Assembly (NCBI GenBank): GCA_010093605.1
Contig: MU004196.1
Location: forward strand, 456,606-520,605
DNA length: 64,000 nucleotides
Source: Lophium mytilinum
Lineage: Eukaryota
Direction of reading: 5' to 3'
Part shown: piece after piece, positions 1-64,000 of the stretch
Layout: each line of letters starts with the position of its first letter
How positions within the stretch are numbered: the stretch's first letter is position 1
Made by a program: the position numbers and the translations under genes
The notes under the pieces: generated by a model
Seen by the model: the letters and a program-made list of their open reading frames with translations, nothing else
What the model was told of the DNA's origin: nothing
Database searches by the model: none

Positions 1-3000
1 AGGCCATTCACCTCAAATACGCAGAGCGCTACTAGCTGTGCCTTGTTGGCGATGTCGCCTAGCATTACGACGACATCTATGACCAAGCCAGTTCGCCTGA
101 TGGCATGCTCGATCTCACCAAGCTCAATTCGATGGCCATTAATCTTGACTTGATGATCTTTGCGGCCGAGACACTCGAGCTCGCCTCCCGGAAGCCATCG
201 TGCCAGGTCGCCCGTTCGGTAGATGCGGACACCAAGCGCCATGCTGTCCTTGAACACGGCCGCCGTAAGGTCGTCGCGGTTCATGTAGCCAGCGGTGACT
301 TGCGGCCCTGCGATACACAACTCTCCCGACGCCCCGTACGGTTGTAGCTCCTCGCCATCCGGGTCGACAATGAATGCCATGACGGTCGGGAATGGTGCGC
401 CGATGTTCGTAACTCGGCTTTCCTCAACGACTGCCTTGGCCGTGACCAATATTGACGTCTCTGTAGGTCCATATAGGTTTAGTATCTGGCACCGGGACCG
501 CCATGCCTCGAGCACGCTGTGCGTGAGAGGCTCTCCGCCTGACAAGAGCTTCTCAAAAGTAGGTACCTGCTCTGGTCGGAAAAGGTTTGCAACCGTAGGC
601 GTAAGCAGTGCCTTCTGGACACGCATGGCGTTGATGCGGGAAGCGATATCGGACATCAAACGCTCCATGGGCGCCATGCAGAGTGTGCCACCTGTGCTGA
701 GAGTCGTGAAAATGTCCAGCACCGACGCATCAAAGACATAGTTGGAGAACTGTAGCGTCCGCCATCCGCCTTCATGTTGGCCCTCTACATCTGCCATACT
801 CGCTATTGCCGTCGCCACGGCATAATGCGGTACCTTGACGCCTTTCGGTTGGCCTGTACTTCCTGAAGTGTAGATGACATAGGCAAGGTGCTGTGGTGTC
901 GCTGCTACTAAGGGCTTCTCTTTGGGCTTCGACGCGAGTGCTGAGCCTGCACGTTCGAATACTACCGTCTGAACGTCCTTATCATTTGACACAAATTTCG
1001 AATACATTTCATGGAGAATGACGAGGCGCGCGTTACAATTCTGGACGATGAAACGGTTCCGCTCGACAGGATGCTCTGGATTCAACGGGACATAGGCACC
1101 GCCGGCTTTCAACACTCCCAGAATGGACACGATGGTAGCAACCGACTTGTCAAGCATCAGCGCCACGACATCGCCGGCATTCATACTATGTTCTATTAAG
1201 AGATGGGCCAGCTGATTCGCGAGGTTGTTGAGCTCGCCATATGTTACATCTTCCGTGGCGTCCCAGTCGATAGCTATTTTGTTAGGGCTGAGGTTGGCAT
1301 GTCGTTCAAACTCCGCATGAAGCATCTGCGCTTCAGGCGTGTGCAAGGTATGCCTGTTTGAAAGAGCGTCGAATAAGTAATACCTCTCCTTATCACCAAG
1401 GATATCTAGGGTCGAGACTCGCGATTCTGGCTCCTCGAGCATGGCCGTGACGATTTTGACGAACGAGTCGCAGATGAAATTCAGGCGCCTCGATTCCATG
1501 TCGCTTGAGAGCCGGATAGTGGAAGCATTCTTGCCTTCTTCAACTTCGAGGAGCGTGAAGTCAGAGCCCCAGATTGGCCGGTCACCGTGTCTCTTGAAGA
1601 CTTTCTGGGCGTCATCGCTGGCTTCGTTACTGACTAAAATGTTGACGATAGTATCAAAACAACCAGGCTGGAGATGCCCAGCTCGCAGGGCTTCTTGCAT
1701 TCCAACTTGGGAGTGTTTCGCCATGCGAGCAAATCCGGTCATGGATGCCTTCGCTAGCCGAATGAGGGATTGGTTGGCTTCGATCTGGATCCGTTGTGGC
1801 ACAGTCACCATCGTTGGCCCGTCAATGCTATGAACGTCTAGCACTGGAACTTCTCTGCCGGATACGGTGGTAGCGAAGGTGACGTCGCTGATGCCGACAT
1901 GTCGAGAAAGCAATATAGCCCAAGCGGTATAAACGATCGCTCCCAGGGATACGCCCAAGAGCTTCGCCTTCTCCACGAGACTGATACCAAGATCTTTGGA
2001 AATACTAGTGCCTTGCTTTGTCGGGGCAAAATTGAGGCAGCTGTTGTGAGCACCTTGGAGGTATGAGGCCCAAAATTGGCCATCACCGATGCGGTCTCGG
2101 TCAACCAAAGATTTCACGAAGTTCCTGAACTTGGGCCTCCTTGGAATATCCTTTCCCAAATATGCCGCTGCTACATCCTCATACAAGAAGCGATGGGACC
2201 AGAAGTCAAAGAGACTATGGTGCATGGTGACAACGAGATATTTCCCGGAGATGAAGCCCACTCGAAACAGTGGCCCTGATATAGGCAACTCCAATTGGCG
2301 GTCCTTGTCCATGTACTCCTCGAGGGAGCATTGGACTTCGCTCCATGGGAGATCAAGATCGCGCCGCACATACTGGACGAATGACTTTCGATTGGCCACA
2401 AAACCGGTCCTTAGGATATCCCGATCTAAGAAGACCTGTTGGAAGCCCTGTCTCATCCGCGCTGCGTTCATGCCAGCAACATCCCAGACTCGACGGTACG
2501 TGTATATGTCACTTTCTCCGTTTAGCGTGATCAGAAGACCGGCCTGCAGAGAGGTCGCAGGGTATGCGTCTTCCACGATGAGATCTCGCCGGAGGTCACT
2601 AATTACCCCTGATTCCTCGAGCAAAGAGAAAGGTTCAGCATCAGCATGGTCCTTGGAGACAACCCGGGCGGTCAGCGCTACTTCCTCGAGAGACTCGTCA
2701 CTCAGAAAGCTACTAAACTCGACCACGAGACCTTGGCCGCGGAGCTTGGCTACTGCTTGAATGGCGATAATCGAGTTTCCACCCAGCATGAGTAACGAGT
2801 GATGGCGTCTGACGGCGAGGTAATCAATGCCCAGCACATCAGCCCAGGCCTGAGCGATTCGAATCTGTAGGGAGTCTAAAGCTTCTTCCTCCCCTGGACG
2901 CGCCAAAAGCTCTGCAAAGCCAGCAGTTCCAAGTTCGATTGCCACGTTCCGGATCTCGTCAAAGTTGAACTTCCCGCTCGCGGTTGTGGGAATCTTTTCG

Positions 3001-4442
3001 AGCGGCAGCCACAATGTTGGAACCATGTACGCTGGGAGCGCAGCACGCATATGACGTAGCAACAAGGGCACGGCATCGCTCCAGGCAAGTCCGCTTTTGA
3101 GCACAACGGCTGCTACCAGGGCAAGGCGGCCATCCACTGCAGTTCCCACTGAAGCACATGCAACGACGGCAGGGTGCGTTATCAGGACACGGTCGACTTC
3201 GTTGGGGTCAACCTTCTGCCCATTGACCTTGATTTGCAGGTCTAGACGGCCTAACAGCTCCACCGGACCATCATGATCACCGAGCTGCCGTGCCCGGTCT
3301 CCCGTTTTATAGAGCTTACCTTGCCCGAACGGATTATCTACGAACTTCGAGGCGGTGAGCTCGGGCAAATTCAGGTATCCGGCAGCTAATTGACGGCCAG
3401 CCAAGCAGAGTTCACCCGCAACACCAACAGGAGCTAGACGTAGGCTCCCTGGCACCAATATGTAGGCCGTTGTGGTGTCATTTGGAGTACCGACAATGCC
3501 AGGGCTGCTGTCAACTGCGAGCGTACGACCGAAGTTCAACTGCGTGCACTCGCTAAGCCCATACGTGTTTCGTAATTTGACGTTCGAGCTGCCAGCCCAG
3601 ATGCGGACCAATGACTCCGGGATTTGCTCGCCAACGAGGGTGATCAGTCGAACACTAGGTATATCTGCGGGCTTTAGAAGTGTGAGTGCTGACGGCGTGA
3701 TTCCTAGTGCATCGATTCTGTTGCGATTGATAACACCAGCCAAGTCGGTGCTTAGGCTGCTCTTGCTTGCTATTACTAGCGTTCCACCATGGATCAATGT
3801 GGACAGCATTGTCCTCTGTGCGGCTGAGAAGGTGGGATTGTAAAAGAGAAGCCATCGTGAGAGACCAGAAAGAGAATAGTGGACGATCCCAGTCGCGGCG
3901 GCTTCGTGGGTCAACACCGCTCCCTTGGGCTTTCCAGTAGATCCAGAGGTGTAGACGATGTAACACCTATCCCCCGGCGTAACCCTGGCTCGTGTTCGTT
4001 CTTTCTCGGGCACGAACTGAGATGCTGTCACCAGCATATCTTCGATGTTCTTACACATGGGAAACTGATGGCAGTATTTGGCGTCTGCCAGGATAGCTGA
4101 TGGGGCACAGTCCTCCACAACCTGTGAATTCCTCTGCGCTGGGCTGTCTGGATCCAGGATTGTGTAGCATGATCCCGACTTCAAGACGGCTAGGATTGCA
4201 ACGACCAAGTTGGGCGACCGGTCCATGAGGATAGGAACGATCTCTCCTTTTTGGAGGTGGAGTGAGTATGCAAGATTGTCCGAGAGGCTGTCGAGCTTCT
4301 GGAATGTCATAGGATCCATTCCTTCGAACTCAATAGCATTTCGAGAAGGATGGCGGGAAACTGCATCGTCAAAGAGAGCCGTGAGTGTGAGCTCTCGCGC
4401 GTCTAGGAGCGGTTTGTGCTGGACTGCATCTTTGGAGACCAT
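1..4442 (-). CDS. Nonribosomal peptide synthetase, A1-T-C-A2..., runs off the left edge (SidE/FtpA-like architecture)
   Basis: Manual minus-strand translation from ATG at 4442 (MVSKDAVQHK...). A1 motifs YIVYTSGSTGKPKG (~3930-3965) and LYKTGDRAR. T domain LGGNSIIAIQ (~2760-2790). C domain MHHSLFD (~2205-2227). A2 motifs YVIYTSGSTGQPKG (~840-885), NLYGPTE, YRTGDLAR and GRKDHQVKINGHRIELGEIE. Absent from the ORF track, presumably because no stop falls inside the window. Confidence 0.95.
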   Translation of the reverse strand, partial: MVSKDAVQHKPLLDARELTLTALFDDAVSRHPSRNAIEFEGMDPMTFQKLDSLSDNLAYSLHLQKGEIVPILMDRSPNLVVAILAVLKSGSCYTILDPDSPAQRNSQVVEDCAPSAILADAKYCHQFPMCKNIEDMLVTASQFVPEKERTRARVTPGDRCYIVYTSGSTGKPKGAVLTHEAAATGIVHYSLSGLSRWLLFYNPTFSAAQRTMLSTLIHGGTLVIASKSSLSTDLAGVINRNRIDALGITPSALTLLKPADIPSVRLITLVGEQIPESLVRIWAGSSNVKLRNTYGLSECTQLNFGRTLAVDSSPGIVGTPNDTTTAYILVPGSLRLAPVGVAGELCLAGRQLAAGYLNLPELTASKFVDNPFGQGKLYKTGDRARQLGDHDGPVELLGRLDLQIKVNGQKVDPNEVDRVLITHPAVVACASVGTAVDGRLALVAAVVLKSGLAWSDAVPLLLRHMRAALPAYMVPTLWLPLEKIPTTASGKFNFDEIRNVAIELGTAGFAELLARPGEEEALDSLQIRIAQAWADVLGIDYLAVRRHHSLLMLGGNSIIAIQAVAKLRGQGLVVEFSSFLSDESLEEVALTARVVSKDHADAEPFSLLEESGVISDLRRDLIVEDAYPATSLQAGLLITLNGESDIYTYRRVWDVAGMNAARMRQGFQQVFLDRDILRTGFVANRKSFVQYVRRDLDLPWSEVQCSLEEYMDKDRQLELPISGPLFRVGFISGKYLVVTMHHSLFDFWSHRFLYEDVAAAYLGKDIPRRPKFRNFVKSLVDRDRIGDGQFWASYLQGAHNSCLNFAPTKQGTSISKDLGISLVEKAKLLGVSLGAIVYTAWAILLSRHVGISDVTFATTVSGREVPVLDVHSIDGPTMVTVPQRIQIEANQSLIRLAKASMTGFARMAKHSQVGMQEALRAGHLQPGCFDTIVNILVSNEASDDAQKVFKRHGDRPIWGSDFTLLEVEEGKNASTIRLSSDMESRRLNFICDSFVKIVTAMLEEPESRVSTLDILGDKERYYLFDALSNRHTLHTPEAQMLHAEFERHANLSPNKIAIDWDATEDVTYGELNNLANQLAHLLIEHSMNAGDVVALMLDKSVATIVSILGVLKAGGAYVPLNPEHPVERNRFIVQNCNARLVILHEMYSKFVSNDKDVQTVVFERAGSALASKPKEKPLVAATPQHLAYVIYTSGSTGQPKGVKVPHYAVATAIASMADVEGQHEGGWRTLQFSNYVFDASVLDIFTTLSTGGTLCMAPMERLMSDIASRINAMRVQKALLTPTVANLFRPEQVPTFEKLLSGGEPLTHSVLEAWRSRCQILNLYGPTETSILVTAKAVVEESRVTNIGAPFPTVMAFIVDPDGEELQPYGASGELCIAGPQVTAGYMNRDDLTAAVFKDSMALGVRIYRTGDLARWLPGGELECLGRKDHQVKINGHRIELGEIEHAIRRTGLVIDVVVMLGDIANKAQLVALCVFEVNG

Positions 4443-5628
4443 ATTTGATGAGCAGCCGCGAAGTGGATGTAAGTGCTTGGGCAATCTCAATGCCGTGGAA
4501 ACGACCAGACTTTATTTAAGTTCAACAAAGAGCAGTTGTTTTGTAAAGAGCAGATGCTGTTCCGGAGTGGCTAGTCAAGACTGTTTGAGGCTGAAACTCC
4601 GCCGTCAAGAATGAGTATTCTTGTGCCGGTTTCAGTTTGTTACAAGAGGAGGAAGACAATTCTACGGAGAAGAGCCCGCAGTGGTGGGGCGAAGCCGGCG
4701 AGGAGTGAGTGTATGAACAAGGAGCAGAAAAGAATGTCGGAAGAGAAAACCTCTTGGTGGGGTTCTTGGTAAGGAAGAAAGCTCAAAGGTTCTGACCCGG
4801 GTTTATATACCGCCAGTGTCGACCGCCAGGATGATGTCCAACAGTTCAGCACTACGTGACTGTCCAGGGCGAGGGAGAGGTGTTCAAGAGGGAGAGGTGT
4901 TCACGCGTGCCCGGGGGCACTTCCGGACCTTCACCGCTACGAATGCCTCGCCCGACGCCTGCCGGGGGAAACCGTTCACCAAGTGCTTATCGATGCCATG
5001 AAGAGGCTCAGCCATTTATTGCCAGCGAGTAGGAGATTCAGCGATAGGTCCTAAAGCTGGCCTCAATTCACTACTTTGTAGCTAAGTGCTCAGGCCCCAA
5101 GCTAGCAGCACAAGGGCCCCTCTCAGAGCGACGAGGGTTAACGCACTGAAAATGGCTATCGTGAGATACAGACTCGCCGCCAAGGTGTGAAGAAGCCTCC
5201 ACCGCTATGATGAGAAGAGCTGCTGTGATAACCCTTCACATAGCCTCTTCTCAATAGATGTGGCCGACGCTAACCTTGCTTAACACAGTTTCCTCCACAC
5301 ACCGACATTTCCAGGGCTCTTTCTCAAGCTTTGACATACGATTGCTATCAATTCACTGCGTAAGCGAGCTTTGCTGTCAAGCCGGACCGGAGCTAACGCC
5401 GCTCCGCGATCACGGCCCTTCTATAAATCCGGCAGCCTACAACCTCACCTCTACTTTCTCTCCACAGAACTCAGTGCCATCCACTGCTCAGTGCACTACT
5501 CTTAGTACCACAGCACCAGCCCACGGTCCATACTACCATCCCTGACGAGTCCCATCACTTTCGGCCTCCACCTCTTTCGTTAGGTCTATCAGTAAAGCAG
5601 GCTCGCCCAAGCTCGAAGGGTATACAAT

Positions 5629-7025
5629 ATGAAGACTTCGCGCTCCTCTCAGGGGCATGGCTCACACGCCACCGGTCCTCAATCTGAACTCGGAGTCATC
5701 GCCACCGACGGCCACAAGCACGATACGATCAGTCCCCATCCTCCGGCCAACAATAACCTGCCCCCAAACGGCGGCACGCGGGCCTGGCTGCAGGTGCTCG
5801 GCGGGTTCTTCCTGTTCATGAACTCATGGTAAGCTAGATCGTTCGCTGGGGCCCTCCCGCTTTGTTGCTTTCGATAGCTCCAACTAACACAACGGCCATT
5901 AGGGGGATCGTGAACACCTATGGCGTCTACCAAACGTACTACGAGCGCAATCTGCTCCATCAAAAGAGCCCGTCAAGCATTTCATGGATTGGCTCCACCC
6001 AAGCCTTCCTACTCATCTTCATCAGCGTCGCCACCGGGCCGCTCTTCGACCTTGGCTACTTCATCCCCGTGCTATTACCGTTAGGCTCCGTCCTCATTGT
6101 CTTCGGCATGATGATGACTAGTGTATGCAATCACTATTGGCAGGTGATGCTTGCTCAAGGAGTTGTGATTGGTTTAGGATGTGGGTGCCTCTTTCTCCCC
6201 AGTGTGGCCATCGTTTCGACCTACTTCACCACCAAGAAAGCCTTCGCCACCGGTATAGTAGCTGTGGGAGGCAGTGTCGGTGGGGTCCTCTACTCTCTCC
6301 TCTTCGCGCGCCTGCAGCCTAGCATCGGCTTCGCCTGGGCCACCCGCACCATCGGTTTCATCGCGCTCGCCACACTGGGAATATCCGCAGCTGTCTTGCG
6401 CGTCCGCGTCCTACCACCGGCCCGACGCAGACTCCTAGATCACACCGCCTTCCGCGAAATCCCATACACGGTTTTCAGCATCGCCGAGTTCCTTGGATTC
6501 ATCGGCATATATATACCTTTCTTCTACATTCAGAGCTACGCCCTGGATCGCGGAGTGAACCCACATCTGGTGTTCTACCTCGTCACCATCCTCAACGCCG
6601 CATCGATATTTGGACGTCTCGGCCCGAATTATGTAGCTGACCGCATTGGACCTCTGAACGTCCTCATACCCTGCTGCATCATCACTGCACTCCTTGGCTT
6701 TTGCTGGATCGCCATCGACAGCACGGCTGGGATCGTCGTCTTTTGCATTCTATACGGTTTCTTCTCCGGCGCCTTCGTCACCCTTCCTCCGACCATCATT
6801 GTCGGTCTATCACCGAGCCTCAGTGTCTTGGGCGCAAGAATGGGCATGAGCTTTTCGTTGGCGGCGTTTGGTAGTCTGATTGGCACTCCAGTGGCAGGTG
6901 TCATCCTGAAGAAGTATGGATGGGTTGGTCTGCAAGCATTCTGTGGTGCGAGCGTTGGCGCAGCTTCAATTGCAATCATCGTTACGCGGATGAAGAAGAC
7001 GCCGCGACTAATGGAGAAGGCATAG
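5629..7025 (+). CDS. MFS transporter, monocarboxylate porter (MCT/Mch-like) family
   Basis: PPNGGTRAWLQVLGGFFLFMNSW|GIVNTYGVYQTYY signature; GT-AG intron 5829-5902; about 12 hydrophobic segments; divergent from the NRPS. Confidence 0.92.
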
Positions 7026-7633
7026 GGACGAGCGATCCAGCTGTGCCACTGAGTCTATATGGGAGGCTGGACCAAGCGAAGATACACGGGAAGATACTGG
7101 AGATAGATCATTTGCTTACTTGAGCGCTCTTTGACTTCTTTCTAACAAAACTTCCCTTGGTGTTCCTTGCGGAAAAGCAAATTCGTCCTCTTTAATTCGA
7201 GCTTATTGGAATACATGAATTCTGGAGTTATATAGTCGTAGTGACTTGCTTGCCATTGATTTCGTTGAGATGAGCAGCGAAGCCCCGTTACCACTTCACC
7301 ACTTCATAAGAAACCTTTCCGTCCCGGCTTTGATAATGGTAAGATGCGTGTAAAGACAATCCTACTGCGGCGGCGTAAAAGACTTTTCGAGCTTACCAAA
7401 CTGCTTTTATGCTCCTCGTATGGTTCGGTTGTGCGATCTCTTAGCCCGTCGTGGCGCAACGCTCGGATTTTCTGTTGAACACACTGTGTGAGGGGACACT
7501 CTGACACCATCTGAGGTGGCCCGTAAGGCTGTTCAGTCTTGTTAAAACAGTTCTTTTCCGATCTCTAATAATGTACTACAGGACCCCAGGCGGTGCTAGG
7601 AGCCAAATGCGACGGGCCATGAGATACCATTGA

Positions 7634-8950
7634 TTAGGCTGATTGACCTTGGTCCTCTCTTAAATTTGCCCGCTCTTGCAAATTGATCAGTTTTTCTTCA
7701 TTCTCAATACAGCTTATATCCATGTCGGGATCGTCGTTCATATACGAATCGATTTTCCTTTGTGCTAGATAGTGACGCCATGGATACTCGTGCAATCCAA
7801 GCCAAGTGGTAGTGACCGCGCCTATCCATTTCTCTCCTGTCACAACGGATCGGTTCCATATCTTCGAAATGTGCAACATAACACATTCAAAGTTCTCCCC
7901 TGGTAGCCGGCACTTGCATATAGAGACCGATCATTGACAATCGATCGCCAGGCAAAGCAGCTTTCGGGATTTTTGGGCAGGGCGTCTGCAGGGAAAGATT
8001 GATTCTTGCGAGTCCACGTCATATCTGTTGTCCTCGAGCACCGTTTGTATACCCTTCGAGAACCGGTGGTGGTTAATTTCTACGTGAGGGCAGATAACTT
8101 CGCCTGCTTCTAATAGCCTGTCCAGCGCTACCTGTATTTCTTGCAGAGGAACCGAAGTTATACCGTTGAGGGGAAAAGGCCCTAAAGTGAGCCCGAATTG
8201 AGCTATATCTCAGTAGAGACATAGCCCTGCCTTGTCCCCTGAACGCATTTAATGAGACACGCGGGGAGAAAGAGTACCGATTGTAGCTAGCGTAGCCACC
8301 AAAGTGATAGCTCGAGCCAACGGCATGGTCTTCGTGTCGGCAGACGAAGTTGGCGCCTGGGAGAATGAGTGCATCGAGTTCAGCGTGCGTGAAGCTGTGG
8401 TGGGCGCATAGACGGAATTTGTTCTCCGTTCCTAGGCAACATCGTTCAAGTGGAGACACTGTTTGTTGCTCTCGAGAGAACAAATGAGCCGAATGGCGGG
8501 TACTGCACGCACTACACCAGATGCGATATTGTAGAGGCTGGTTTCTGTAATAGATTGACCTAAATGCAGACACATCTATCTGCGTATAGGTCTTTGGCGC
8601 TTGAGGATGCGGGAAGGCTTTTTCTAGCTCGGCGGTCCTGCAATCAAACTCGTTGAGCGGAAAGATCCCCCTATCCGGCAGGATCGTGTGTCGAAGTGCC
8701 CTGCACGTGCCACGAATGGCGAGCCTGGAAATTGGAGAGAGGCATTCCTCGATCATTTAGACCAGCTCGAGGGGAAGCCTAATGATTGGACTCTCGGCTT
8801 CGTTATGGCGGGATGCAGCCTTCTGTTGTTGGGATGATTTCAACGTTGTATGAAGAAGAGACATTCTCTGGATTATGCTTGATCTATAGGGTCGAGGCTT
8901 GACTTCCATAGTGCTCAACAGGAGGAGTATTCCCATAGTGCTCGACATGA
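7634..8950 (-). pseudogene. F-box domain protein, disrupted
   Basis: SPIIRLPLELV*MIEECLSPISRLAIRGTCRALR is an F-box-like motif split by an in-frame TAA at 8757-8759. Downstream coding potential is broken across ORFs 8073-8756, 7840-8022 and 7634-7879. Ends are uncertain. Confidence 0.6.
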
Positions 8951-9343
8951 GGAGTATTCGTACGAAATCTGGTCGTGTGCGTGACTGCTGGAGGGCGACT
9001 AGAGGAGTTCGCGAGGTGTGTGTGGTGACGAAGTTGCATTTCAAGACGTAGATATGTGGCATTGGTGTGGTGTGGGACCCAAGAAGCGCTGAGATATGGA
9101 TGAGCCATAGAAGCACCCAAGGTTCGGAGATGCGCTAGCATTCTCTGTACCAACGATACCAAACCAATGAGAAGGACGAGGTGAGGACGCCGAAACGGCA
9201 CACCCGGTATATTGGAGTCTTGATATTTAACACCGTGATTGAAATAAGGCTCCATCCTACCGGAGAATGAGAGCTGCGCTAAACACAGTGTTGAAGCTGT
9301 GTATGTTCGTACACTTTGCTTCCCCTTTTTCTGGACTCAAGCA

Positions 9344-9619
9344 TACTAATGAAACGGGGGTTAGCGAATCAACTACTAACCTTCGTACGCCCTTCTAATG
9401 CAGTCTAGAATGGGCTTTTAGATCTACTACGGTCACTCTTCATAGAAACTACTAGCTTCGTCTACCACCGCTCAAGGGCCCTTACAGTATTGTCAGCGTT
9501 CCGCATAGCGAAAAGCAAAGCATCTTGGACTAGTAGTAAACTCGCGAGGCTACTCCAGCCAGTGGCGACATGGTGTACGCGGATAGAAGCGTATTCGCTG
9601 CCCCCGGTTTCTAATAGTA
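9344..9619. mobile_element. Candidate MITE (~275 bp, imperfect ~27-bp terminal inverted repeats, TA at both ends)
   Basis: Left end TACTAATGAAACGGGGGTTAGCGAAT versus reverse complement of right end TACTATTAGAAACCGGGGGCAGCGAAT; non-coding interior. Confidence 0.4.
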
Positions 9620-10170
9620 CGTGGAAGCCCGACAAACGATGGTAGCGAAATGTATGGATATCTATGGCAAGCCATTGTAGTTCGTTCGAATTGGGACTAG
9701 TTGCGGTAAAGCTGAGAATCTGCCCACTTGGGTTCTATTATATTGATAGACTTGCTACTAGTATTGACGTCTTCGGTGCTTGCAGCTGTAATCTCCTAGC
9801 TGTTACCTTGCCTTAGAGTTGTGAGGTATCCACAAGAAGGCTTATGTTTGTGTTGGTCGCACTAGTTACGATTACCGAAATCTTGCATCGTCTGGAACCC
9901 ACTCAGAACAAGCATATTAGTGATGGGTTCGCCGTCGCCGCCCCGCCCCGTGGCCTAGAGTCATCAGGAATAAAGTCGAAGCTGCGAAGTCGGAATAGTA
10001 GGGTAGACGATAACGATCAGAATCGAGGCGATTTGCTTTGTGCAGCGATGTGATTGTTGGGAACATCGGTCGAGGAGGTCCCCAGAGTCTGGCTACGCTG
10101 ATTCGCCACTGCTGAGGGTGTGCCCACAAGTTTGGAAAGCGTAAGCGCAATGTCAAGTTCCTAGCAGCGT

Positions 10171-10510
10171 AGATTAGACTGCTTCTTTACTTACTTGTTT
10201 TTGACTAGCTGGGCTACTCCTCTCAGCGGCGTCAAGTGAGCAAGAGTGGAGCCTGTGTAATGATATATCTGCGTGCCCAAATGCATAATTAGGTACAAAG
10301 ACCGGCCACAAGTCTGCGCACATCTGTTTGCCACTGCTTGGTCTTACCTTCACGGGATTCCTAAGATTCATAGGGCATGTCGAATTCTAAGCAGTGTACC
10401 TTAGACTGCATCTTGACTAAATGGCTGTTCAGCAGCCAGTTACCCCATACGGCGGTGTCAAGCGAGCAGTTTTGGAGTCGCACAGTGACAGATTTGTGTG
10501 CCTAGACTTA
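10171..10510 (+). repeat. Two degenerate units of the bipartite box A-N28-box B repeat family
   Basis: attagactgcttctttac(10190)-N28-cctctcagcggcgtcaagtgagcaagagtggagcc (box B at 10219) and ttagactgcatcttgac(10417)-N27-ccatacggcggtgtcaagcgagcag (box B at 10445). Downstream flanks align with the array units at 12993 and 14106. Confidence 0.75.
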
Positions 10511-11087
10511 CCCGGCGCTTTCACCCTCCTCGCAGAGCCCGTCGCATTTGGCTCTACCATATCGATAAAAATACAACCAATAGGAAGCTTCGAGTAATGA
10601 GAGCTGCAGCGAAATGCGTAGGCAGCATATGCCCTATAGGCTTTTCGTAGGCTAGCCTAGCACCGCCTGGAGTCCTGTAGTACATTATAAGAGGTCGGAA
10701 AATGACAATTTTAACAAGACCAAAAGCCTGCGGGCCACTTCAAGCGGTATCAGACTGTCCGAGCGTTGCGCTACGACGGGCCATGGGATAGTCTAGTACT
10801 GGAAAGGTGAATGTGCGATAGCGCCCAAATTATCAGCCCATAAAGCCGAGAGGAGCATTCACTTAAGTGATGGCCTGGCAACGTGAGTGTCAAAGACGGG
10901 CTTACAAAGTTGAACTGGGTGAAAGTACATGACGCACTTGCCTTGTTATATAATCCTCACCCCGGGGAGTGTTGACTCCCTCACAGCACCGAATCATCTT
11001 CCACCAACACCACCACTGTCTCACTACCGCCTCACCCAGCACTGTCTCACTATCACCTCACTCAGCCCGACTACTATCAACCCAGCT

Positions 11088-12662
11088 ATGTCGCTAGCTG
11101 ATTTGCCCAACGAGTTGATCTTCGAGGTGGCATCGTACCTGGATGATGCTTCGCTTAGTGGTCTCTCCAGAATCTGCAAAGGCGCTCAGGATCTCTTGCA
11201 AGGCGATCTACATAGGCGTGCAATTACAGATCGACCAACAAGCCAGCCTCAGAGTGGGGCCAGACTCACTATTTCGGCACTTGACTGGGCTGTCAAGAAC
11301 CATAAGGTGCCACTCGTGCGATATCTCCTAGCTCACAACGCTACCGGTTTCGATGCAACGAAGCAAACCTGGCCCGCATTGGACCGCCTGATTGACAGGA
11401 GAGATTATTACGATATAGGGACCACGATGATACTTGTCGCCAAGGCTGCAGAGCTTGGGAGACTGAGCGGAATTGATGCGACTGCTATTCTCAGCAATCA
11501 GCTTCCAGACCACGTCGAACCTTATTCAAGGGGGTTTTACGCCGATCGCGATCGCGATCGCTACGCCCACCAGGAAGACCCTGATGGATCCAAGAAACTG
11601 CAACTAGTGGACTTGCTTCTTTCGAAGTATGGCGCCGATGCAACTGGAGCTGGTATTAAGGATGCCGGCTACCGTGGCTCGTTTCTCCACCGAGCCAGAT
11701 GTCCTAAGATGTTCAAGCTGCTGTTACAGCACAAAGCAGACATCAATTGGACGTCTAGTTATTGCTAACCGATCTTCTATCACCTCGTCGATGACTACGA
11801 CGACGGAGATGACACCGTCGCCCTCGTCCGTTTGCTCCTAGAGGCGGGCGTGGATCCAAACAAAGTCCGCGAAAAACATTCATACATCCAACCCCCATTG
11901 GGTACAGCGATGAGTTGGGGCAAACTCAAGACGGCAATGCTGCTAATAGACTTCGGCGCTTCTGTCAAGAATCAGGAGAAGATCTACATGGGGCGGCCAA
12001 TGGAGGGCTACGATTTTACCCCCCTCCTCGAAGCTGTCAGCAAGTTCCGCTGCGGTTGGAAGGCCGCCGCAACCTTGGACGATCAGCAGGAGCTTATCAA
12101 GAGGATGTTAAAGCTCGGAGCCAGCCCAGATGCTCTCGTGCTCGATGCTGCCATATTTAGAGCTGCGGGGGGCAACGATGGGAGCACCGAGATCATCAAA
12201 CTGCTCATTGAGCATGGTGCCAACGTGGTTGATGAAAAGGTGCTGGAAGGCGCCGTAGACGCTGAGGGTCCTGTTCAAGGCAGACCATTGGGGCCCCGGC
12301 TGGATGTCCTCACTAAGGTGGCACTGGAAAAGCGAATGCCTGAACTACTCGCTGGGGAATTTATATTGCGAAACGCTGAAGCAGCATTGCACAATATGCG
12401 AACGATGCCTAGAACCCGTCGGGACATCTCTGGCAATTTCGCGAGAAAGAGACGTGCTTTGCAGAAAACTTGGCCAAGTTTGGAAGCGGTCATGAACACC
12501 TTTAAGCCAGGTGAGATTCCCATTGCCGAAGAAATCCACCTTTTCTGGAACAAGCTTCATGGTGAAGTTGAAGATCTTCTACGGGACCGTATGGTATCCA
12601 TGGATAACGGACGGATTGTGAGGACGCGTATACCACTGCCGGCATCTCAGAAGGAAGAGTAG
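11088..12662 (+). pseudogene. F-box + ankyrin repeat protein with one in-frame stop
   Basis: MSLADLPNELIFEVASYL (F-box); ankyrin-type motifs ALDWAVKNHKVPLVRYLL, KLLLQHKADIN, LLEAGVDPN, LLIEHGANV. ORFs 10929-11768 and 11832-12662 are in the same frame, separated by a single TAA (11766-11768): ...SSYC*PIFYHLV... Confidence 0.75.
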
Positions 12663-12944
12663 AGAAAGGATCTTGGGCGTAATCCTTCGGTGTCTGCGAT
12701 GGGATAGCAGACGGAGCAGTTCATGCAGAAGCTAGCAGAGACTGAGTAGGAAGGCCACGAGTGAGATGAGGTTCGTGATTTTTCAATTCAGTGTTGTGAG
12801 ATACACGGTTTAATCATAAAGCTGTGAAGCCTAAGCAGTCAAATCAGACTGCCAAGACACTGGTTTGGATAGTCCTGAAAGTCGCTTGGAGTACCCCGAT
12901 ACGCTTTTGAGTATTTAGATACGATATGAAGTCTAACAAATTGA

Positions 12945-14175
12945 GAACTACACTACCTTTTTCCTAAATCAATACTTGCCAATCGGGGCACTCCTTGCAG
13001 TGGCGACGAGCGAGCAAAGGTACAGCCGGAGCAGTGATATATATCGGTGTGCCCCAACTTATAAACTAGTACTAATTGGGATTCTAGCATTTTGAAACAA
13101 CGTATGCGGATATTAGACTGCTTTTGAAGAGGCAGAAACCTACTAACTGGGGTACCCCTTACAGTGGCGCCTCACGAGCAAGACTGAATCCGGCGCAGCG
13201 ATATATGAGTGCGTACAGAGTTCTGAACTAGTACTGATAGGATTTAGGAATCTGGAACGATGTAGCGTCTAACACGGAGGAAATTAGACTAGATTTTGGA
13301 TAGGCAAATACTTGCCAGCTAGGGCACCCCTAACAGTGGTGCATAGCTTCCAAAATGACCCTCTAGGAGGCGTAAAATCTATACATCTACGCTTTGCAAG
13401 GGTATACACGATATAAATAATAATGCTGTTAATATAAGACCACCTCTTGACTGGCCGGCGTTGTGGCAATTGGGAGACTCCTGACAGCGGTATCTAGCTT
13501 CCACAGCGACAGTCCAATAGTCGCGATATCTATGTGAGTAGTCTTTGTAAGGGTATACAAAACAAAAATGTCAACACTATCAATATCAGCCTCCTTCTTG
13601 ACTGTCTAACGCGATGGCAACGGGGGTGCCCCTAACAGTGGTATAGAGATTTCAAATGAGCACTCTACTAGACGCAATGTTTCCATATCTATGCTTCGCA
13701 AAGACAGACACCATCTAAATGACGACCCTATTAATATTAGGTTACCTCTTGACTGCCCGCGGTTATAGCAGCGGGGGCAATCCTAACAGTGGTATAGACC
13801 TTCCAAAATAGCGCACGCGTAGTGATATATTCAAGTATCTCGACTTATATCATAGTGCTATGTTTGCGGAATAGGATACTATGGCTAGCACAGTGAATAT
13901 CAGGCTACCCTTTGACGAAGGAAATACCTTCTAGCTGGGGTACCCCTTACAGCGGTATCTGCTAAGCAAGATTGGAGCCAGAGCCGTAGTATATCTAGGT
14001 AGCCAATACCATCATGGGTTTTACAAACGCAATAGGATGTAAAGGCCATGGCAGTGAATATTGGGCTACCTTTTGACGAAGTAAGTACCTGCTAGCTGGG
14101 GTGTTCCTTACAGTGGTACCTAATAAGCAGGAGTGGAGCTAAAGCAGTGCTATATTCAGGCGCCCGTTATAGTGC
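12945..14175 (+). repeat. Degenerate tandem array of 8 units (151-172 bp) with conserved box A (CTACCTTTTGAC) - 28 nt - box B (CCTWACAGTGG)
   Basis: Box B starts at 12993, 13157, 13329, 13480, 13631, 13782, 13945 and 14106 (periods 164, 172, 151, 151, 151, 163, 161). Box A ends 28 nt before box B in each unit (degenerate in units 1 and 3). GGGGTACCCC palindrome in units 2 and 7. Confidence 0.9.
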
Positions 14176-14597
14176 TTTAGGAATGGCGCACTTCTTGCGG
14201 CCATGATGGTAGAAGGCGCGATGTCGTTATAAGCAAGAAATGTCCGCGATTTCTAGGAATAAACTTCACCCTAGTACATCACATTTTCTACATAGCACTT
14301 CATCAAGAAAAGCTTGTAGGTCTAGAATTGATATTTCAACTAGACCGAACCATCTTGGTGGGCCCAGCACGCGACCTCCCTCTATTAGGAAGGAAGTCTC
14401 CCAGCCCTCGCCCCAAACACCTGTATAATGCCTTGTCGAACACGCAGCTATTAGGCTGCGCGTGACTAACACTATACAGGGCTGAGACGAGGGCTGGTGT
14501 GTGCTGGTTGCATCCCACAAGCCTATATAGTTCTACCCCAGCGCCCCGTGAACCACGCATAGAACAAAGGAAAAAAAAAAGACAAAAGAACACATTT

Positions 14598-17500
14598 CTA
14601 ACCCGCTTTTCGGTACTTATGGCCATGACTGTGCAAGAAAGAGCACTTTGAGTTCTTACAGCTGCTTCCGTTTTTACACTCCCTTTTGGAGTGGTAGTTG
14701 GGACACTGTGGGACTCTACACTCGCCACCCTTCGTACAATATCCTCTCGAATCTGGCGCCGGGAAAGCTCGGCTGATGGAAGAGCCCGTTGGAGTAGGCT
14801 GAGCGGCAGGCTGAGGAGTAGGCGGGGTAGCTGGCCCTGGAGTAGGCGTAGTACTTTGCTTAGCGGCCTCGACGCCATTCATCTCATCGGCCCAAGTAAG
14901 TGGAGGCTTTGTGGTATCCGTCCCACTTGAGGTACTACCACCGACACTCGGGAGCTTGGAGGCCGGTTGAGATGTGCTCGGAGGAGCAGTCTGAGGAGCA
15001 ATCCTTCCTTGCGCAGCATCCCGCAAGAGATGCCCATCTATACCCGGTTTACCAGGATGGTACTTGACGCACATCAGGTCTTGGCAGTGCTTCGCTTCCG
15101 AGATTGTCTCCCCTTTGCTGTCAACACCACAATAATCTTCGCAGTGTCTATTTGGGCAGCCTTTCGAGGTAAGATGGCATTCCCCACCGTTGGTACAGTA
15201 TCCATGTCTATTCGCCCTTGGGAAAGTTATGGTTCCCTCGAATGAAGCAATGCGTTTGCGGCGATTGCTTATCCCTCCATGCATTTCCAGATCTTTCTTG
15301 ATATCTTCGCCGAGCCAATCATGCTTTTGTGCAACGAGGCGGTAGTACTTTGGCTGGTCGTGGAGAAGAAGCTTTTCAAGCTCCTCTGGAGTGAAATCAT
15401 TCACATCCTCTGATTGATCCTTGCTGATAGAAGGGGCGTCACGAGTGGAAGGAGTAGCCGTGGTCATCTTGGGTATTGTGCTGTACTTGCTCTTTCCCAT
15501 TCCACCCTGAATCTTGGGAGCAGTCGTCGCGGTCTTGGCTGTTGTGCTATACTTGGAGATGCCCATTCCACCTTGCTTCTTGTAGTTGTCGTCTTCCGCT
15601 TTCTCCAAAGCCCTGGCTCTAGCGATCTTGTCCTGGGCAGCCTTCATCTTGGCGGTCAAGTGCATTTCTCCAATCGTCTCGTGCTGAACGATCACTGGTT
15701 TATGACTTTCCGCCTCACTCTTGGCAGGCAAATTACGATCTTGCCGCTTTGACTGGCTTAGAGCATCGCCCGGTGCTTCAGATTTGCCGTCGCTGGATTC
15801 AACGGTCTTTATGCTCGACTTAGCTTCCTCATTTGGCTGGAGTATCGCATCGCCCGGCGCTCGAGGCTTGCCGTCGCTCGAGCTTTCTTTGTTCGACTGG
15901 ACCGACTTCATCAAATGGCCGAAGATGTTCTTCACTGGGTTCGGCTTCTCGTTCAGCGGTTTTGGGATCCCGGAGATCTCATTCCTTGGCAAGAAGGGGT
16001 TGGCGATCTGTGAACCAGGGCGCGTCTGCTGGCCAGGTGAAGAGCTAAAGATCCCGGCCGAAAAGGTTGGCTTGAGCCCAGGGCTCGCTGCACCAAACGC
16101 TGGTTTCGGGACATTGGAGAACTCACTCTTGTGGGCGAAGGGGTCGGCCGTGAGTATCTTAGGAGCCGGCGGCTGTCCGAACGAAGGGCTGAACGAAGGG
16201 CTAGATAGCCCGGGTCCGAGCGTGGAGATGGGTTTGGATCTAGAGCCCGGGGAACCGAAGCCGAGTGCAGGTGACCCTGGGGTGAAAGAAGGAGCGGAAG
16301 GTTTGAGATTCGAGGTAGTCGGAGATAGCTTCACTTCGGAGAAAAAGCTTGTTCCTTGCGGTGGTGCTACTAGTGTAACCTTTGTGGAAGGGTTACTTCC
16401 AGATGGCTTCTCGTTTGCGCTAGTCTGCATGCCGGTCTGCTGGCCATTGACAGTCTCTGATGCCGCATGTGACTGTAGTGCTTCGCTCTGTCCGCTGGAT
16501 GACTTGTTGACCTGACCAGCAGCACCAGCGCCTGGTAAGTCCGGCTTGTCATCGTTGGGGGTGTCATCATCATCTCCTCCATCGTCGGCTTGGGAACGAC
16601 GACCGCTGTGTGAAGGAGGTGGTGGAGGCGGCGGGGTCTTGTCAATTTTGCTGTCGGCCTTTCCTGTGGCGTCCTTAGAGTGATCTTCGCCTGCGCCATC
16701 TTTCTCGTCCTTCGGGGTTTGGTCAACACCGTCGCCATCACCATCCTCACCATCCTTATGATCGCCATCGTCACCAATCTTGTTATCCGCGCCATCCGCA
16801 TCATCCTCGTCATCCGCACCATCCTCGTCATTCTCTTCATCCTCGTCCTTCTTGTCCTTCTTGTCCTCCTCGTCCACCTCGTCCTCCTCACGCTCGTCAG
16901 ACGGACTAGCGGCCAGTGCTTGCTCAACGCTAAGAAGGCGCTCATTCAGCACGCTCAAGGCATCGGCAAATTTATCAAACGTAGGTCCCATCGCCTCCTT
17001 AATGAGTGGGCCTAGACTCTCTCGGATCGTTGCTCTCGCGATCTCCTGGGCTTCCTCTTTGGACGTGCAGGAGTCGATCTGTGCTCGTAACTTCCTGATC
17101 ATCTCCGAGCCCTCGACTTGGCCTAGGACACCTACTGTGAACTCTTGGAGGTTGGTAATTGCCGTGTTTAAAGAAGCGAGGGCGATGTTGACGGCTTTCT
17201 GTGCCTCGGAATGGCTGTTCCGCTCCTTCTCCAACTTGGCCTCGACGTCAGTCTTGAGGGAGGTTCTCATGGCATCCAGATCGTCCTGCGTGGCCATGAT
17301 TGTATCGACCGACTTCTTCCATGCATCGGTCCCAAGCATGAAGTCATGAATGCCAGGAATGCAATTCACGTTATTCACGATCCACTTGATCAGGTTGTGA
17401 GAGCTCAAGTCCATTCCGACCACAATCTTCTTGACAGTTTCTGTCATCGCAGCATCGGAGACGCTCGGCCCTGCGTTCGGGGTGGATGTAGCAGTTGCAG

Positions 17501-19121
17501 CACTGAGATTGCTGACCGCCTCTGCGATAGATCGCTTAGCTTCGTCCCTGGTGACGAAGGTTGCAGTCTCTTTCTCGACCGCGGCGACAGAGCCCTTGGC
17601 GGCGTTGGCATTCTGAAGCGCAGCATATGCCTTCGTCTGAGCATCCGTGGCTTTCTTTTCTGCGTCCTCAGCCTTCTTGTCTGCGTCGGAGGCTTTCTTT
17701 CCAGCATTCTTGGCGAACTTCTCCGCTGTATCTGCCTTCTTCAGGGTATCGCTTGCCTTTTTCTCGACGGCGACGATCCTTTCCATGACTTCCTCGAGTT
17801 CGGTGGTTTCAGACTTCTTGACATTACTGCTGCTCTCCGAGGCAATGGCGGTCTTCTCAGAGGTTGGTGTGCTTGTCCCGCTACTACTAAGTGCAGCAGC
17901 TTCAGCCTTCATCTCTAACCAAGTAAGGGGCCAGTCGACGTCTTTGGAATCAATAGAGGATGCTCGGGTCTGCTCGTTGACTTTTCGGGCTTCCTCGATC
18001 TCGCGGTTGATATAGTCGGTCGCCTGATCAGTTTCCGGCATCTTTTGGGTATGCGCGTTGGCGAGTAGCTTTTGGAAGAGTGCGGTGGCCTGATCCTCTG
18101 TTAAGCCCTCCTTGGACCCGGCCCCATTTGAGCTTCGATCTCTCGCAGTCGTATGTCTCGTGAGCGCGTTGACCTGATCCTCCAAGGCCTTGCGCGCCTC
18201 AGTTTCCTTCGCGAGATTCATCTTGAGCTCGTTGACATCGGCTAAAGTTTGTTTGTCTCCGGCCTCCACCACCTCTATGCGTCCTTTCAATTGATCTCCG
18301 AAGCGGTCTGCCATGTCCACGGCGGGCTGCAATCTCAAATGAATGCGGCGATCGAATCTGCGGTAAATGAGCCGGCGCAACTCTCGAAGCAAGCTCAGGT
18401 CCGTGGCGCTATGATTGGGAGGGGGATCGTCATCGTCATCATCACCTCCGTCGCCGTTGTCGTCCTCGCCCGGGTCACGGAAGATATATCTGAGGGCGCG
18501 ATACGTCCAGGAGTCTCTCGAATTCTCAATCTTGTTTTCCAGCTTCAGGATTTGCCAGGTGAGTCTGGCGCCCACCTCCTTCACCCTGTTGTGCTGGAAG
18601 AACCATGCCGCTACCAGTGCTGCAAGGATGACGAGCATGGCGATACCAACATAGAAGCCAGTATCCCAAGCAGTCGCTAGCCGGCTCTCGGTAGCCAACC
18701 AGCGACCCTCCATCTCAAGGGTGATGTTCCGAACCGCGTCCGTCTGTAGCTGATGGAAGTTCTTCTGCATCTCATAATTGTTCCGCTTGAGTTCTTGCCA
18801 TTGCTGCTGGATTGGTTGGGACAGGTCCACTTTGGCTTCCGCGTAGTTCCGCATCTGCTCCGTCACGAAGTCTATCTGTGCTTTTACCGTGTCAGACATT
18901 GACAACGTCTCGTTCTTGAGTCCCTCCATCTGAGTCACGTAGCCCCTGGTTCGCTTCTCCTGTCCGCCGACGGAGAACAAGTCCTTAACCGCATAATGGT
19001 AGAACCCGGTGGTCGCAATCAGCCCGATGGAGATCGTCTTGCCGGCTTGAAGCGTGTTCGGGGGGCTGTAAAGGTAGTACCCCCAAATACCAGCGACGGT
19101 GTTCATGTCAAAACGTGGCAT
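14598..19121 (-). CDS. Large intronless protein: TM helix, coiled coil, acidic and Pro-rich tracts, PAM2-like motif, C-terminal CCCH zinc fingers
   Basis: 1507-aa open ORF. TM segment FYVGIAMLVILAALVAAWFF; K/A/D-rich heptads; SNLKPSAPSFTP; CTKGGECRVPQCPNYH and CKNGSSCKNSKCSFLH (C-x5-C-x4-C-x3-H), plus CTNGGECHLTSKGCPNRH. Confidence 0.85.
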   Translation of the reverse strand: MPRFDMNTVAGIWGYYLYSPPNTLQAGKTISIGLIATTGFYHYAVKDLFSVGGQEKRTRGYVTQMEGLKNETLSMSDTVKAQIDFVTEQMRNYAEAKVDLSQPIQQQWQELKRNNYEMQKNFHQLQTDAVRNITLEMEGRWLATESRLATAWDTGFYVGIAMLVILAALVAAWFFQHNRVKEVGARLTWQILKLENKIENSRDSWTYRALRYIFRDPGEDDNGDGGDDDDDDPPPNHSATDLSLLRELRRLIYRRFDRRIHLRLQPAVDMADRFGDQLKGRIEVVEAGDKQTLADVNELKMNLAKETEARKALEDQVNALTRHTTARDRSSNGAGSKEGLTEDQATALFQKLLANAHTQKMPETDQATDYINREIEEARKVNEQTRASSIDSKDVDWPLTWLEMKAEAAALSSSGTSTPTSEKTAIASESSSNVKKSETTELEEVMERIVAVEKKASDTLKKADTAEKFAKNAGKKASDADKKAEDAEKKATDAQTKAYAALQNANAAKGSVAAVEKETATFVTRDEAKRSIAEAVSNLSAATATSTPNAGPSVSDAAMTETVKKIVVGMDLSSHNLIKWIVNNVNCIPGIHDFMLGTDAWKKSVDTIMATQDDLDAMRTSLKTDVEAKLEKERNSHSEAQKAVNIALASLNTAITNLQEFTVGVLGQVEGSEMIRKLRAQIDSCTSKEEAQEIARATIRESLGPLIKEAMGPTFDKFADALSVLNERLLSVEQALAASPSDEREEDEVDEEDKKDKKDEDEENDEDGADDEDDADGADNKIGDDGDHKDGEDGDGDGVDQTPKDEKDGAGEDHSKDATGKADSKIDKTPPPPPPPSHSGRRSQADDGGDDDDTPNDDKPDLPGAGAAGQVNKSSSGQSEALQSHAASETVNGQQTGMQTSANEKPSGSNPSTKVTLVAPPQGTSFFSEVKLSPTTSNLKPSAPSFTPGSPALGFGSPGSRSKPISTLGPGLSSPSFSPSFGQPPAPKILTADPFAHKSEFSNVPKPAFGAASPGLKPTFSAGIFSSSPGQQTRPGSQIANPFLPRNEISGIPKPLNEKPNPVKNIFGHLMKSVQSNKESSSDGKPRAPGDAILQPNEEAKSSIKTVESSDGKSEAPGDALSQSKRQDRNLPAKSEAESHKPVIVQHETIGEMHLTAKMKAAQDKIARARALEKAEDDNYKKQGGMGISKYSTTAKTATTAPKIQGGMGKSKYSTIPKMTTATPSTRDAPSISKDQSEDVNDFTPEELEKLLLHDQPKYYRLVAQKHDWLGEDIKKDLEMHGGISNRRKRIASFEGTITFPRANRHGYCTNGGECHLTSKGCPNRHCEDYCGVDSKGETISEAKHCQDLMCVKYHPGKPGIDGHLLRDAAQGRIAPQTAPPSTSQPASKLPSVGGSTSSGTDTTKPPLTWADEMNGVEAAKQSTTPTPGPATPPTPQPAAQPTPTGSSISRAFPAPDSRGYCTKGGECRVPQCPNYHSKRECKNGSSCKNSKCSFLHSHGHKYRKAG

Positions 19122-20712
19122 GGTGGGTGATGGGTAGGTCGGTGTTTGATGTTTAGAAAAGACGGGGTTGGTGTAGGGTTGTGGTGAGAGTATGTCGTGT
19201 GGAGGAAGCGAGGGTGGTGAGTGAGGAAAGATGTATCTGGGTGGGGCCCGCTGTCGATTAACGAGAAAAGGTTTGTGGGCGCCTAGTGTGGACTAGCGTG
19301 GCGTGGGAAGGTGAATGAAGGGCCGCACGGGATACAACCGGCCACCCGTCGCCGAAGAGTGCGGTCGTTTCGTAAAGCCGATAGTAGGCGTGAAAGTGTT
19401 TATGAATAGAGAAACTCGCCTAGCCAGATACCGAATGTTTGAACACCTGATTGAAGGTTACAACAACGCCAGATGTCTCGCTGGCGGGGTCTGGGATAAG
19501 TGACGCGGAGTCGATTACCGCGTGGTCTGTTTCTGCATGCAATGTTAGCACCGAAGTCTTCTTAACGTATCTACAGAATGTCAGTGATCGGAAGTCGTTC
19601 GTATAGTTCATGTAGTGTCGAAGTGTGTATTAGCGTAGTATATAAAAACTCTATTGTCACGTTCTCTTCAATGGTGGACAAAGAAAGTATACGAACGCCG
19701 ATCGGAAAGGTCATAGATCGCTCTTTATTGGCTTTGTCGATTATCTCCCAGTGCTTCTTTGTCGCTTTGTTTCCAGATCTTGCAGTCTGGGGAATCTGGC
19801 TCACGGGTGTAATCAGCGACCTTCGAATCAAACCTTGAGCTCAGAGGTGCGACATGAACGAGAGATGTGGTTGACATAGCTAAAGCTCAACAGAATTACA
19901 CGCACTTGTCACACCCAATGAGGGCTCTCGAGAGGTTCATTCATAGAAAAACTTAAAGGAAAATGTATGTCACGTGATCATTGAAAGTACGTCCATATCT
20001 TCACTGCATTTCGGGGTCGGCACCAATCGATTGCGCGAACATCGAAGATAGTCTAAGAAGGAGGATGATTGCCCTGGCAGCGAGGCTGACTTGAGAGAAT
20101 ATGGCTTGGTCGACGACAGATTGTGGCAGGTTGCAAACGGAGGGAAATGGTGTATACGACACGACCGAAGGATGGCGTCCAACATAGCATGAGAAGTGCA
20201 TCTTTCATGGGGCATATCAGGGGTATGGCGCCCATACAGACGGGTCTGTGGGAGCAATTTACGCGACAGTACGTAGGTAGTCAATCGCTAGGAGATGAAA
20301 GAGGAATGAAGCAGACTGCGAAGGGTGCTCGAAGTCTTCCCATACTATCGAAGATTCGGGCAGGTTGAGTGGGGTGGATGTAATAGAGATGATGTCTGCA
20401 TGGTTGCTGCAGAGAGGAAGGTGTTAGATTACGAAGTAGTTCGATGCACGGTTTCGAGCGCATCACGTGCCGTATTGCAGCGCCACCGTCGCATATGTTG
20501 GTAAATTAGACAGTATCCTATGCTGCAAGAGTATTCCAATGTGCCTTAAGCATTCATCAGTATATTTAGAGTAACTGTAACCGTTGATGATGCACTACCT
20601 AGATATTGACACGTGACCTGCTCTCGACATTGCCCAGTCGACCAAAATACAGAGTGGTGATTTTTAACTCCACGCTATGCAACGCCAGTATATGCCAGTC
20701 TTGCCCATATTC

Positions 20713-22630
20713 TCACGCAACCACCCCTTTTCCATCAAAGCCCGTAGGTCCGATAAGACCACCTCCAACCTCCTCCCCACTCTCGCTCTCATGAAATCTC
20801 CTCGCCGCCAACTCCCTCTGGCGCTGCTCCCTTTTCCACAGAAACTTAATCACAAACGCCGTCACGATCAACGAGAGACTGAGACACGTAATCGTGATGT
20901 ACCCCTTTTGATACTCCGGCGCATCGACCTGCTGCCACACAATCAGGGGCAGCCATGCCTGCAGCACGTACGCGAATTCGTTCATGGAACCCACGACGAT
21001 GGCGCGCTCTTCGTTGTCATCGGCGCAGATCTCGTGCGCCCAGGACATGCATAGGCCGGAGAGACCGCCGCCGCAGCCGAAGAGGATGAAGCAGGCCCAT
21101 TTCCAGTTCAAAGAGACGTCCCAGATTGCCAGGGAGACGGCACACATAATGTTAACACACTAATCATTCCAAGGCTGTTAGACTGGTTCTAGAATATGAA
21201 GATATAGGATGGGAGCACGTACACCACCGAAAACGATCGGAGGCCAGCGGCTGCCTTTCAGGAATGAGTCAGAGCTCCAGGCATATATCAACGTTGAAAG
21301 CACTTGCACGGCGTTTGTGATAGTAGGGTAGACGTTGATTTGCGCAACGGTATAGTGAGGATGCTTAGAGGATTTGAGGAATTGAGCGAAGACGGGGGCT
21401 GCGCCGACACCGCCGTTGTTGAAGAAGCTGGGTTTATCGAGTGTGAGTATAGGTGACCGGGATGAGAAAATTGCTGAAAGAGGCTTACATGTAGAGTAGA
21501 ACGAGCGCGTATATATGCCACGAAGTAAAGATCTTCCGAATCTTAGCTTTTGTGTATGGTTGGCGCTTTGCTCGTCCTTCGAGATCCATTCGTTTGACCG
21601 CTAGTGCGACTTCCTGTCCGTTTTGTCAGCGTAAATGGACGAAATAGGTAGTTACCGATGAGTGTATTTGTTTACCTTCTTGGTTAAGTACCACGGTCTT
21701 GAGATCTCTGGCACATCCGGTAGAACAAAGTAGCCTGCGATTGCGACGGGAAGGGAGATTATTCCATCAACAATGAAAAGCCTAAGTTCGTCAGCTACGA
21801 CTTGAGAGCTTACCGAGGAAAAAGACTTACCATTGCCACCCCTTAAACCCACCTCTTCCGTTAAGCTTGTACACCGCGGCCATCAAGTACCCCGAAAACA
21901 TGCTTCCGAGCGCAGAGCTCGTATGGAAGATACAAGAACGCTTCGCCAATTCGTCTTTGCGGTACCACGAGCCGATGATGTATTGCATTCCGGGGTAAAA
22001 CGTGCTTTCGGCTAGACCCACGAAGAAACGGAGAATATAAATAGTCTTCGCTGATTCTGCGCGACATAGTGAGAAAGTGAGCACGGCCCAGATCACTTCC
22101 ATGGTCGGAATCCATAAGGAAGGACGATACTTGGTGAGGATGATGTTACTGGGAATTTCTCCGAGGACGTAGCCAACTGTCCAGCAGGTTTGCATGTAGT
22201 TGAGCTGGTTTCCGTATAGACCGAGGTCTTCTTTCCTGTGCTGAGTGTTAGCATGGCGACGATAGCATTCGATCGGTTTGTTAACGTGAACCTACATGCC
22301 CGAAACGAATGCGCTATTGATGTTAATTTGATCCAGGTATTTGATGAAATACCCTGTAGCTCGTTAGTCCAAGTAAGAGGAGACCACATAGAGCGAAGAC
22401 AAGGGTGGTGTACCAAGACTAGCGAATGTCAAAATCGCTGCGTCAAGCTTAAACATGAACCATCTCTCCTCCTTTGGCTTATCAAGGGTATCCCAAACAT
22501 AATGCGTCCACTTCTTAGGTTTCTCCTCCAACAGCTCATCCGCATGCTGGCGGCGAGTCTCTTCCTCAGACGTCAACGACGAAGCACCGCCCCCTCTCGC
22601 TTCCGCTTCCGTGATACTCGGCACTCCCAT
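20713..22630 (-). CDS. MFS transporter, anion:cation symporter/allantoate permease family (Fen2/Seo1/Liz1-like), multi-exon
   Basis: WDTLDKPKEERWFMFKLDAAILTFASLG, YFIKYLDQININ, GYVLGEIPSN, LAESTFYPGMQYIIGSWYRKDELAKRS, GGFKGWQW|LFIVDGIISLP, SWAHEICADDNEERA; several GT-AG introns. Confidence 0.92.
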
Positions 22631-23490
22631 GGTGATAGAGGCGACACTTTAGGGTGTATGGCGTCAACCAAACGAAGACACAACAGGCAATGACAGGTAG
22701 GGAATAGAAAGCTTGTTTAGACCTCGAACTTGTTCGACGCCCTGGAGAAGAAAATGGCCCCAGAGGCGTTCCACGAGCCGCCTATTGAAGGACCCAAGTC
22801 CCAAGACCACACCACCGAAAGGGGAATTGAGAACGCTGATCCAGGACTTGCGTGCTATTCCATCATCTCGGAACCCACTCGAGAGGGGGGAAGATCCTGG
22901 TGTGCATGCGGTATCATGCCTCTTCATCACGAGGTCCAAGAGGGGCTAGTGGGAGTGCCGCGATTAAACCGCGATTTACCCCAGGATCTCATCCCGGTGC
23001 TGGATTGCGTGATGGCGGGTGGGACACGACGAACATGAATGCGGGGGATATTCGGTGATCTAGGAGAGATAGTGGATAGATAATAGCGCTATCTTTTGGG
23101 GTATACAGTGCGAAGTCCCTCCAAAACAGTAACAAGTGGTGCATGTTGGGGTCCGAGGAGACCAAGACCCTGGTTGAGTCGTGATTGAGCGTGGGGATGG
23201 CGTGCCTGAATATCACTCTAGTGTGGGACTACCCGTGAAAATTGCCAAATTGGACAACCAAGGAAGTTGAGGCTACATATAAGGCGTACCCAGGGTTTGC
23301 TTGCTAATGGAGATAACGGGAGCTCCTCTGTTTACGCCGGCGCGGGACGGCACGTATTCATCGGACCATTGTGAGTCTCGATACAGAACTGTATCACGAC
23401 GGTCGTACCACAATGGGCTCCGCGGGGAGGATGTACGAGTAGCTGTGATATTGTTCTAATGGAATGAACCGCAAAAGTCTAGTGGTCTCG

Positions 23491-25244
23491 CTATTGACAC
23501 GTCGAAACAAGTTTTCCGGGCGCGTCTGCTTGCCCCGGACCAGGCGCAAAGAGCTTCTGCATCCTCTGGACTAGCTCCTTCCTCTTGACATGCCAGTTGT
23601 CTGTATGTCCTGCCAGAGGCTCCAAACCCTTTTTCTCTAGCTGCGGATTGATCCAAGCCAGCAGCTCGTTCACATACTCCACCTCACGTTCTTTCAGACT
23701 GTGAAACGGCTTCCCGTACCCCTTCTCTTCCACGCGCTTTCTGTACTCCTCTTTCATCTCGCTCTCGGTAGGGAGCGATGCTTTTCCGCTAAGAACCTGT
23801 GCGAGAACCATAGCCTGGAATTCGAAAAGTGTGAAGGTGGCGGTGAAGTAAGGCACCCCAATGAAAGCTAGAGTGGGCTGAGGGATATAGAAGATGTCTT
23901 TGTGGAGATTGTGGTACTGCGTTCCGTCCGTTACCAGCGTGCGATCGTCAGCTCGTTCGGGGTCGATGTCTGCATGTAGTTGGGCAAGGAAAGGCAAGGC
24001 GACATGGTATCCGGTACAGAGGATTACCCTGTGGATGTCGCAAAGCTTCGTACCATCTTTGAGCGTTACAGTCCCTGGAATGGCCTCGTTTGCTGAAATG
24101 TTAGTTGATGTATCGCCTTCTGGAATGGCAAAAGACTCGATTTCGCTGACACGGACGCCATTTTCGGGGAGCATGGTTCCCGGAAGGTCGAACTTCCCAT
24201 TCCGATGTACTTGGTAAATGTTTTTCGCTATAGGACCTATCTCTCGGGAGATATCTGTCGATGAGACCCCTGCGCCTATTAGGAGGACGTTCTACATCGC
24301 AAAGTTAGCCGACAAGTAGCAAAGAGCCTAGTAAGATTCGAGTCAGCCTACCTTGTCTTTGAAGTCTTCTGGCTTTCTATATCTTTTCGAATGCTCTACG
24401 CGATCTGGCCAGCGACGTTTCCACTCCGAAAGGCCCGGAATATCAGGCACTCGAGGAGTGTGGTAATGGCCAGATGCGACTATTACGCTGTCGTACTCCT
24501 AATTCTCTTGTGAGGAAAATTCCCGATGAACTTCGAATTACTTACCGAAACCGTCCTTTCTAACGCAATGCCCGTGCCTGCTTGAGCTTTCTGCAGCGTG
24601 CTTGTCTCCACGATCCACTTTCCGTTGCTTTCTTTGACACTTCGGACCTCGGTGTTGAGTTTGATAAGACTGTCGACTCCATTTTGCCTAGCAACGTCCT
24701 GGATGTAATCGCCTAGGACCTTGTGACTGACGAAATCGGGAGTGCCTGAGGGGAACGCGGTGAGGGTCGTCTCCAACAGCGGAGTAGAGACATTATTCGT
24801 TAGCCCGTCGTAGCAAGGTCTTTACTAGGCTCATTGATTTAGTACTTGTATCAGCAACTTTAAAATATGCTCTGGACTTACCCAGGCGGCGCGTGTTGGA
24901 GCAAACGATGCTCGTCTTCGGACTGGTAATCGCTTTCGGAACCATCGTGATCGGAGCCACTGTTCTCAGACCCTCCGCCATCTGCATCAACTGGGTGGTG
25001 ATCGAGAGGTTTTTCCGCTGGATAGGTTGGCTCTAGCGGTTGCCTGGGGTCATATATCCTATGAATTGTTTAGCAGCTGTGCATGAGTTCGGAGCTGTCG
25101 CACATCTCACCATACGCCTCCAGCTTGTGCTGATCTTTCAAAGACGACGACGTCTAGTCCTTCATTCTTCAAATGAGCAGCTGTTACTACTCCACTAATC
25201 CCGGCACCAATCACCGCAACGCGCTTAACGGATGATGTAGGCAT
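23491..25244 (-). CDS. Flavin-containing monooxygenase (FMO; thiol-specific Fmo1-like), multi-exon
   Basis: KRVAVIGAGISG (FAD-binding), FERSAQAGGVW, VASGHYHTPRVP, EHSKRYRKP (FMO fingerprint), VLLIGAGVS (NADPH-binding), ILCTGY. Confidence 0.92.
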
Positions 25245-25927
25245 TGAATGTCTAACAAGTGTACGATGATTACTCCGCTCCGTCAATGTAAATTGTGTAT
25301 CCAAATCTTGTAGATGCACAAGTGCGACCGGTAGTCGATATGCCTGTCGCTACCATTCCTTAGCTTGCTGGCGTCAGCTTGTCCCAATATTTGCATAACG
25401 CGATTGTACAGTATCTGGGCCACTACCCCGCATAGCATCGTACCACGGCACAGCTACAAATGGGCCGAATACCGAACCATTCGAAGGATTGTAGGGACGT
25501 CTTATTGCATCATGAAGCCCGCCAAAGGCAAACCGTGGGAATTTGCTGTATCAAGATGCCGAACTTCCATCTTAGAGCGCAGCCACATCCAGAACAGGCA
25601 TCCCGTGGTGAAATCGATCTTTTGGCGACCGATAAGAAGCATCTGTATTTCCAATCCACCTAGGAAATGGAGATAGTGGTGCGACGCGGAGGTTGAGCGC
25701 AATCGTGTTGAGGAATGTCGTGCTTGTTGCAGATCGCCAACCCCGCAACACCACGCAGCCACGCGCAGTGGCCGACACGACGCGCTCGAGATGACAAACA
25801 CCAGACCCTGGAACAAAGATGTTGCGGGGTATAAGAGATCGAGGGTACGAGTCGTGTAAGAAATATCTTCCAAACTAAATTCTCCTACCTTTTGATTCAT
25901 TTCACATATACATATTCATATATCAAA

Positions 25928-27399
25928 ATGGCCCCAATCGCCATCCCCATCCACCCCTCAATAAAGGAGGCCGACACCGTTCAACCGAAAAAAGACACCC
26001 TCGGCCTCCCCGAGGCAGCTCGCGCTCGTCTCGAGAAAGCAGGCATTGACCTCTCAAATGGCTATCCCTATCGCCCCGCCAAACCATTATACATCGATGA
26101 CGTCTATAAGATCCGCAACGAGGACCGCCCCTTCACGGACCCAGGATCCCGTGCTGACCCAGAAAAGAAGGCTCTCCTCTCGGCCGCGAAGGAAGTGAAG
26201 CACCTAACCGCGCACATCGGCACCGAGATCGTGGGACTGCAGCTCAAAGATCTCACCGATCAGCAGAAAGATGAGTTAGGACTTCTGATCGCGGAGAGGA
26301 GCGTTGTTTTCTTCCGCGATCAGGATCTCTCGCCGCAAGACCAAAAGAAGCTGGGAGAGTACTATGGGGAGATTGAAGTGCATCCCCAGGTCCCTACGGT
26401 TCCGGGCCTGCCCGGTGTGACTGTGCTCTGGCCAGCACTTCAGGCACAGGAGTTCCCTGCGAACTTTAGGAACCCGGGTGGTGCGAGTCGCTGGCATACG
26501 GATCTTGTGCATGAGCGACAGCCGGCGGGCGTGACGCATTTGCACAACGATACCATTCCGAGTATTGGAGGGGACACGCTCTGGGCGTCTGGTAAGTCTA
26601 GTCTCGACGAAACTCTGAACTGGAGAGAAAGGAGATCCTAATCTCTGTGATATAGGCTATTCGGCATATGAGAAATTGTCGCCCGACTTCCGAAAGATTA
26701 TCGATGGTAAGGAGGCGGTGTATCGCAGTGCGCATCCGTACCTCGACCGGGACAACCTCACCGCCGGTCCAAAGTTCATTGAGCGTACCCATCCACTCGT
26801 GCGTGTGCATCCCGCTACCGGCTGGAAAGCGCTTTGGGTCAACCGCGCCAGTACGTAAGCTCCCGATAAAGATGAAAACTTTCCCAGCAATTTGTTTGTT
26901 TGAAAAACTACTCAGGGAGTATTCCGAGACAACCCTAGTGGTGTCTTGAAATCGCCCGAAGAAGTGTCTTACGCAACAGTTGTCACAAGGAATCGACATT
27001 GTTTTCCTCATTCTGGTTCTGAAAGATTTGCTAACTTTATTGCCACCTTAAGTGACGTTGAGGATCGTTGGACTTGACAAGGCGGAGAGCGATGTGATTT
27101 TGAACTATCTATATGATGTTTATGAGAAGAATGTGGACATTCAGGTGCGATTCAAGTGGACGCCGAGGACGTCCGCTCTATGGGACAATAGGTGAGCTTA
27201 TCTGATTCTACCTGAATTTGGACTTCAAGGATAGATGCTAATCGAGAGTAGGATTACGATCCACAACGCCAGCTGGGACTACGAAGGAAAGGAGCCGAGA
27301 CATGGAACGAGAGTTACTTCGCTGGCGGAAAAGCCATATTTCGATGCGAAGGCGCCGACCAGGAGGCAGGCTTTGGGATTGGCGGGACCGGAGGAGTGA
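25928..27399 (+). CDS. TauD/TfdA-family alpha-ketoglutarate-dependent (sulfonate/taurine) dioxygenase
   Basis: IGTEIVGLQL, RSVVFFRDQ, WHTDLVHE (HxD), GGDTLWASG|Y, HPLVRVHPATGWKALWVN, WDNR|ITIH; introns ~26592-26656, 26851-27052 and ~27192-27251. Confidence 0.95.
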
Positions 27400-27893
27400 G
27401 GATCCTGCGTTTTTGATAGCCACATTTGCGAGGGATTATGAAATCAATTTCTTGGATTCAAACAAAGATCGCATGCGCGAAATGACAAGACTGGGATCTG
27501 TGTTTGGGCACCGGAGCCTTTCTCCTCTCTACGCAACCTCGTTAATAGCAATACAACCCTTTTCTCGGTAACGAACTTAACAGTTGTTAATGTACTCGCT
27601 TGCGGAATCTGTTGCCCATCGTATTAGGGCGTCGTCGGCTCCGGAGGGCTGAACGCGACGACCCATGTGGTGGAGCGACAACGAGCAGCGCCGCCAGCAA
27701 AAGAAAGTGGTCGAGATCGCATGATGTCGGTTCAAGTGAGGCGTAAGTATGACAACAAGACAGAGGTAGCATCATGATTTGCTAAAGTGTTTCTGTAGGC
27801 GAAAACATGTTTGATAAGATTCTGCTCATTTACGAACTTGAAAGTACTGTGCTAATAGCCCAGCTATGATCTCGTGATTGATCCTGTCGTTAC

Positions 27894-28460
27894 TTAAAAG
27901 CCATTCACGGGTTGGACACTCCGAATCGTTTCAGGGCGGGCTTCGGGGATGCTGAGAACCTCTATGTCTGTCTGCTGAGGAAGACGCGCGCGAGCGAAGA
28001 CTTCCTTCGCATACTTCTTCCGTCCCGCGCTTTCCGCAATCCACTCAGGTTTGTGTCCTTCGACAAGTTCTGCTCCAACCTTCTTCCCATCACGGTTCAG
28101 CCAGCTGACGATCTCATTCACATATGGCACCTCCTCATCTCCAAGCTCGTGCAGCGATCTACCCAGCCCCTTTCTCAATACTCGATGGGCATACTCCGCT
28201 CTCATGTCTGTCTCCTTTGGGAGTCCTGCACTTCCAGCAAATACGGCAGCGACCGCAATAGCCTGGAATTCGAAAAGAGGAAACGTCGATACCGAGTACG
28301 CCGTGCCAACGAATGCGAGACTTGGATCGGGAATGTAAAGTATATCACGGTCCAGGTTATGCAGCTGGCTGCCGTCTTGCGTCACGAGCGCTTTTTCGTC
28401 CGCCTCTTCTAGTGGGACGTTATCTCGATGGTATTCGTCTAAGAAAGGAAGGATCTTTTC
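27894..28460 (-). pseudogene. 5'-truncated FMO paralog (C-terminal fragment only)
   Basis: LPFL...ALVTQDGSQLHNLDRDILYIPDPSLAFVG...FPLFEFQA aligns by eye with the C-terminus of the FMO at 23491-24174. No FAD/NADPH motifs upstream; similarity stops near 28455. Confidence 0.8.
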
Positions 28461-28504
28461 CAGGCGCACGGTCCTTCAAGCGCTCATTACGATTGGAGGT
28501 GGAT

Positions 28505-28630
28505 TGAGACAAAGTAAGGCATCGATCAGGTTCATCAGCACGGTTTGGCTCGAATCTTGCTCACTCGACATCACTGTAAGGGGCGGCTTGGCCAGTCAAT
28601 AGCTGGCCAGTCAAAAGGTTGTCCATTTTG
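28505..28630 (-). repeat. Solitary inverted copy of the box A-N28-box B repeat
   Basis: Minus strand reads caaaatggacaaCCTTTTGAC tggccagctattgactggccaagccgcc CCTTACAGTG atgtcgagtgagcaagattcgagcc: exact 28-nt spacer and the shared GAGCAAGA..GAGCC tail. Confidence 0.8.
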
Positions 28631-28659
28631 CACGGCTTAGAACTTGACAAGAGCCCTAC

Positions 28660-29403
28660 TCATCGCTTCAAATTCATCAAAGCAACAATCTTGGGCCGCT
28701 TCTCATCCCATTCATCCCAAACAATTGAGTATATAGCGGTGTGCCTCCCCGGTAGTTCTCCTTTCGTGCCATTTCTCTCCTCAAGCGCTTCTACAGGGAG
28801 CACTACTTCACCGCCCGGAAAGACACGATTCCACCTTGCGACACCCTCGAATTCGAATCCCATACGCAGAGCAGCTCTCCGAGACGCAGCGTTCTCCGCG
28901 TGCGTCTTCCACTCCACGCGCCGCAGTCCTAGACCTCCAGCGGGGAGGGGATCGAGCGTATACAAGAGCAAGAGCCCTATCGCATTTGTGGCGACGTGTG
29001 TTCGTTGAAAGGCCGGGGAGATCATTACACCGATCTCTGTGCACGCATTAACCGGGCTTGTGGAAGTCAAAGCTAAAGTGCCGGCGTAGTTGTCTTTGAG
29101 GTCAGATTCCCCCTTTTTAGAAATGACGATCTTATCAAAGACAACGTATATGCATGCTTCGGGTGATGAGCCAAAATGCCTGCCGTAGAATTCTATGAAG
29201 TCTTCTGTGGTGTCCCCGATTGGTAGAGACACGTATGTAAGGAGGCTTGGGTTGGCTTTGATATCTTTCACGAAACGCGTTGCATGAATGGCTGGCTGGC
29301 GAACCGAGAGTGAGTTTGAATCGGCATTCCTTTGGCGAAGAGAGTACACATACATCGAATGGCTCGAGAGCAACGAAATCGTTCTCCAGGCGCTTTTGTT
29401 CAT
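28660..29403 (-). CDS. GNAT acetyltransferase (RimJ/RimL, Acetyltransf_3 type)
   Basis: EIGVMISPAFQRTHVATNAIGLLL, LRRVEWKTHAENAASRRAALRMGFEFEG, RHTAIYSIVWDEW; probable intron ~29300-29352. Confidence 0.9.
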   Translation of the reverse strand: MNKSAWRTISLLSSHSMYVYSLRQRNADSNSLSVRQPAIHATRFVKDIKANPSLLTYVSLPIGDTTEDFIEFYGRHFGSSPEACIYVVFDKIVISKKGESDLKDNYAGTLALTSTSPVNACTEIGVMISPAFQRTHVATNAIGLLLLYTLDPLPAGGLGLRRVEWKTHAENAASRRAALRMGFEFEGVARWNRVFPGGEVVLPVEALEERNGTKGELPGRHTAIYSIVWDEWDEKRPKIVALMNLKR

Positions 29404-30207
29404 AATGGAAGGCCCTTTGGGACATGAAGTAAAGCGTCTATGTCGAAAGTGTTCTTAGTTATGAGAGACTAAAGAAAGATTGATGTGGAAATTTATGATC
29501 CAAATCTTTGTACAATGGAGGCACATAGATTTATAAGCAAAAACACGTGGCTGTCGATCAAGTCTTGGCAAAACTCATGCTCAATATCGCAACTCACTAC
29601 CCGGAATACTGGTCATTAGGCTTTTACTAATGTTGAAATCTACTATAGGAGTACTTCGAAGTAGCCTTTCCACTGTATACCCCCGAGGTGTGATCGTTGA
29701 TGACTCAAAATTACGGTAGAGTGTAGGTCCAATAGCATGAGTACTCGTTCAGATGATGTAGAAACCAGGAGATGGAAGATTGAGTCGTCTGTGCTCTTAT
29801 AGTTAGCTTCAATAGAATCGGGGCCGAGTGTTTGTTGTTTTTGCTACCACATTGTCCCAGCACTCGATCAAGGACGGGCGATTGGTCACTTCCCCTTATT
29901 GTGCTGGCAGGTTGCCCGTAGATTTGAAGCAATTCTGGCCAGAACATTTACACATAGTCGAATATGGGAAACCCCAGCTCTTAGAGCCATCCCCCAGGTG
30001 AGCTTGCAATGTTGAAAGATACAGAGGCATGACATCAAGAATATGGTTAATTCACTCCACAAAGTACTTACGACGCTCAACCATAATTAGTTTATCTACA
30101 GACGTATCTCTGTAATCTTTGCTCCTCCAACTCCTCACACACCACTCTTTCAAATTTCCATAACACCAGAACCTCCACTCCGAAAACACTTATTCGCACC
30201 CCACAGA

Positions 30208-31422
30208 ATGGCTTCTCCGCCACTAACCAACTCAGATCCCGACCTGGATACCAAGGCGTATGTAAAGGTTCAGTTACTTCTTATCTTACCACTTACTAAC
30301 AAGAGCACAGTGTCGATCAGATCGTGACCGAGCAGGACCTATGTGCTCACTCCATTCTCCTCAGTCGCCTCACTCTCTCCAACAAAGATGCAGCCGTAAA
30401 ACCTAACGAAGAGTCATCGATCCATGAAGCTCACGACAATGGCCTTCTTTCCGACTCCAACGGCCTGCACAATCTCCCAGCTAGCCAGAGCGTCCACCCA
30501 AACCAGGGTCGCGAACAACAGTGCTCCCACCCGAGGAAGCTATGTGGCGTTTGTCTCTCTTGCTTTGCGGACAGCTACGTGCCCTCCACTCAAACTCACC
30601 CAATCGACTTTATCCAAGGTGATTCCTTGGAGACTGTTGATGAAGGGTCCCATCCTCATTCTGCCTCTCTCCGTGGCATCACTCCGGATGGCCCATACCC
30701 GCCTGGTTTCGACCCCAAGTCCCTTACCCGTGCCGAAGCGTACGAACTTGCAGACATCCGTTTTGGACGCCTTCTTAGGGAGTTGACGGAGGACGCTTGC
30801 AGAGAGGCATGGACAAACCCAGCAAACGGGCGAGTGGATCCGCTTATGACTATAGAAATGACGCGAGAGCTCCTGCGAGAAGGCATCGTCGATGGTTCTT
30901 TGGGGGTAGAGGTGGAGGATGATCCCGCGAGGGAACTTCCAGAGGAGGAGAGGAGTGCTGAAGCGCCATCGGCAGCAGAGGAACCGGAGCGTTTCGATCC
31001 TCTGAGCGAGGTGGATAAGCAGCGTCTGAGGGAGCTTGAGGAGCTGGAACGCGCTGGTGGAATTGCCGAACCAGAGATACGGGAGATGATGTATCTGAGG
31101 GTGCGGGATCTGAAGGATTGTCTATTCCCTGCAGACTACGCGCCTGAATATCGTGAGTTATACCATGTATCAGTTCAGACCAAGGGAGATTACTGACTAT
31201 AGCCCAGCCCCGCAGCCGACTTCTTCGGAGATCAGCGCTGTGCCTACCATTCACTGCCCTACTTGTTGCAAGGTCAAGCCCCTCCGTGCTTGTACTGGTT
31301 GCAAGAGGATTGCGTATTGTTCTACGAAGTGCCAGCGCGCAGATTGGAGCCGCCACAAGCATTATTGCTGTAGTGCCCGCGCTGGCGAAAAAGAGAATGT
31401 GCCGGTTGAGGGAATAGAGTAA
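30208..31422 (+). CDS. MYND zinc finger protein
   Basis: C-terminal CPTC...CTGCKRIAYCSTKCQRADWSRHKHYC. Intron 31153-31207 (GTGAGT...CTGAC...CAG) joins the frames; first intron ~30259-30310. Confidence 0.75.
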
Positions 31423-31746
31423 GACCGATGGCTCAGCTTCTTGCTGCGGGTAGAGCGTTTGGGCTCGTATGGCGGTCCATCAATGACCTCCCAATCAAAT
31501 TTAGCACTACGGCAAATGACGAAGCGTGGGGTGTTCTGGAAGGATCGTTCGGCTCGAGGATCTTCCTAGGAGATTCGAGAGTATAGAGTAGCAGACCTTG
31601 TATACATACAGCTACGGCATGATTGAGTCTTGTATCAATGAGATAATTCGTCGCTTCAAGCGAGCGACAAGCTAGGATTCAAGTGTCTCCATTACTGATA
31701 TATCGCAAGGGAATGCAGATAGTGGCTACATAGGTTTCCAGCCAGC

Positions 31747-32172
31747 TTAGAATCTCTCAGCCATATCCGCATTGACTTCTTCCAAATCCTCCATAATCTC
31801 TCTGCCCACCTCTTCCCGTTCCTCGCCCCCTGTTATGTTCTCCTCGGCCGAATAGTCCGCTTCCCAAGAATCACGGTATTCGATCTCCATGTCGTAGTTG
31901 TAACCGCCGTCTTCGTCGTCGTTGAAGTCTTCCTCTTCAGAGGAGTTGGAAGCAGAGAGGGTGCGGTACTCAAGGCTCTCTAGAAGGGTACTGTACGCAT
32001 CTTGCAACTCTCGAAACTTCATCTGCGCTTCGAGGCGGGCGAGGGGCTTCATAGCCTGGAGGGCGGATGAGGAGTACTGAGTGGAGAGAGTGTTGAAGGT
32101 AGTGGTTATTTGAACGCGGGTAGCGGTGGGAGGAAGGCCAAGAAAGACGTGAGGAGGTATTTGTTGTGACAT
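31747..32172 (-). CDS. J-domain-like protein lacking HPD, acidic C-terminus
   Basis: PHVFLGLPPTATRVQITTTFNTLSTQYSS...AQMKFRELQDAYSTL follows the J-domain helix pattern, but the HPD position reads YSS. Confidence 0.6.
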   Translation of the reverse strand: MSQQIPPHVFLGLPPTATRVQITTTFNTLSTQYSSSALQAMKPLARLEAQMKFRELQDAYSTLLESLEYRTLSASNSSEEEDFNDDEDGGYNYDMEIEYRDSWEADYSAEENITGGEEREEVGREIMEDLEEVNADMAERF

Positions 32173-32580
32173 CTCTAAGTCTTTCCTGTTTGACAATACC
32201 GTTGGTGCGGCGTAGTATTCGAGTTTGTAACGAAGTAAGTTCTAGTCAAGTTGTCTTGTAATATGTGATCGTAGGAGATTTTGGGAGACTCTTAATGGCG
32301 GTCTATGATAGCGGTCGTCAGTACTGTATACTGCCACTAAATGTACTCGTGCATCAATGAGTTGTCTTTGAGAGGTGATGGTAAGTCCCCTTCACATCGT
32401 GCCACATAGTCTCGGAGCATTCAACCAATCAACGTCATCATTCGTTCTTTAGCCCCGAAGCGAGCCTTACCCCTGAAGCAGATCCCTTGGCATTACCCTC
32501 ATCTTGGACTTCACGTTCCTCTCCCATCTTTCCACCACCATCAAAACAATGATTGTATAAGACTCACTCCTATCAGCACA

Positions 32581-34973
32581 ATGCCCCTCCCCAAAACCCT
32601 CCTGCCCGCCTCCCGGCCCCGCCCGAATAGTAAACGCACAGGCCCTTGTCCGCTATGCAACTCTCTATCTCCGCTCTCCCATCCCAACACGTCATACGCG
32701 ACGGAATCTGCAAAGCGCGTGCACAAAACTTTGACCCTTGTCATCGACAGCCTTGCACTCCAGAAATTAAAGAATTGTAACCATTGCAAGCTGCTGTGCG
32801 ACGCGCTGGACGCCTTTTTTAAGGATTGGCGTAGTCGTAGTGGCAGGATTGTGGTGGAGATGGGGGAGAAGAGTCCGGTAATGGTACGATGGGATGGGAA
32901 AGAGGGGAAGGGGGCATATTTGCAGATTTATGGGGGTTCCGGTGGGTGCGATGTTCTCATATTGTCATTAGAAATTGTTTCTCTTCCAATATCTCAACGT
33001 TCAGTGTCCATTCGATTACATAGATAGATCAACTATTCTCATAATCATGAAGAGAGGGTTCTAAGAATTATTGGTTTCAATGTTTCATCGCGGACCTTCC
33101 TGAAAACAGGGCTCCCGCTAGTTTTTGCTTCTCGAACAATTCCCTTCCCTCGTCTTCTTTACCCTCCTAGCTCTTTCCTCCTATCTTTCGCTACGTTAGC
33201 TATCTCTATGTATCAATCATTTGCATAAGCCCTACATATGGACTAATTACAATTCCAGACACCCGCCCCCCTTGGCCCACTCTCGGCTCCGCCCATCCCA
33301 TCCCGTCCTCCTCCGGCTCCGACGCCACGCTCGCCTTCGCCCGCCGTTGCCTCTCCGACTGTCTAACCTCACCCGCCCACACACTCTGCCGACTTCCCGC
33401 TTCAACTTCCACCATTACTCTCCCTGCTCGCCTCCTCGACGTCGGCCGCGTCAACGCCCCTATCAAGCTAGTGAGAACACCGCACAACGCGACCCCGTCA
33501 ACTCTTCCCTACGCCACGCTCTCGCACTGCTGGGGCCCGAATCCGCTCTTGTCAACTACGTCGAGTAGTATAGCGGCGTTTGGAAGGGGCATTCACTGGG
33601 ACGCTCTCCCACCACTCTTCCGTGATGCGGTGATCTTAACACGGCAGCTGGGCTTGCGTTATATTTGGATTGACTCGCTGTGTATCATCCAAGACAGCGA
33701 AGCCGACTGGGAGGTTGAAAGCGCGAAGATGGGTGCGATATATCAGGCCTCACATGTTACGCTTGTAGCGGTGGAGTGTGGGGATAGTAACACGCCTATC
33801 TTCAAAGAGCGGAGTAAATTTGGGTGTCACGGGATTCAGATGAGTTACACGGATGGGAGAGGTAAAGAGAAGGAGGTTACTGTAAGGAGGATGTTGGATC
33901 AACATCCAGATAGCGGGAAAGGTGGAAAAGTCAGGCCGAGGGGTCCGTTGATGGGGAGGGCGTGGGCGTTGCAGGAGCATGTGCTTGCCGCGCGTGTGCT
34001 GCTGTTTACGGAAAGTGAACTAATGTTCGAGTGCCGAACAGGGTGGAGGTGCGAGTGTATGCCCGGGGATAAGAAAGCGGGGGCAGCGGGGACGACGCCG
34101 GGAATGATGCCGAAAGCGCTTGCGAGCCTTGATTGCTCAGGGGCTACTAACGAGTCAAAGAAAAGGAAGAGGAACAAGAAACCAGAGCTGAAATCAAAGA
34201 AAACTGATCTGGGGAGATTGTGGTCGACTTGGCATAAGCTGGTCGCTTCATACAGCACGCGTGCGCTCACGCACTCTCGAGACAAGCTCCCTGCAATATC
34301 AGGATTGGCATTTCAAATTGCCAGCACAACGTCTTCGCCATACGTGGCTGGGTTGTGGTTGAACAACCTTTCGCATGATCTTCTCTGGTCCTCTCACCCG
34401 TTGTTGGCGCCACCGCATCTCGCTCCTCGATTAGCTTCGTATCGCGCACCGAGTTTCAGTTGGGCGAGCGTCGACACAGAGGCGCTCTACTATGAGCCCG
34501 ATAAGAGTGAGGGCGAGAAGCTAAGGTCGAACATTGAGGTGCTGGACTGGAACATCAATGTTAAAGGGGAGAACTTACTCGGAGAAGTGAGCGGTGGATA
34601 TATCGTGCTCAAAGGCCAAGTAGTAGAGGGCACGCTGGTGGCCAATAAAGAGGGAGAACTCAGGTACTCGGTGCTTGTGCGAGGGTCGAGCTCATTGAGC
34701 ATGGCGCCAGATTCCCTGATCGTTGAGGCTGGAGCCCAGACCGAGGGAGAGGCTGCAAAGACAGTCCGCCGAGCGAGGCCCGGAGAAGACAGGGGAGATG
34801 TCCGCGCGAAAGTCCTGTGTCTCAATGTCGCTGGGTTCGGGCGGGAGTGGATCAGTGGATTGGTGCTTGGTCTTTCGACAAAAGAGCCAGGTGCTTACGA
34901 GAGAGTCGGGGTATTCGAAAGCGGGAGTGAGGTTTTTGTTGGGAAGGAAAAGAAGGAGGTGAGGATCGTATGA
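32581..34973 (+). CDS. HET domain (PF06985-type) heterokaryon incompatibility-like protein
   Basis: PYATLSHCWG, YIWIDSLCIIQDSEADW, SAKMGAIY, PLMGRAWALQE, YSTRALT...DKLPAISG, APSFSWAS; intron ~32942-33258. Confidence 0.9.
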
Positions 34974-35513
34974 CTGCCGAGCATGAAATCATCGATGGCC
35001 TTTGAACGAGGCTCGTCCATTATTCGTGATCACCATATTACTCACGGAGGCTTTCACGCCTCGTCCCATCGGCGCATAAACGTGCTACATTGAAAATCAT
35101 CTGTCATTTAGCGTTCTCAACTACTTACCGATAACCAGGTCTGCGCGTCTCATCATCACCATACTTCTAGGATTCAAAACAGAATCGGTTCAGCTTCCCT
35201 ATACATAGACTTGGAGGAGGGGAGGGGTTAAATTTTTGGGACGGCAAATGCGAAGTCCTCAGTAGGTTTTGGCCTGAGTAATCAAATCTACATGACATTT
35301 TTTAGCATCAGAAGAAGTACTTATATAATTCTCATGCGCGAGAAAAAATCTAGTGGCATGGATCTTGAGCTACGAATGAGAAAGCAGGCAGTGCCCACTA
35401 GCGCATGCATCTATCTCCGTCAATTTCAACCCTCAATCCAATCAAACCAAAGGAACCAGTTCCAACCCTCAATCCTTCTCTAACAGACCCCATGCCCTAT
35501 CCTCGTCTATATC

Positions 35514-35837
35514 TTATCTCAGCTCCTCTCCCAAAACCTCCTCCACTCCAGCAGGCGTAGGAGCTGGCGTAGCCACGACCCTCTTTGGAGAGTGCGTCTG
35601 CCAAGGAGCCGTCTGCCACGAAGCCGTCTGCCACGGATGTTTCTGCCATGGTGCCGTCTGCCAAGGGTGCTTCTGCCATGGTGCCGTCTGCCAAGGGTGC
35701 TTCTGCCACGATGCAGTCTGCCAAGGATGGGATTGAGTCCATATATTTGCTAAGCGCCAAGGCGAGTCTGCTAGAACTCCGGCACTGATGGCAATGAGGG
35801 CGAGGAAGGCGAGGAGGCGGAGGATTGGGGATTGCAT
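35514..35837 (-). CDS. Small secreted protein with tandem W/Q pentapeptide repeats
   Basis: Signal peptide MQSPILRLLAFLALIAISAGVLA, then DSPWR...SHPWQ TASWQ KHPWQ TAPWQ KHPWQ TAPWQ KHPWQ TASWQ TAPWQ, KR, acidic tail; 15/30-bp DNA repeat at ~35595-35730. Confidence 0.75.
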   Translation of the reverse strand: MQSPILRLLAFLALIAISAGVLADSPWRLANIWTQSHPWQTASWQKHPWQTAPWQKHPWQTAPWQKHPWQTASWQTAPWQTHSPKRVVATPAPTPAGVEEVLGEELR

Positions 35838-37001
35838 TTTCGTATCGGGCTCGGGTGATAGTGGGAATTGTAAACGTGGAGCTTGCTTGTTGATTTGGAG
35901 AGAAGGGGAGTACGATTGAAGGATGGCTGAAAAAGTACTTGACTCGGTTCGAAGGACGACTTATAAGTGTTTAGGACATTATAGGTGGTATCTATACCCC
36001 CTTATCGCGATGCGGGGAAGGACAGGGGAAAAGCAGGATTACGTCGATCTGGCGTCATCTTTTCTACCGACCTCCGTCCATCATACCCTCCACTAACTCA
36101 TGGATGGAGTGAAATGTCCATGAAGCTTTAGATGCAGCAGCAATTACAAACGCGGATGTGGGTGGAAGGGTGCAGGAGTGTCAACATACCCCACACCCAC
36201 CTGTGATGGCAAGTGGCGTTGACCGAAACTATAGAGGGCGAAGGGAATGCAGCCCCGCTATCTAGACTTAGTGATGGCAAGCTTCACTGGCCCATAACGG
36301 CAGTATATCAGTCTGGTTTTTGATGGTAGGCCGCGTCGCTAGAATGAATGCTTGGGGCTTTTCTTTAACAGACGATCGTGACAACCATTATTCTGATGGA
36401 CGGACTACGCTGAAAGCCAAGCCATGTGAACGTGGTAGACGCCGATGATGATTCTCAGATCATCCTCCCAGCCACCTCTCCAAACCGGGTGACTGGTTTC
36501 TCTGAGCTGGATCAAAAACTTAGGGATGAAAGATACATATATCCGAGAGAACCAAGACATTACCAAGCGATACTTGATAGGCCGTGAATGATTAATCTGA
36601 TTGCAGGCACTCGCGTGATCAGATAAGGTAGAAAGTGGGATAGGCCAATCTACTTAAGAACGTAACCAGGTAGGTGCCAGGCTACATCCCTACTCATGGC
36701 AGGGGGCAGTGATCTCTATTTTAGTCAATAGGAATCAAAATACGAGGTCGATGACAGTCCTTTGGCTCGGCAAATGTTAGGAGTAGCAACGGATGCCAAA
36801 CATGTAGTGTTTCTCAATTTGACAAATGCTAGGAGTCGAAGTTGATGTTTGACGTCGAAGAAACGAATCTGACTAATCCTAAAATAGAATACCAGCTCGT
36901 AATCTTTGAACAGCCTTGGCAAAAATGTCGACGAACAAGGGTCATCTCAAGCTGCTGACGAGTCGTATTACTCCCCCCAATAGCCCTCAATCGACAATGC
37001 C

Positions 37002-39011
37002 ATGATGCAGCAGGAGTCTCGCAAGCTCCTCGGAGACGATCCTGCCTCAGACGACGACAGCGACCACGACCAACTCCTCCCTCCGCCGCGCAACGAGAGC
37101 CTGAGCCCGAACCCAAATAGCAGACCGAACGGTAGATCGCCTCGTCCGCATGGGAACCGCCAGTCCTCCTTTGCCCAGCCAAGACCAGATGGGGCCCCGC
37201 GGACGCCGAACCGCGTGAGGTTCCAGGAGGCCGCAAATGGAGATCCCAGGGCGAATGGCCGCACCAGTTCGGAGTGGGTGGAGCGGGAAGGGGAAGATTA
37301 CATGGATGATGATGCTGGGCGGAATACAGAGGGAAGAGAGCGCGTGCAACGACTGCCGCTGCTCACGGGAATTGAGGCGCCGAGTGTGACAGCTGCGGAG
37401 GATCTTTTCAACCCAGAAGACCATCTCGAGAGCGCGAGGCCAAGGAGTAATATGAGCAGTGCCTTCATGAACATGGCCAACAGTATCATGTCAGTACATA
37501 CTTTCCAATTTATATCCAATCCCCAAATTCTTGCCTGAAATTGTGATATGTGCTGTGATTGGACGTTGCTGATGAGTTTGCAGTGGCGCTGGAATTATCG
37601 GACAACCTTACGCATTTCGCCAGGCCGGCCTCATAACTGGAACCGTCCTCCTCATAGCGCTTACGGTGACGGTGGATTGGACAATCCGGCTCATAGTCAT
37701 AAATTCGAAGCTGAGCGGTGCGGATTCGTTTCAGGCGACCATGGAAAAATGCTTTGGCAAATCTGGATTGGTTGCTATTTCCCTGGCACAATGGCTGTTG
37801 TAAGTATCCCCTGGTCAGATACTCGAGAAATGGCAAATTTTGACTTTCAACAGTGCTTTTGGAGGCATGATCGCCTTTTGTATTATTGTTGGAGACTCAA
37901 TACCCCACGTCTTCAATGCCGTATTTCCTAAGCTCAAAGACATGTCGTTCCTGTGGCTACTTACTGATCGGCGAGCCGTCATTGTCATTTTCATCCTCGG
38001 GGTCTCGTACCCGCTCTCATTGTATAGAGATATTGCTAAAGTATGCCGAACAGTCCTGCTATTGAATCCTCAGCTAACCATACCCAGTTAGCGAAAGCAA
38101 GCACATTGGCGTTAGTCAGCATGTTGGTTATCATTGTTACGGTCATCACACAGGGATTTCGAGTCCCTGCGGAGTTACGGGGCGAGTTGAAAGGCGGCAT
38201 ACTCATACACTCGGGCATATTTGAAGCGATTGGCGTTATTTCTTTTGGTAAGATATACGACTGGACGTAAATAAGAGCTGAACTGACTCGAAATAGCATT
38301 TGTTTGCCGTAAGATCGACTTTTCCACTCTTCGAGTATCTCACTACTTATCCATACACAGATCACAACTCTCTCCTCATCTATGGCTCCCTCAAGAAACC
38401 AACCATTGACCGCTTTTCCCGCGTCACCCATTACTCGACGGGTATCTCCATGGTCGCATGCCTCATTATGGCTCTGACCGGCTACCTCACCTTCGGAAGC
38501 AAGACGGAGGGCAACGTCCTCAATAATTTCCCTACAGATAACGTTATGGTCAATGTTGCACGATTGTAAGTCGCCGTTCTGTTGATGCATCTTCTTTGTC
38601 TTGGGCTTCGCTAATGTCCTCCACAGCTGCTTTGGCCTAAATATGCTCACCACCCTCCCCCTCGAAAACTTCGTCTGCCGCGAAGTGATGACAACTTACT
38701 ACTTCCCACACGAAGCCTGGGACCCGAACCGCCACCTTATCTTCACGACCGTCCTTGTCTTTTCTGCCATGTCCCTTAGCCTGCTTACCTGCGACCTTGG
38801 CGTTGTGTTCGAGCTTGTTGGTGCCACCAGCGCGTGCGCATTAGCTTACATCTTCCCACCGATTTGTTACATCAAGTTGAGCAGTCGGAGCTGGCGCACG
38901 TGGGCTGCTGGTGGCGTTGCGGCGTTTGGGTGTACGGTGATGCTTATTTCTACGGTTCTTAGTGTAAGTAAAATCGTTCGGGGTGGAGGAGAGGGTAAGA
39001 CATGTAGTTAA
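37002..39011 (+). CDS. Amino acid transporter, AAAP/Aa_trans family (vacuolar Avt2-like), multi-exon
   Basis: AFMNMANSI|IGAGIIGQPYAFRQAG, AFGGMIAFCIIVGD, SLYRDIAK|LAKAS, HNSLLIYGSL, GNVLNNFP, FGLNMLTTLPLE. Exact start uncertain. Confidence 0.9.
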
Positions 39012-40097
39012 GACATGACATTATGTAACATTGGGTAGGTGTTTACGGTAGATCTACGGGTTGGTTGATTTGAATCAGGTACCTTTCAAAGATGCGTTGC
39101 GGTCTGGCGGATGCCTTCGCAATTCGCTTTTGTGGTATGCCAATAATGCAAAGCGTCAATGCTAGTTCACATGGAATCGGAAGTTTCTAGCGCCCGTCCG
39201 GCTCGAGTTTACTTACCTGCAAGATTTCATGGGCAAATTACTCGCGCTGATGAGGCTCCTTTTATTCCCGGTTCATTTTCTCCTATCCCTTGCATTCCCC
39301 ACAGCCGGTACCTGATCGACGCTTGGATGTTGAATCTCGGCTGACACCGACGAGTCAAATGAACATTCACCATGGCAATATGCAGTCTGCACACTTCATA
39401 GTCATTCAGACAATGTGTAATTTCTCAGCTCCTGCAGAGAGTCAAGTCATGGTCGAGGACGAGATGGAAATTTAGATTCTATCAGAAGGTTCAGGACTAT
39501 TGACCGCAACTTCGCGCGACTTCGCACCTAAGGAACAATTGACGAAGATCTACACTCACGCAATACGCCAAGTACACACGTCCTGTAGTTCTTACACTTC
39601 AATTGGTACCCCGGCTCGTGGCGGAAGCCACCCGGTACGAGTCAAAGCGGTCAAAGCGGCCACATGGGGCGCCGCTCAACGGCCGCCAGCCGGGGTCGAC
39701 AGCGATCATGACCATATCCGGGCACGCTCACGAGAGCAAACAGAGTGATGGATCTGCATCCAGCTGAGGAGGTGACCGGATATGGATTGACAGCAAGCTC
39801 GCGTAATACAAAGAGAGCCGGAGACATGATTCGCAAGAGACCAGGGTCCAGAGGAAGAGGCAAACCTCATGAACATCTTTGGGGCTTGGGACAGACTCCT
39901 GAGTGACACGACGCGTCTCTTTCTGAACGACTGATCCTACGTCAGGAGAAGGGAAGTCGTATAAAGGGCCGAGGATTTGTCGCTCGTTTTTTCCCCATCA
40001 TCACAAGAACAATCAGCTTTCCCATTCTCACTCCAGTCGCTCTTTTAGGCATATCCAAATCTAGTCACTCTTTTAAGCTAGCCAGAAATTATTCATC

Positions 40098-40882
40098 ATG
40101 AGGTTCTCGTCCTTCTCCCTGTTCGCCCTCTCGGGACTGTTCGCCGGTGCTCTCGCCGCGCCTGTCGTCGCTCGCGGTAGCGGTTACGGAGAGGTCACGG
40201 AGACCGTCTCCAGCGTCGTGGCGCCTGTTGCCACGCATGTTTACAGCGCCGAGCCGGCTGTTGCCACGCATATTTCCAACGTCAAGACCATCACGATCCT
40301 CACCCAGCTCGTGTATGATGTCAAGGTCCACACTGGTGCTATCAGTAAGTTGCGACCTGGCTTATCGAGCCCTCTTAAATAAGGACGTCAAACTCACATG
40401 ATTCCAGACGCCACCCTTGTCGACGTCGTCGTCACCGAGACCGAGAAGCTCAAGATCATCCAGTTCGTCCAGAACGAAGTCAAGCAGATCGTCGCCATCA
40501 TCAACACCGCCGTCACCGGTATCCTCGACCTCGAGGTCATCCAGCTCGTGGAAGCGGACTTGAAGACCGTCGTCTCTCTCCTCGTCGAGCTGATTGTCGA
40601 AATCGTCTTCACGCTCCAGGGCGTCGTCAAGATCATCGGAGGCAGTAAGTGGACACATCTCGCCCATTTTAAACTGCGGATAGCTAACATCTCAAACCAG
40701 CTGTTTCGGAACTCCTCGGCTTCATCCTGCCCCTCCTCGTCAACGTCATCATTGCGCTGCTCCACGCCGTCGCGGCCATTGTCGGCGATGTCCTGTCCCT
40801 GCTCAAGCTTGTTCTCGAGCCGGTTTTGGATATCGTTGGTGGTATCCTCATTGGTCTTGGAAAGCTCCTGCAAGAGTTGTAG
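40098..40882 (+). CDS. Secreted Leu/Val/Ile-rich amphipathic protein (SC15-like)
   Basis: Signal peptide MRFSSFSLFALSGLFAGALA; three exons (introns ~40345-40407 and ~40646-40700); last exon VSELLGFILPLLVNVIIALLHAVAAIVGDVLSLLKLVLEPVLDIVGGILIGLGKLLQEL; no Cys pattern. Confidence 0.75.
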
Positions 40883-41931
40883 ATCGTCGTGTCTACTCCA
40901 AAGCATTATGATAGCATAGCGATGGCAGGGGATTGTGTGAATTGGTAGAATAGATGGGTACGACGCCATGAAGGTCACTCTTCGGCGTTGAACCTCCTGA
41001 GTAGTAATTTTAATTTATATTGTGTTGAGAAAAGTTTACGTTTTGATGCTAGCGCGATTATTGCATGCTTGATCTGCAGCGCATCTAAGACTCTGGAAAT
41101 CGACGAATTACATTGAGTTGCACGGGTGGCTCGGCTTGTGAGACAACGAGTTTGATTTGGAGATAGCAAGGCTCCTGGTTTGAGAGAGTTTGCAAGTTCT
41201 GCGACTGAGGTTAGTCCTTGGTCACGAGGGTTGCACCACACAATGCAGTGGCGCTTGAACAACACAATGTAGGGGCGCACAGCAAGTTTACATGTTCCCA
41301 GTTCACATTAATTCTGAAAGGCTCATACTAGTCGTGCCACTTGACTCAATTTGCATCACGGCTTTGAGCTTTGTGCTACCGGTCACGTGACTGGTTCTAA
41401 GGTCAGTCTCACCCTCGCTTCCCTCCACTCCAATCTCACTCCACTCCATCTCCCCTCCGCCCCATCCCATTACACATCGTCCAATAGGGGTGTATGCGCA
41501 GGAGAAAACGGGTGTACGTGGAGGAAAAACGTAGTGTAGGGTTATCAGTCCCCTATAGAACTGCGAAAGAAATCATAGCATTTTACGGACCAAAGGAAGC
41601 ACTGTCCCTTTACAATATTCTATCTCTGTCGCTAAGTTTTGGATCAGCTCACAAGAATTCTCTTTGTTGGTCTTTGCGTACCATCAAACTCTCAGATTCT
41701 TCTGTATGTTATATGGGGGCTCGAACCATACTTTGTGGTGGGCAATGTAGTGTTCTCTTCACCCACACAGCATTCACTCGCGCATACGGTGAATCTTCGA
41801 ACTGTGGGAAGAGATAGGAACTGATTTGGGCGCCCGAAAAGCTCGAATATACCGTCAACGATTGAAAAGAGCTATATAACGCCCCTAGGGTCAACACATG
41901 GTTGAACTCACCCACACACCAACCGGTCAAT

Positions 41932-43037
41932 ATGCCCACCACTGGCCCACCCACACCACCACCAGAAATGAACTGCGCATACAAAGCGTGCGGCGCAGCC
42001 AACGCTTCTTATGCTTGTTCCGCATGCGCTGATGCTCCTCACTACAACGAGACACTTGCACCGCACCCTCCTTATGATTGCTTACCATGCGCTCATGCTC
42101 CTAAAACCAGCCGAGCACAGCCCCGTTACCCAGCCTATGACTGCGGAGCACGCTGTCTGGAAGCAGATCTCAAGAAGCGTCAGACGGACTGTTCAATCCT
42201 CGCGAGCCGCAAAACTCTCCATCGCAGGCTTGCCCTCATTGATATCGCCCTCCTTGCATTCCTCGAGGCAGCATACCGCTACAAACTCGGACGCGTTGAA
42301 GAAGAAAACGGAGAGCTGATCATGTACATAGAGCAGGTCATGGATCGGAGTGATCCACAGCCATTACCCCAGGGGCTAGAAATGGAAGTCAAGGAGGCAG
42401 TACTGACATATATGGCCTGCTCGCACGCTCCTGTGCTGATATACGAGCTACTGGAGGAACTAATTGAGCAAGGGTTAGTCGAGGAGATCGAGGAGATCCG
42501 AGTCATTGCGCTACCGACGAGGAAGATGAAGTATGTCATTGATAATTTTGAAAATTCGCAACCGCAAGGTAGAGTTGGGAAGGAGTACCATGAGGCAATT
42601 TTTCTGGCAACAAAGCGTATGTTTTCGACCCCACTGGGCGACAGTACGGCTTCACCCAGCCGCTGTTAACCGCCGCCAAGTTCCTTCGTGAGCGATGCGA
42701 AGACAATAAGCTCCACGACTCTTGGAGCCTTGGACACAAGGCTGAGTTCCACACCGGCCTTATAGAGACGTTCCTAAAGGAGAACACAGTGGAGGATGGA
42801 GGTCCAAAATATAAGCGCTTGAACCGACGTCTAGAGTTCCCGAAGCGGTGGTTGGGCACGTTTGAGTGGGAAAACAAGGGGAGGACGGCCGTCAATAAGG
42901 AATGGAAGAAGTGGTTTGAATTGCAGGGTATGTCACCAGAAAAGGTAGCTGAGTTGCCTGAACAGCAATTTGAAGAGAAGAAAAAAGAGCTCGGGACTTC
43001 TATTTTGGCAGAAGTAGGAGCTATAATGAGACATTAG
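41932..43037 (+). pseudogene. Degenerate MYND-like fungal protein with frameshift
   Basis: N-terminal CAYKAC...CSACADAP...CGARCLEAD; the frame changes near 42600 into AYVFDPTGRQYGF..., which continues to ORF 42789-43037; no clear intron. Confidence 0.5.
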
Positions 43038-43657
43038 AGCAGAGGGCTTGTAATGAATAGGCTGTACGGTGAGAATGCCCAAGGCTAGGAAAGAAATGTA
43101 GAGTCTTATGACCAGGCACTTCTAATTGAGATGCAGTCTCAATAACCTTGTTTCAAAATTGACCAGTGCTATCGCACATCACTCGATCTATTTATAGCTT
43201 CCTCAACGTGATGCATGCACTCAACGTTCTCTACCGTTCCCTTGCCTTTTTCTCCACAAATGCCTCTGCTTTCATCCGCGCAGCCGCCAACCTAGTGGTC
43301 ATGTCACTATTCCTGGCATCTATTTTAGTTTTATTCCTGCAATCCCGAATGGTAGGCAAAGTTATGACGATGTGGCAACAGTCAGCGGCAAATGACTCGT
43401 GTATCAAATACGTAGCTACCGCTCTCAATGTTCCCGATAAAAGTTACACGACCTCGTATTCGTGCAAAGACTCGATCTTTTGCACTTCCTGTGCGCCCTC
43501 ACATCTAGGTACAGCTGCTAGTCGCCGAGTACTTGCGTAACGGTGTAGCACGGAGGGTATGATCCAAACAACCCCTTAAAGTCAGGTCTCAGGTATTTAG
43601 GAGTGTGAATACGTGGATCTTTAGTAAGTAAACCGTAGAATCAAATTAAACATCGAT

Positions 43658-44349
43658 ATGCAATTCCTTCGAATCCTCCTCCCGGCTCTTTGGACGGCAT
43701 TGACATCAGCCGAGGTCTCCAGTAACGAGGAATGTAAAGGAACCGAATACGTAGCGAAGGTCAGCTTATTCAAACCGCGTACAACTCCACCTTGACACGC
43801 CCACAGTATGATGACCTTCCATGGATTGAAGGCTCTTACAACCCCATCCCACCCCACTACTACGGCCTCTCCTACACGACGTTCCAAGTCGATCATTACG
43901 ATGGCTTCATTCCCGCAACCTCTGGAAATCAATCCGCCATGGCTTTCGGTGGAAGCGGAAACATTACTATTCCAGATTCGTATGTCAAGCTTTCATGCAC
44001 TTAAAATTAAGCTGATCGAGACATGGAAAGACCTCCGCATGGTACCTTCGATTTAAAGTCCTTCTCCTACGCGTGCATCGCCGGTATCCCACAACCCGAA
44101 TGCGCAATCAGCATCTGGGGCTTCCGGACCTGGGGTAGGGCGAAGACACTTCACACGACGATTACGTTCCCACGAATTGACCCTGGGCATATCATTGAAG
44201 ACTTCAAAATGAACAAGACGGAGTTCGGCCGTGAGTGGAGTGGGCTCAAGAGTTTAGGATTTGCGATAGCGCGCAAGGACGATGGTGGAGACATGTATGG
44301 TGGTTTGATGCTTGATGATGTGAAGTATGTTGTCAATTCTGGAAAGTGA
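43658..44349 (+). CDS. Small secreted protein of unknown function (3 exons)
   Basis: Signal peptide MQFLRILLPALWTALTSA; exons YDDLPW...PIPPHYYGLSY and TFDLKSFSYAC...CAISIWG...LMLDDVKY; GT-AG introns. Confidence 0.75.
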
Positions 44350-44628
44350 GTGATTAGCCTAGCTAGCCAATGGGATGGATGTTTTGGCGGAGAGACGTTT
44401 GCGAATTTCCTTTCGGGACTCGTTCATTGGAACAAAGAGAAATGGGGCTTGAGTGGGCTGTAATGACAAAGAATTATGACGATGAGCTTACATGAACGTT
44501 ATTCCGAAGATCGCGTCTCATTGATCGTCAATACTAAATTGAGGATTGAGTTGGTTTTACGTGTCAAATTCTCAACCAGCCTTCATGTTCACCTTGTGTT
44601 TTTCGAAAATCCAGCTCCTCCTGCGAAA

Positions 44629-46119
44629 TGCCAGGTCGTAGACCATTACGAGATTCCATCCTACACTATGGTTAGAACATCTTCAAAACGCACTTAGAAA
44701 GAACCTCTGGCAGGCAAGCTGAACACGACGATGAGAGCTTTCGAAGATCTTAAATCACTGACAGTAATTCAGGAGAGTAACCGCCGCACGACATCGAGCA
44801 GCTTGGGCACGACTCCCGCAAGCTGATATCGATACCATCTGGGAACCGTCAAGCCCGCGTTATCACCCTCCTAATTCAGACTTAGATTCCGATAATCCAA
44901 CGCTACCTCCAGTAGCGGGACGGACTGGCGAAGACAGAACAGGGAATAGGGCGTCTTCGGGAGAAGGTCCCGCGAGCCCATCTCGCCCTCCTAGGGGTGG
45001 TGAGGAGGGGAATGGTGCCGCCGAATCTGCCCTTACAAAAAGATATAGAGATGAGCTTGTCGCCTTGAGAATTGACTACAAAATTGTGACCGGTCGAATG
45101 GAGAGAGCGGAAGCCATGGCCAGGAGACTAATGCCGGGAAATCGTGAGGGCGAAACTCCGCAGGGAAGTGACCAGACATCTGCGCTTTCTCTAGAAGAGA
45201 CGCAAAACGTGCCCCCAAATGAACAGCTCGAAGAGCGGGAACCTCAAGAAGACGATGATGATGGCATTGATGATCTGGGTGACTACCTCGACGGGCTTGA
45301 CGACGCAATGTGGAAGGACACACTAAAAACTCCACCTCCTGAAGACACCGAGGATGAGGATGATTTAGCATTCCTCGCACGCGATGGAGGAGACATAGCC
45401 GGGGATAGTCAGAGCGACACAAGACAAGGCCCAGAAGACGCAGAAGGACGGAAGTTCCCCTCTTACGTACACACCGATATCAAACCCGACAACATCTTCC
45501 TCGGAGATGCACGAGATGACGTCTATCCCGCTTGTAAATGTCCGTTTCTTGCAGACCTAGCGAATACAGCTATTTCTGGAACACCCGCTCAACCCATGGC
45601 ACTGCCAGCCGGCTATCTGCCTCCAGTACGTATAGCATGTTCAGGAGATAGAAGCCTAGCTTGCTAACGAGTCCTCCAGGCAGCTACCCTAGGACCTCGA
45701 AGACGAGTAACCGGCGAAAGCATGGTTTGGCAGATTGGGCTACTTCTGTACTCATTAACGCGTGAGCTTGGGGGCTGGGTCCTGCTTTGCAAGGCGAAGC
45801 GATGTCAATGGGTCAGATATTGGAGGTCGATTGGAGGTCAGAACAAAACAGCTTGGGTCGTGAGCCATACGGTAAGCTGTACTCATTACGCTTGGAAGAG
45901 TTGATCAAATCCTGCCTCGCAAAACGGAAAAGAGACAGGCCTACCATTCAGTCATTGCATCGGCAAGCGCAAGAGGGCTTGATTGAATTAGATAAGGCCC
46001 AAGGGCTTCGGAGTAGAAGTGCGGATGAACTTCCTGATTTCTTGAAAGTACAGTTTCATGAAGACGAGTTTATGCTTGGGCAACGAAGACCAAAACGGAA
46101 GAGGCGCAAATTGAGCTGA
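44629..46119 (+). pseudogene. Atypical protein kinase-like gene copy 1, degraded
   Basis: YVHTDIKPDNIFLG...PFLADLAN, GYLPP, VWQIGLLL, YSLRLEELIKSCL...RPT. The 5' region (44821-44867) matches copy 2 (46750-46797). N-lobe exons not found; frameshift at a G5 run ~45770. Confidence 0.7.
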
Positions 46120-46555
46120 ATTCCACTCGATTCGAACCTGGGGTCTCCTATCCCAAACTTCTTTTGACAATTCAAGCTTCTCCATTCAGTTGAAACAAAC
46201 TCTCGGCTATTCACATCTCAGTAAAATAGCAAATCTCCAGTCCGCGGCATCTCCTGCAGCTAGGGAATTTGTCTTGTTGTGAAAACGCTTGCGGCTTCTG
46301 CTGAGCTATTGGCCAGATTTCTTTCATCAGAACAAAGCGAAGATGCAAATGACTGAGTGGTGCGCACTATAACAAAGACTTACGGTTGTCCGAAGGCCCG
46401 AGCTTTCTAAAGCTCAATTCATGGATCGCGGCCATTTGAAAATTACCCAAGACGCCTGAACACATCGAATACAGTCAAAGCTCAAACATAGGCTATAATT
46501 CCAATCGCGCCCTTCCTATTCATGATATCAGCAGGTAAATAGCTTTTTCGCCAAG

Positions 46556-48692
46556 ATGGTAGGCCGTGGTACTGGTAGAGCACCACTGAGAGGTGGTATG
46601 CCGTATGGTTATTACCGTCACTGGGAATCTCTAAGACGAGGAGCTTTCAATAGGCAAGTTGCCAATGCCATGGTTCTGTCCATTTCTAATGCTTCTCTAG
46701 GAGAGTAGCGCCAAGAGACGCCGGTGAAGCATGGAGGAACCTCCCACAAGCTGACATCGATAACATTTGGGAACCTTCAAGCGCTCGTTATCATAGAGAC
46801 TTTGCCGATCTTCCCGCGGATCGAAGGCCTCGTAACCCTCCCATACGGCCGCCATGGGATGCGCCGGCCCCGCCTGAATCGCCAGAAAGCGATGATGGTG
46901 TAGCCAGTAACACACCTCCCACCGATAATCGAAATGAAACATCGGGACGTGCTCAAGGTGGAATCGATAAGGGAAAGAAGCGTGCGCATCCTGGGAAACC
47001 GGATGGTGATGATGATGACCCGTCAGAGTCGAGTCCAGGATCAGAAGGGGATAACCCAGCTCCGATACCATCCCCTGTAATTCCAGAAAAGGTGCAACCA
47101 ATTGTCAAAGCCATCGACGATATGATATCCGAGCCGAAACGTTGGAAATTCCAGTGGATGTCAAGAGAGGGAGCAAACTCAACAGCCGCGCTTTTCGTTA
47201 GAGTAGATGACGGTGGATACATACGAGACGTAGGTTAGGTCTCCGGGAAGTGGTACGTATCGAGCTGACGTATGAGATACAGAGAATGTTTGTGAAACAT
47301 ATTTTAGGAGATGAGGCTGGCAGTATAGTCGACGTGCTGGATCGTCCAGAACCAGGGGAAGCTGCGAGCCCACCACCTCGGCCAGGAACTTGGACAGCGT
47401 ACACAAGAGTGAAGCTTCTTCAAGTAAAAGATGCGCCTAGCGAAATCGTCGTCCATTACCTGCAGTCCGAAGTATATGGGAATTCTAATGTGCCCACTTT
47501 CAGAACGGCGGCAAGACGTGCGGGGGGCACGACATCCCGATGGTTAGTCTTACCTGTATGGAAGTCATTTCGCAAATCCTAAAGCATAGAGGATCCTTGA
47601 AACTAATTTGGCTGCAACTTTTAGGATCGTTTACATGGAGTACGCTCCATTTGGTAGCCTTGAGGAAATCATCACCCATTATGGAGGTTTGGAGTAGTGA
47701 GTCTTTGCTGACCTCCTAGGCTAAAATTGAAATCGACAAGGCTGATTATGTTCCTCAGTGGCCTCATTCCCGAAATCTTTATTTGGTACGTTGCCGAATC
47801 ACTGGCCAGTGCGTGTAAATCGTTGATATGGGGTGATGACCCTCCGTCCGATGTGGACTTGGTCCGCTCTTCCGACATGTCAGAAAATTCGGATGAAGAC
47901 GAGACCGGAGCTCGTAATAATAGGTCAAAAAAGAAGGGTAAGGCAAAGAGCAAGAACAGGGCGACGATTGATGATGATAGCTCGGATGATGATAGCTCGG
48001 ATGATGTTAGTTCGGATGATGTTAGTTCGGATGAGGCACCGCCTCGATATGTACACACGGATATCAAGCCCGAGAACATTCTCCTTGGCGAGGCACAAAA
48101 CGGATACTATTCAGTATATAAGCACCCTCTGCTTGCAGACCTGGGCGACCTAGCAGTTTCAGGGGAAAGGCACATTGTGGACACGCCCGGCTACTGCGCG
48201 CCGGTTAGTGCTTAGAACGGTGGAAATCAAAGCAAGAGTTACTGACTCAGTCTGCAGGAAGTTGACATCGCCAGGCTTGCTAGCGGAAAGACCATGGTGT
48301 GGGAGATAGGAATCATCCTGTGGTGTCTGACACGTCGTGTCTTGGGGATTGAAGAACAAAAAGTTGACCGTGTCCCTGCGCCGTTTAGACTGGAGCACAC
48401 AGTACCCGTGCAGGACTTTATAGATCGGTACAGCATGAACAACGAGCGCTATGAGAGGTTATACTCGAAACGTCTTGAGGATTTGATCCTCCACTGTCTA
48501 CAGACGCACAAGCGACGTCGGCCTACCATTGCGAAGCTATACCAAAAAGCGCGGGATGGCCTGGAAGTCATCAATCGAACACAAGGACTTCTGAGCGCAA
48601 ACCCCGACGATGTCCCCCAATTCTTGCGTATCCCTTTCAAAGCAGATCAGTATCCAATTGAGTCCAAGAGGAAGAGACGGAGGCAGACTTAG
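46556..48692 (+). CDS. Atypical protein kinase-like gene copy 2, multi-exon
   Basis: RMFVKH, IVYMEYAPFGSLEEII, IPEIFIWYVAESLASAC, acidic insert, YVHTDIKPENILLG...LADLGD, TPGYCAP|E, VWEIGIIL, YSKRLEDLILHCL...RPT; C-terminal basic NLS-like KRKRRR. Confidence 0.8.
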
Positions 48693-48794
48693 TGTCGAGA
48701 TTGGGACGCTGGGTCGGCACGATGGAGTATGTCAGAGTATCATAGATTAGCGTTGAAGAACAAGGACTTGACGAAAACTTTCTCTCCATCAATC

Positions 48795-49727
48795 TCATTC
48801 GTCCGCATCTTGAAACCTGGCATCATCCAGCTCCACTCCTTCCTCCAAATCCCCCTTGCCATTCTTCACGCTGTCTTCAGCAGTCTTCTCAGACACCCCC
48901 AACTCCCGAATCAGCCCTCTCAATCTCCCAATCGCATCTTCGACACTCGTCTCAAACTCCCGGCTGCTTCCCTTATGCTCCCATCCCTGAGTCAGTGGCA
49001 ATCCATCCTTCATTCTAGTTTCCTGATAACTCTGCGTGTCCTTCACGATATGCGGCGGTTCTCGTTCACATGTAAAGCTCTGGAAGCGATGGTTGAAGTC
49101 ACGCAACCCCTCCGCAGCCGTGACGAACTTGAGGAGGACAGCATTGAAAATGGCCTTCAGCTCCGACAATCCGGCATCGTGATGGTGGGCAGGCGCGGAA
49201 CCGCTCTCGTGCTTGGATTTGTCGATATAGGGGCATTCCGAGACGGGCGCCGATTGGGATCTCTCGGCATCGTCGACTTCGTCGCCCTCGTGAGGGTCTT
49301 GCTCCTCATCTACGGTTTCTTCCGCCTCTTTCTCCCCCTGCTCTTCACCATCTCTTCCAGTCTCGACATCGTCTCCTCTTTCCACAACAACGTCATCTCT
49401 TTCGACATCGTCTCCTCTTTCGACATCTTCTCTTTCGACATCATCTTCCTTTCCGCCTTCCTCAGCAACATCCCCTCTATCCTCCAGCAGAGTCTCCCCA
49501 TCCCCGTCCCTGTCCTCACTACCCCCCACCTTATCCGCAACAACTCCCCCATGCCTAACCAAAAACCTCTTAACCTCATCCTCCTTCCTCCTCCTCTCCG
49601 CATCCTTATGCTCCGCTACTAGCAGTGCCAGTTCCTTGTTCGGTAAAGTAGCCCAAGGGGTTTCGGGAAGTAGCAAACGCCATTCCGCCAGTTCGTCGGC
49701 GGAGACGAGGGAGTTTGAGAAGCGCAT
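48795..49727 (-). CDS. Hypothetical acidic protein with DDVER repeats
   Basis: ~310-aa open frame from MRFSNSLV; 18-bp repeats encoding (G/D)DDVER; no recognised domain. Confidence 0.55.
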   Translation of the reverse strand: MRFSNSLVSADELAEWRLLLPETPWATLPNKELALLVAEHKDAERRRKEDEVKRFLVRHGGVVADKVGGSEDRDGDGETLLEDRGDVAEEGGKEDDVEREDVERGDDVERDDVVVERGDDVETGRDGEEQGEKEAEETVDEEQDPHEGDEVDDAERSQSAPVSECPYIDKSKHESGSAPAHHHDAGLSELKAIFNAVLLKFVTAAEGLRDFNHRFQSFTCEREPPHIVKDTQSYQETRMKDGLPLTQGWEHKGSSREFETSVEDAIGRLRGLIRELGVSEKTAEDSVKNGKGDLEEGVELDDARFQDADE

Positions 49728-50002
49728 GATGGATGATGTGTTGGAAGAAAGATGGCAGAAGCAAGGATACAAGAAGAACTTAGAACGGTGGGATAGGTGG
49801 GATATGTGAGAAAGCAATGCTTGCTATAGTGTCGGAGGGGAAGTTTGGTAAGTTTCAGTGAGATTGTGAGCAGGCGCGTGACGAAGGGTGAGAAGGGGGA
49901 TGTGCTCAAACACCATCTTTTTAAAAGCGTCGTGCTTTAACGTCGAAGTAGGGAGCTTCTCGCATACCAGCTAAGACTGTCTCACGCAACTACCACCCCC
50001 TC

Positions 50003-51811
50003 CTACCGCACAACCTCCTCCCTAACCTCAACCCCCTTCCCATCTCCCTCCTCTTCCTCCCCCTCCCCATCCAACTTCCCCACCGGAATCCTCCCCCCAT
50101 CAAACACCTCCGCAATCTCCTCCAAACTCCTCCCATTCGTCTCCGGAAACAAAAACCACACCAACCCCCAAAACACCGCCAACAGCACACAAAACACGAT
50201 ATAATACCTCCACCCAATCTTCGTCAACGCAATCGGATTCACAAACTGGCTAATAATCAACGCGACCTGATTCGTCGCAATACTCACCGTGACCCCTCTC
50301 CCCCTCAGCGTGTACGGGAAAATCTCAATCGGGTACGCGAGCAGCATGGGCGAGAAGCTTCCGTCGTAGAAGAGCTTGTATAGGAAGATAAACGCGAGCA
50401 CGGAGCGGCCGACAGCCGCGTCGTGGGAGTGCGCGAAGGAGGCGGAGAGCGCGGTCCACGCGATGTAGGAGCACAGCATGCCGGCGATGGCGACGAGCCA
50501 CAGCGGGCGGCGGCCGATGCGGTCGATGAGCAGCGCGCTGGTGATCGAGACGACGAGGTTGAAGACTTGGGTCAGGCCGTTGATGAGCACTTGGCTGGAT
50601 GTGTCGGTAATGCCGATAGTGTCGAGTACAAGCGTTAGATAGTAGGCTATGATAGCTATCCCACTCCAGGTGCCGTAGAAGCCGACGATCATGGCGATGA
50701 GCGTGCGGCGGCGGTTTGGGGCTGTGCGGAAGAGGTCGAGGTAGCTGGTTTCCGATGTCACGGTTTGCTCGGTTTGGATGGAGCCTTCCATCTCGGCGAG
50801 CTCGAAGGCGACGAGAGGGGAGGCGGTGTCGCCGCCGGCGTGGTATTTGGAGAGGATGGCGTGGGCTTCGGCGTGGCGGCCTTTGGCAATGAGCCAGCTT
50901 GAGTGGGTCAGTTGAGTTGGACGAAATTGCATAGCACTCGAGGGAGACCTACCGAGGAGATTCAGGGACGAAGTAGAGGAACAGGAGTTGGATGACCGGG
51001 AGGGCACCTTGGATGTACGAGGGGATGCGCCAGGAGTACTGGGTGTGCAGGTGAGATGTGCCGTAAGTGCCCCAAGCTGCGATGATGCCACCAACATACT
51101 TGCTCATAGGTCAGCTCCTCTCCTTGTCTCCATCATAGCTCCAATATATGAGAAACTCACATAAGTACTGTAGTAGATAGCCGTGATCCTGCCTCTATGC
51201 AGCGGATAGGCTAGCTCGGCAATCAAAATCGGACTGGGCTGTGCCACGAATGCAGTCCCAAAGCCCAAGATCAACCGTGCGATGATAAACATCGCTACGT
51301 TCTTTGCACCGCCCTGAAGACCCGCACCAAGAATGAGTAATAGGAAGCCGATGTACATTGGCAATTTGCGGCCATAACGATCACCCGTCCATGCGGTCAA
51401 GAACACACCGAAGAACTTGCCGATAGGGTAGACGGCGTTCATAGTGCCAAGAATCGAAGCTGTCGGGTGCTTGAAGTAGGCGCGCCAGATTGGGAGGGAC
51501 TGGAGACCGTTCATCATAGAGCCTGGATGTACGTGAGCAGGCGTATGGAGCCAGAGAAGAGGGACTGTGTACCATCATAGCCGATGCTGGCTGTTGAAAA
51601 GAGTGGAACCATAAGTACGAGGTTTAGCATCAACAGATGCCTCGTGAGGTACCATGGTTTGGGGTCTTGTGGTAGAAGCTTGATGCGGTCAAACTTTGGT
51701 CTGGTTTCCGAGAATATATATCAACTGCGACTAAACAGGCAAACTTACAGCTGCCAACTCGGGACCAACCGCGAGCTTCTTAGCTTTGTTACCAGAGGTA
51801 ATGAGGCCCAT
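50003..51811 (-). CDS. MFS sugar porter (lactose permease/cellodextrin transporter-like), multi-exon
   Basis: SIGYDG|SMMNGLQSL, GDRYGRK, LIAELAYPLHRG, WRIPS, VPESPR|WL, IDRIGRRPL, YPIEIFPYTLRGRG, FPETNGRSLEEI. Confidence 0.92.
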
Positions 51812-52543
51812 CGTATCTTGCGTCTTCCAGCTCTCAAATCCTTTTTGGCAAACAGATGGCCGTATCACGTGATATCGATACTGATTCAGAGTGCTGATTC
51901 CCGAAACACCCAAAAGCTTGATGCTTGAAGCGGCGAATCCCCGACTTATAACATCCCAACTTCTTGGTTAAGGTTACCCCGCGCGTGGAGCAGTGTCCAC
52001 TCCGATCACCAAACCTTAGGTCTTGGTGGTGCGACAGATCCACGGTTTCCGGGATTCCGGCGATTCCGTGGATATCGGCATCTTAAACATCGCATAAACA
52101 GAGCTAGAGAACCTCTCCCGCAACATGGCGTTGCATAGTTGAGTACCAAGAACTCAAAAGTGGGATTGCGAGTCAGAAGTCGGGTGATTTATTGGGCGAA
52201 GGAATGAGGGATTTTCTTGTGGCTGTCTCTCAGAGGTCATACAAACGCACTGTCGATCCACCCCGCAAAGCTTAATAGAATGAGATTGGAATTGTAGACA
52301 CAGATGCGTCTAGGCTGGTATGGGAATCAGACAATGAATGAGTAGAGAGAGAAAGAGAGCATACTTCAACCAAAACTTAAGAGTTCATACTATATCGACC
52401 GATTGATACGCAGCTGATGATTAGTTCACGAGGGGAAACCAGAACAGTGTCATAATCCAAAGTGAACGAACAGGATAATTTTATAACAGGGTATTTGTAA
52501 GAGGGTGGAAAGAAGGCTCAGGTGTATAGTCCGTACTCACTAT

Positions 52544-54604
52544 TCATCCTTTCTTCAAGTCTTGTACCCACCCCAGCCTCTCCCTCCGCTCATCACAGAC
52601 TCTGGCGTACTCCAACAAGAGCCTAAAAACATAGATCTGCATGTCCTCTCTCCGGAGTACCTTCTCCGCCCATTCCTGCCCCGCGAGCGCAATTTTCTTC
52701 GCCGCCGCATCGTGGCCGTTCTTCTTGCTTTGCGCTATCGGCGGGCGGCGCTTTTCCGACTTTTTCTTCTCCTCCCCGTTTCCATTACCCTCCCCACCCT
52801 CACTAGACCCTGACACCTTCGGCTCCGGCGCGCCTGATGGAGTGGGTCCTTCGGGCCTCGACAGATCTGGCTCTTCCCCTAGGAAGTATTGTACTATCCC
52901 ATAGAAGTCGACGAAGGTGTTGTCCATTGGTACGAAATGCACCCATGGCATGAGGCGGTTATCATGCCACTCTGCATACGCTGTTGCTTTGATGGGCAAG
53001 CTTGAGCTCCGTAAGAAGCCTCTGTATCGCCCGCTAAAGCTGTTCCCATCGATATCTGGTAGATACTTATACTCATACATATCGGCCATTGGAATGCGCT
53101 CTGTCACGGCGTAGAACTCGCGATCGTAGTCAGCATCTTCCGGGTAACACAGAAGGTCGAAGAAACTCGCATCAGTGAGGTCCGACATGTACGAGCCCAG
53201 GGTGCCGGACGTTTGATGGTGTAAATTATAGGGGTTCGACGGGATCAGGCGCATATTCCCACCCGGTCCGATACCCGCCACGTTATCGGTGAGTTGGCCG
53301 AGGGTTAGTTCTGCAGCGGCAACCTGGGAGCCGTTGAGCATGGACACGAAGCGGTGCCGTTGGAAGCGCTTCCACGTCTCATTTCTATTACGGCCGCCGC
53401 TTGCAGCACCGCGCCACATGATAGAATTGTTCTTCGTTTCCCACTCTCCACCGTTTGAGTCACCGCCAGAGTAAAGTGGGTCGTCAGTCCAGTACATGGC
53501 AGCCGGGAGTAGAATCTCGTTGTTCATCGGGAGCTTAGAGCCACCGAATAGGGGAAAGAGCTTCTGCGAAGTTTTCATTGACACTGGCTCGACGAAACTG
53601 CCATGAAGGCCTTGGAGGTTCGGATGCTGACATGGGTCGGTAGCTTCCGTCCAGTTTTGAACGTAGCCACGATGTGACAATGCTGGGAATGTGAGAGGGA
53701 GGAGCTGGGCGGCCGCGTGCTCGGGCCGTGGATGTGGCTCCTTGGTCCAGATATCTTGAAACAATGGGGTGTTTCTCGCGGGTGAATCTGGAGGGCAGGC
53801 AGGTCGAACAAGTGACCAGTATGACCGTGGACCTTGGTTCGACGCTGGTGATGTTACTCGGGAGCCGAGCCATTGCCAATCGAATGTGGTGTTGTCGCGG
53901 AAGTGTTGCATGCCTTCGTATTCCTCTACGACAGCTTCGACGGGGAGCATGGTCTTGTGCGCGTCACTCATGTATTCGTTGATCGTCTCCCATGGGACCA
54001 GTAGCCTGCTCTCGTCCATAACATTGATCGGTATATCCATATCCGGTAGTGAGCTTGCTACCGTCCTTATTAGGTCCTCCCACAAATTCATCCACGCCCT
54101 ATCCTTGTCGGTTTTTTGACTTGTTGTGAAGTTCCTAACCATCACCATTTGCTCGGCGGCATGCGCCTGTCTGCGAATCCGTCGCGGATCAATCCCCCAA
54201 AACGGACCTAGGTCATCGTATATCCGGTCGAAGAAGTCCTCCACCAGAATCGCATCGCGGTCGGTCGCGAACTTGTACCAAGCATCGAAACCCGGAGGAG
54301 GATGACGGCCCCGCCGTGCCCTGTAGACTGATGCTGCTTCATTCAAGCTCTTAACTTGCCGCGCTAATGTGTCCTGGAATGTTTCCTCCGCTGAAGCAAT
54401 GAGCTTCTCGATCGGGTGTCCTGAGTTTTCGGGGGCGATGTGCGGGAAGGCGGGCTTCGAGATGGCGAAGTGGGAGGCTCCCCCGCCGAAGAACCATGTA
54501 AGTCCTGTGAGGGTGACAATGGCGGATGCGAGGGCGAGGAATTGGAGGAAGCGCCAGGACGATATCGCACGATGTGGAGACTTCGGATCTAAGGGTTGAG
54601 ACAT
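52544..54604 (-). CDS. Glycosyltransferase family 90 (CAP10/Cxt1-like)
   Basis: N-terminal TM; HPIEKLI, YRARRGRHPPPGFDAWY, LPDMDIPINVMDESR, WRGAASGG, YKYLPDIDGNSFSGRY, RLMPWVHFVPMD, LRREDMQIYVFRLLLEYAR. Confidence 0.93.
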   Translation of the reverse strand: MSQPLDPKSPHRAISSWRFLQFLALASAIVTLTGLTWFFGGGASHFAISKPAFPHIAPENSGHPIEKLIASAEETFQDTLARQVKSLNEAASVYRARRGRHPPPGFDAWYKFATDRDAILVEDFFDRIYDDLGPFWGIDPRRIRRQAHAAEQMVMVRNFTTSQKTDKDRAWMNLWEDLIRTVASSLPDMDIPINVMDESRLLVPWETINEYMSDAHKTMLPVEAVVEEYEGMQHFRDNTTFDWQWLGSRVTSPASNQGPRSYWSLVRPACPPDSPARNTPLFQDIWTKEPHPRPEHAAAQLLPLTFPALSHRGYVQNWTEATDPCQHPNLQGLHGSFVEPVSMKTSQKLFPLFGGSKLPMNNEILLPAAMYWTDDPLYSGGDSNGGEWETKNNSIMWRGAASGGRNRNETWKRFQRHRFVSMLNGSQVAAAELTLGQLTDNVAGIGPGGNMRLIPSNPYNLHHQTSGTLGSYMSDLTDASFFDLLCYPEDADYDREFYAVTERIPMADMYEYKYLPDIDGNSFSGRYRGFLRSSSLPIKATAYAEWHDNRLMPWVHFVPMDNTFVDFYGIVQYFLGEEPDLSRPEGPTPSGAPEPKVSGSSEGGEGNGNGEEKKKSEKRRPPIAQSKKNGHDAAAKKIALAGQEWAEKVLRREDMQIYVFRLLLEYARVCDERRERLGWVQDLKKG

Positions 54605-55098
54605 GCTAGGGGGAGGGTGAGCGCGCAGCACTCATCGGCTAGGCTTGGAGCAGGAAGCGCTACCGCTCTGTGCAAGAAGTGTAGGAGGATTGTTTGGGAT
54701 GTGTAGGATGTTTGTAGGAAGACCTTCAAGGCGCATCTCGAGGTGCAAAGAAGTAGCGCCAGCGTGTAATGTAGTCGCAGAACATTTTGCTGGAAGCCTC
54801 GAGGTCTTCGCGGCGAAGCTCTGCTTAAGCCCCCTGCCGAACTATAACTACCTGGGTAGCTATGCTCGTATATAATCTTGGCAATATACGAATCGGCTTG
54901 TATTGGGAGCTCTGCATGGAAATGATGAGGGCGTCTAGTTCAATTAAAATGTTGGTGTATTGAGTTGGTTCTACCCGTCTCAAGGATCTAGTTCTGGTTG
55001 ATCCAATGGTGAGCTAGCTAAATAAACACTATATCCATATCAGGTATTCTACCGCCTTCCCAAAATCATGGGAACCTCGCAGTCAGCAGCACAATATA

Positions 55099-56618
55099 TC
55101 AGTAGCCTTCTTCTGCACCCTCCATTTCCTCATCACCACCCTCCTCATACCCTTCCTCGTACTCCTCTCCTTCGCCTCCCTCTTCGTATTCTACACCTTC
55201 CTCGTACCCGTCCCCCTCATCGTCCTCTTCCTCAGAGCCGCTACCGTCACTCTCGCCTTCATTCCCCGGATCATAGTCTTCTTCCTCTTCATCCTCCTGG
55301 TCTTGCAACAGTCTCTCCGCTTTCTGTAACTCTGTCTCCCCATCCTCTCCGTCCTCCGCGTCGTCGACGCCATTCTCGGTTTTGATGGCAGGAGGATTGA
55401 CATTGAGTCGCTTAGCCTTCCTTTGCTCTGCCATGCTCGCGTCTTCTAGGCCGTGCTTCTTAATATACGAGTCGATGCCTGAGTAGTCCGCTTGATCCAA
55501 CATCGAGAACTCAAATTCCTGCGGCTTCGACTCATCATCCGCTACTACACCAATGTTCAGGTTGAATGTTCGTTGTAGGACTGAAGTATAGGAAACAGCG
55601 TTGATGCTGTCAAAGGAGAAATAGGCTATGGGTTTCTTGAACGCCCAGACGATGCCGACAGAGGTAAAGAAGAGAAATCCTGCATCATGATTAGCGATCC
55701 TGTAGCTCAAGATCCCACTTACACGTCAACATACCTTCTTTGCTCCCTCGGTGACCCTTCACATGAAATGCCTTCTCGCCCTTCCTGTGAGCCTGCACGA
55801 TCGCGCTCCCAAACTCCTTCTCGTCCGGAAATATCACCCTTTTGTTCACGCCTTCGCCCTTCAAACAGTCGTTTATAACGGCAGCGATAGGCGCAGGCCC
55901 CGGATCCACTCCCTCCTTAATCTCCTTCCCGACCGCGTCCGCAAATGTCCAGACAATCGAATCCGGTGTTGCCGTACCTTCAGGAACTGGGTTGACGCCC
56001 TCGCCATGTATAGGGATCACGACGAAGTTGTGTTGTCGTTTCGCCTTTTCTGGTAGTGGTAGGCAGAATATCTGCTCTGTGAATCAAAGTATCAGTCTTG
56101 TCGTCCATAGAAATCGTGTGAATGTCCTGAAGTGGGGGTTTAACGTACCAACATCCTTCCACGCAATCCCAAACTCTACATCCCCGGTCGCAGCATTAAT
56201 GCCTCGGATCCCCCCTTCTTTCACCCCGTTCCCCTTCTTCACCATCTCGAGTGTAAGCTTCTTCCGCTGCGGAATCGAGAAGCTGGTATCTGTCCCTCTC
56301 CATGCGGTTTGTGTCGCGGCATCGGCCCATGTCCCGGTAATGGATTTGGCCCCAGCGCCGTTCCCGTGCCCGTTCTCGAGTTTGCGTTTCTTGCCTGCGG
56401 GTTCGCCGTTGACGACGGAGGTTTGCGCGCCGGAGAATTTGAGAATGTAGGAAGAAATGTCGCGAAAGAGGGCGCTTTGGGCGGGATGTTCATCTGAGGG
56501 TATTGTTAGTAGGATTAATCCAGACGGCTGCCGCAGTAGACTTGCCTATGGCGTCATGAACTCGTTTTCGCAGCTGGGTATTGTTGGAGAACGCAAGGTC
56601 GATCTCGGGAGGGTGCAT
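55099..56618 (-). CDS. RTT106: Histone chaperone Rtt106
   Basis: SFSIPQRKKLTLE, CLPLPEKAKRQHNF, HVKGHRGSKE|GFLFF...FKKP...SYTSVLQRTFNL, FEFSMLDQADY..I..YI..HGL.DASMAE.R.AK, acidic tail EEEEDYDPG; first intron GC-AG 56494-56545. Confidence 0.9.
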
Positions 56619-57298
56619 AGTTGCTGGGAATATGAGTGCAGTGTTAGAGGTATGGGAGGGTGACGGTGGCTAGAAAAGTCGTGATGCTGCTTTGGTGTTG
56701 AGATCGGGGACGTGATGGACGCGATGGCGCTACCTAGTTTTAGCGCCAGGGGTTTTGACTCGCCGCGGGGATCTCGATTTGAAACACCACGCTCCTATCA
56801 CCAACTCTCATTTCGTCCGTTTTTAATCGTCAAACCTCGAATTGCGCCTGAAAACGTGCCAGAAAATTTGAGATTACTCCAAAATTGTCTTTTCCTTCAT
56901 TAGTCTTCAATACATGCGTGAACACGCAGACCAAGGCCATTTCATGGCGGCAGTGCTACTGTATATAATAACAACGGCATCTCGAAAACAGATATAAACA
57001 TCAAGCTAGTCTAGGATCATCTAAGATTTCTTTTATATTCACAGAATTACACGCCTAAACCTTCAATCTCTTTGCCTCTGTTAGGCTGGGTTGGACCTTT
57101 CTGTGGCCCTGATATCGATGTCAATCGACCATCATTTCTTTCCGCAGCTCAGTCTCAATCAGTCTGGACCACATTGGGACCAAAAGTATCACCAAATCCT
57201 CCCGAGCCCAGAAAGACTCCCTATGAAAGCGTGTTTCAAAACAGTTGGCCCAGCTCGGTACCAAGTAGCATGAAGGAGGACCTTCCCTCTACTAGTTC

Positions 57299-60140
57299 TC
57301 AGGGCTCCTTTTTGAACCCTTTGCAGTAGGTTATCAGGTAGTCGACGCCTGATAAGTCGTAGGGCGGCTTGTTGTATTGAGGGTCTCGATCGTACTCTTC
57401 CCAGCCCTGCAAGTATGATCTGACAACGCGGGACCACTCCCATACCGGAACAGCTTCCGGTTTGTCAACCCATACACTATTGAAGAATTCAAGGGCGGTT
57501 TTACCCTTATGAACCTCCAGGATAGGATTTGCGCCACGCTTCAGCAAGGTGTGAATTACTCTGAGTTGCTCATAGCGGTACACGGCGACCTTTTCTTCGC
57601 ATTGTAGCACAGTCTTTCCGTCCCGCTCGTCAAATTGATCGTGATCTTGTTTCAGGACTTTCCTTAGTATCCGTAAGAATACTTCTGGGGTAGTGAAATG
57701 ACTAGTTATATGCAGTGGTGTTCTCCCATCCAAGTATCCTTCTATGATTGCACCATGGTCAAACAACACATGAAGAGTCGCATCCAGACGGAGGTAACTT
57801 TCGGGGTATACTGCCATTAGCTGCGGCATCATGCTTTTTTTCACAGCGAGATGAAACGCCGAGTTTCCATCAAGTGTTTTCGCGTTGACCATCCTTTTGC
57901 ATTGGCCATTACTAGACTCTTGATCTAGTAATAATTTCAAGGTCACGGGATCGTGGCGCCACGCTGCTTCAAGAAAGTCAGCCCAGCTTCGAGCGCCCTC
58001 CTTGCGAAGTCTCGATTCGAATGCTTCCCACTCGCCTCGCGTGAATTTTCCACTATCCAGAACTTTCACCGAGATACTCGAATTCGAATAACGACTAGTG
58101 AGCACAATGTCAAGAGCTTCGATCGGTGGCATATGTCTCAATATAATCGTCATCGAATCTAGTTGATCAAGGCGACAAGCTGAAATCAACATAGCACTCA
58201 GATCCACACCGCTATCTAGCAGAAGATTGGGAAATCCTTGTCTAAGCGCACGGTCCAAATAACGAGGGCGGATGAATGGGCCCCGTTCCCGCCTTGCTAA
58301 AAGCTCGAATATGGCATGCGCCTCCGACTTAATTGCATGCTCAAGAGGCGTCATCTCGTCTCTCCTTTGGCGATTGATCTCTGCTTCTCGCATGTGTAAA
58401 ATGTTTGTAGCGTGAGTCTTCTTTTGGCTGATAGCGTAATGTATAGCTCTCTCTCTAGATACCGGGATTCTGAGATCGTCCCAACCTGACCACTTGGATG
58501 TAAAGCTGGATATGATATCGATTCTTGCTGCTAGGATTGCAATGCCAAAGCATTTAGCAACGCATTTTTCAGCTTCCTGGACTTGTTTGCTCCGCGCCAG
58601 GTGGAGTAGGATTTCTTGAACCATGTCATTCTTCTTTGCTAGAACAGCAATTTCGAGTGGGGTTTCCAAGCCTTATTCTCCTTAAGTAGAAGCTTAAAAA
58701 GAATCGTGCATTTTAGGATGGCCATATCACCGAACCGAGCAGCCTTGTGGATTGGATATTCTTCGTAGTCGTCAGGCCTATCGACGGGCGCGCCTCGTTC
58801 TAGACAGTCGGTGATCCCGGTCCTGTCGTTCAATTCAAAGCTTTTGAAAAGGTCATCCAGAAGACTCTTCTTCTGATCTTCGGACAAATTTCTTCGCAGG
58901 TCGTCGAACGGACGTAATAGTGAATCATCGACTAGAAGTTCGTCGGACGGGTGCAAGGCTAGCTTTTCGAATGGGTGCCGCTGATAAAATGACCACCGGG
59001 TTCTTCCTGCAGTCTTCCAGCCTCTATGACCAGTGCAAGCCTTTGCCACTTCTACGCGATGATCCTCTGCGTCGCGGCCATACAGTCGAAAGAAGGAGTA
59101 GAGAACGTGAAGGATGGCCGCGACAGCGACTATGAGCGAAGCGCTTTGGCCCCATTCGGTCCATAACTCGCGAAATGACTTCTTTACAGCTGAAATCATG
59201 AAGACGGCAGCCGCTTGAGGAATGATGAAAGAAACGAAGGCCCAATAGTTGGAGAACAAAGTTGCCGGTAAAAGGGCCCAGTTCTTCGCTTTCTGGGTAT
59301 GGAGACCGTCGGCGCGTGCATTTTCGAGCTCATTCAACGGTCTTATGAGGCGCCATATCGTCGGGGCTAGTACCAGGACCGAAACGATGCGGACCGCTAG
59401 ATACATCCACAAGAGCACATGAGGAAGGTGATTGAATGTCGGGTGCCACATGCGGGCCGTGCAACTGGCATGTTCGAAGTGGCCCAGATGTCGGAGGCCT
59501 ATGCCTTCGACAACAAGGCTGAGAAATTGTAGACCAAAACTGGCATAACCCAATTTTCGAGCGGCGAGAACATCTTTGTCTGACAATGCCATGGAGACAG
59601 ACGCACCGACTGCATCAATACTTGAGCAAGCAACCAGAACCTCTCCATAGTTCAGTATCGACACCGACTTCATAAGGTTGAAGCTGAGATAGCTTAGATC
59701 TAAGGCATGTTAGATTGGTAGGTATAGATTTGAACAAAGAACGTACTTGCAAGTTGAGCTATGCAAAGCTCTTTCGCACCAGATGTCTTCGCCTCGAAAT
59801 GACCGGACAATAGTACCAGTAAGAGACAGAGACATGATAGGAAAAGCCCGAGGAGGACACCAATCCCACCAATGTCTGGGTTAATCTGGAGCTCATTCTC
59901 TGAGCATTCAATTGTACTAGTCCGTCGCTGTATTGCTACGACAACGACTAGGGCTATGGATAGAACGACGGAAATCGCTGGAAGCCATTTGAGAGAACGT
60001 CGAAAATACCTACGAGCGGGCGCAATCCTCTGCCTGTCTTGGGCCGTCTGCCTGGCTCGGTACTCCAGTACTACGAGAAGTGCGGCGTATAAAACCGCGA
60101 CGATGAGAGCGACGAGTAGAACGCAATTTGACTTGTACAT
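57299..60140 (-). CDS. Multi-pass membrane protein with C-terminal ankyrin repeats (frameshift near 58670)
   Basis: INPDIGGIGVLLGLF and several TM segments; ankyrin motifs YPIHKAARFGD, ETPLEIAV, MTPLEHAI, GNSAFHLAV, GRTPLH, GKTALE; intron ~59697-59745; ORFs 58639-59673 and 57299-58669 overlap out of frame. Confidence 0.7.
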
Positions 60141-60639
60141 TGTGGTGTAGTGTACAAGAGTGACTCTGAGCAGAGATCAGCATCAGTTTGATGGTTTGAA
60201 CAGTGGAGCAGGCAGCCTTGTATGACGGCTGGAACAGGGAGGCTGAGGCCTTTTCATAGAGTGGTGTTTGCTTTTGGACCTCATCATGGCGGCAACTCAG
60301 GAGTCAAGTTATGATTGCCTGTCTTGCAACGAAATAGAGTTCTGACTGCCTCCATAGGAGCCGCTGGAGAGCTGCGTGTCAACAAAGAGTACGGGGCAGG
60401 GTATAAAGAATATATTACGGATCCATCTCTGGGTGTTGTACATGTAGTCTTTCATTCATCGTGCTGTCAAACATGGGATTAGTTGCGTTTTCACGGCATT
60501 ATGCAAAGCTGTACCTCCTAGCGCCGACGTATTATCCACACCACACACCATGCTCTAACACCAACACATTTTTATCAACGCTCACCACAAACCGATCTGT
60601 TTCAGCAAGCTCAAACTTTCCCCAAGACGTTCAGTCGTG

Positions 60640-61197
60640 GACAAGAGATGTGGTCATCTCCTTGAGAGGGAGATAGTTGACGAGTCGACATACCTGAGTC
60701 GGATCCGCGCGGTACTGACAAAAGAAGCATTTCGCTAAACGACCGATGGGGACATCGTATTGATTGCCAGGACTGACGCTCTGCAGAGCTTTGGTTATGA
60801 CATTGCTTTGGAGCGACTGAAGAAGAGCATTGAAATCGGCACACGTGGCCTTCCGTGAAGGCCCAACGAGCATCGAGCAGTGCCGGAAAGTATGCGAGGA
60901 TATTGCTTTAACTTCTGTGCTACTGAAAGTGGTACCGGGAGGCGTCACACCCACTTTGACGATTAGGCAGGCGAAGGCCGCAGGCTTCAAAGTCATGATG
61001 TATCCAGGATTGGCATTGACGGCTGTCTATCAGAATGTGACGGCTGCGTGTGCCGAGCTGAAGAACACGGGCACATTGCAGCTGAGTGAGAAACAGATCC
61101 GGGAAGGCGTCAAGGGGTGATTTAATGTCTGTGGACTGAAAGAATGCATGGATTTTGACCAGATGGCAGGAGGTAGTTTACTAAAAGGCGCCCAGTA
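60640..61197 (+). pseudogene. Isocitrate lyase/PEP mutase superfamily remnant (OAH/DMML-like)
   Basis: RCGHL...YLSRIRA, IVLIARTDALQSFGYD.A.ERL, VPGGVTP, AGFKVMMYP, G*FNVCGLKECMDFDQMAGG; 5' half missing, internal stops and a frameshift near 60840. Confidence 0.8.
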
Positions 61198-61932
61198 GCG
61201 CACGCTGAAGGAAATCTTTGAGTCGGAGGAAACGATGAGCGAGGAGTCGAAACATTATATAAACGACAAGTAGATCCCTCGGGCGGACTGGCATTCTAGC
61301 AATGCTAATGCCGCATCGACTCGCATCGAGTCAATACGCGAACTAGCTGCAGAGTAGGGAGGGCAGGGGGTCGGACTTGTATGTAGAAATTCGGGGTCGG
61401 ATGTCTAGCAAAAGGGGCGAGGGGCTCGGATGTTTAGCATGCACAAACTAATGCAAGGGCCTAGCGCCAGACTTGCCGCCGGCACGGGCCGACGTTTTCT
61501 CTGCACTACCTACACACCATCGCTCTTATACCAACGTCGTGGGTATCATCAACACTCACCACTAAGCTATTAATTTCAACAAACTCGAACTACTCACAAA
61601 CTCCAAGTTCTACCTGCATCGAAATGCCTCACTTGCCGCTGATAATGCCTGCGAATCTGCAGATCCTTCCCCTCCGCTATTGGCTCCTGCATGCCAAGGG
61701 CGGTTACAGCCATCCCCCAGGCAGCGGGATACCTGTGCCGCATGCTGTGCCTGATATGTCTCATAACTTGTGTTTTGGGTATTTCAGGCGCTTGCTTGGG
61801 GCCTGCCCACCACGCATTTTACACAACGGCTGAATCCTCATCTGACAGTCTGGACGGGCGAACGGAATCAACTATCGCCAAGCCTCTATTCCAGGGCGTC
61901 GCTCATATCATGTCTTATTTGAATCACCGATT

Positions 61933-63937
61933 ATGATGGCCAAAGACTACCGCCATACTCCGCTAACCGTCGAGCGAAACATCCGGATTCTGCAACTCCA
62001 ACCCGCATCTCAAGGCAGCCAACTCCAGGGCAGACTCATAGAAGTCAGTCTCGACGACACGCCGTACCGCGCCCTATCCTACGTTTGGGGACCTCAGAAC
62101 CCAGCATGCTACATTCTCTGTAGTGGGAAGCGTCTCCAAGTCACCTCTAACTGCGAACAAGCTCTTCTACGGCTTCGACATCGGAAAAAGCCACAGCTTT
62201 GGTGGATCGATGCTATTTGCATCGATCAAACGCCAGAGGGCCTGGAAGAGCGAAGTAGTCAAGTGAGCATGATGGGCGAGATTTATAGCAAGGCTCACGA
62301 GACTGTGGCATGGTTGGGCGAAGGAGATGATCTGACGAAGAAGCATATGCGGCTCATCATTCTCATCGGTGGACTGGCTAGGCTGGCTAAGTGCATGCCA
62401 TTTGCCCCTAAAACTCATACTGTCAAACAACTCGTAAAGAGAATTCTTCGCTACTTTGATGGTTCGTCCATGATTCATATTCTCAGTACGTTTGTCTATT
62501 TTTGAACATGAAGGCTTACATTTAGAAGAACGCTCTGAATGCCATGGCTTGAAATCTCATGCCTACGGCTTACGGGATCTTATTGGATCCGAGTACTTTC
62601 AGCGTGCGTGGACTATGCAAGAAGTGGCACTATCGAAACACTGCTACGTCTACTGTCATAAATCGAAAGTGCGTTGGACAGTTTTCAGCTGCGCTGCAGA
62701 CAATATATCGACAACCTATTTATCGGCTAATACACCCGATGCTCCCTACGTTCATGGGATCTTAAACCACTTGTCACTCTGGGAGGTCGTAAATCGACCG
62801 AAACATGGCCAACGCCTCCCTTTGTCGGCTGAATTCCTCGGTCTAAACGCCCTCTTACTTTTCATCATGTCTCAGAAGGCGACGAATGCCAAAGACAAGA
62901 TCTTTTCTATTCACGGAGTCTGCGAGAAACTAGGTATATCCCTTCCCGCACCAGATTACACAAAGCCTGAGTGTCAAGTTTACGCGGAAGCTACATTCAG
63001 CGCTATAGCACACACCAAATCACTCGAAATATTCAAAAGCGTCAACAGTGACCTACGGCCGCCCGAATTACCATCATGGGCTCCAGATTGGAGCGTCTCT
63101 AATAGGCAAATACTACAAGTCGCTTCGAGGACTTATAATCCCTTCTCGGCCTCTAAACGCTCGGAAGCTTATCCGTCGCCATCGGTAGACTGGAGAAAGA
63201 TGATTTTGCGTGGAAAAAGAGTAGGTAATATTCAATGCCGCGAAATTGCAATCTCGAAACGCACCTCATCAGTCGATACGACAGAGTCCACCTCAGGAGT
63301 GTCCAAACTAGCTGCAGACATGCGAGACATCAAAACTTTACAACGATGGATCCGATTCGCCAATCCCCAGAGTACATTCGTAACTGCTGATGCGGACATT
63401 CTTGACAGCCCTCTTTTTCATATATTAAATGCGGTATTACCAACGGTACCAGGACATTTAGCATCAGCTTCGGAGAAACGCCTCTGGTATAACCTCATGT
63501 TACCGCGGCCTTCTGCTGAGAATCAAGGATCGGAAGATCCAGCCGAAGTCAGCAGTTTTGGTTCCGAAGACACAGCGTCACATTTGCAAGCGAATTCATG
63601 TGTGCCCTCCTTGCTCGATCTGGTGAAAGATCCATCCTTTGATGTGTTGGAAGAACTGGCTTCTCTAGATCCGCCTTGTAGATACCATTGGACGATCTTG
63701 TCCTATGTGGCGTCTTTGGTTTTGTTCAGGACTTCAACGAACTTACTCGGCATTGCTTGTCACACAGTCGAGCCTGGCGACGCAGTCGTCTTACTACAGG
63801 GCGGAGCAATGGCCTACATCCTGCGTGGAGATGGAGATTGCTATCGCTTGATCGGACAGGCCTTCATTCACGGTCTCATGAACGGCGAAGAATGGCCTGA
63901 TCGTAACGAGGAGCTTGAAGAGTTAATGTTAATTTGA
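61933..63937 (+). CDS. HET-6-like HET domain protein
   Basis: IRILQL, YRALSYVWG, WIDAICIDQ, ERSSQVSMMGEIYSKA, YFQRAWTMQEVAL, KDKIFS, LPSWAPDWS, YRLIGQAFIHGLMNGE; intron ~62462-62525. Confidence 0.92.
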
Positions 63938-64000
63938 ACGACCTCGCATTCCATCGGCATATGTCAAATAGATACACATGGAGACCGGTCCGTTTGTATC

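Follow-up and report, generated by a model that had tools for sequence, protein, structure and literature searches.

A diverged tandem array with two conserved boxes belongs to a dispersed, non-coding repeat family in an ascomycete

Alpha satellite keeps the CENP-B box in monomers that are otherwise divergent, and, to our knowledge, few short non-coding elements with defined recognition motifs have been described from filamentous fungi. The closest described systems, as presented in the portions of the sources available to us, include the dispersed 170-bp satellite families of Tribolium euchromatin (PMC4675708), arrays of tandem repeats that arose from transposable elements (reviewed in PMC9659126) together with satellites derived from retrotransposons (PMC7004042), and the introner-like elements of Dothideomycetes and other fungi (PMC3609843, PMC4457414). 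The available portions of the literature on fungal satellites and on Leotiomycete repeats hold no description of a family such as the one reported here, and none of the listed literature matches for its box B 11-mers, judged by titles and within the same available material, looks related to fungal repeats. The family was found in a 64-kb stretch of ascomycete DNA, hereafter called the window, meaning the whole of the stretch that was analysed; one local protein has its best relatives in Leotiomycetes.

A first-pass annotation of the window had described an array of eight strongly diverged units of variable length, each with a box A placed exactly 28 nt before a box B, and had suggested, among other readings, a bipartite site with a spacer of fixed length. 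The array is real. Its eight units lie head-to-tail at 12945-14230 on the + strand, with periods of 164, 172, 151, 151, 151, 163, and 161 nt, none of which is a multiple of 3, and each unit is recovered by nhmmer with an E-value of 1e-29 to 1e-36. The units were aligned with MAFFT, and the main array and its parts are as follows.

12945-13108, + strand: unit 1 (u1), by alignment and nhmmer
13109-13280, + strand: unit 2 (u2), by alignment and nhmmer
13281-13431, + strand: unit 3 (u3), by alignment and nhmmer
13432-13582, + strand: unit 4 (u4), by alignment and nhmmer
13583-13733, + strand: unit 5 (u5), by alignment and nhmmer
13734-13896, + strand: unit 6 (u6), by alignment and nhmmer
13897-14057, + strand: unit 7 (u7), by alignment and nhmmer
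14058-14230, + strand: unit 8 (u8), by alignment and nhmmer
12993-13003, + strand: box B of unit 1, 11 nt
13157, 13329, 13480, 13631, 13782, 13945, and 14106, + strand: starts of box B in units 2-8, 11 nt each
13897-14000, + strand: example of a core, that of unit 7, comprising box A, the 28-nt spacer, box B, and the next 45 nt
12823-12903, + strand: weak candidate for a decayed unit next to the left end of the array (local alignment, z ~2)

Box B was present in all eight array units, and in 8/8 it began 28 nt after box A ended, as the annotation had stated. The degenerate pattern CCTNNCAGYGG matched 10 times in the 64-kb window, compared with 1.05 matches expected, and none of 100 shuffles reached 10. 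Eight of these matches fall in the array units and one in a family copy at 10219, while the last, at 46583 on the - strand, is a chance match surrounded by unrelated sequence. The spacer is fixed in length, but the picture of a bipartite site proved too narrow, since the whole core, which begins with box A and includes the 45 nt after box B, measured 103-104 nt in 8/8 units and was free of large indels. The core alignment contained two single-base gaps, compared with 15 gap runs and all of the large indels in the 72 alignment columns of the tail. Because the fixed length spans the entire core, the constraint on length is not peculiar to the 28-nt spacer. Tandem Repeats Finder did not report the array, as its units have diverged too far for that program. 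Source-DNA contigs of two DNA runs spanned the array without differences, although these runs, possibly made from the sample that was assembled, are not independent of the assembly. At the right edge of the main array, the decayed-unit signal obtained by local alignment was not significant.

The first-pass annotation had missed that the array is not unique and that its unit belongs to a dispersed, multi-copy family. Profiles built from the units and used with nhmmer detected three extra copies in the window with E-values of 1e-9 to 1e-28, those obtained with a profile of the core being 4e-22 to 7e-28. These copies, and a weaker remnant, are listed below.

10167-10287, + strand: first unit of a mini-array (d10171), nhmmer E = 6.6e-28; also seen in direct-repeat families D1, D8, and D12 and by alignment
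10394-10511, + strand: second unit of the mini-array (d10401), nhmmer E = 4.6e-24; 27-nt spacer with a stable hairpin
28520-28633, - strand: solo copy (d28629m), nhmmer E = 4e-22; 28-nt spacer with a stable hairpin
9491-9570, + strand: weak, decayed unit remnant upstream of the mini-array (local alignment, z = 3.4; nhmmer E = 0.22 at 9525-9569)

The window thus holds 11 clear family copies in three places and on both strands (8 + 2 in tandem and 1 solo), all of them intergenic. The mini-array, at 10167-10511 on the + strand, consists of two units with a period of 227 nt, and the spacer in the extra copies is 28 nt in 2/3 and 27 nt in 1/3 (d10401). Source-DNA contigs also joined parts of units in orders that do not occur in the window, with five joints within 13134-13959 and three within 10150-10420, each joint being represented by one contig in X1 and one in X2. 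In addition, five or six contigs matched up to 10245-10253 and then continued with related but different letters. These reordered joints and diverging contigs indicate further family copies at other loci of the source DNA. The family therefore has a non-coding unit arranged head-to-tail and present at several loci, as is characteristic of satellite-like or interspersed tandem repeats, and its dispersal in many copies shifts the odds towards a repeat of that kind. Other short repeat families occur close by, at 10537-10790 and 26851-27052, so that this genome carries small interspersed repeats; the first of these is a highly repeated 250-bp element with inverted ends (pair I23), and it adjoins the mini-array. 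Beyond this genome, 241 million metagenome records were searched with a pattern of 17 bases spanning box A, the G-run, and box B. The 11 pattern loci that were returned are all chance matches, and there the family profile matched the pattern stretch only, with E-values of at least 0.07; the family is not known from any second species.

Two convergent genes have their 3' ends on either side of the main array, which occupies the interval between them, and the mini-array lies upstream of the first of these, the F-box gene, in a 5' or divergent intergenic region. The solo copy begins ~27 nt beyond the stop codon of a gene for a GNAT acetyltransferase, in the sense direction, and ends ~65 nt before a flavin-monooxygenase fragment. 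The genes concerned are given here.

Ending at 12662, + strand: F-box/ankyrin gene to the left of the main array, its 3' end towards the array
Ending at 14598, - strand: CCCH zinc-finger gene of 1507 aa, low-complexity, its 3' end towards the array
28660-29454, - strand: GNAT acetyltransferase open reading frame (Pfam GNAT)
27993-28451, - strand: flavin-monooxygenase fragment, truncated at its 5' end (residues ~239-389 of 404 only)
23494-25244: full monooxygenase paralogue

Pairwise identities among the array units ranged from 0.42 to 0.64, and they bore out the two subfamilies that had been proposed, u1/u2/u7/u8 and u3/u4/u5. Identity was 0.62 for u1 and u2, 0.64 for u7 and u8, and 0.60-0.62 within u3/u4/u5, with other pairs at 0.42-0.59. 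Unit 6 lies between the groups, with identities of 0.47-0.55 to the other seven units and, among these, of 0.53-0.55 to u3-u5 and u7. Conservation within the unit was uneven. In the eight-unit alignment, invariant columns numbered 11/30 in the boxes, 4/28 in the spacer, and 5/79 elsewhere, and the excess in the boxes over the rest (11/30 vs 9/107) was significant (Fisher p = 0.0004). Mean pairwise identity likewise stood at 0.77 in box B and 0.66 in box A but fell to 0.46 across the spacer and 0.34 across the tail. The annotation had argued against uniform, neutral satellite drift, and these results agree with it, the boxes being conserved above the rest and length being constrained around them. 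In the youngest pair, u7/u8, identical positions were 27/31 in the boxes vs 22/28 in the spacer, so that the boxes are not clearly better kept there; the pattern of box conservation may thus reflect constraint on the lineage that seeded the copies and not necessarily on the units of the array.

Considering that the units are only 42-64% identical and that the ratio of transitions to transversions is near 1 (0.92 over all pairs and 0.8-1.3 among close pairs), the repeat family appears to be very old. The array also differs from the window in composition, with a TpA/ApT ratio of 1.25 vs 0.72 and a GC content of 0.45 vs 0.51. This is mildly RIP-like, with borderline indices, and fits repeated DNA in an ascomycete. 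RIP as the main cause of the divergence was rejected on the strength of the transition/transversion ratio of ~1 and of those borderline indices.

Coding signal was sought in the array and not found: no frame in it stays open for more than 72 aa, and when 618 window open reading frames were compared with it by tblastn the best E-value was 0.009, that hit being a nucleotide-level echo of the solo copy. The array is non-coding, as had been claimed. A coding tandem repeat, for example one related to the ankyrin repeats of the neighbour genes, was rejected given the 72-aa limit on frame length and the lack of protein-level similarity. ARAGORN found 0 tRNA genes in the window. Rfam yielded no match in either array at E-values up to 10 and 0 gathering-level matches in the 64 kb, and its sole matches fell beyond the units, one to a c-di-AMP riboswitch (15143-15273, E = 4.3) and the other to ceN68 (9209-9316, E = 0.24). 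This accords with the annotation, which did not recognise the array as a described fungal element. The annotation had also suggested a processed ncRNA array, a reading that no conserved secondary structure stands behind. RNAalifold yielded 4-18 weak pairs only, with energies of -1.1 kcal/mol for the 11 cores, -5.3 kcal/mol for subfamily 2 (4 units), and -2.3 kcal/mol for subfamily 1 together with the dispersed copies (7). Fold z-scores of single copies were mostly +0.5 to -2.6, the extreme among the folds computed being -3.7.

The spacer itself behaved differently from copy to copy. A spacer hairpin more stable than in shuffles occurred in 3/11 copies, namely u6 (p = 0.014), d10401 (p = 0.004; -10.1 kcal/mol), and d28629m (p = 0.006; -12.9 kcal/mol), with a combined p of 0.0018 and with stem sequences that differ among the three. 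The remaining spacers comprised two with marginal hairpins and six with none (n = 11). The two halves of the spacer also paired more strongly with each other inside one copy than across copies (permutation p = 0.03). Different stable hairpins in 3/11 spacers run counter to a site read as double-stranded DNA and are more easily explained by single-stranded nucleic-acid structure. Long-range pairing of box A with the tail or with the segment after box B, on either strand, was unconvincing (permutation p 0.04-0.6). An internal direct repeat, between the unit start and the TATAT region, scored 5.5 compared with 4.8 +/- 1.2 in shuffles and was dropped.

Several familiar classes of small RNA and of RNA-derived element were tried and set aside. 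A box C/D snoRNA cluster was rejected, as the box-C-like heptamer is intact in 1/11 copies and partial in ~3 (by eye), with no terminal stem and no Rfam snoRNA match. For a tRNA-derived SINE, no tRNA gene was predicted, a B-box-like decamer occurs by eye in 1/11 copies, 16 nt downstream, and neither tails nor duplications came to light. Compared by eye with the polymerase III A box, box B agrees with its five final bases only. An LTR with a primer-binding site, an antisense tRNA, H/ACA and hammerhead-like RNAs, and polymerase III transcription each fitted at most a minority of copies when compared by eye with the relevant motifs.

Transcription was approached through sequencing runs. No run listed as RNA contains the array. 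Run X3 resembles RNA of this organism, with patchy cover limited to genes, no mismatches, and one spliced contig (a GT..AG gap of 57 nt), the label 'RNA' for this run being a guess of the tool. X3 gives no cover in the bin 13242-13898; the end bins are covered, at least partly from other loci. One X3 contig carries a family copy from another locus, departing from the window sequence at 14037 and 14077, and has a depth of ~81-82 compared with 2.7-11.5 for the contigs of neighbour genes, contig depth being a poor measure of expression. Since this contig extends more than 255 nt beyond the copy on both sides, it represents a long transcript that contains the copy and not a discrete small RNA. These data hint that some family copies sit in abundant long transcripts.

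The annotation had further proposed a recombinase site in the style of recombination signal sequences (RSS), and the context gave this no support. Among 46 open frames of the window scanned against Pfam, none encoded a transposase, reverse transcriptase, helicase, tyrosine or other recombinase, or any further mobile-element protein. No terminal inverted repeats paired the ends of any unit or of the solo copy, and, where the three extra copies begin and end, inspection by eye revealed neither target-site duplications nor 3' tails. The features of a recombinase or RSS-like site are missing, with no cognate gene among the frames scanned and all sites of the array in direct orientation. A MITE was rejected for want of terminal inverted repeats or a target-site duplication on the units, although the neighbouring element at 10537-10790 does have an inverted pair. 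A Helitron end fits poorly as well, the hairpin being significant in 3/11 copies only and no Rep or helicase gene being found among the frames scanned; by eye, the Helitron 3' tetranucleotide is matched in 4/11 copies. A working intron was rejected since, although motifs resembling a branch point and an acceptor are present, a donor with G at +5 occurs in 0/11 copies and the copies are intergenic.

We tentatively favour, at somewhat less than an even chance, the reading that this is an unclassified satellite-like or transposon-derived repeat family whose boxes are recognised at the DNA level and whose array grew by unequal exchange. The array would then be a single site of an old, non-coding family of repeats restricted to the lineage of this ascomycete. 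The unit is made up of a fixed-length core and a variable-length tail, and the family exists as short tandem arrays and as intergenic solo copies. Such a family would most likely be derived from, or still be, a non-autonomous mobile element. Unequal exchange between units could have grown and reshuffled the array, leaving the blocks of subfamilies and the three equal periods of 151 nt. The boxes might be kept by way of a hypothetical factor that recognises DNA in a sequence-specific manner, either for the spread of the element or through a host protein. Counting against this reading are the missing hallmarks of a mobile element in the frames scanned and at the copy edges inspected by eye, the metagenome search with its chance matches, the u7/u8 comparison, and the hairpins of 3/11 spacers. 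What the data show directly is the anatomy of the unit, its non-coding character, its uneven conservation, the constrained length of its core, and its dispersal in many copies; the growth by unequal exchange, the recognition by a protein, and the mobile origin are what we infer here.

A core of fixed length alternating with a linker of variable length could also be expected if the units were genes, or decayed copies, of an undescribed family of small ncRNAs. On that account, the core would be the RNA and the tail an intergenic spacer, the boxes would be motifs for processing or protein binding, and the variable 28 nt would form a hairpin or a guide-like segment. This is unlikely, although the spacer hairpins of 3/11 copies, far above shuffles (combined p = 0.0018), the stronger pairing of spacer halves within a copy (p = 0.03), and the X3 contig with a family copy (depth ~81-82 vs 2.7-11.5) all argue in its direction. 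The spacers of 8/11 copies are without a significant hairpin, there is no Rfam match, the RNAalifold result is weak, and the z-scores of single copies are mostly unremarkable. Moreover, a core identity of ~50% is low for paralogous RNA genes that show no visible covariation, motifs like box C or box D occur in a minority of copies and a terminal stem was not found by eye, and the X3 contig is a long transcript and not a discrete small RNA. It is rather unlikely that the boxes are instead sites for a host DNA-binding protein, with the arrays acting in cis as boundary, termination, roadblock, or regulatory modules, a reading that recalls the conserved protein box inside otherwise divergent satellite monomers. 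Short boxes conserved at a fixed geometry are what it would predict, and it would suit both the main array, which fills the gap between convergent 3' ends (12662 on the + strand and 14598 on the - strand), and the solo copy ~27 nt past a stop codon in the sense direction. However, the mini-array is placed at a 5' or divergent region and not at 3' ends, and a scatter of copies over many loci is as compatible with a repeat family as with a regulon. Nor is any known fungal binding-site consensus kept across the copies, a comparison with motifs made by eye that does not amount to a test.

The two remaining alternatives tie the units to a particular genetic element. That one specific mobile element uses them for recognition or as its termini, whether as a recombinase or transposase site or as the hairpin end of a rolling-circle element, is close to the annotation's own idea but seems distinctly unlikely. 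The motifs at fixed spacing and the variable palindromes of some copies speak for it. Against it, the window frames scanned included no gene for a recombinase, transposase, or helicase, the array units all point in the same direction with no inverted pair of ends to delimit an element, and the hairpin is absent from 8/11 copies. The solo copy does lie exactly at the truncation of the monooxygenase paralogue, but this is a single association with a breakpoint, and one breakpoint among three loci is anecdotal. It is very improbable that the core is a degenerate spliceosomal intron, either introner-like or part of a duplicated exon-intron module, with box B serving as branch point and acceptor. 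Box B does resemble a pyrimidine run followed by a branch-point-like pentamer and AG, a further AG lies 8-14 nt downstream in every copy, and a real intron of 57 nt at 21443-21499, spliced in the X3 contig, uses the box B pentamer of 5/11 copies (including u2, u7, u8, and d28629m). Against this, a donor with G at +5 is found in 0/11 copies, and 5/11 have no GT there at all; the copies are intergenic, and the sequence between cores is without coding signal. Introner-like elements are multi-copy in some ascomycetes, according to the available portions of the two studies (PMC3609843, PMC4457414), and the portion available of the latter (PMC4457414) makes no mention of tandem intergenic arrays.

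We also considered, as a doubtful reading, that the 104-nt cores serve as functional modules of a type not yet described in filamentous fungi. They might be new small-RNA genes in which the conserved boxes flank a hairpin or guide-like segment of 28 nt, or else arrayed sites at which a site-specific DNA enzyme recognises single-stranded hairpins. If so, the solo copies whose hairpins are intact would be active, and the array would consist of decayed remains.

Should the preferred reading of an unclassified repeat family be true, the array would add one more unclassified family of short repeats to those of fungi and would change no concept, while being useful for repeat annotation and as a marker of intergenic DNA that is prone to rearrangement. 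It would matter more if a host function, or some new RNA or recombination system, lies behind the boxes and the strictly kept length of the core. The 11 copies present here, with more in the genome, constitute a natural set of variants for mapping what is recognised.

Set against the systems described above and some others, the family shares features with each. Like introner-like elements, as far as the available portions of the sources describe them, it is short, multi-copy, and found in an ascomycete, with a motif resembling a branch point and acceptor and with hairpin potential in some copies; unlike them, its copies in the window lie outside genes and in tandem, lack the donor in 11/11 cases, and are far from near-identical. 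With RSS and the ends of Transib elements it has in common two conserved motifs whose spacer is fixed in length but free in sequence, and six bases of box B match the RSS heptamer. However, the spacer here, at 28 nt, has neither of the canonical lengths, no nonamer-like motif occurs in the right orientation, the fixed length covers the 104-nt core, the orientation is direct only, and the window has no RAG-like or Transib-like gene. Tandem clusters of 5S, snRNA, or snoRNA genes resemble the array in that a core of constant length alternates with a variable linker. They differ from it in that the array has no Rfam match, no conserved fold, no tRNA-like pair of polymerase III boxes, and no T-run terminator kept across units, and in that the identity of its cores is too low. 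With tandem arrays derived from transposable elements, to the extent that the available parts of the literature portray them, the unit shares being both dispersed and tandem, being non-coding, and lying near other small repeats, whereas no parent element, terminal repeats, target duplications, or element protein was identified here. The conserved box of alpha satellite differs from those of the array in that the box sequences are unrelated, and there is no evidence here of a bound protein or a centromeric role. The euchromatic satellites of 150-170 bp are set apart by the small number of units in the window (8 + 2 + 1) and by identities of 42-64%, far below those of the usual homogenised satellites, yet they resemble the present family in having monomers near nucleosome length, in forming short arrays scattered through gene-rich DNA, and in keeping their motifs despite divergence.

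Among the repeats that surround the array of eight head-to-tail units, one of ~250 bp with inverted ends was found in many further copies.

10537-10790, repeat of ~250 bp whose ends are inverted (arms at 10530-10544 and 10774-10788)

In the two source-DNA runs (X1 and X2), 9-25 other contigs matched this repeat and depth over it was 6-8 times the single-copy level. In the RNA-like run (X3), 6-13 contigs matched it. It looks like a MITE family, separate from the array unit. A second dispersed short repeat of ~200 bp lies at 26851-27052, with a DNA-run depth ~7 times single copy and several diverged copies. Immediately past the array, an imperfect palindrome occupies 14401-14497 (arms 14401-14415 and 14483-14497), and at least one further diverged copy of it was present among the DNA contigs, as indel variants across 14408-14480.

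The nature of run X3 was indicated by an intron within the window.

21443-21499, intron of 57 nt with GT..AG ends, confirmed by splicing in a contig from run X3

Since this contig was spliced across the intron with zero mismatches, RNA of this organism is present in X3. In the decayed repeat region upstream, a 75-nt stretch (9604-9678) matched, at ≥80%, one or two contigs from the RNA-like run whose depth was ~1250-1790, far above that of every nearby gene. Because the matching contig departs from the window sequence on either side, its source locus is elsewhere.

At L007 1501-1648, a locus from the metagenome scan (a 229-kb contig), the 17-base search pattern of box A, G-run, and box B matched twice, 104 nt apart, and there was no match to the family profile of the unit. 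L007 is probably an unrelated repeat.

Beyond the array, two flavin-monooxygenase sequences lie 3 kb apart.

23494-25244, minus strand, full-length flavin-monooxygenase paralogue
27993-28451, minus strand, 5'-truncated flavin-monooxygenase fragment (residues ~239-389 of 404)

Similarity to a Leotiomycete homologue was higher for the fragment (64%) than for the full copy (50%). Other genes of the window were as follows.

3-4511 (minus strand), 33171-34970 (plus strand), and 61846-62502 (plus strand), NRPS module (adenylation, condensation, and carrier domains), two HET-domain genes, several ankyrin genes, and MFS transporters

Such NRPS, HET, ankyrin, and MFS content is typical for variable, accessory-like regions of ascomycete genomes.
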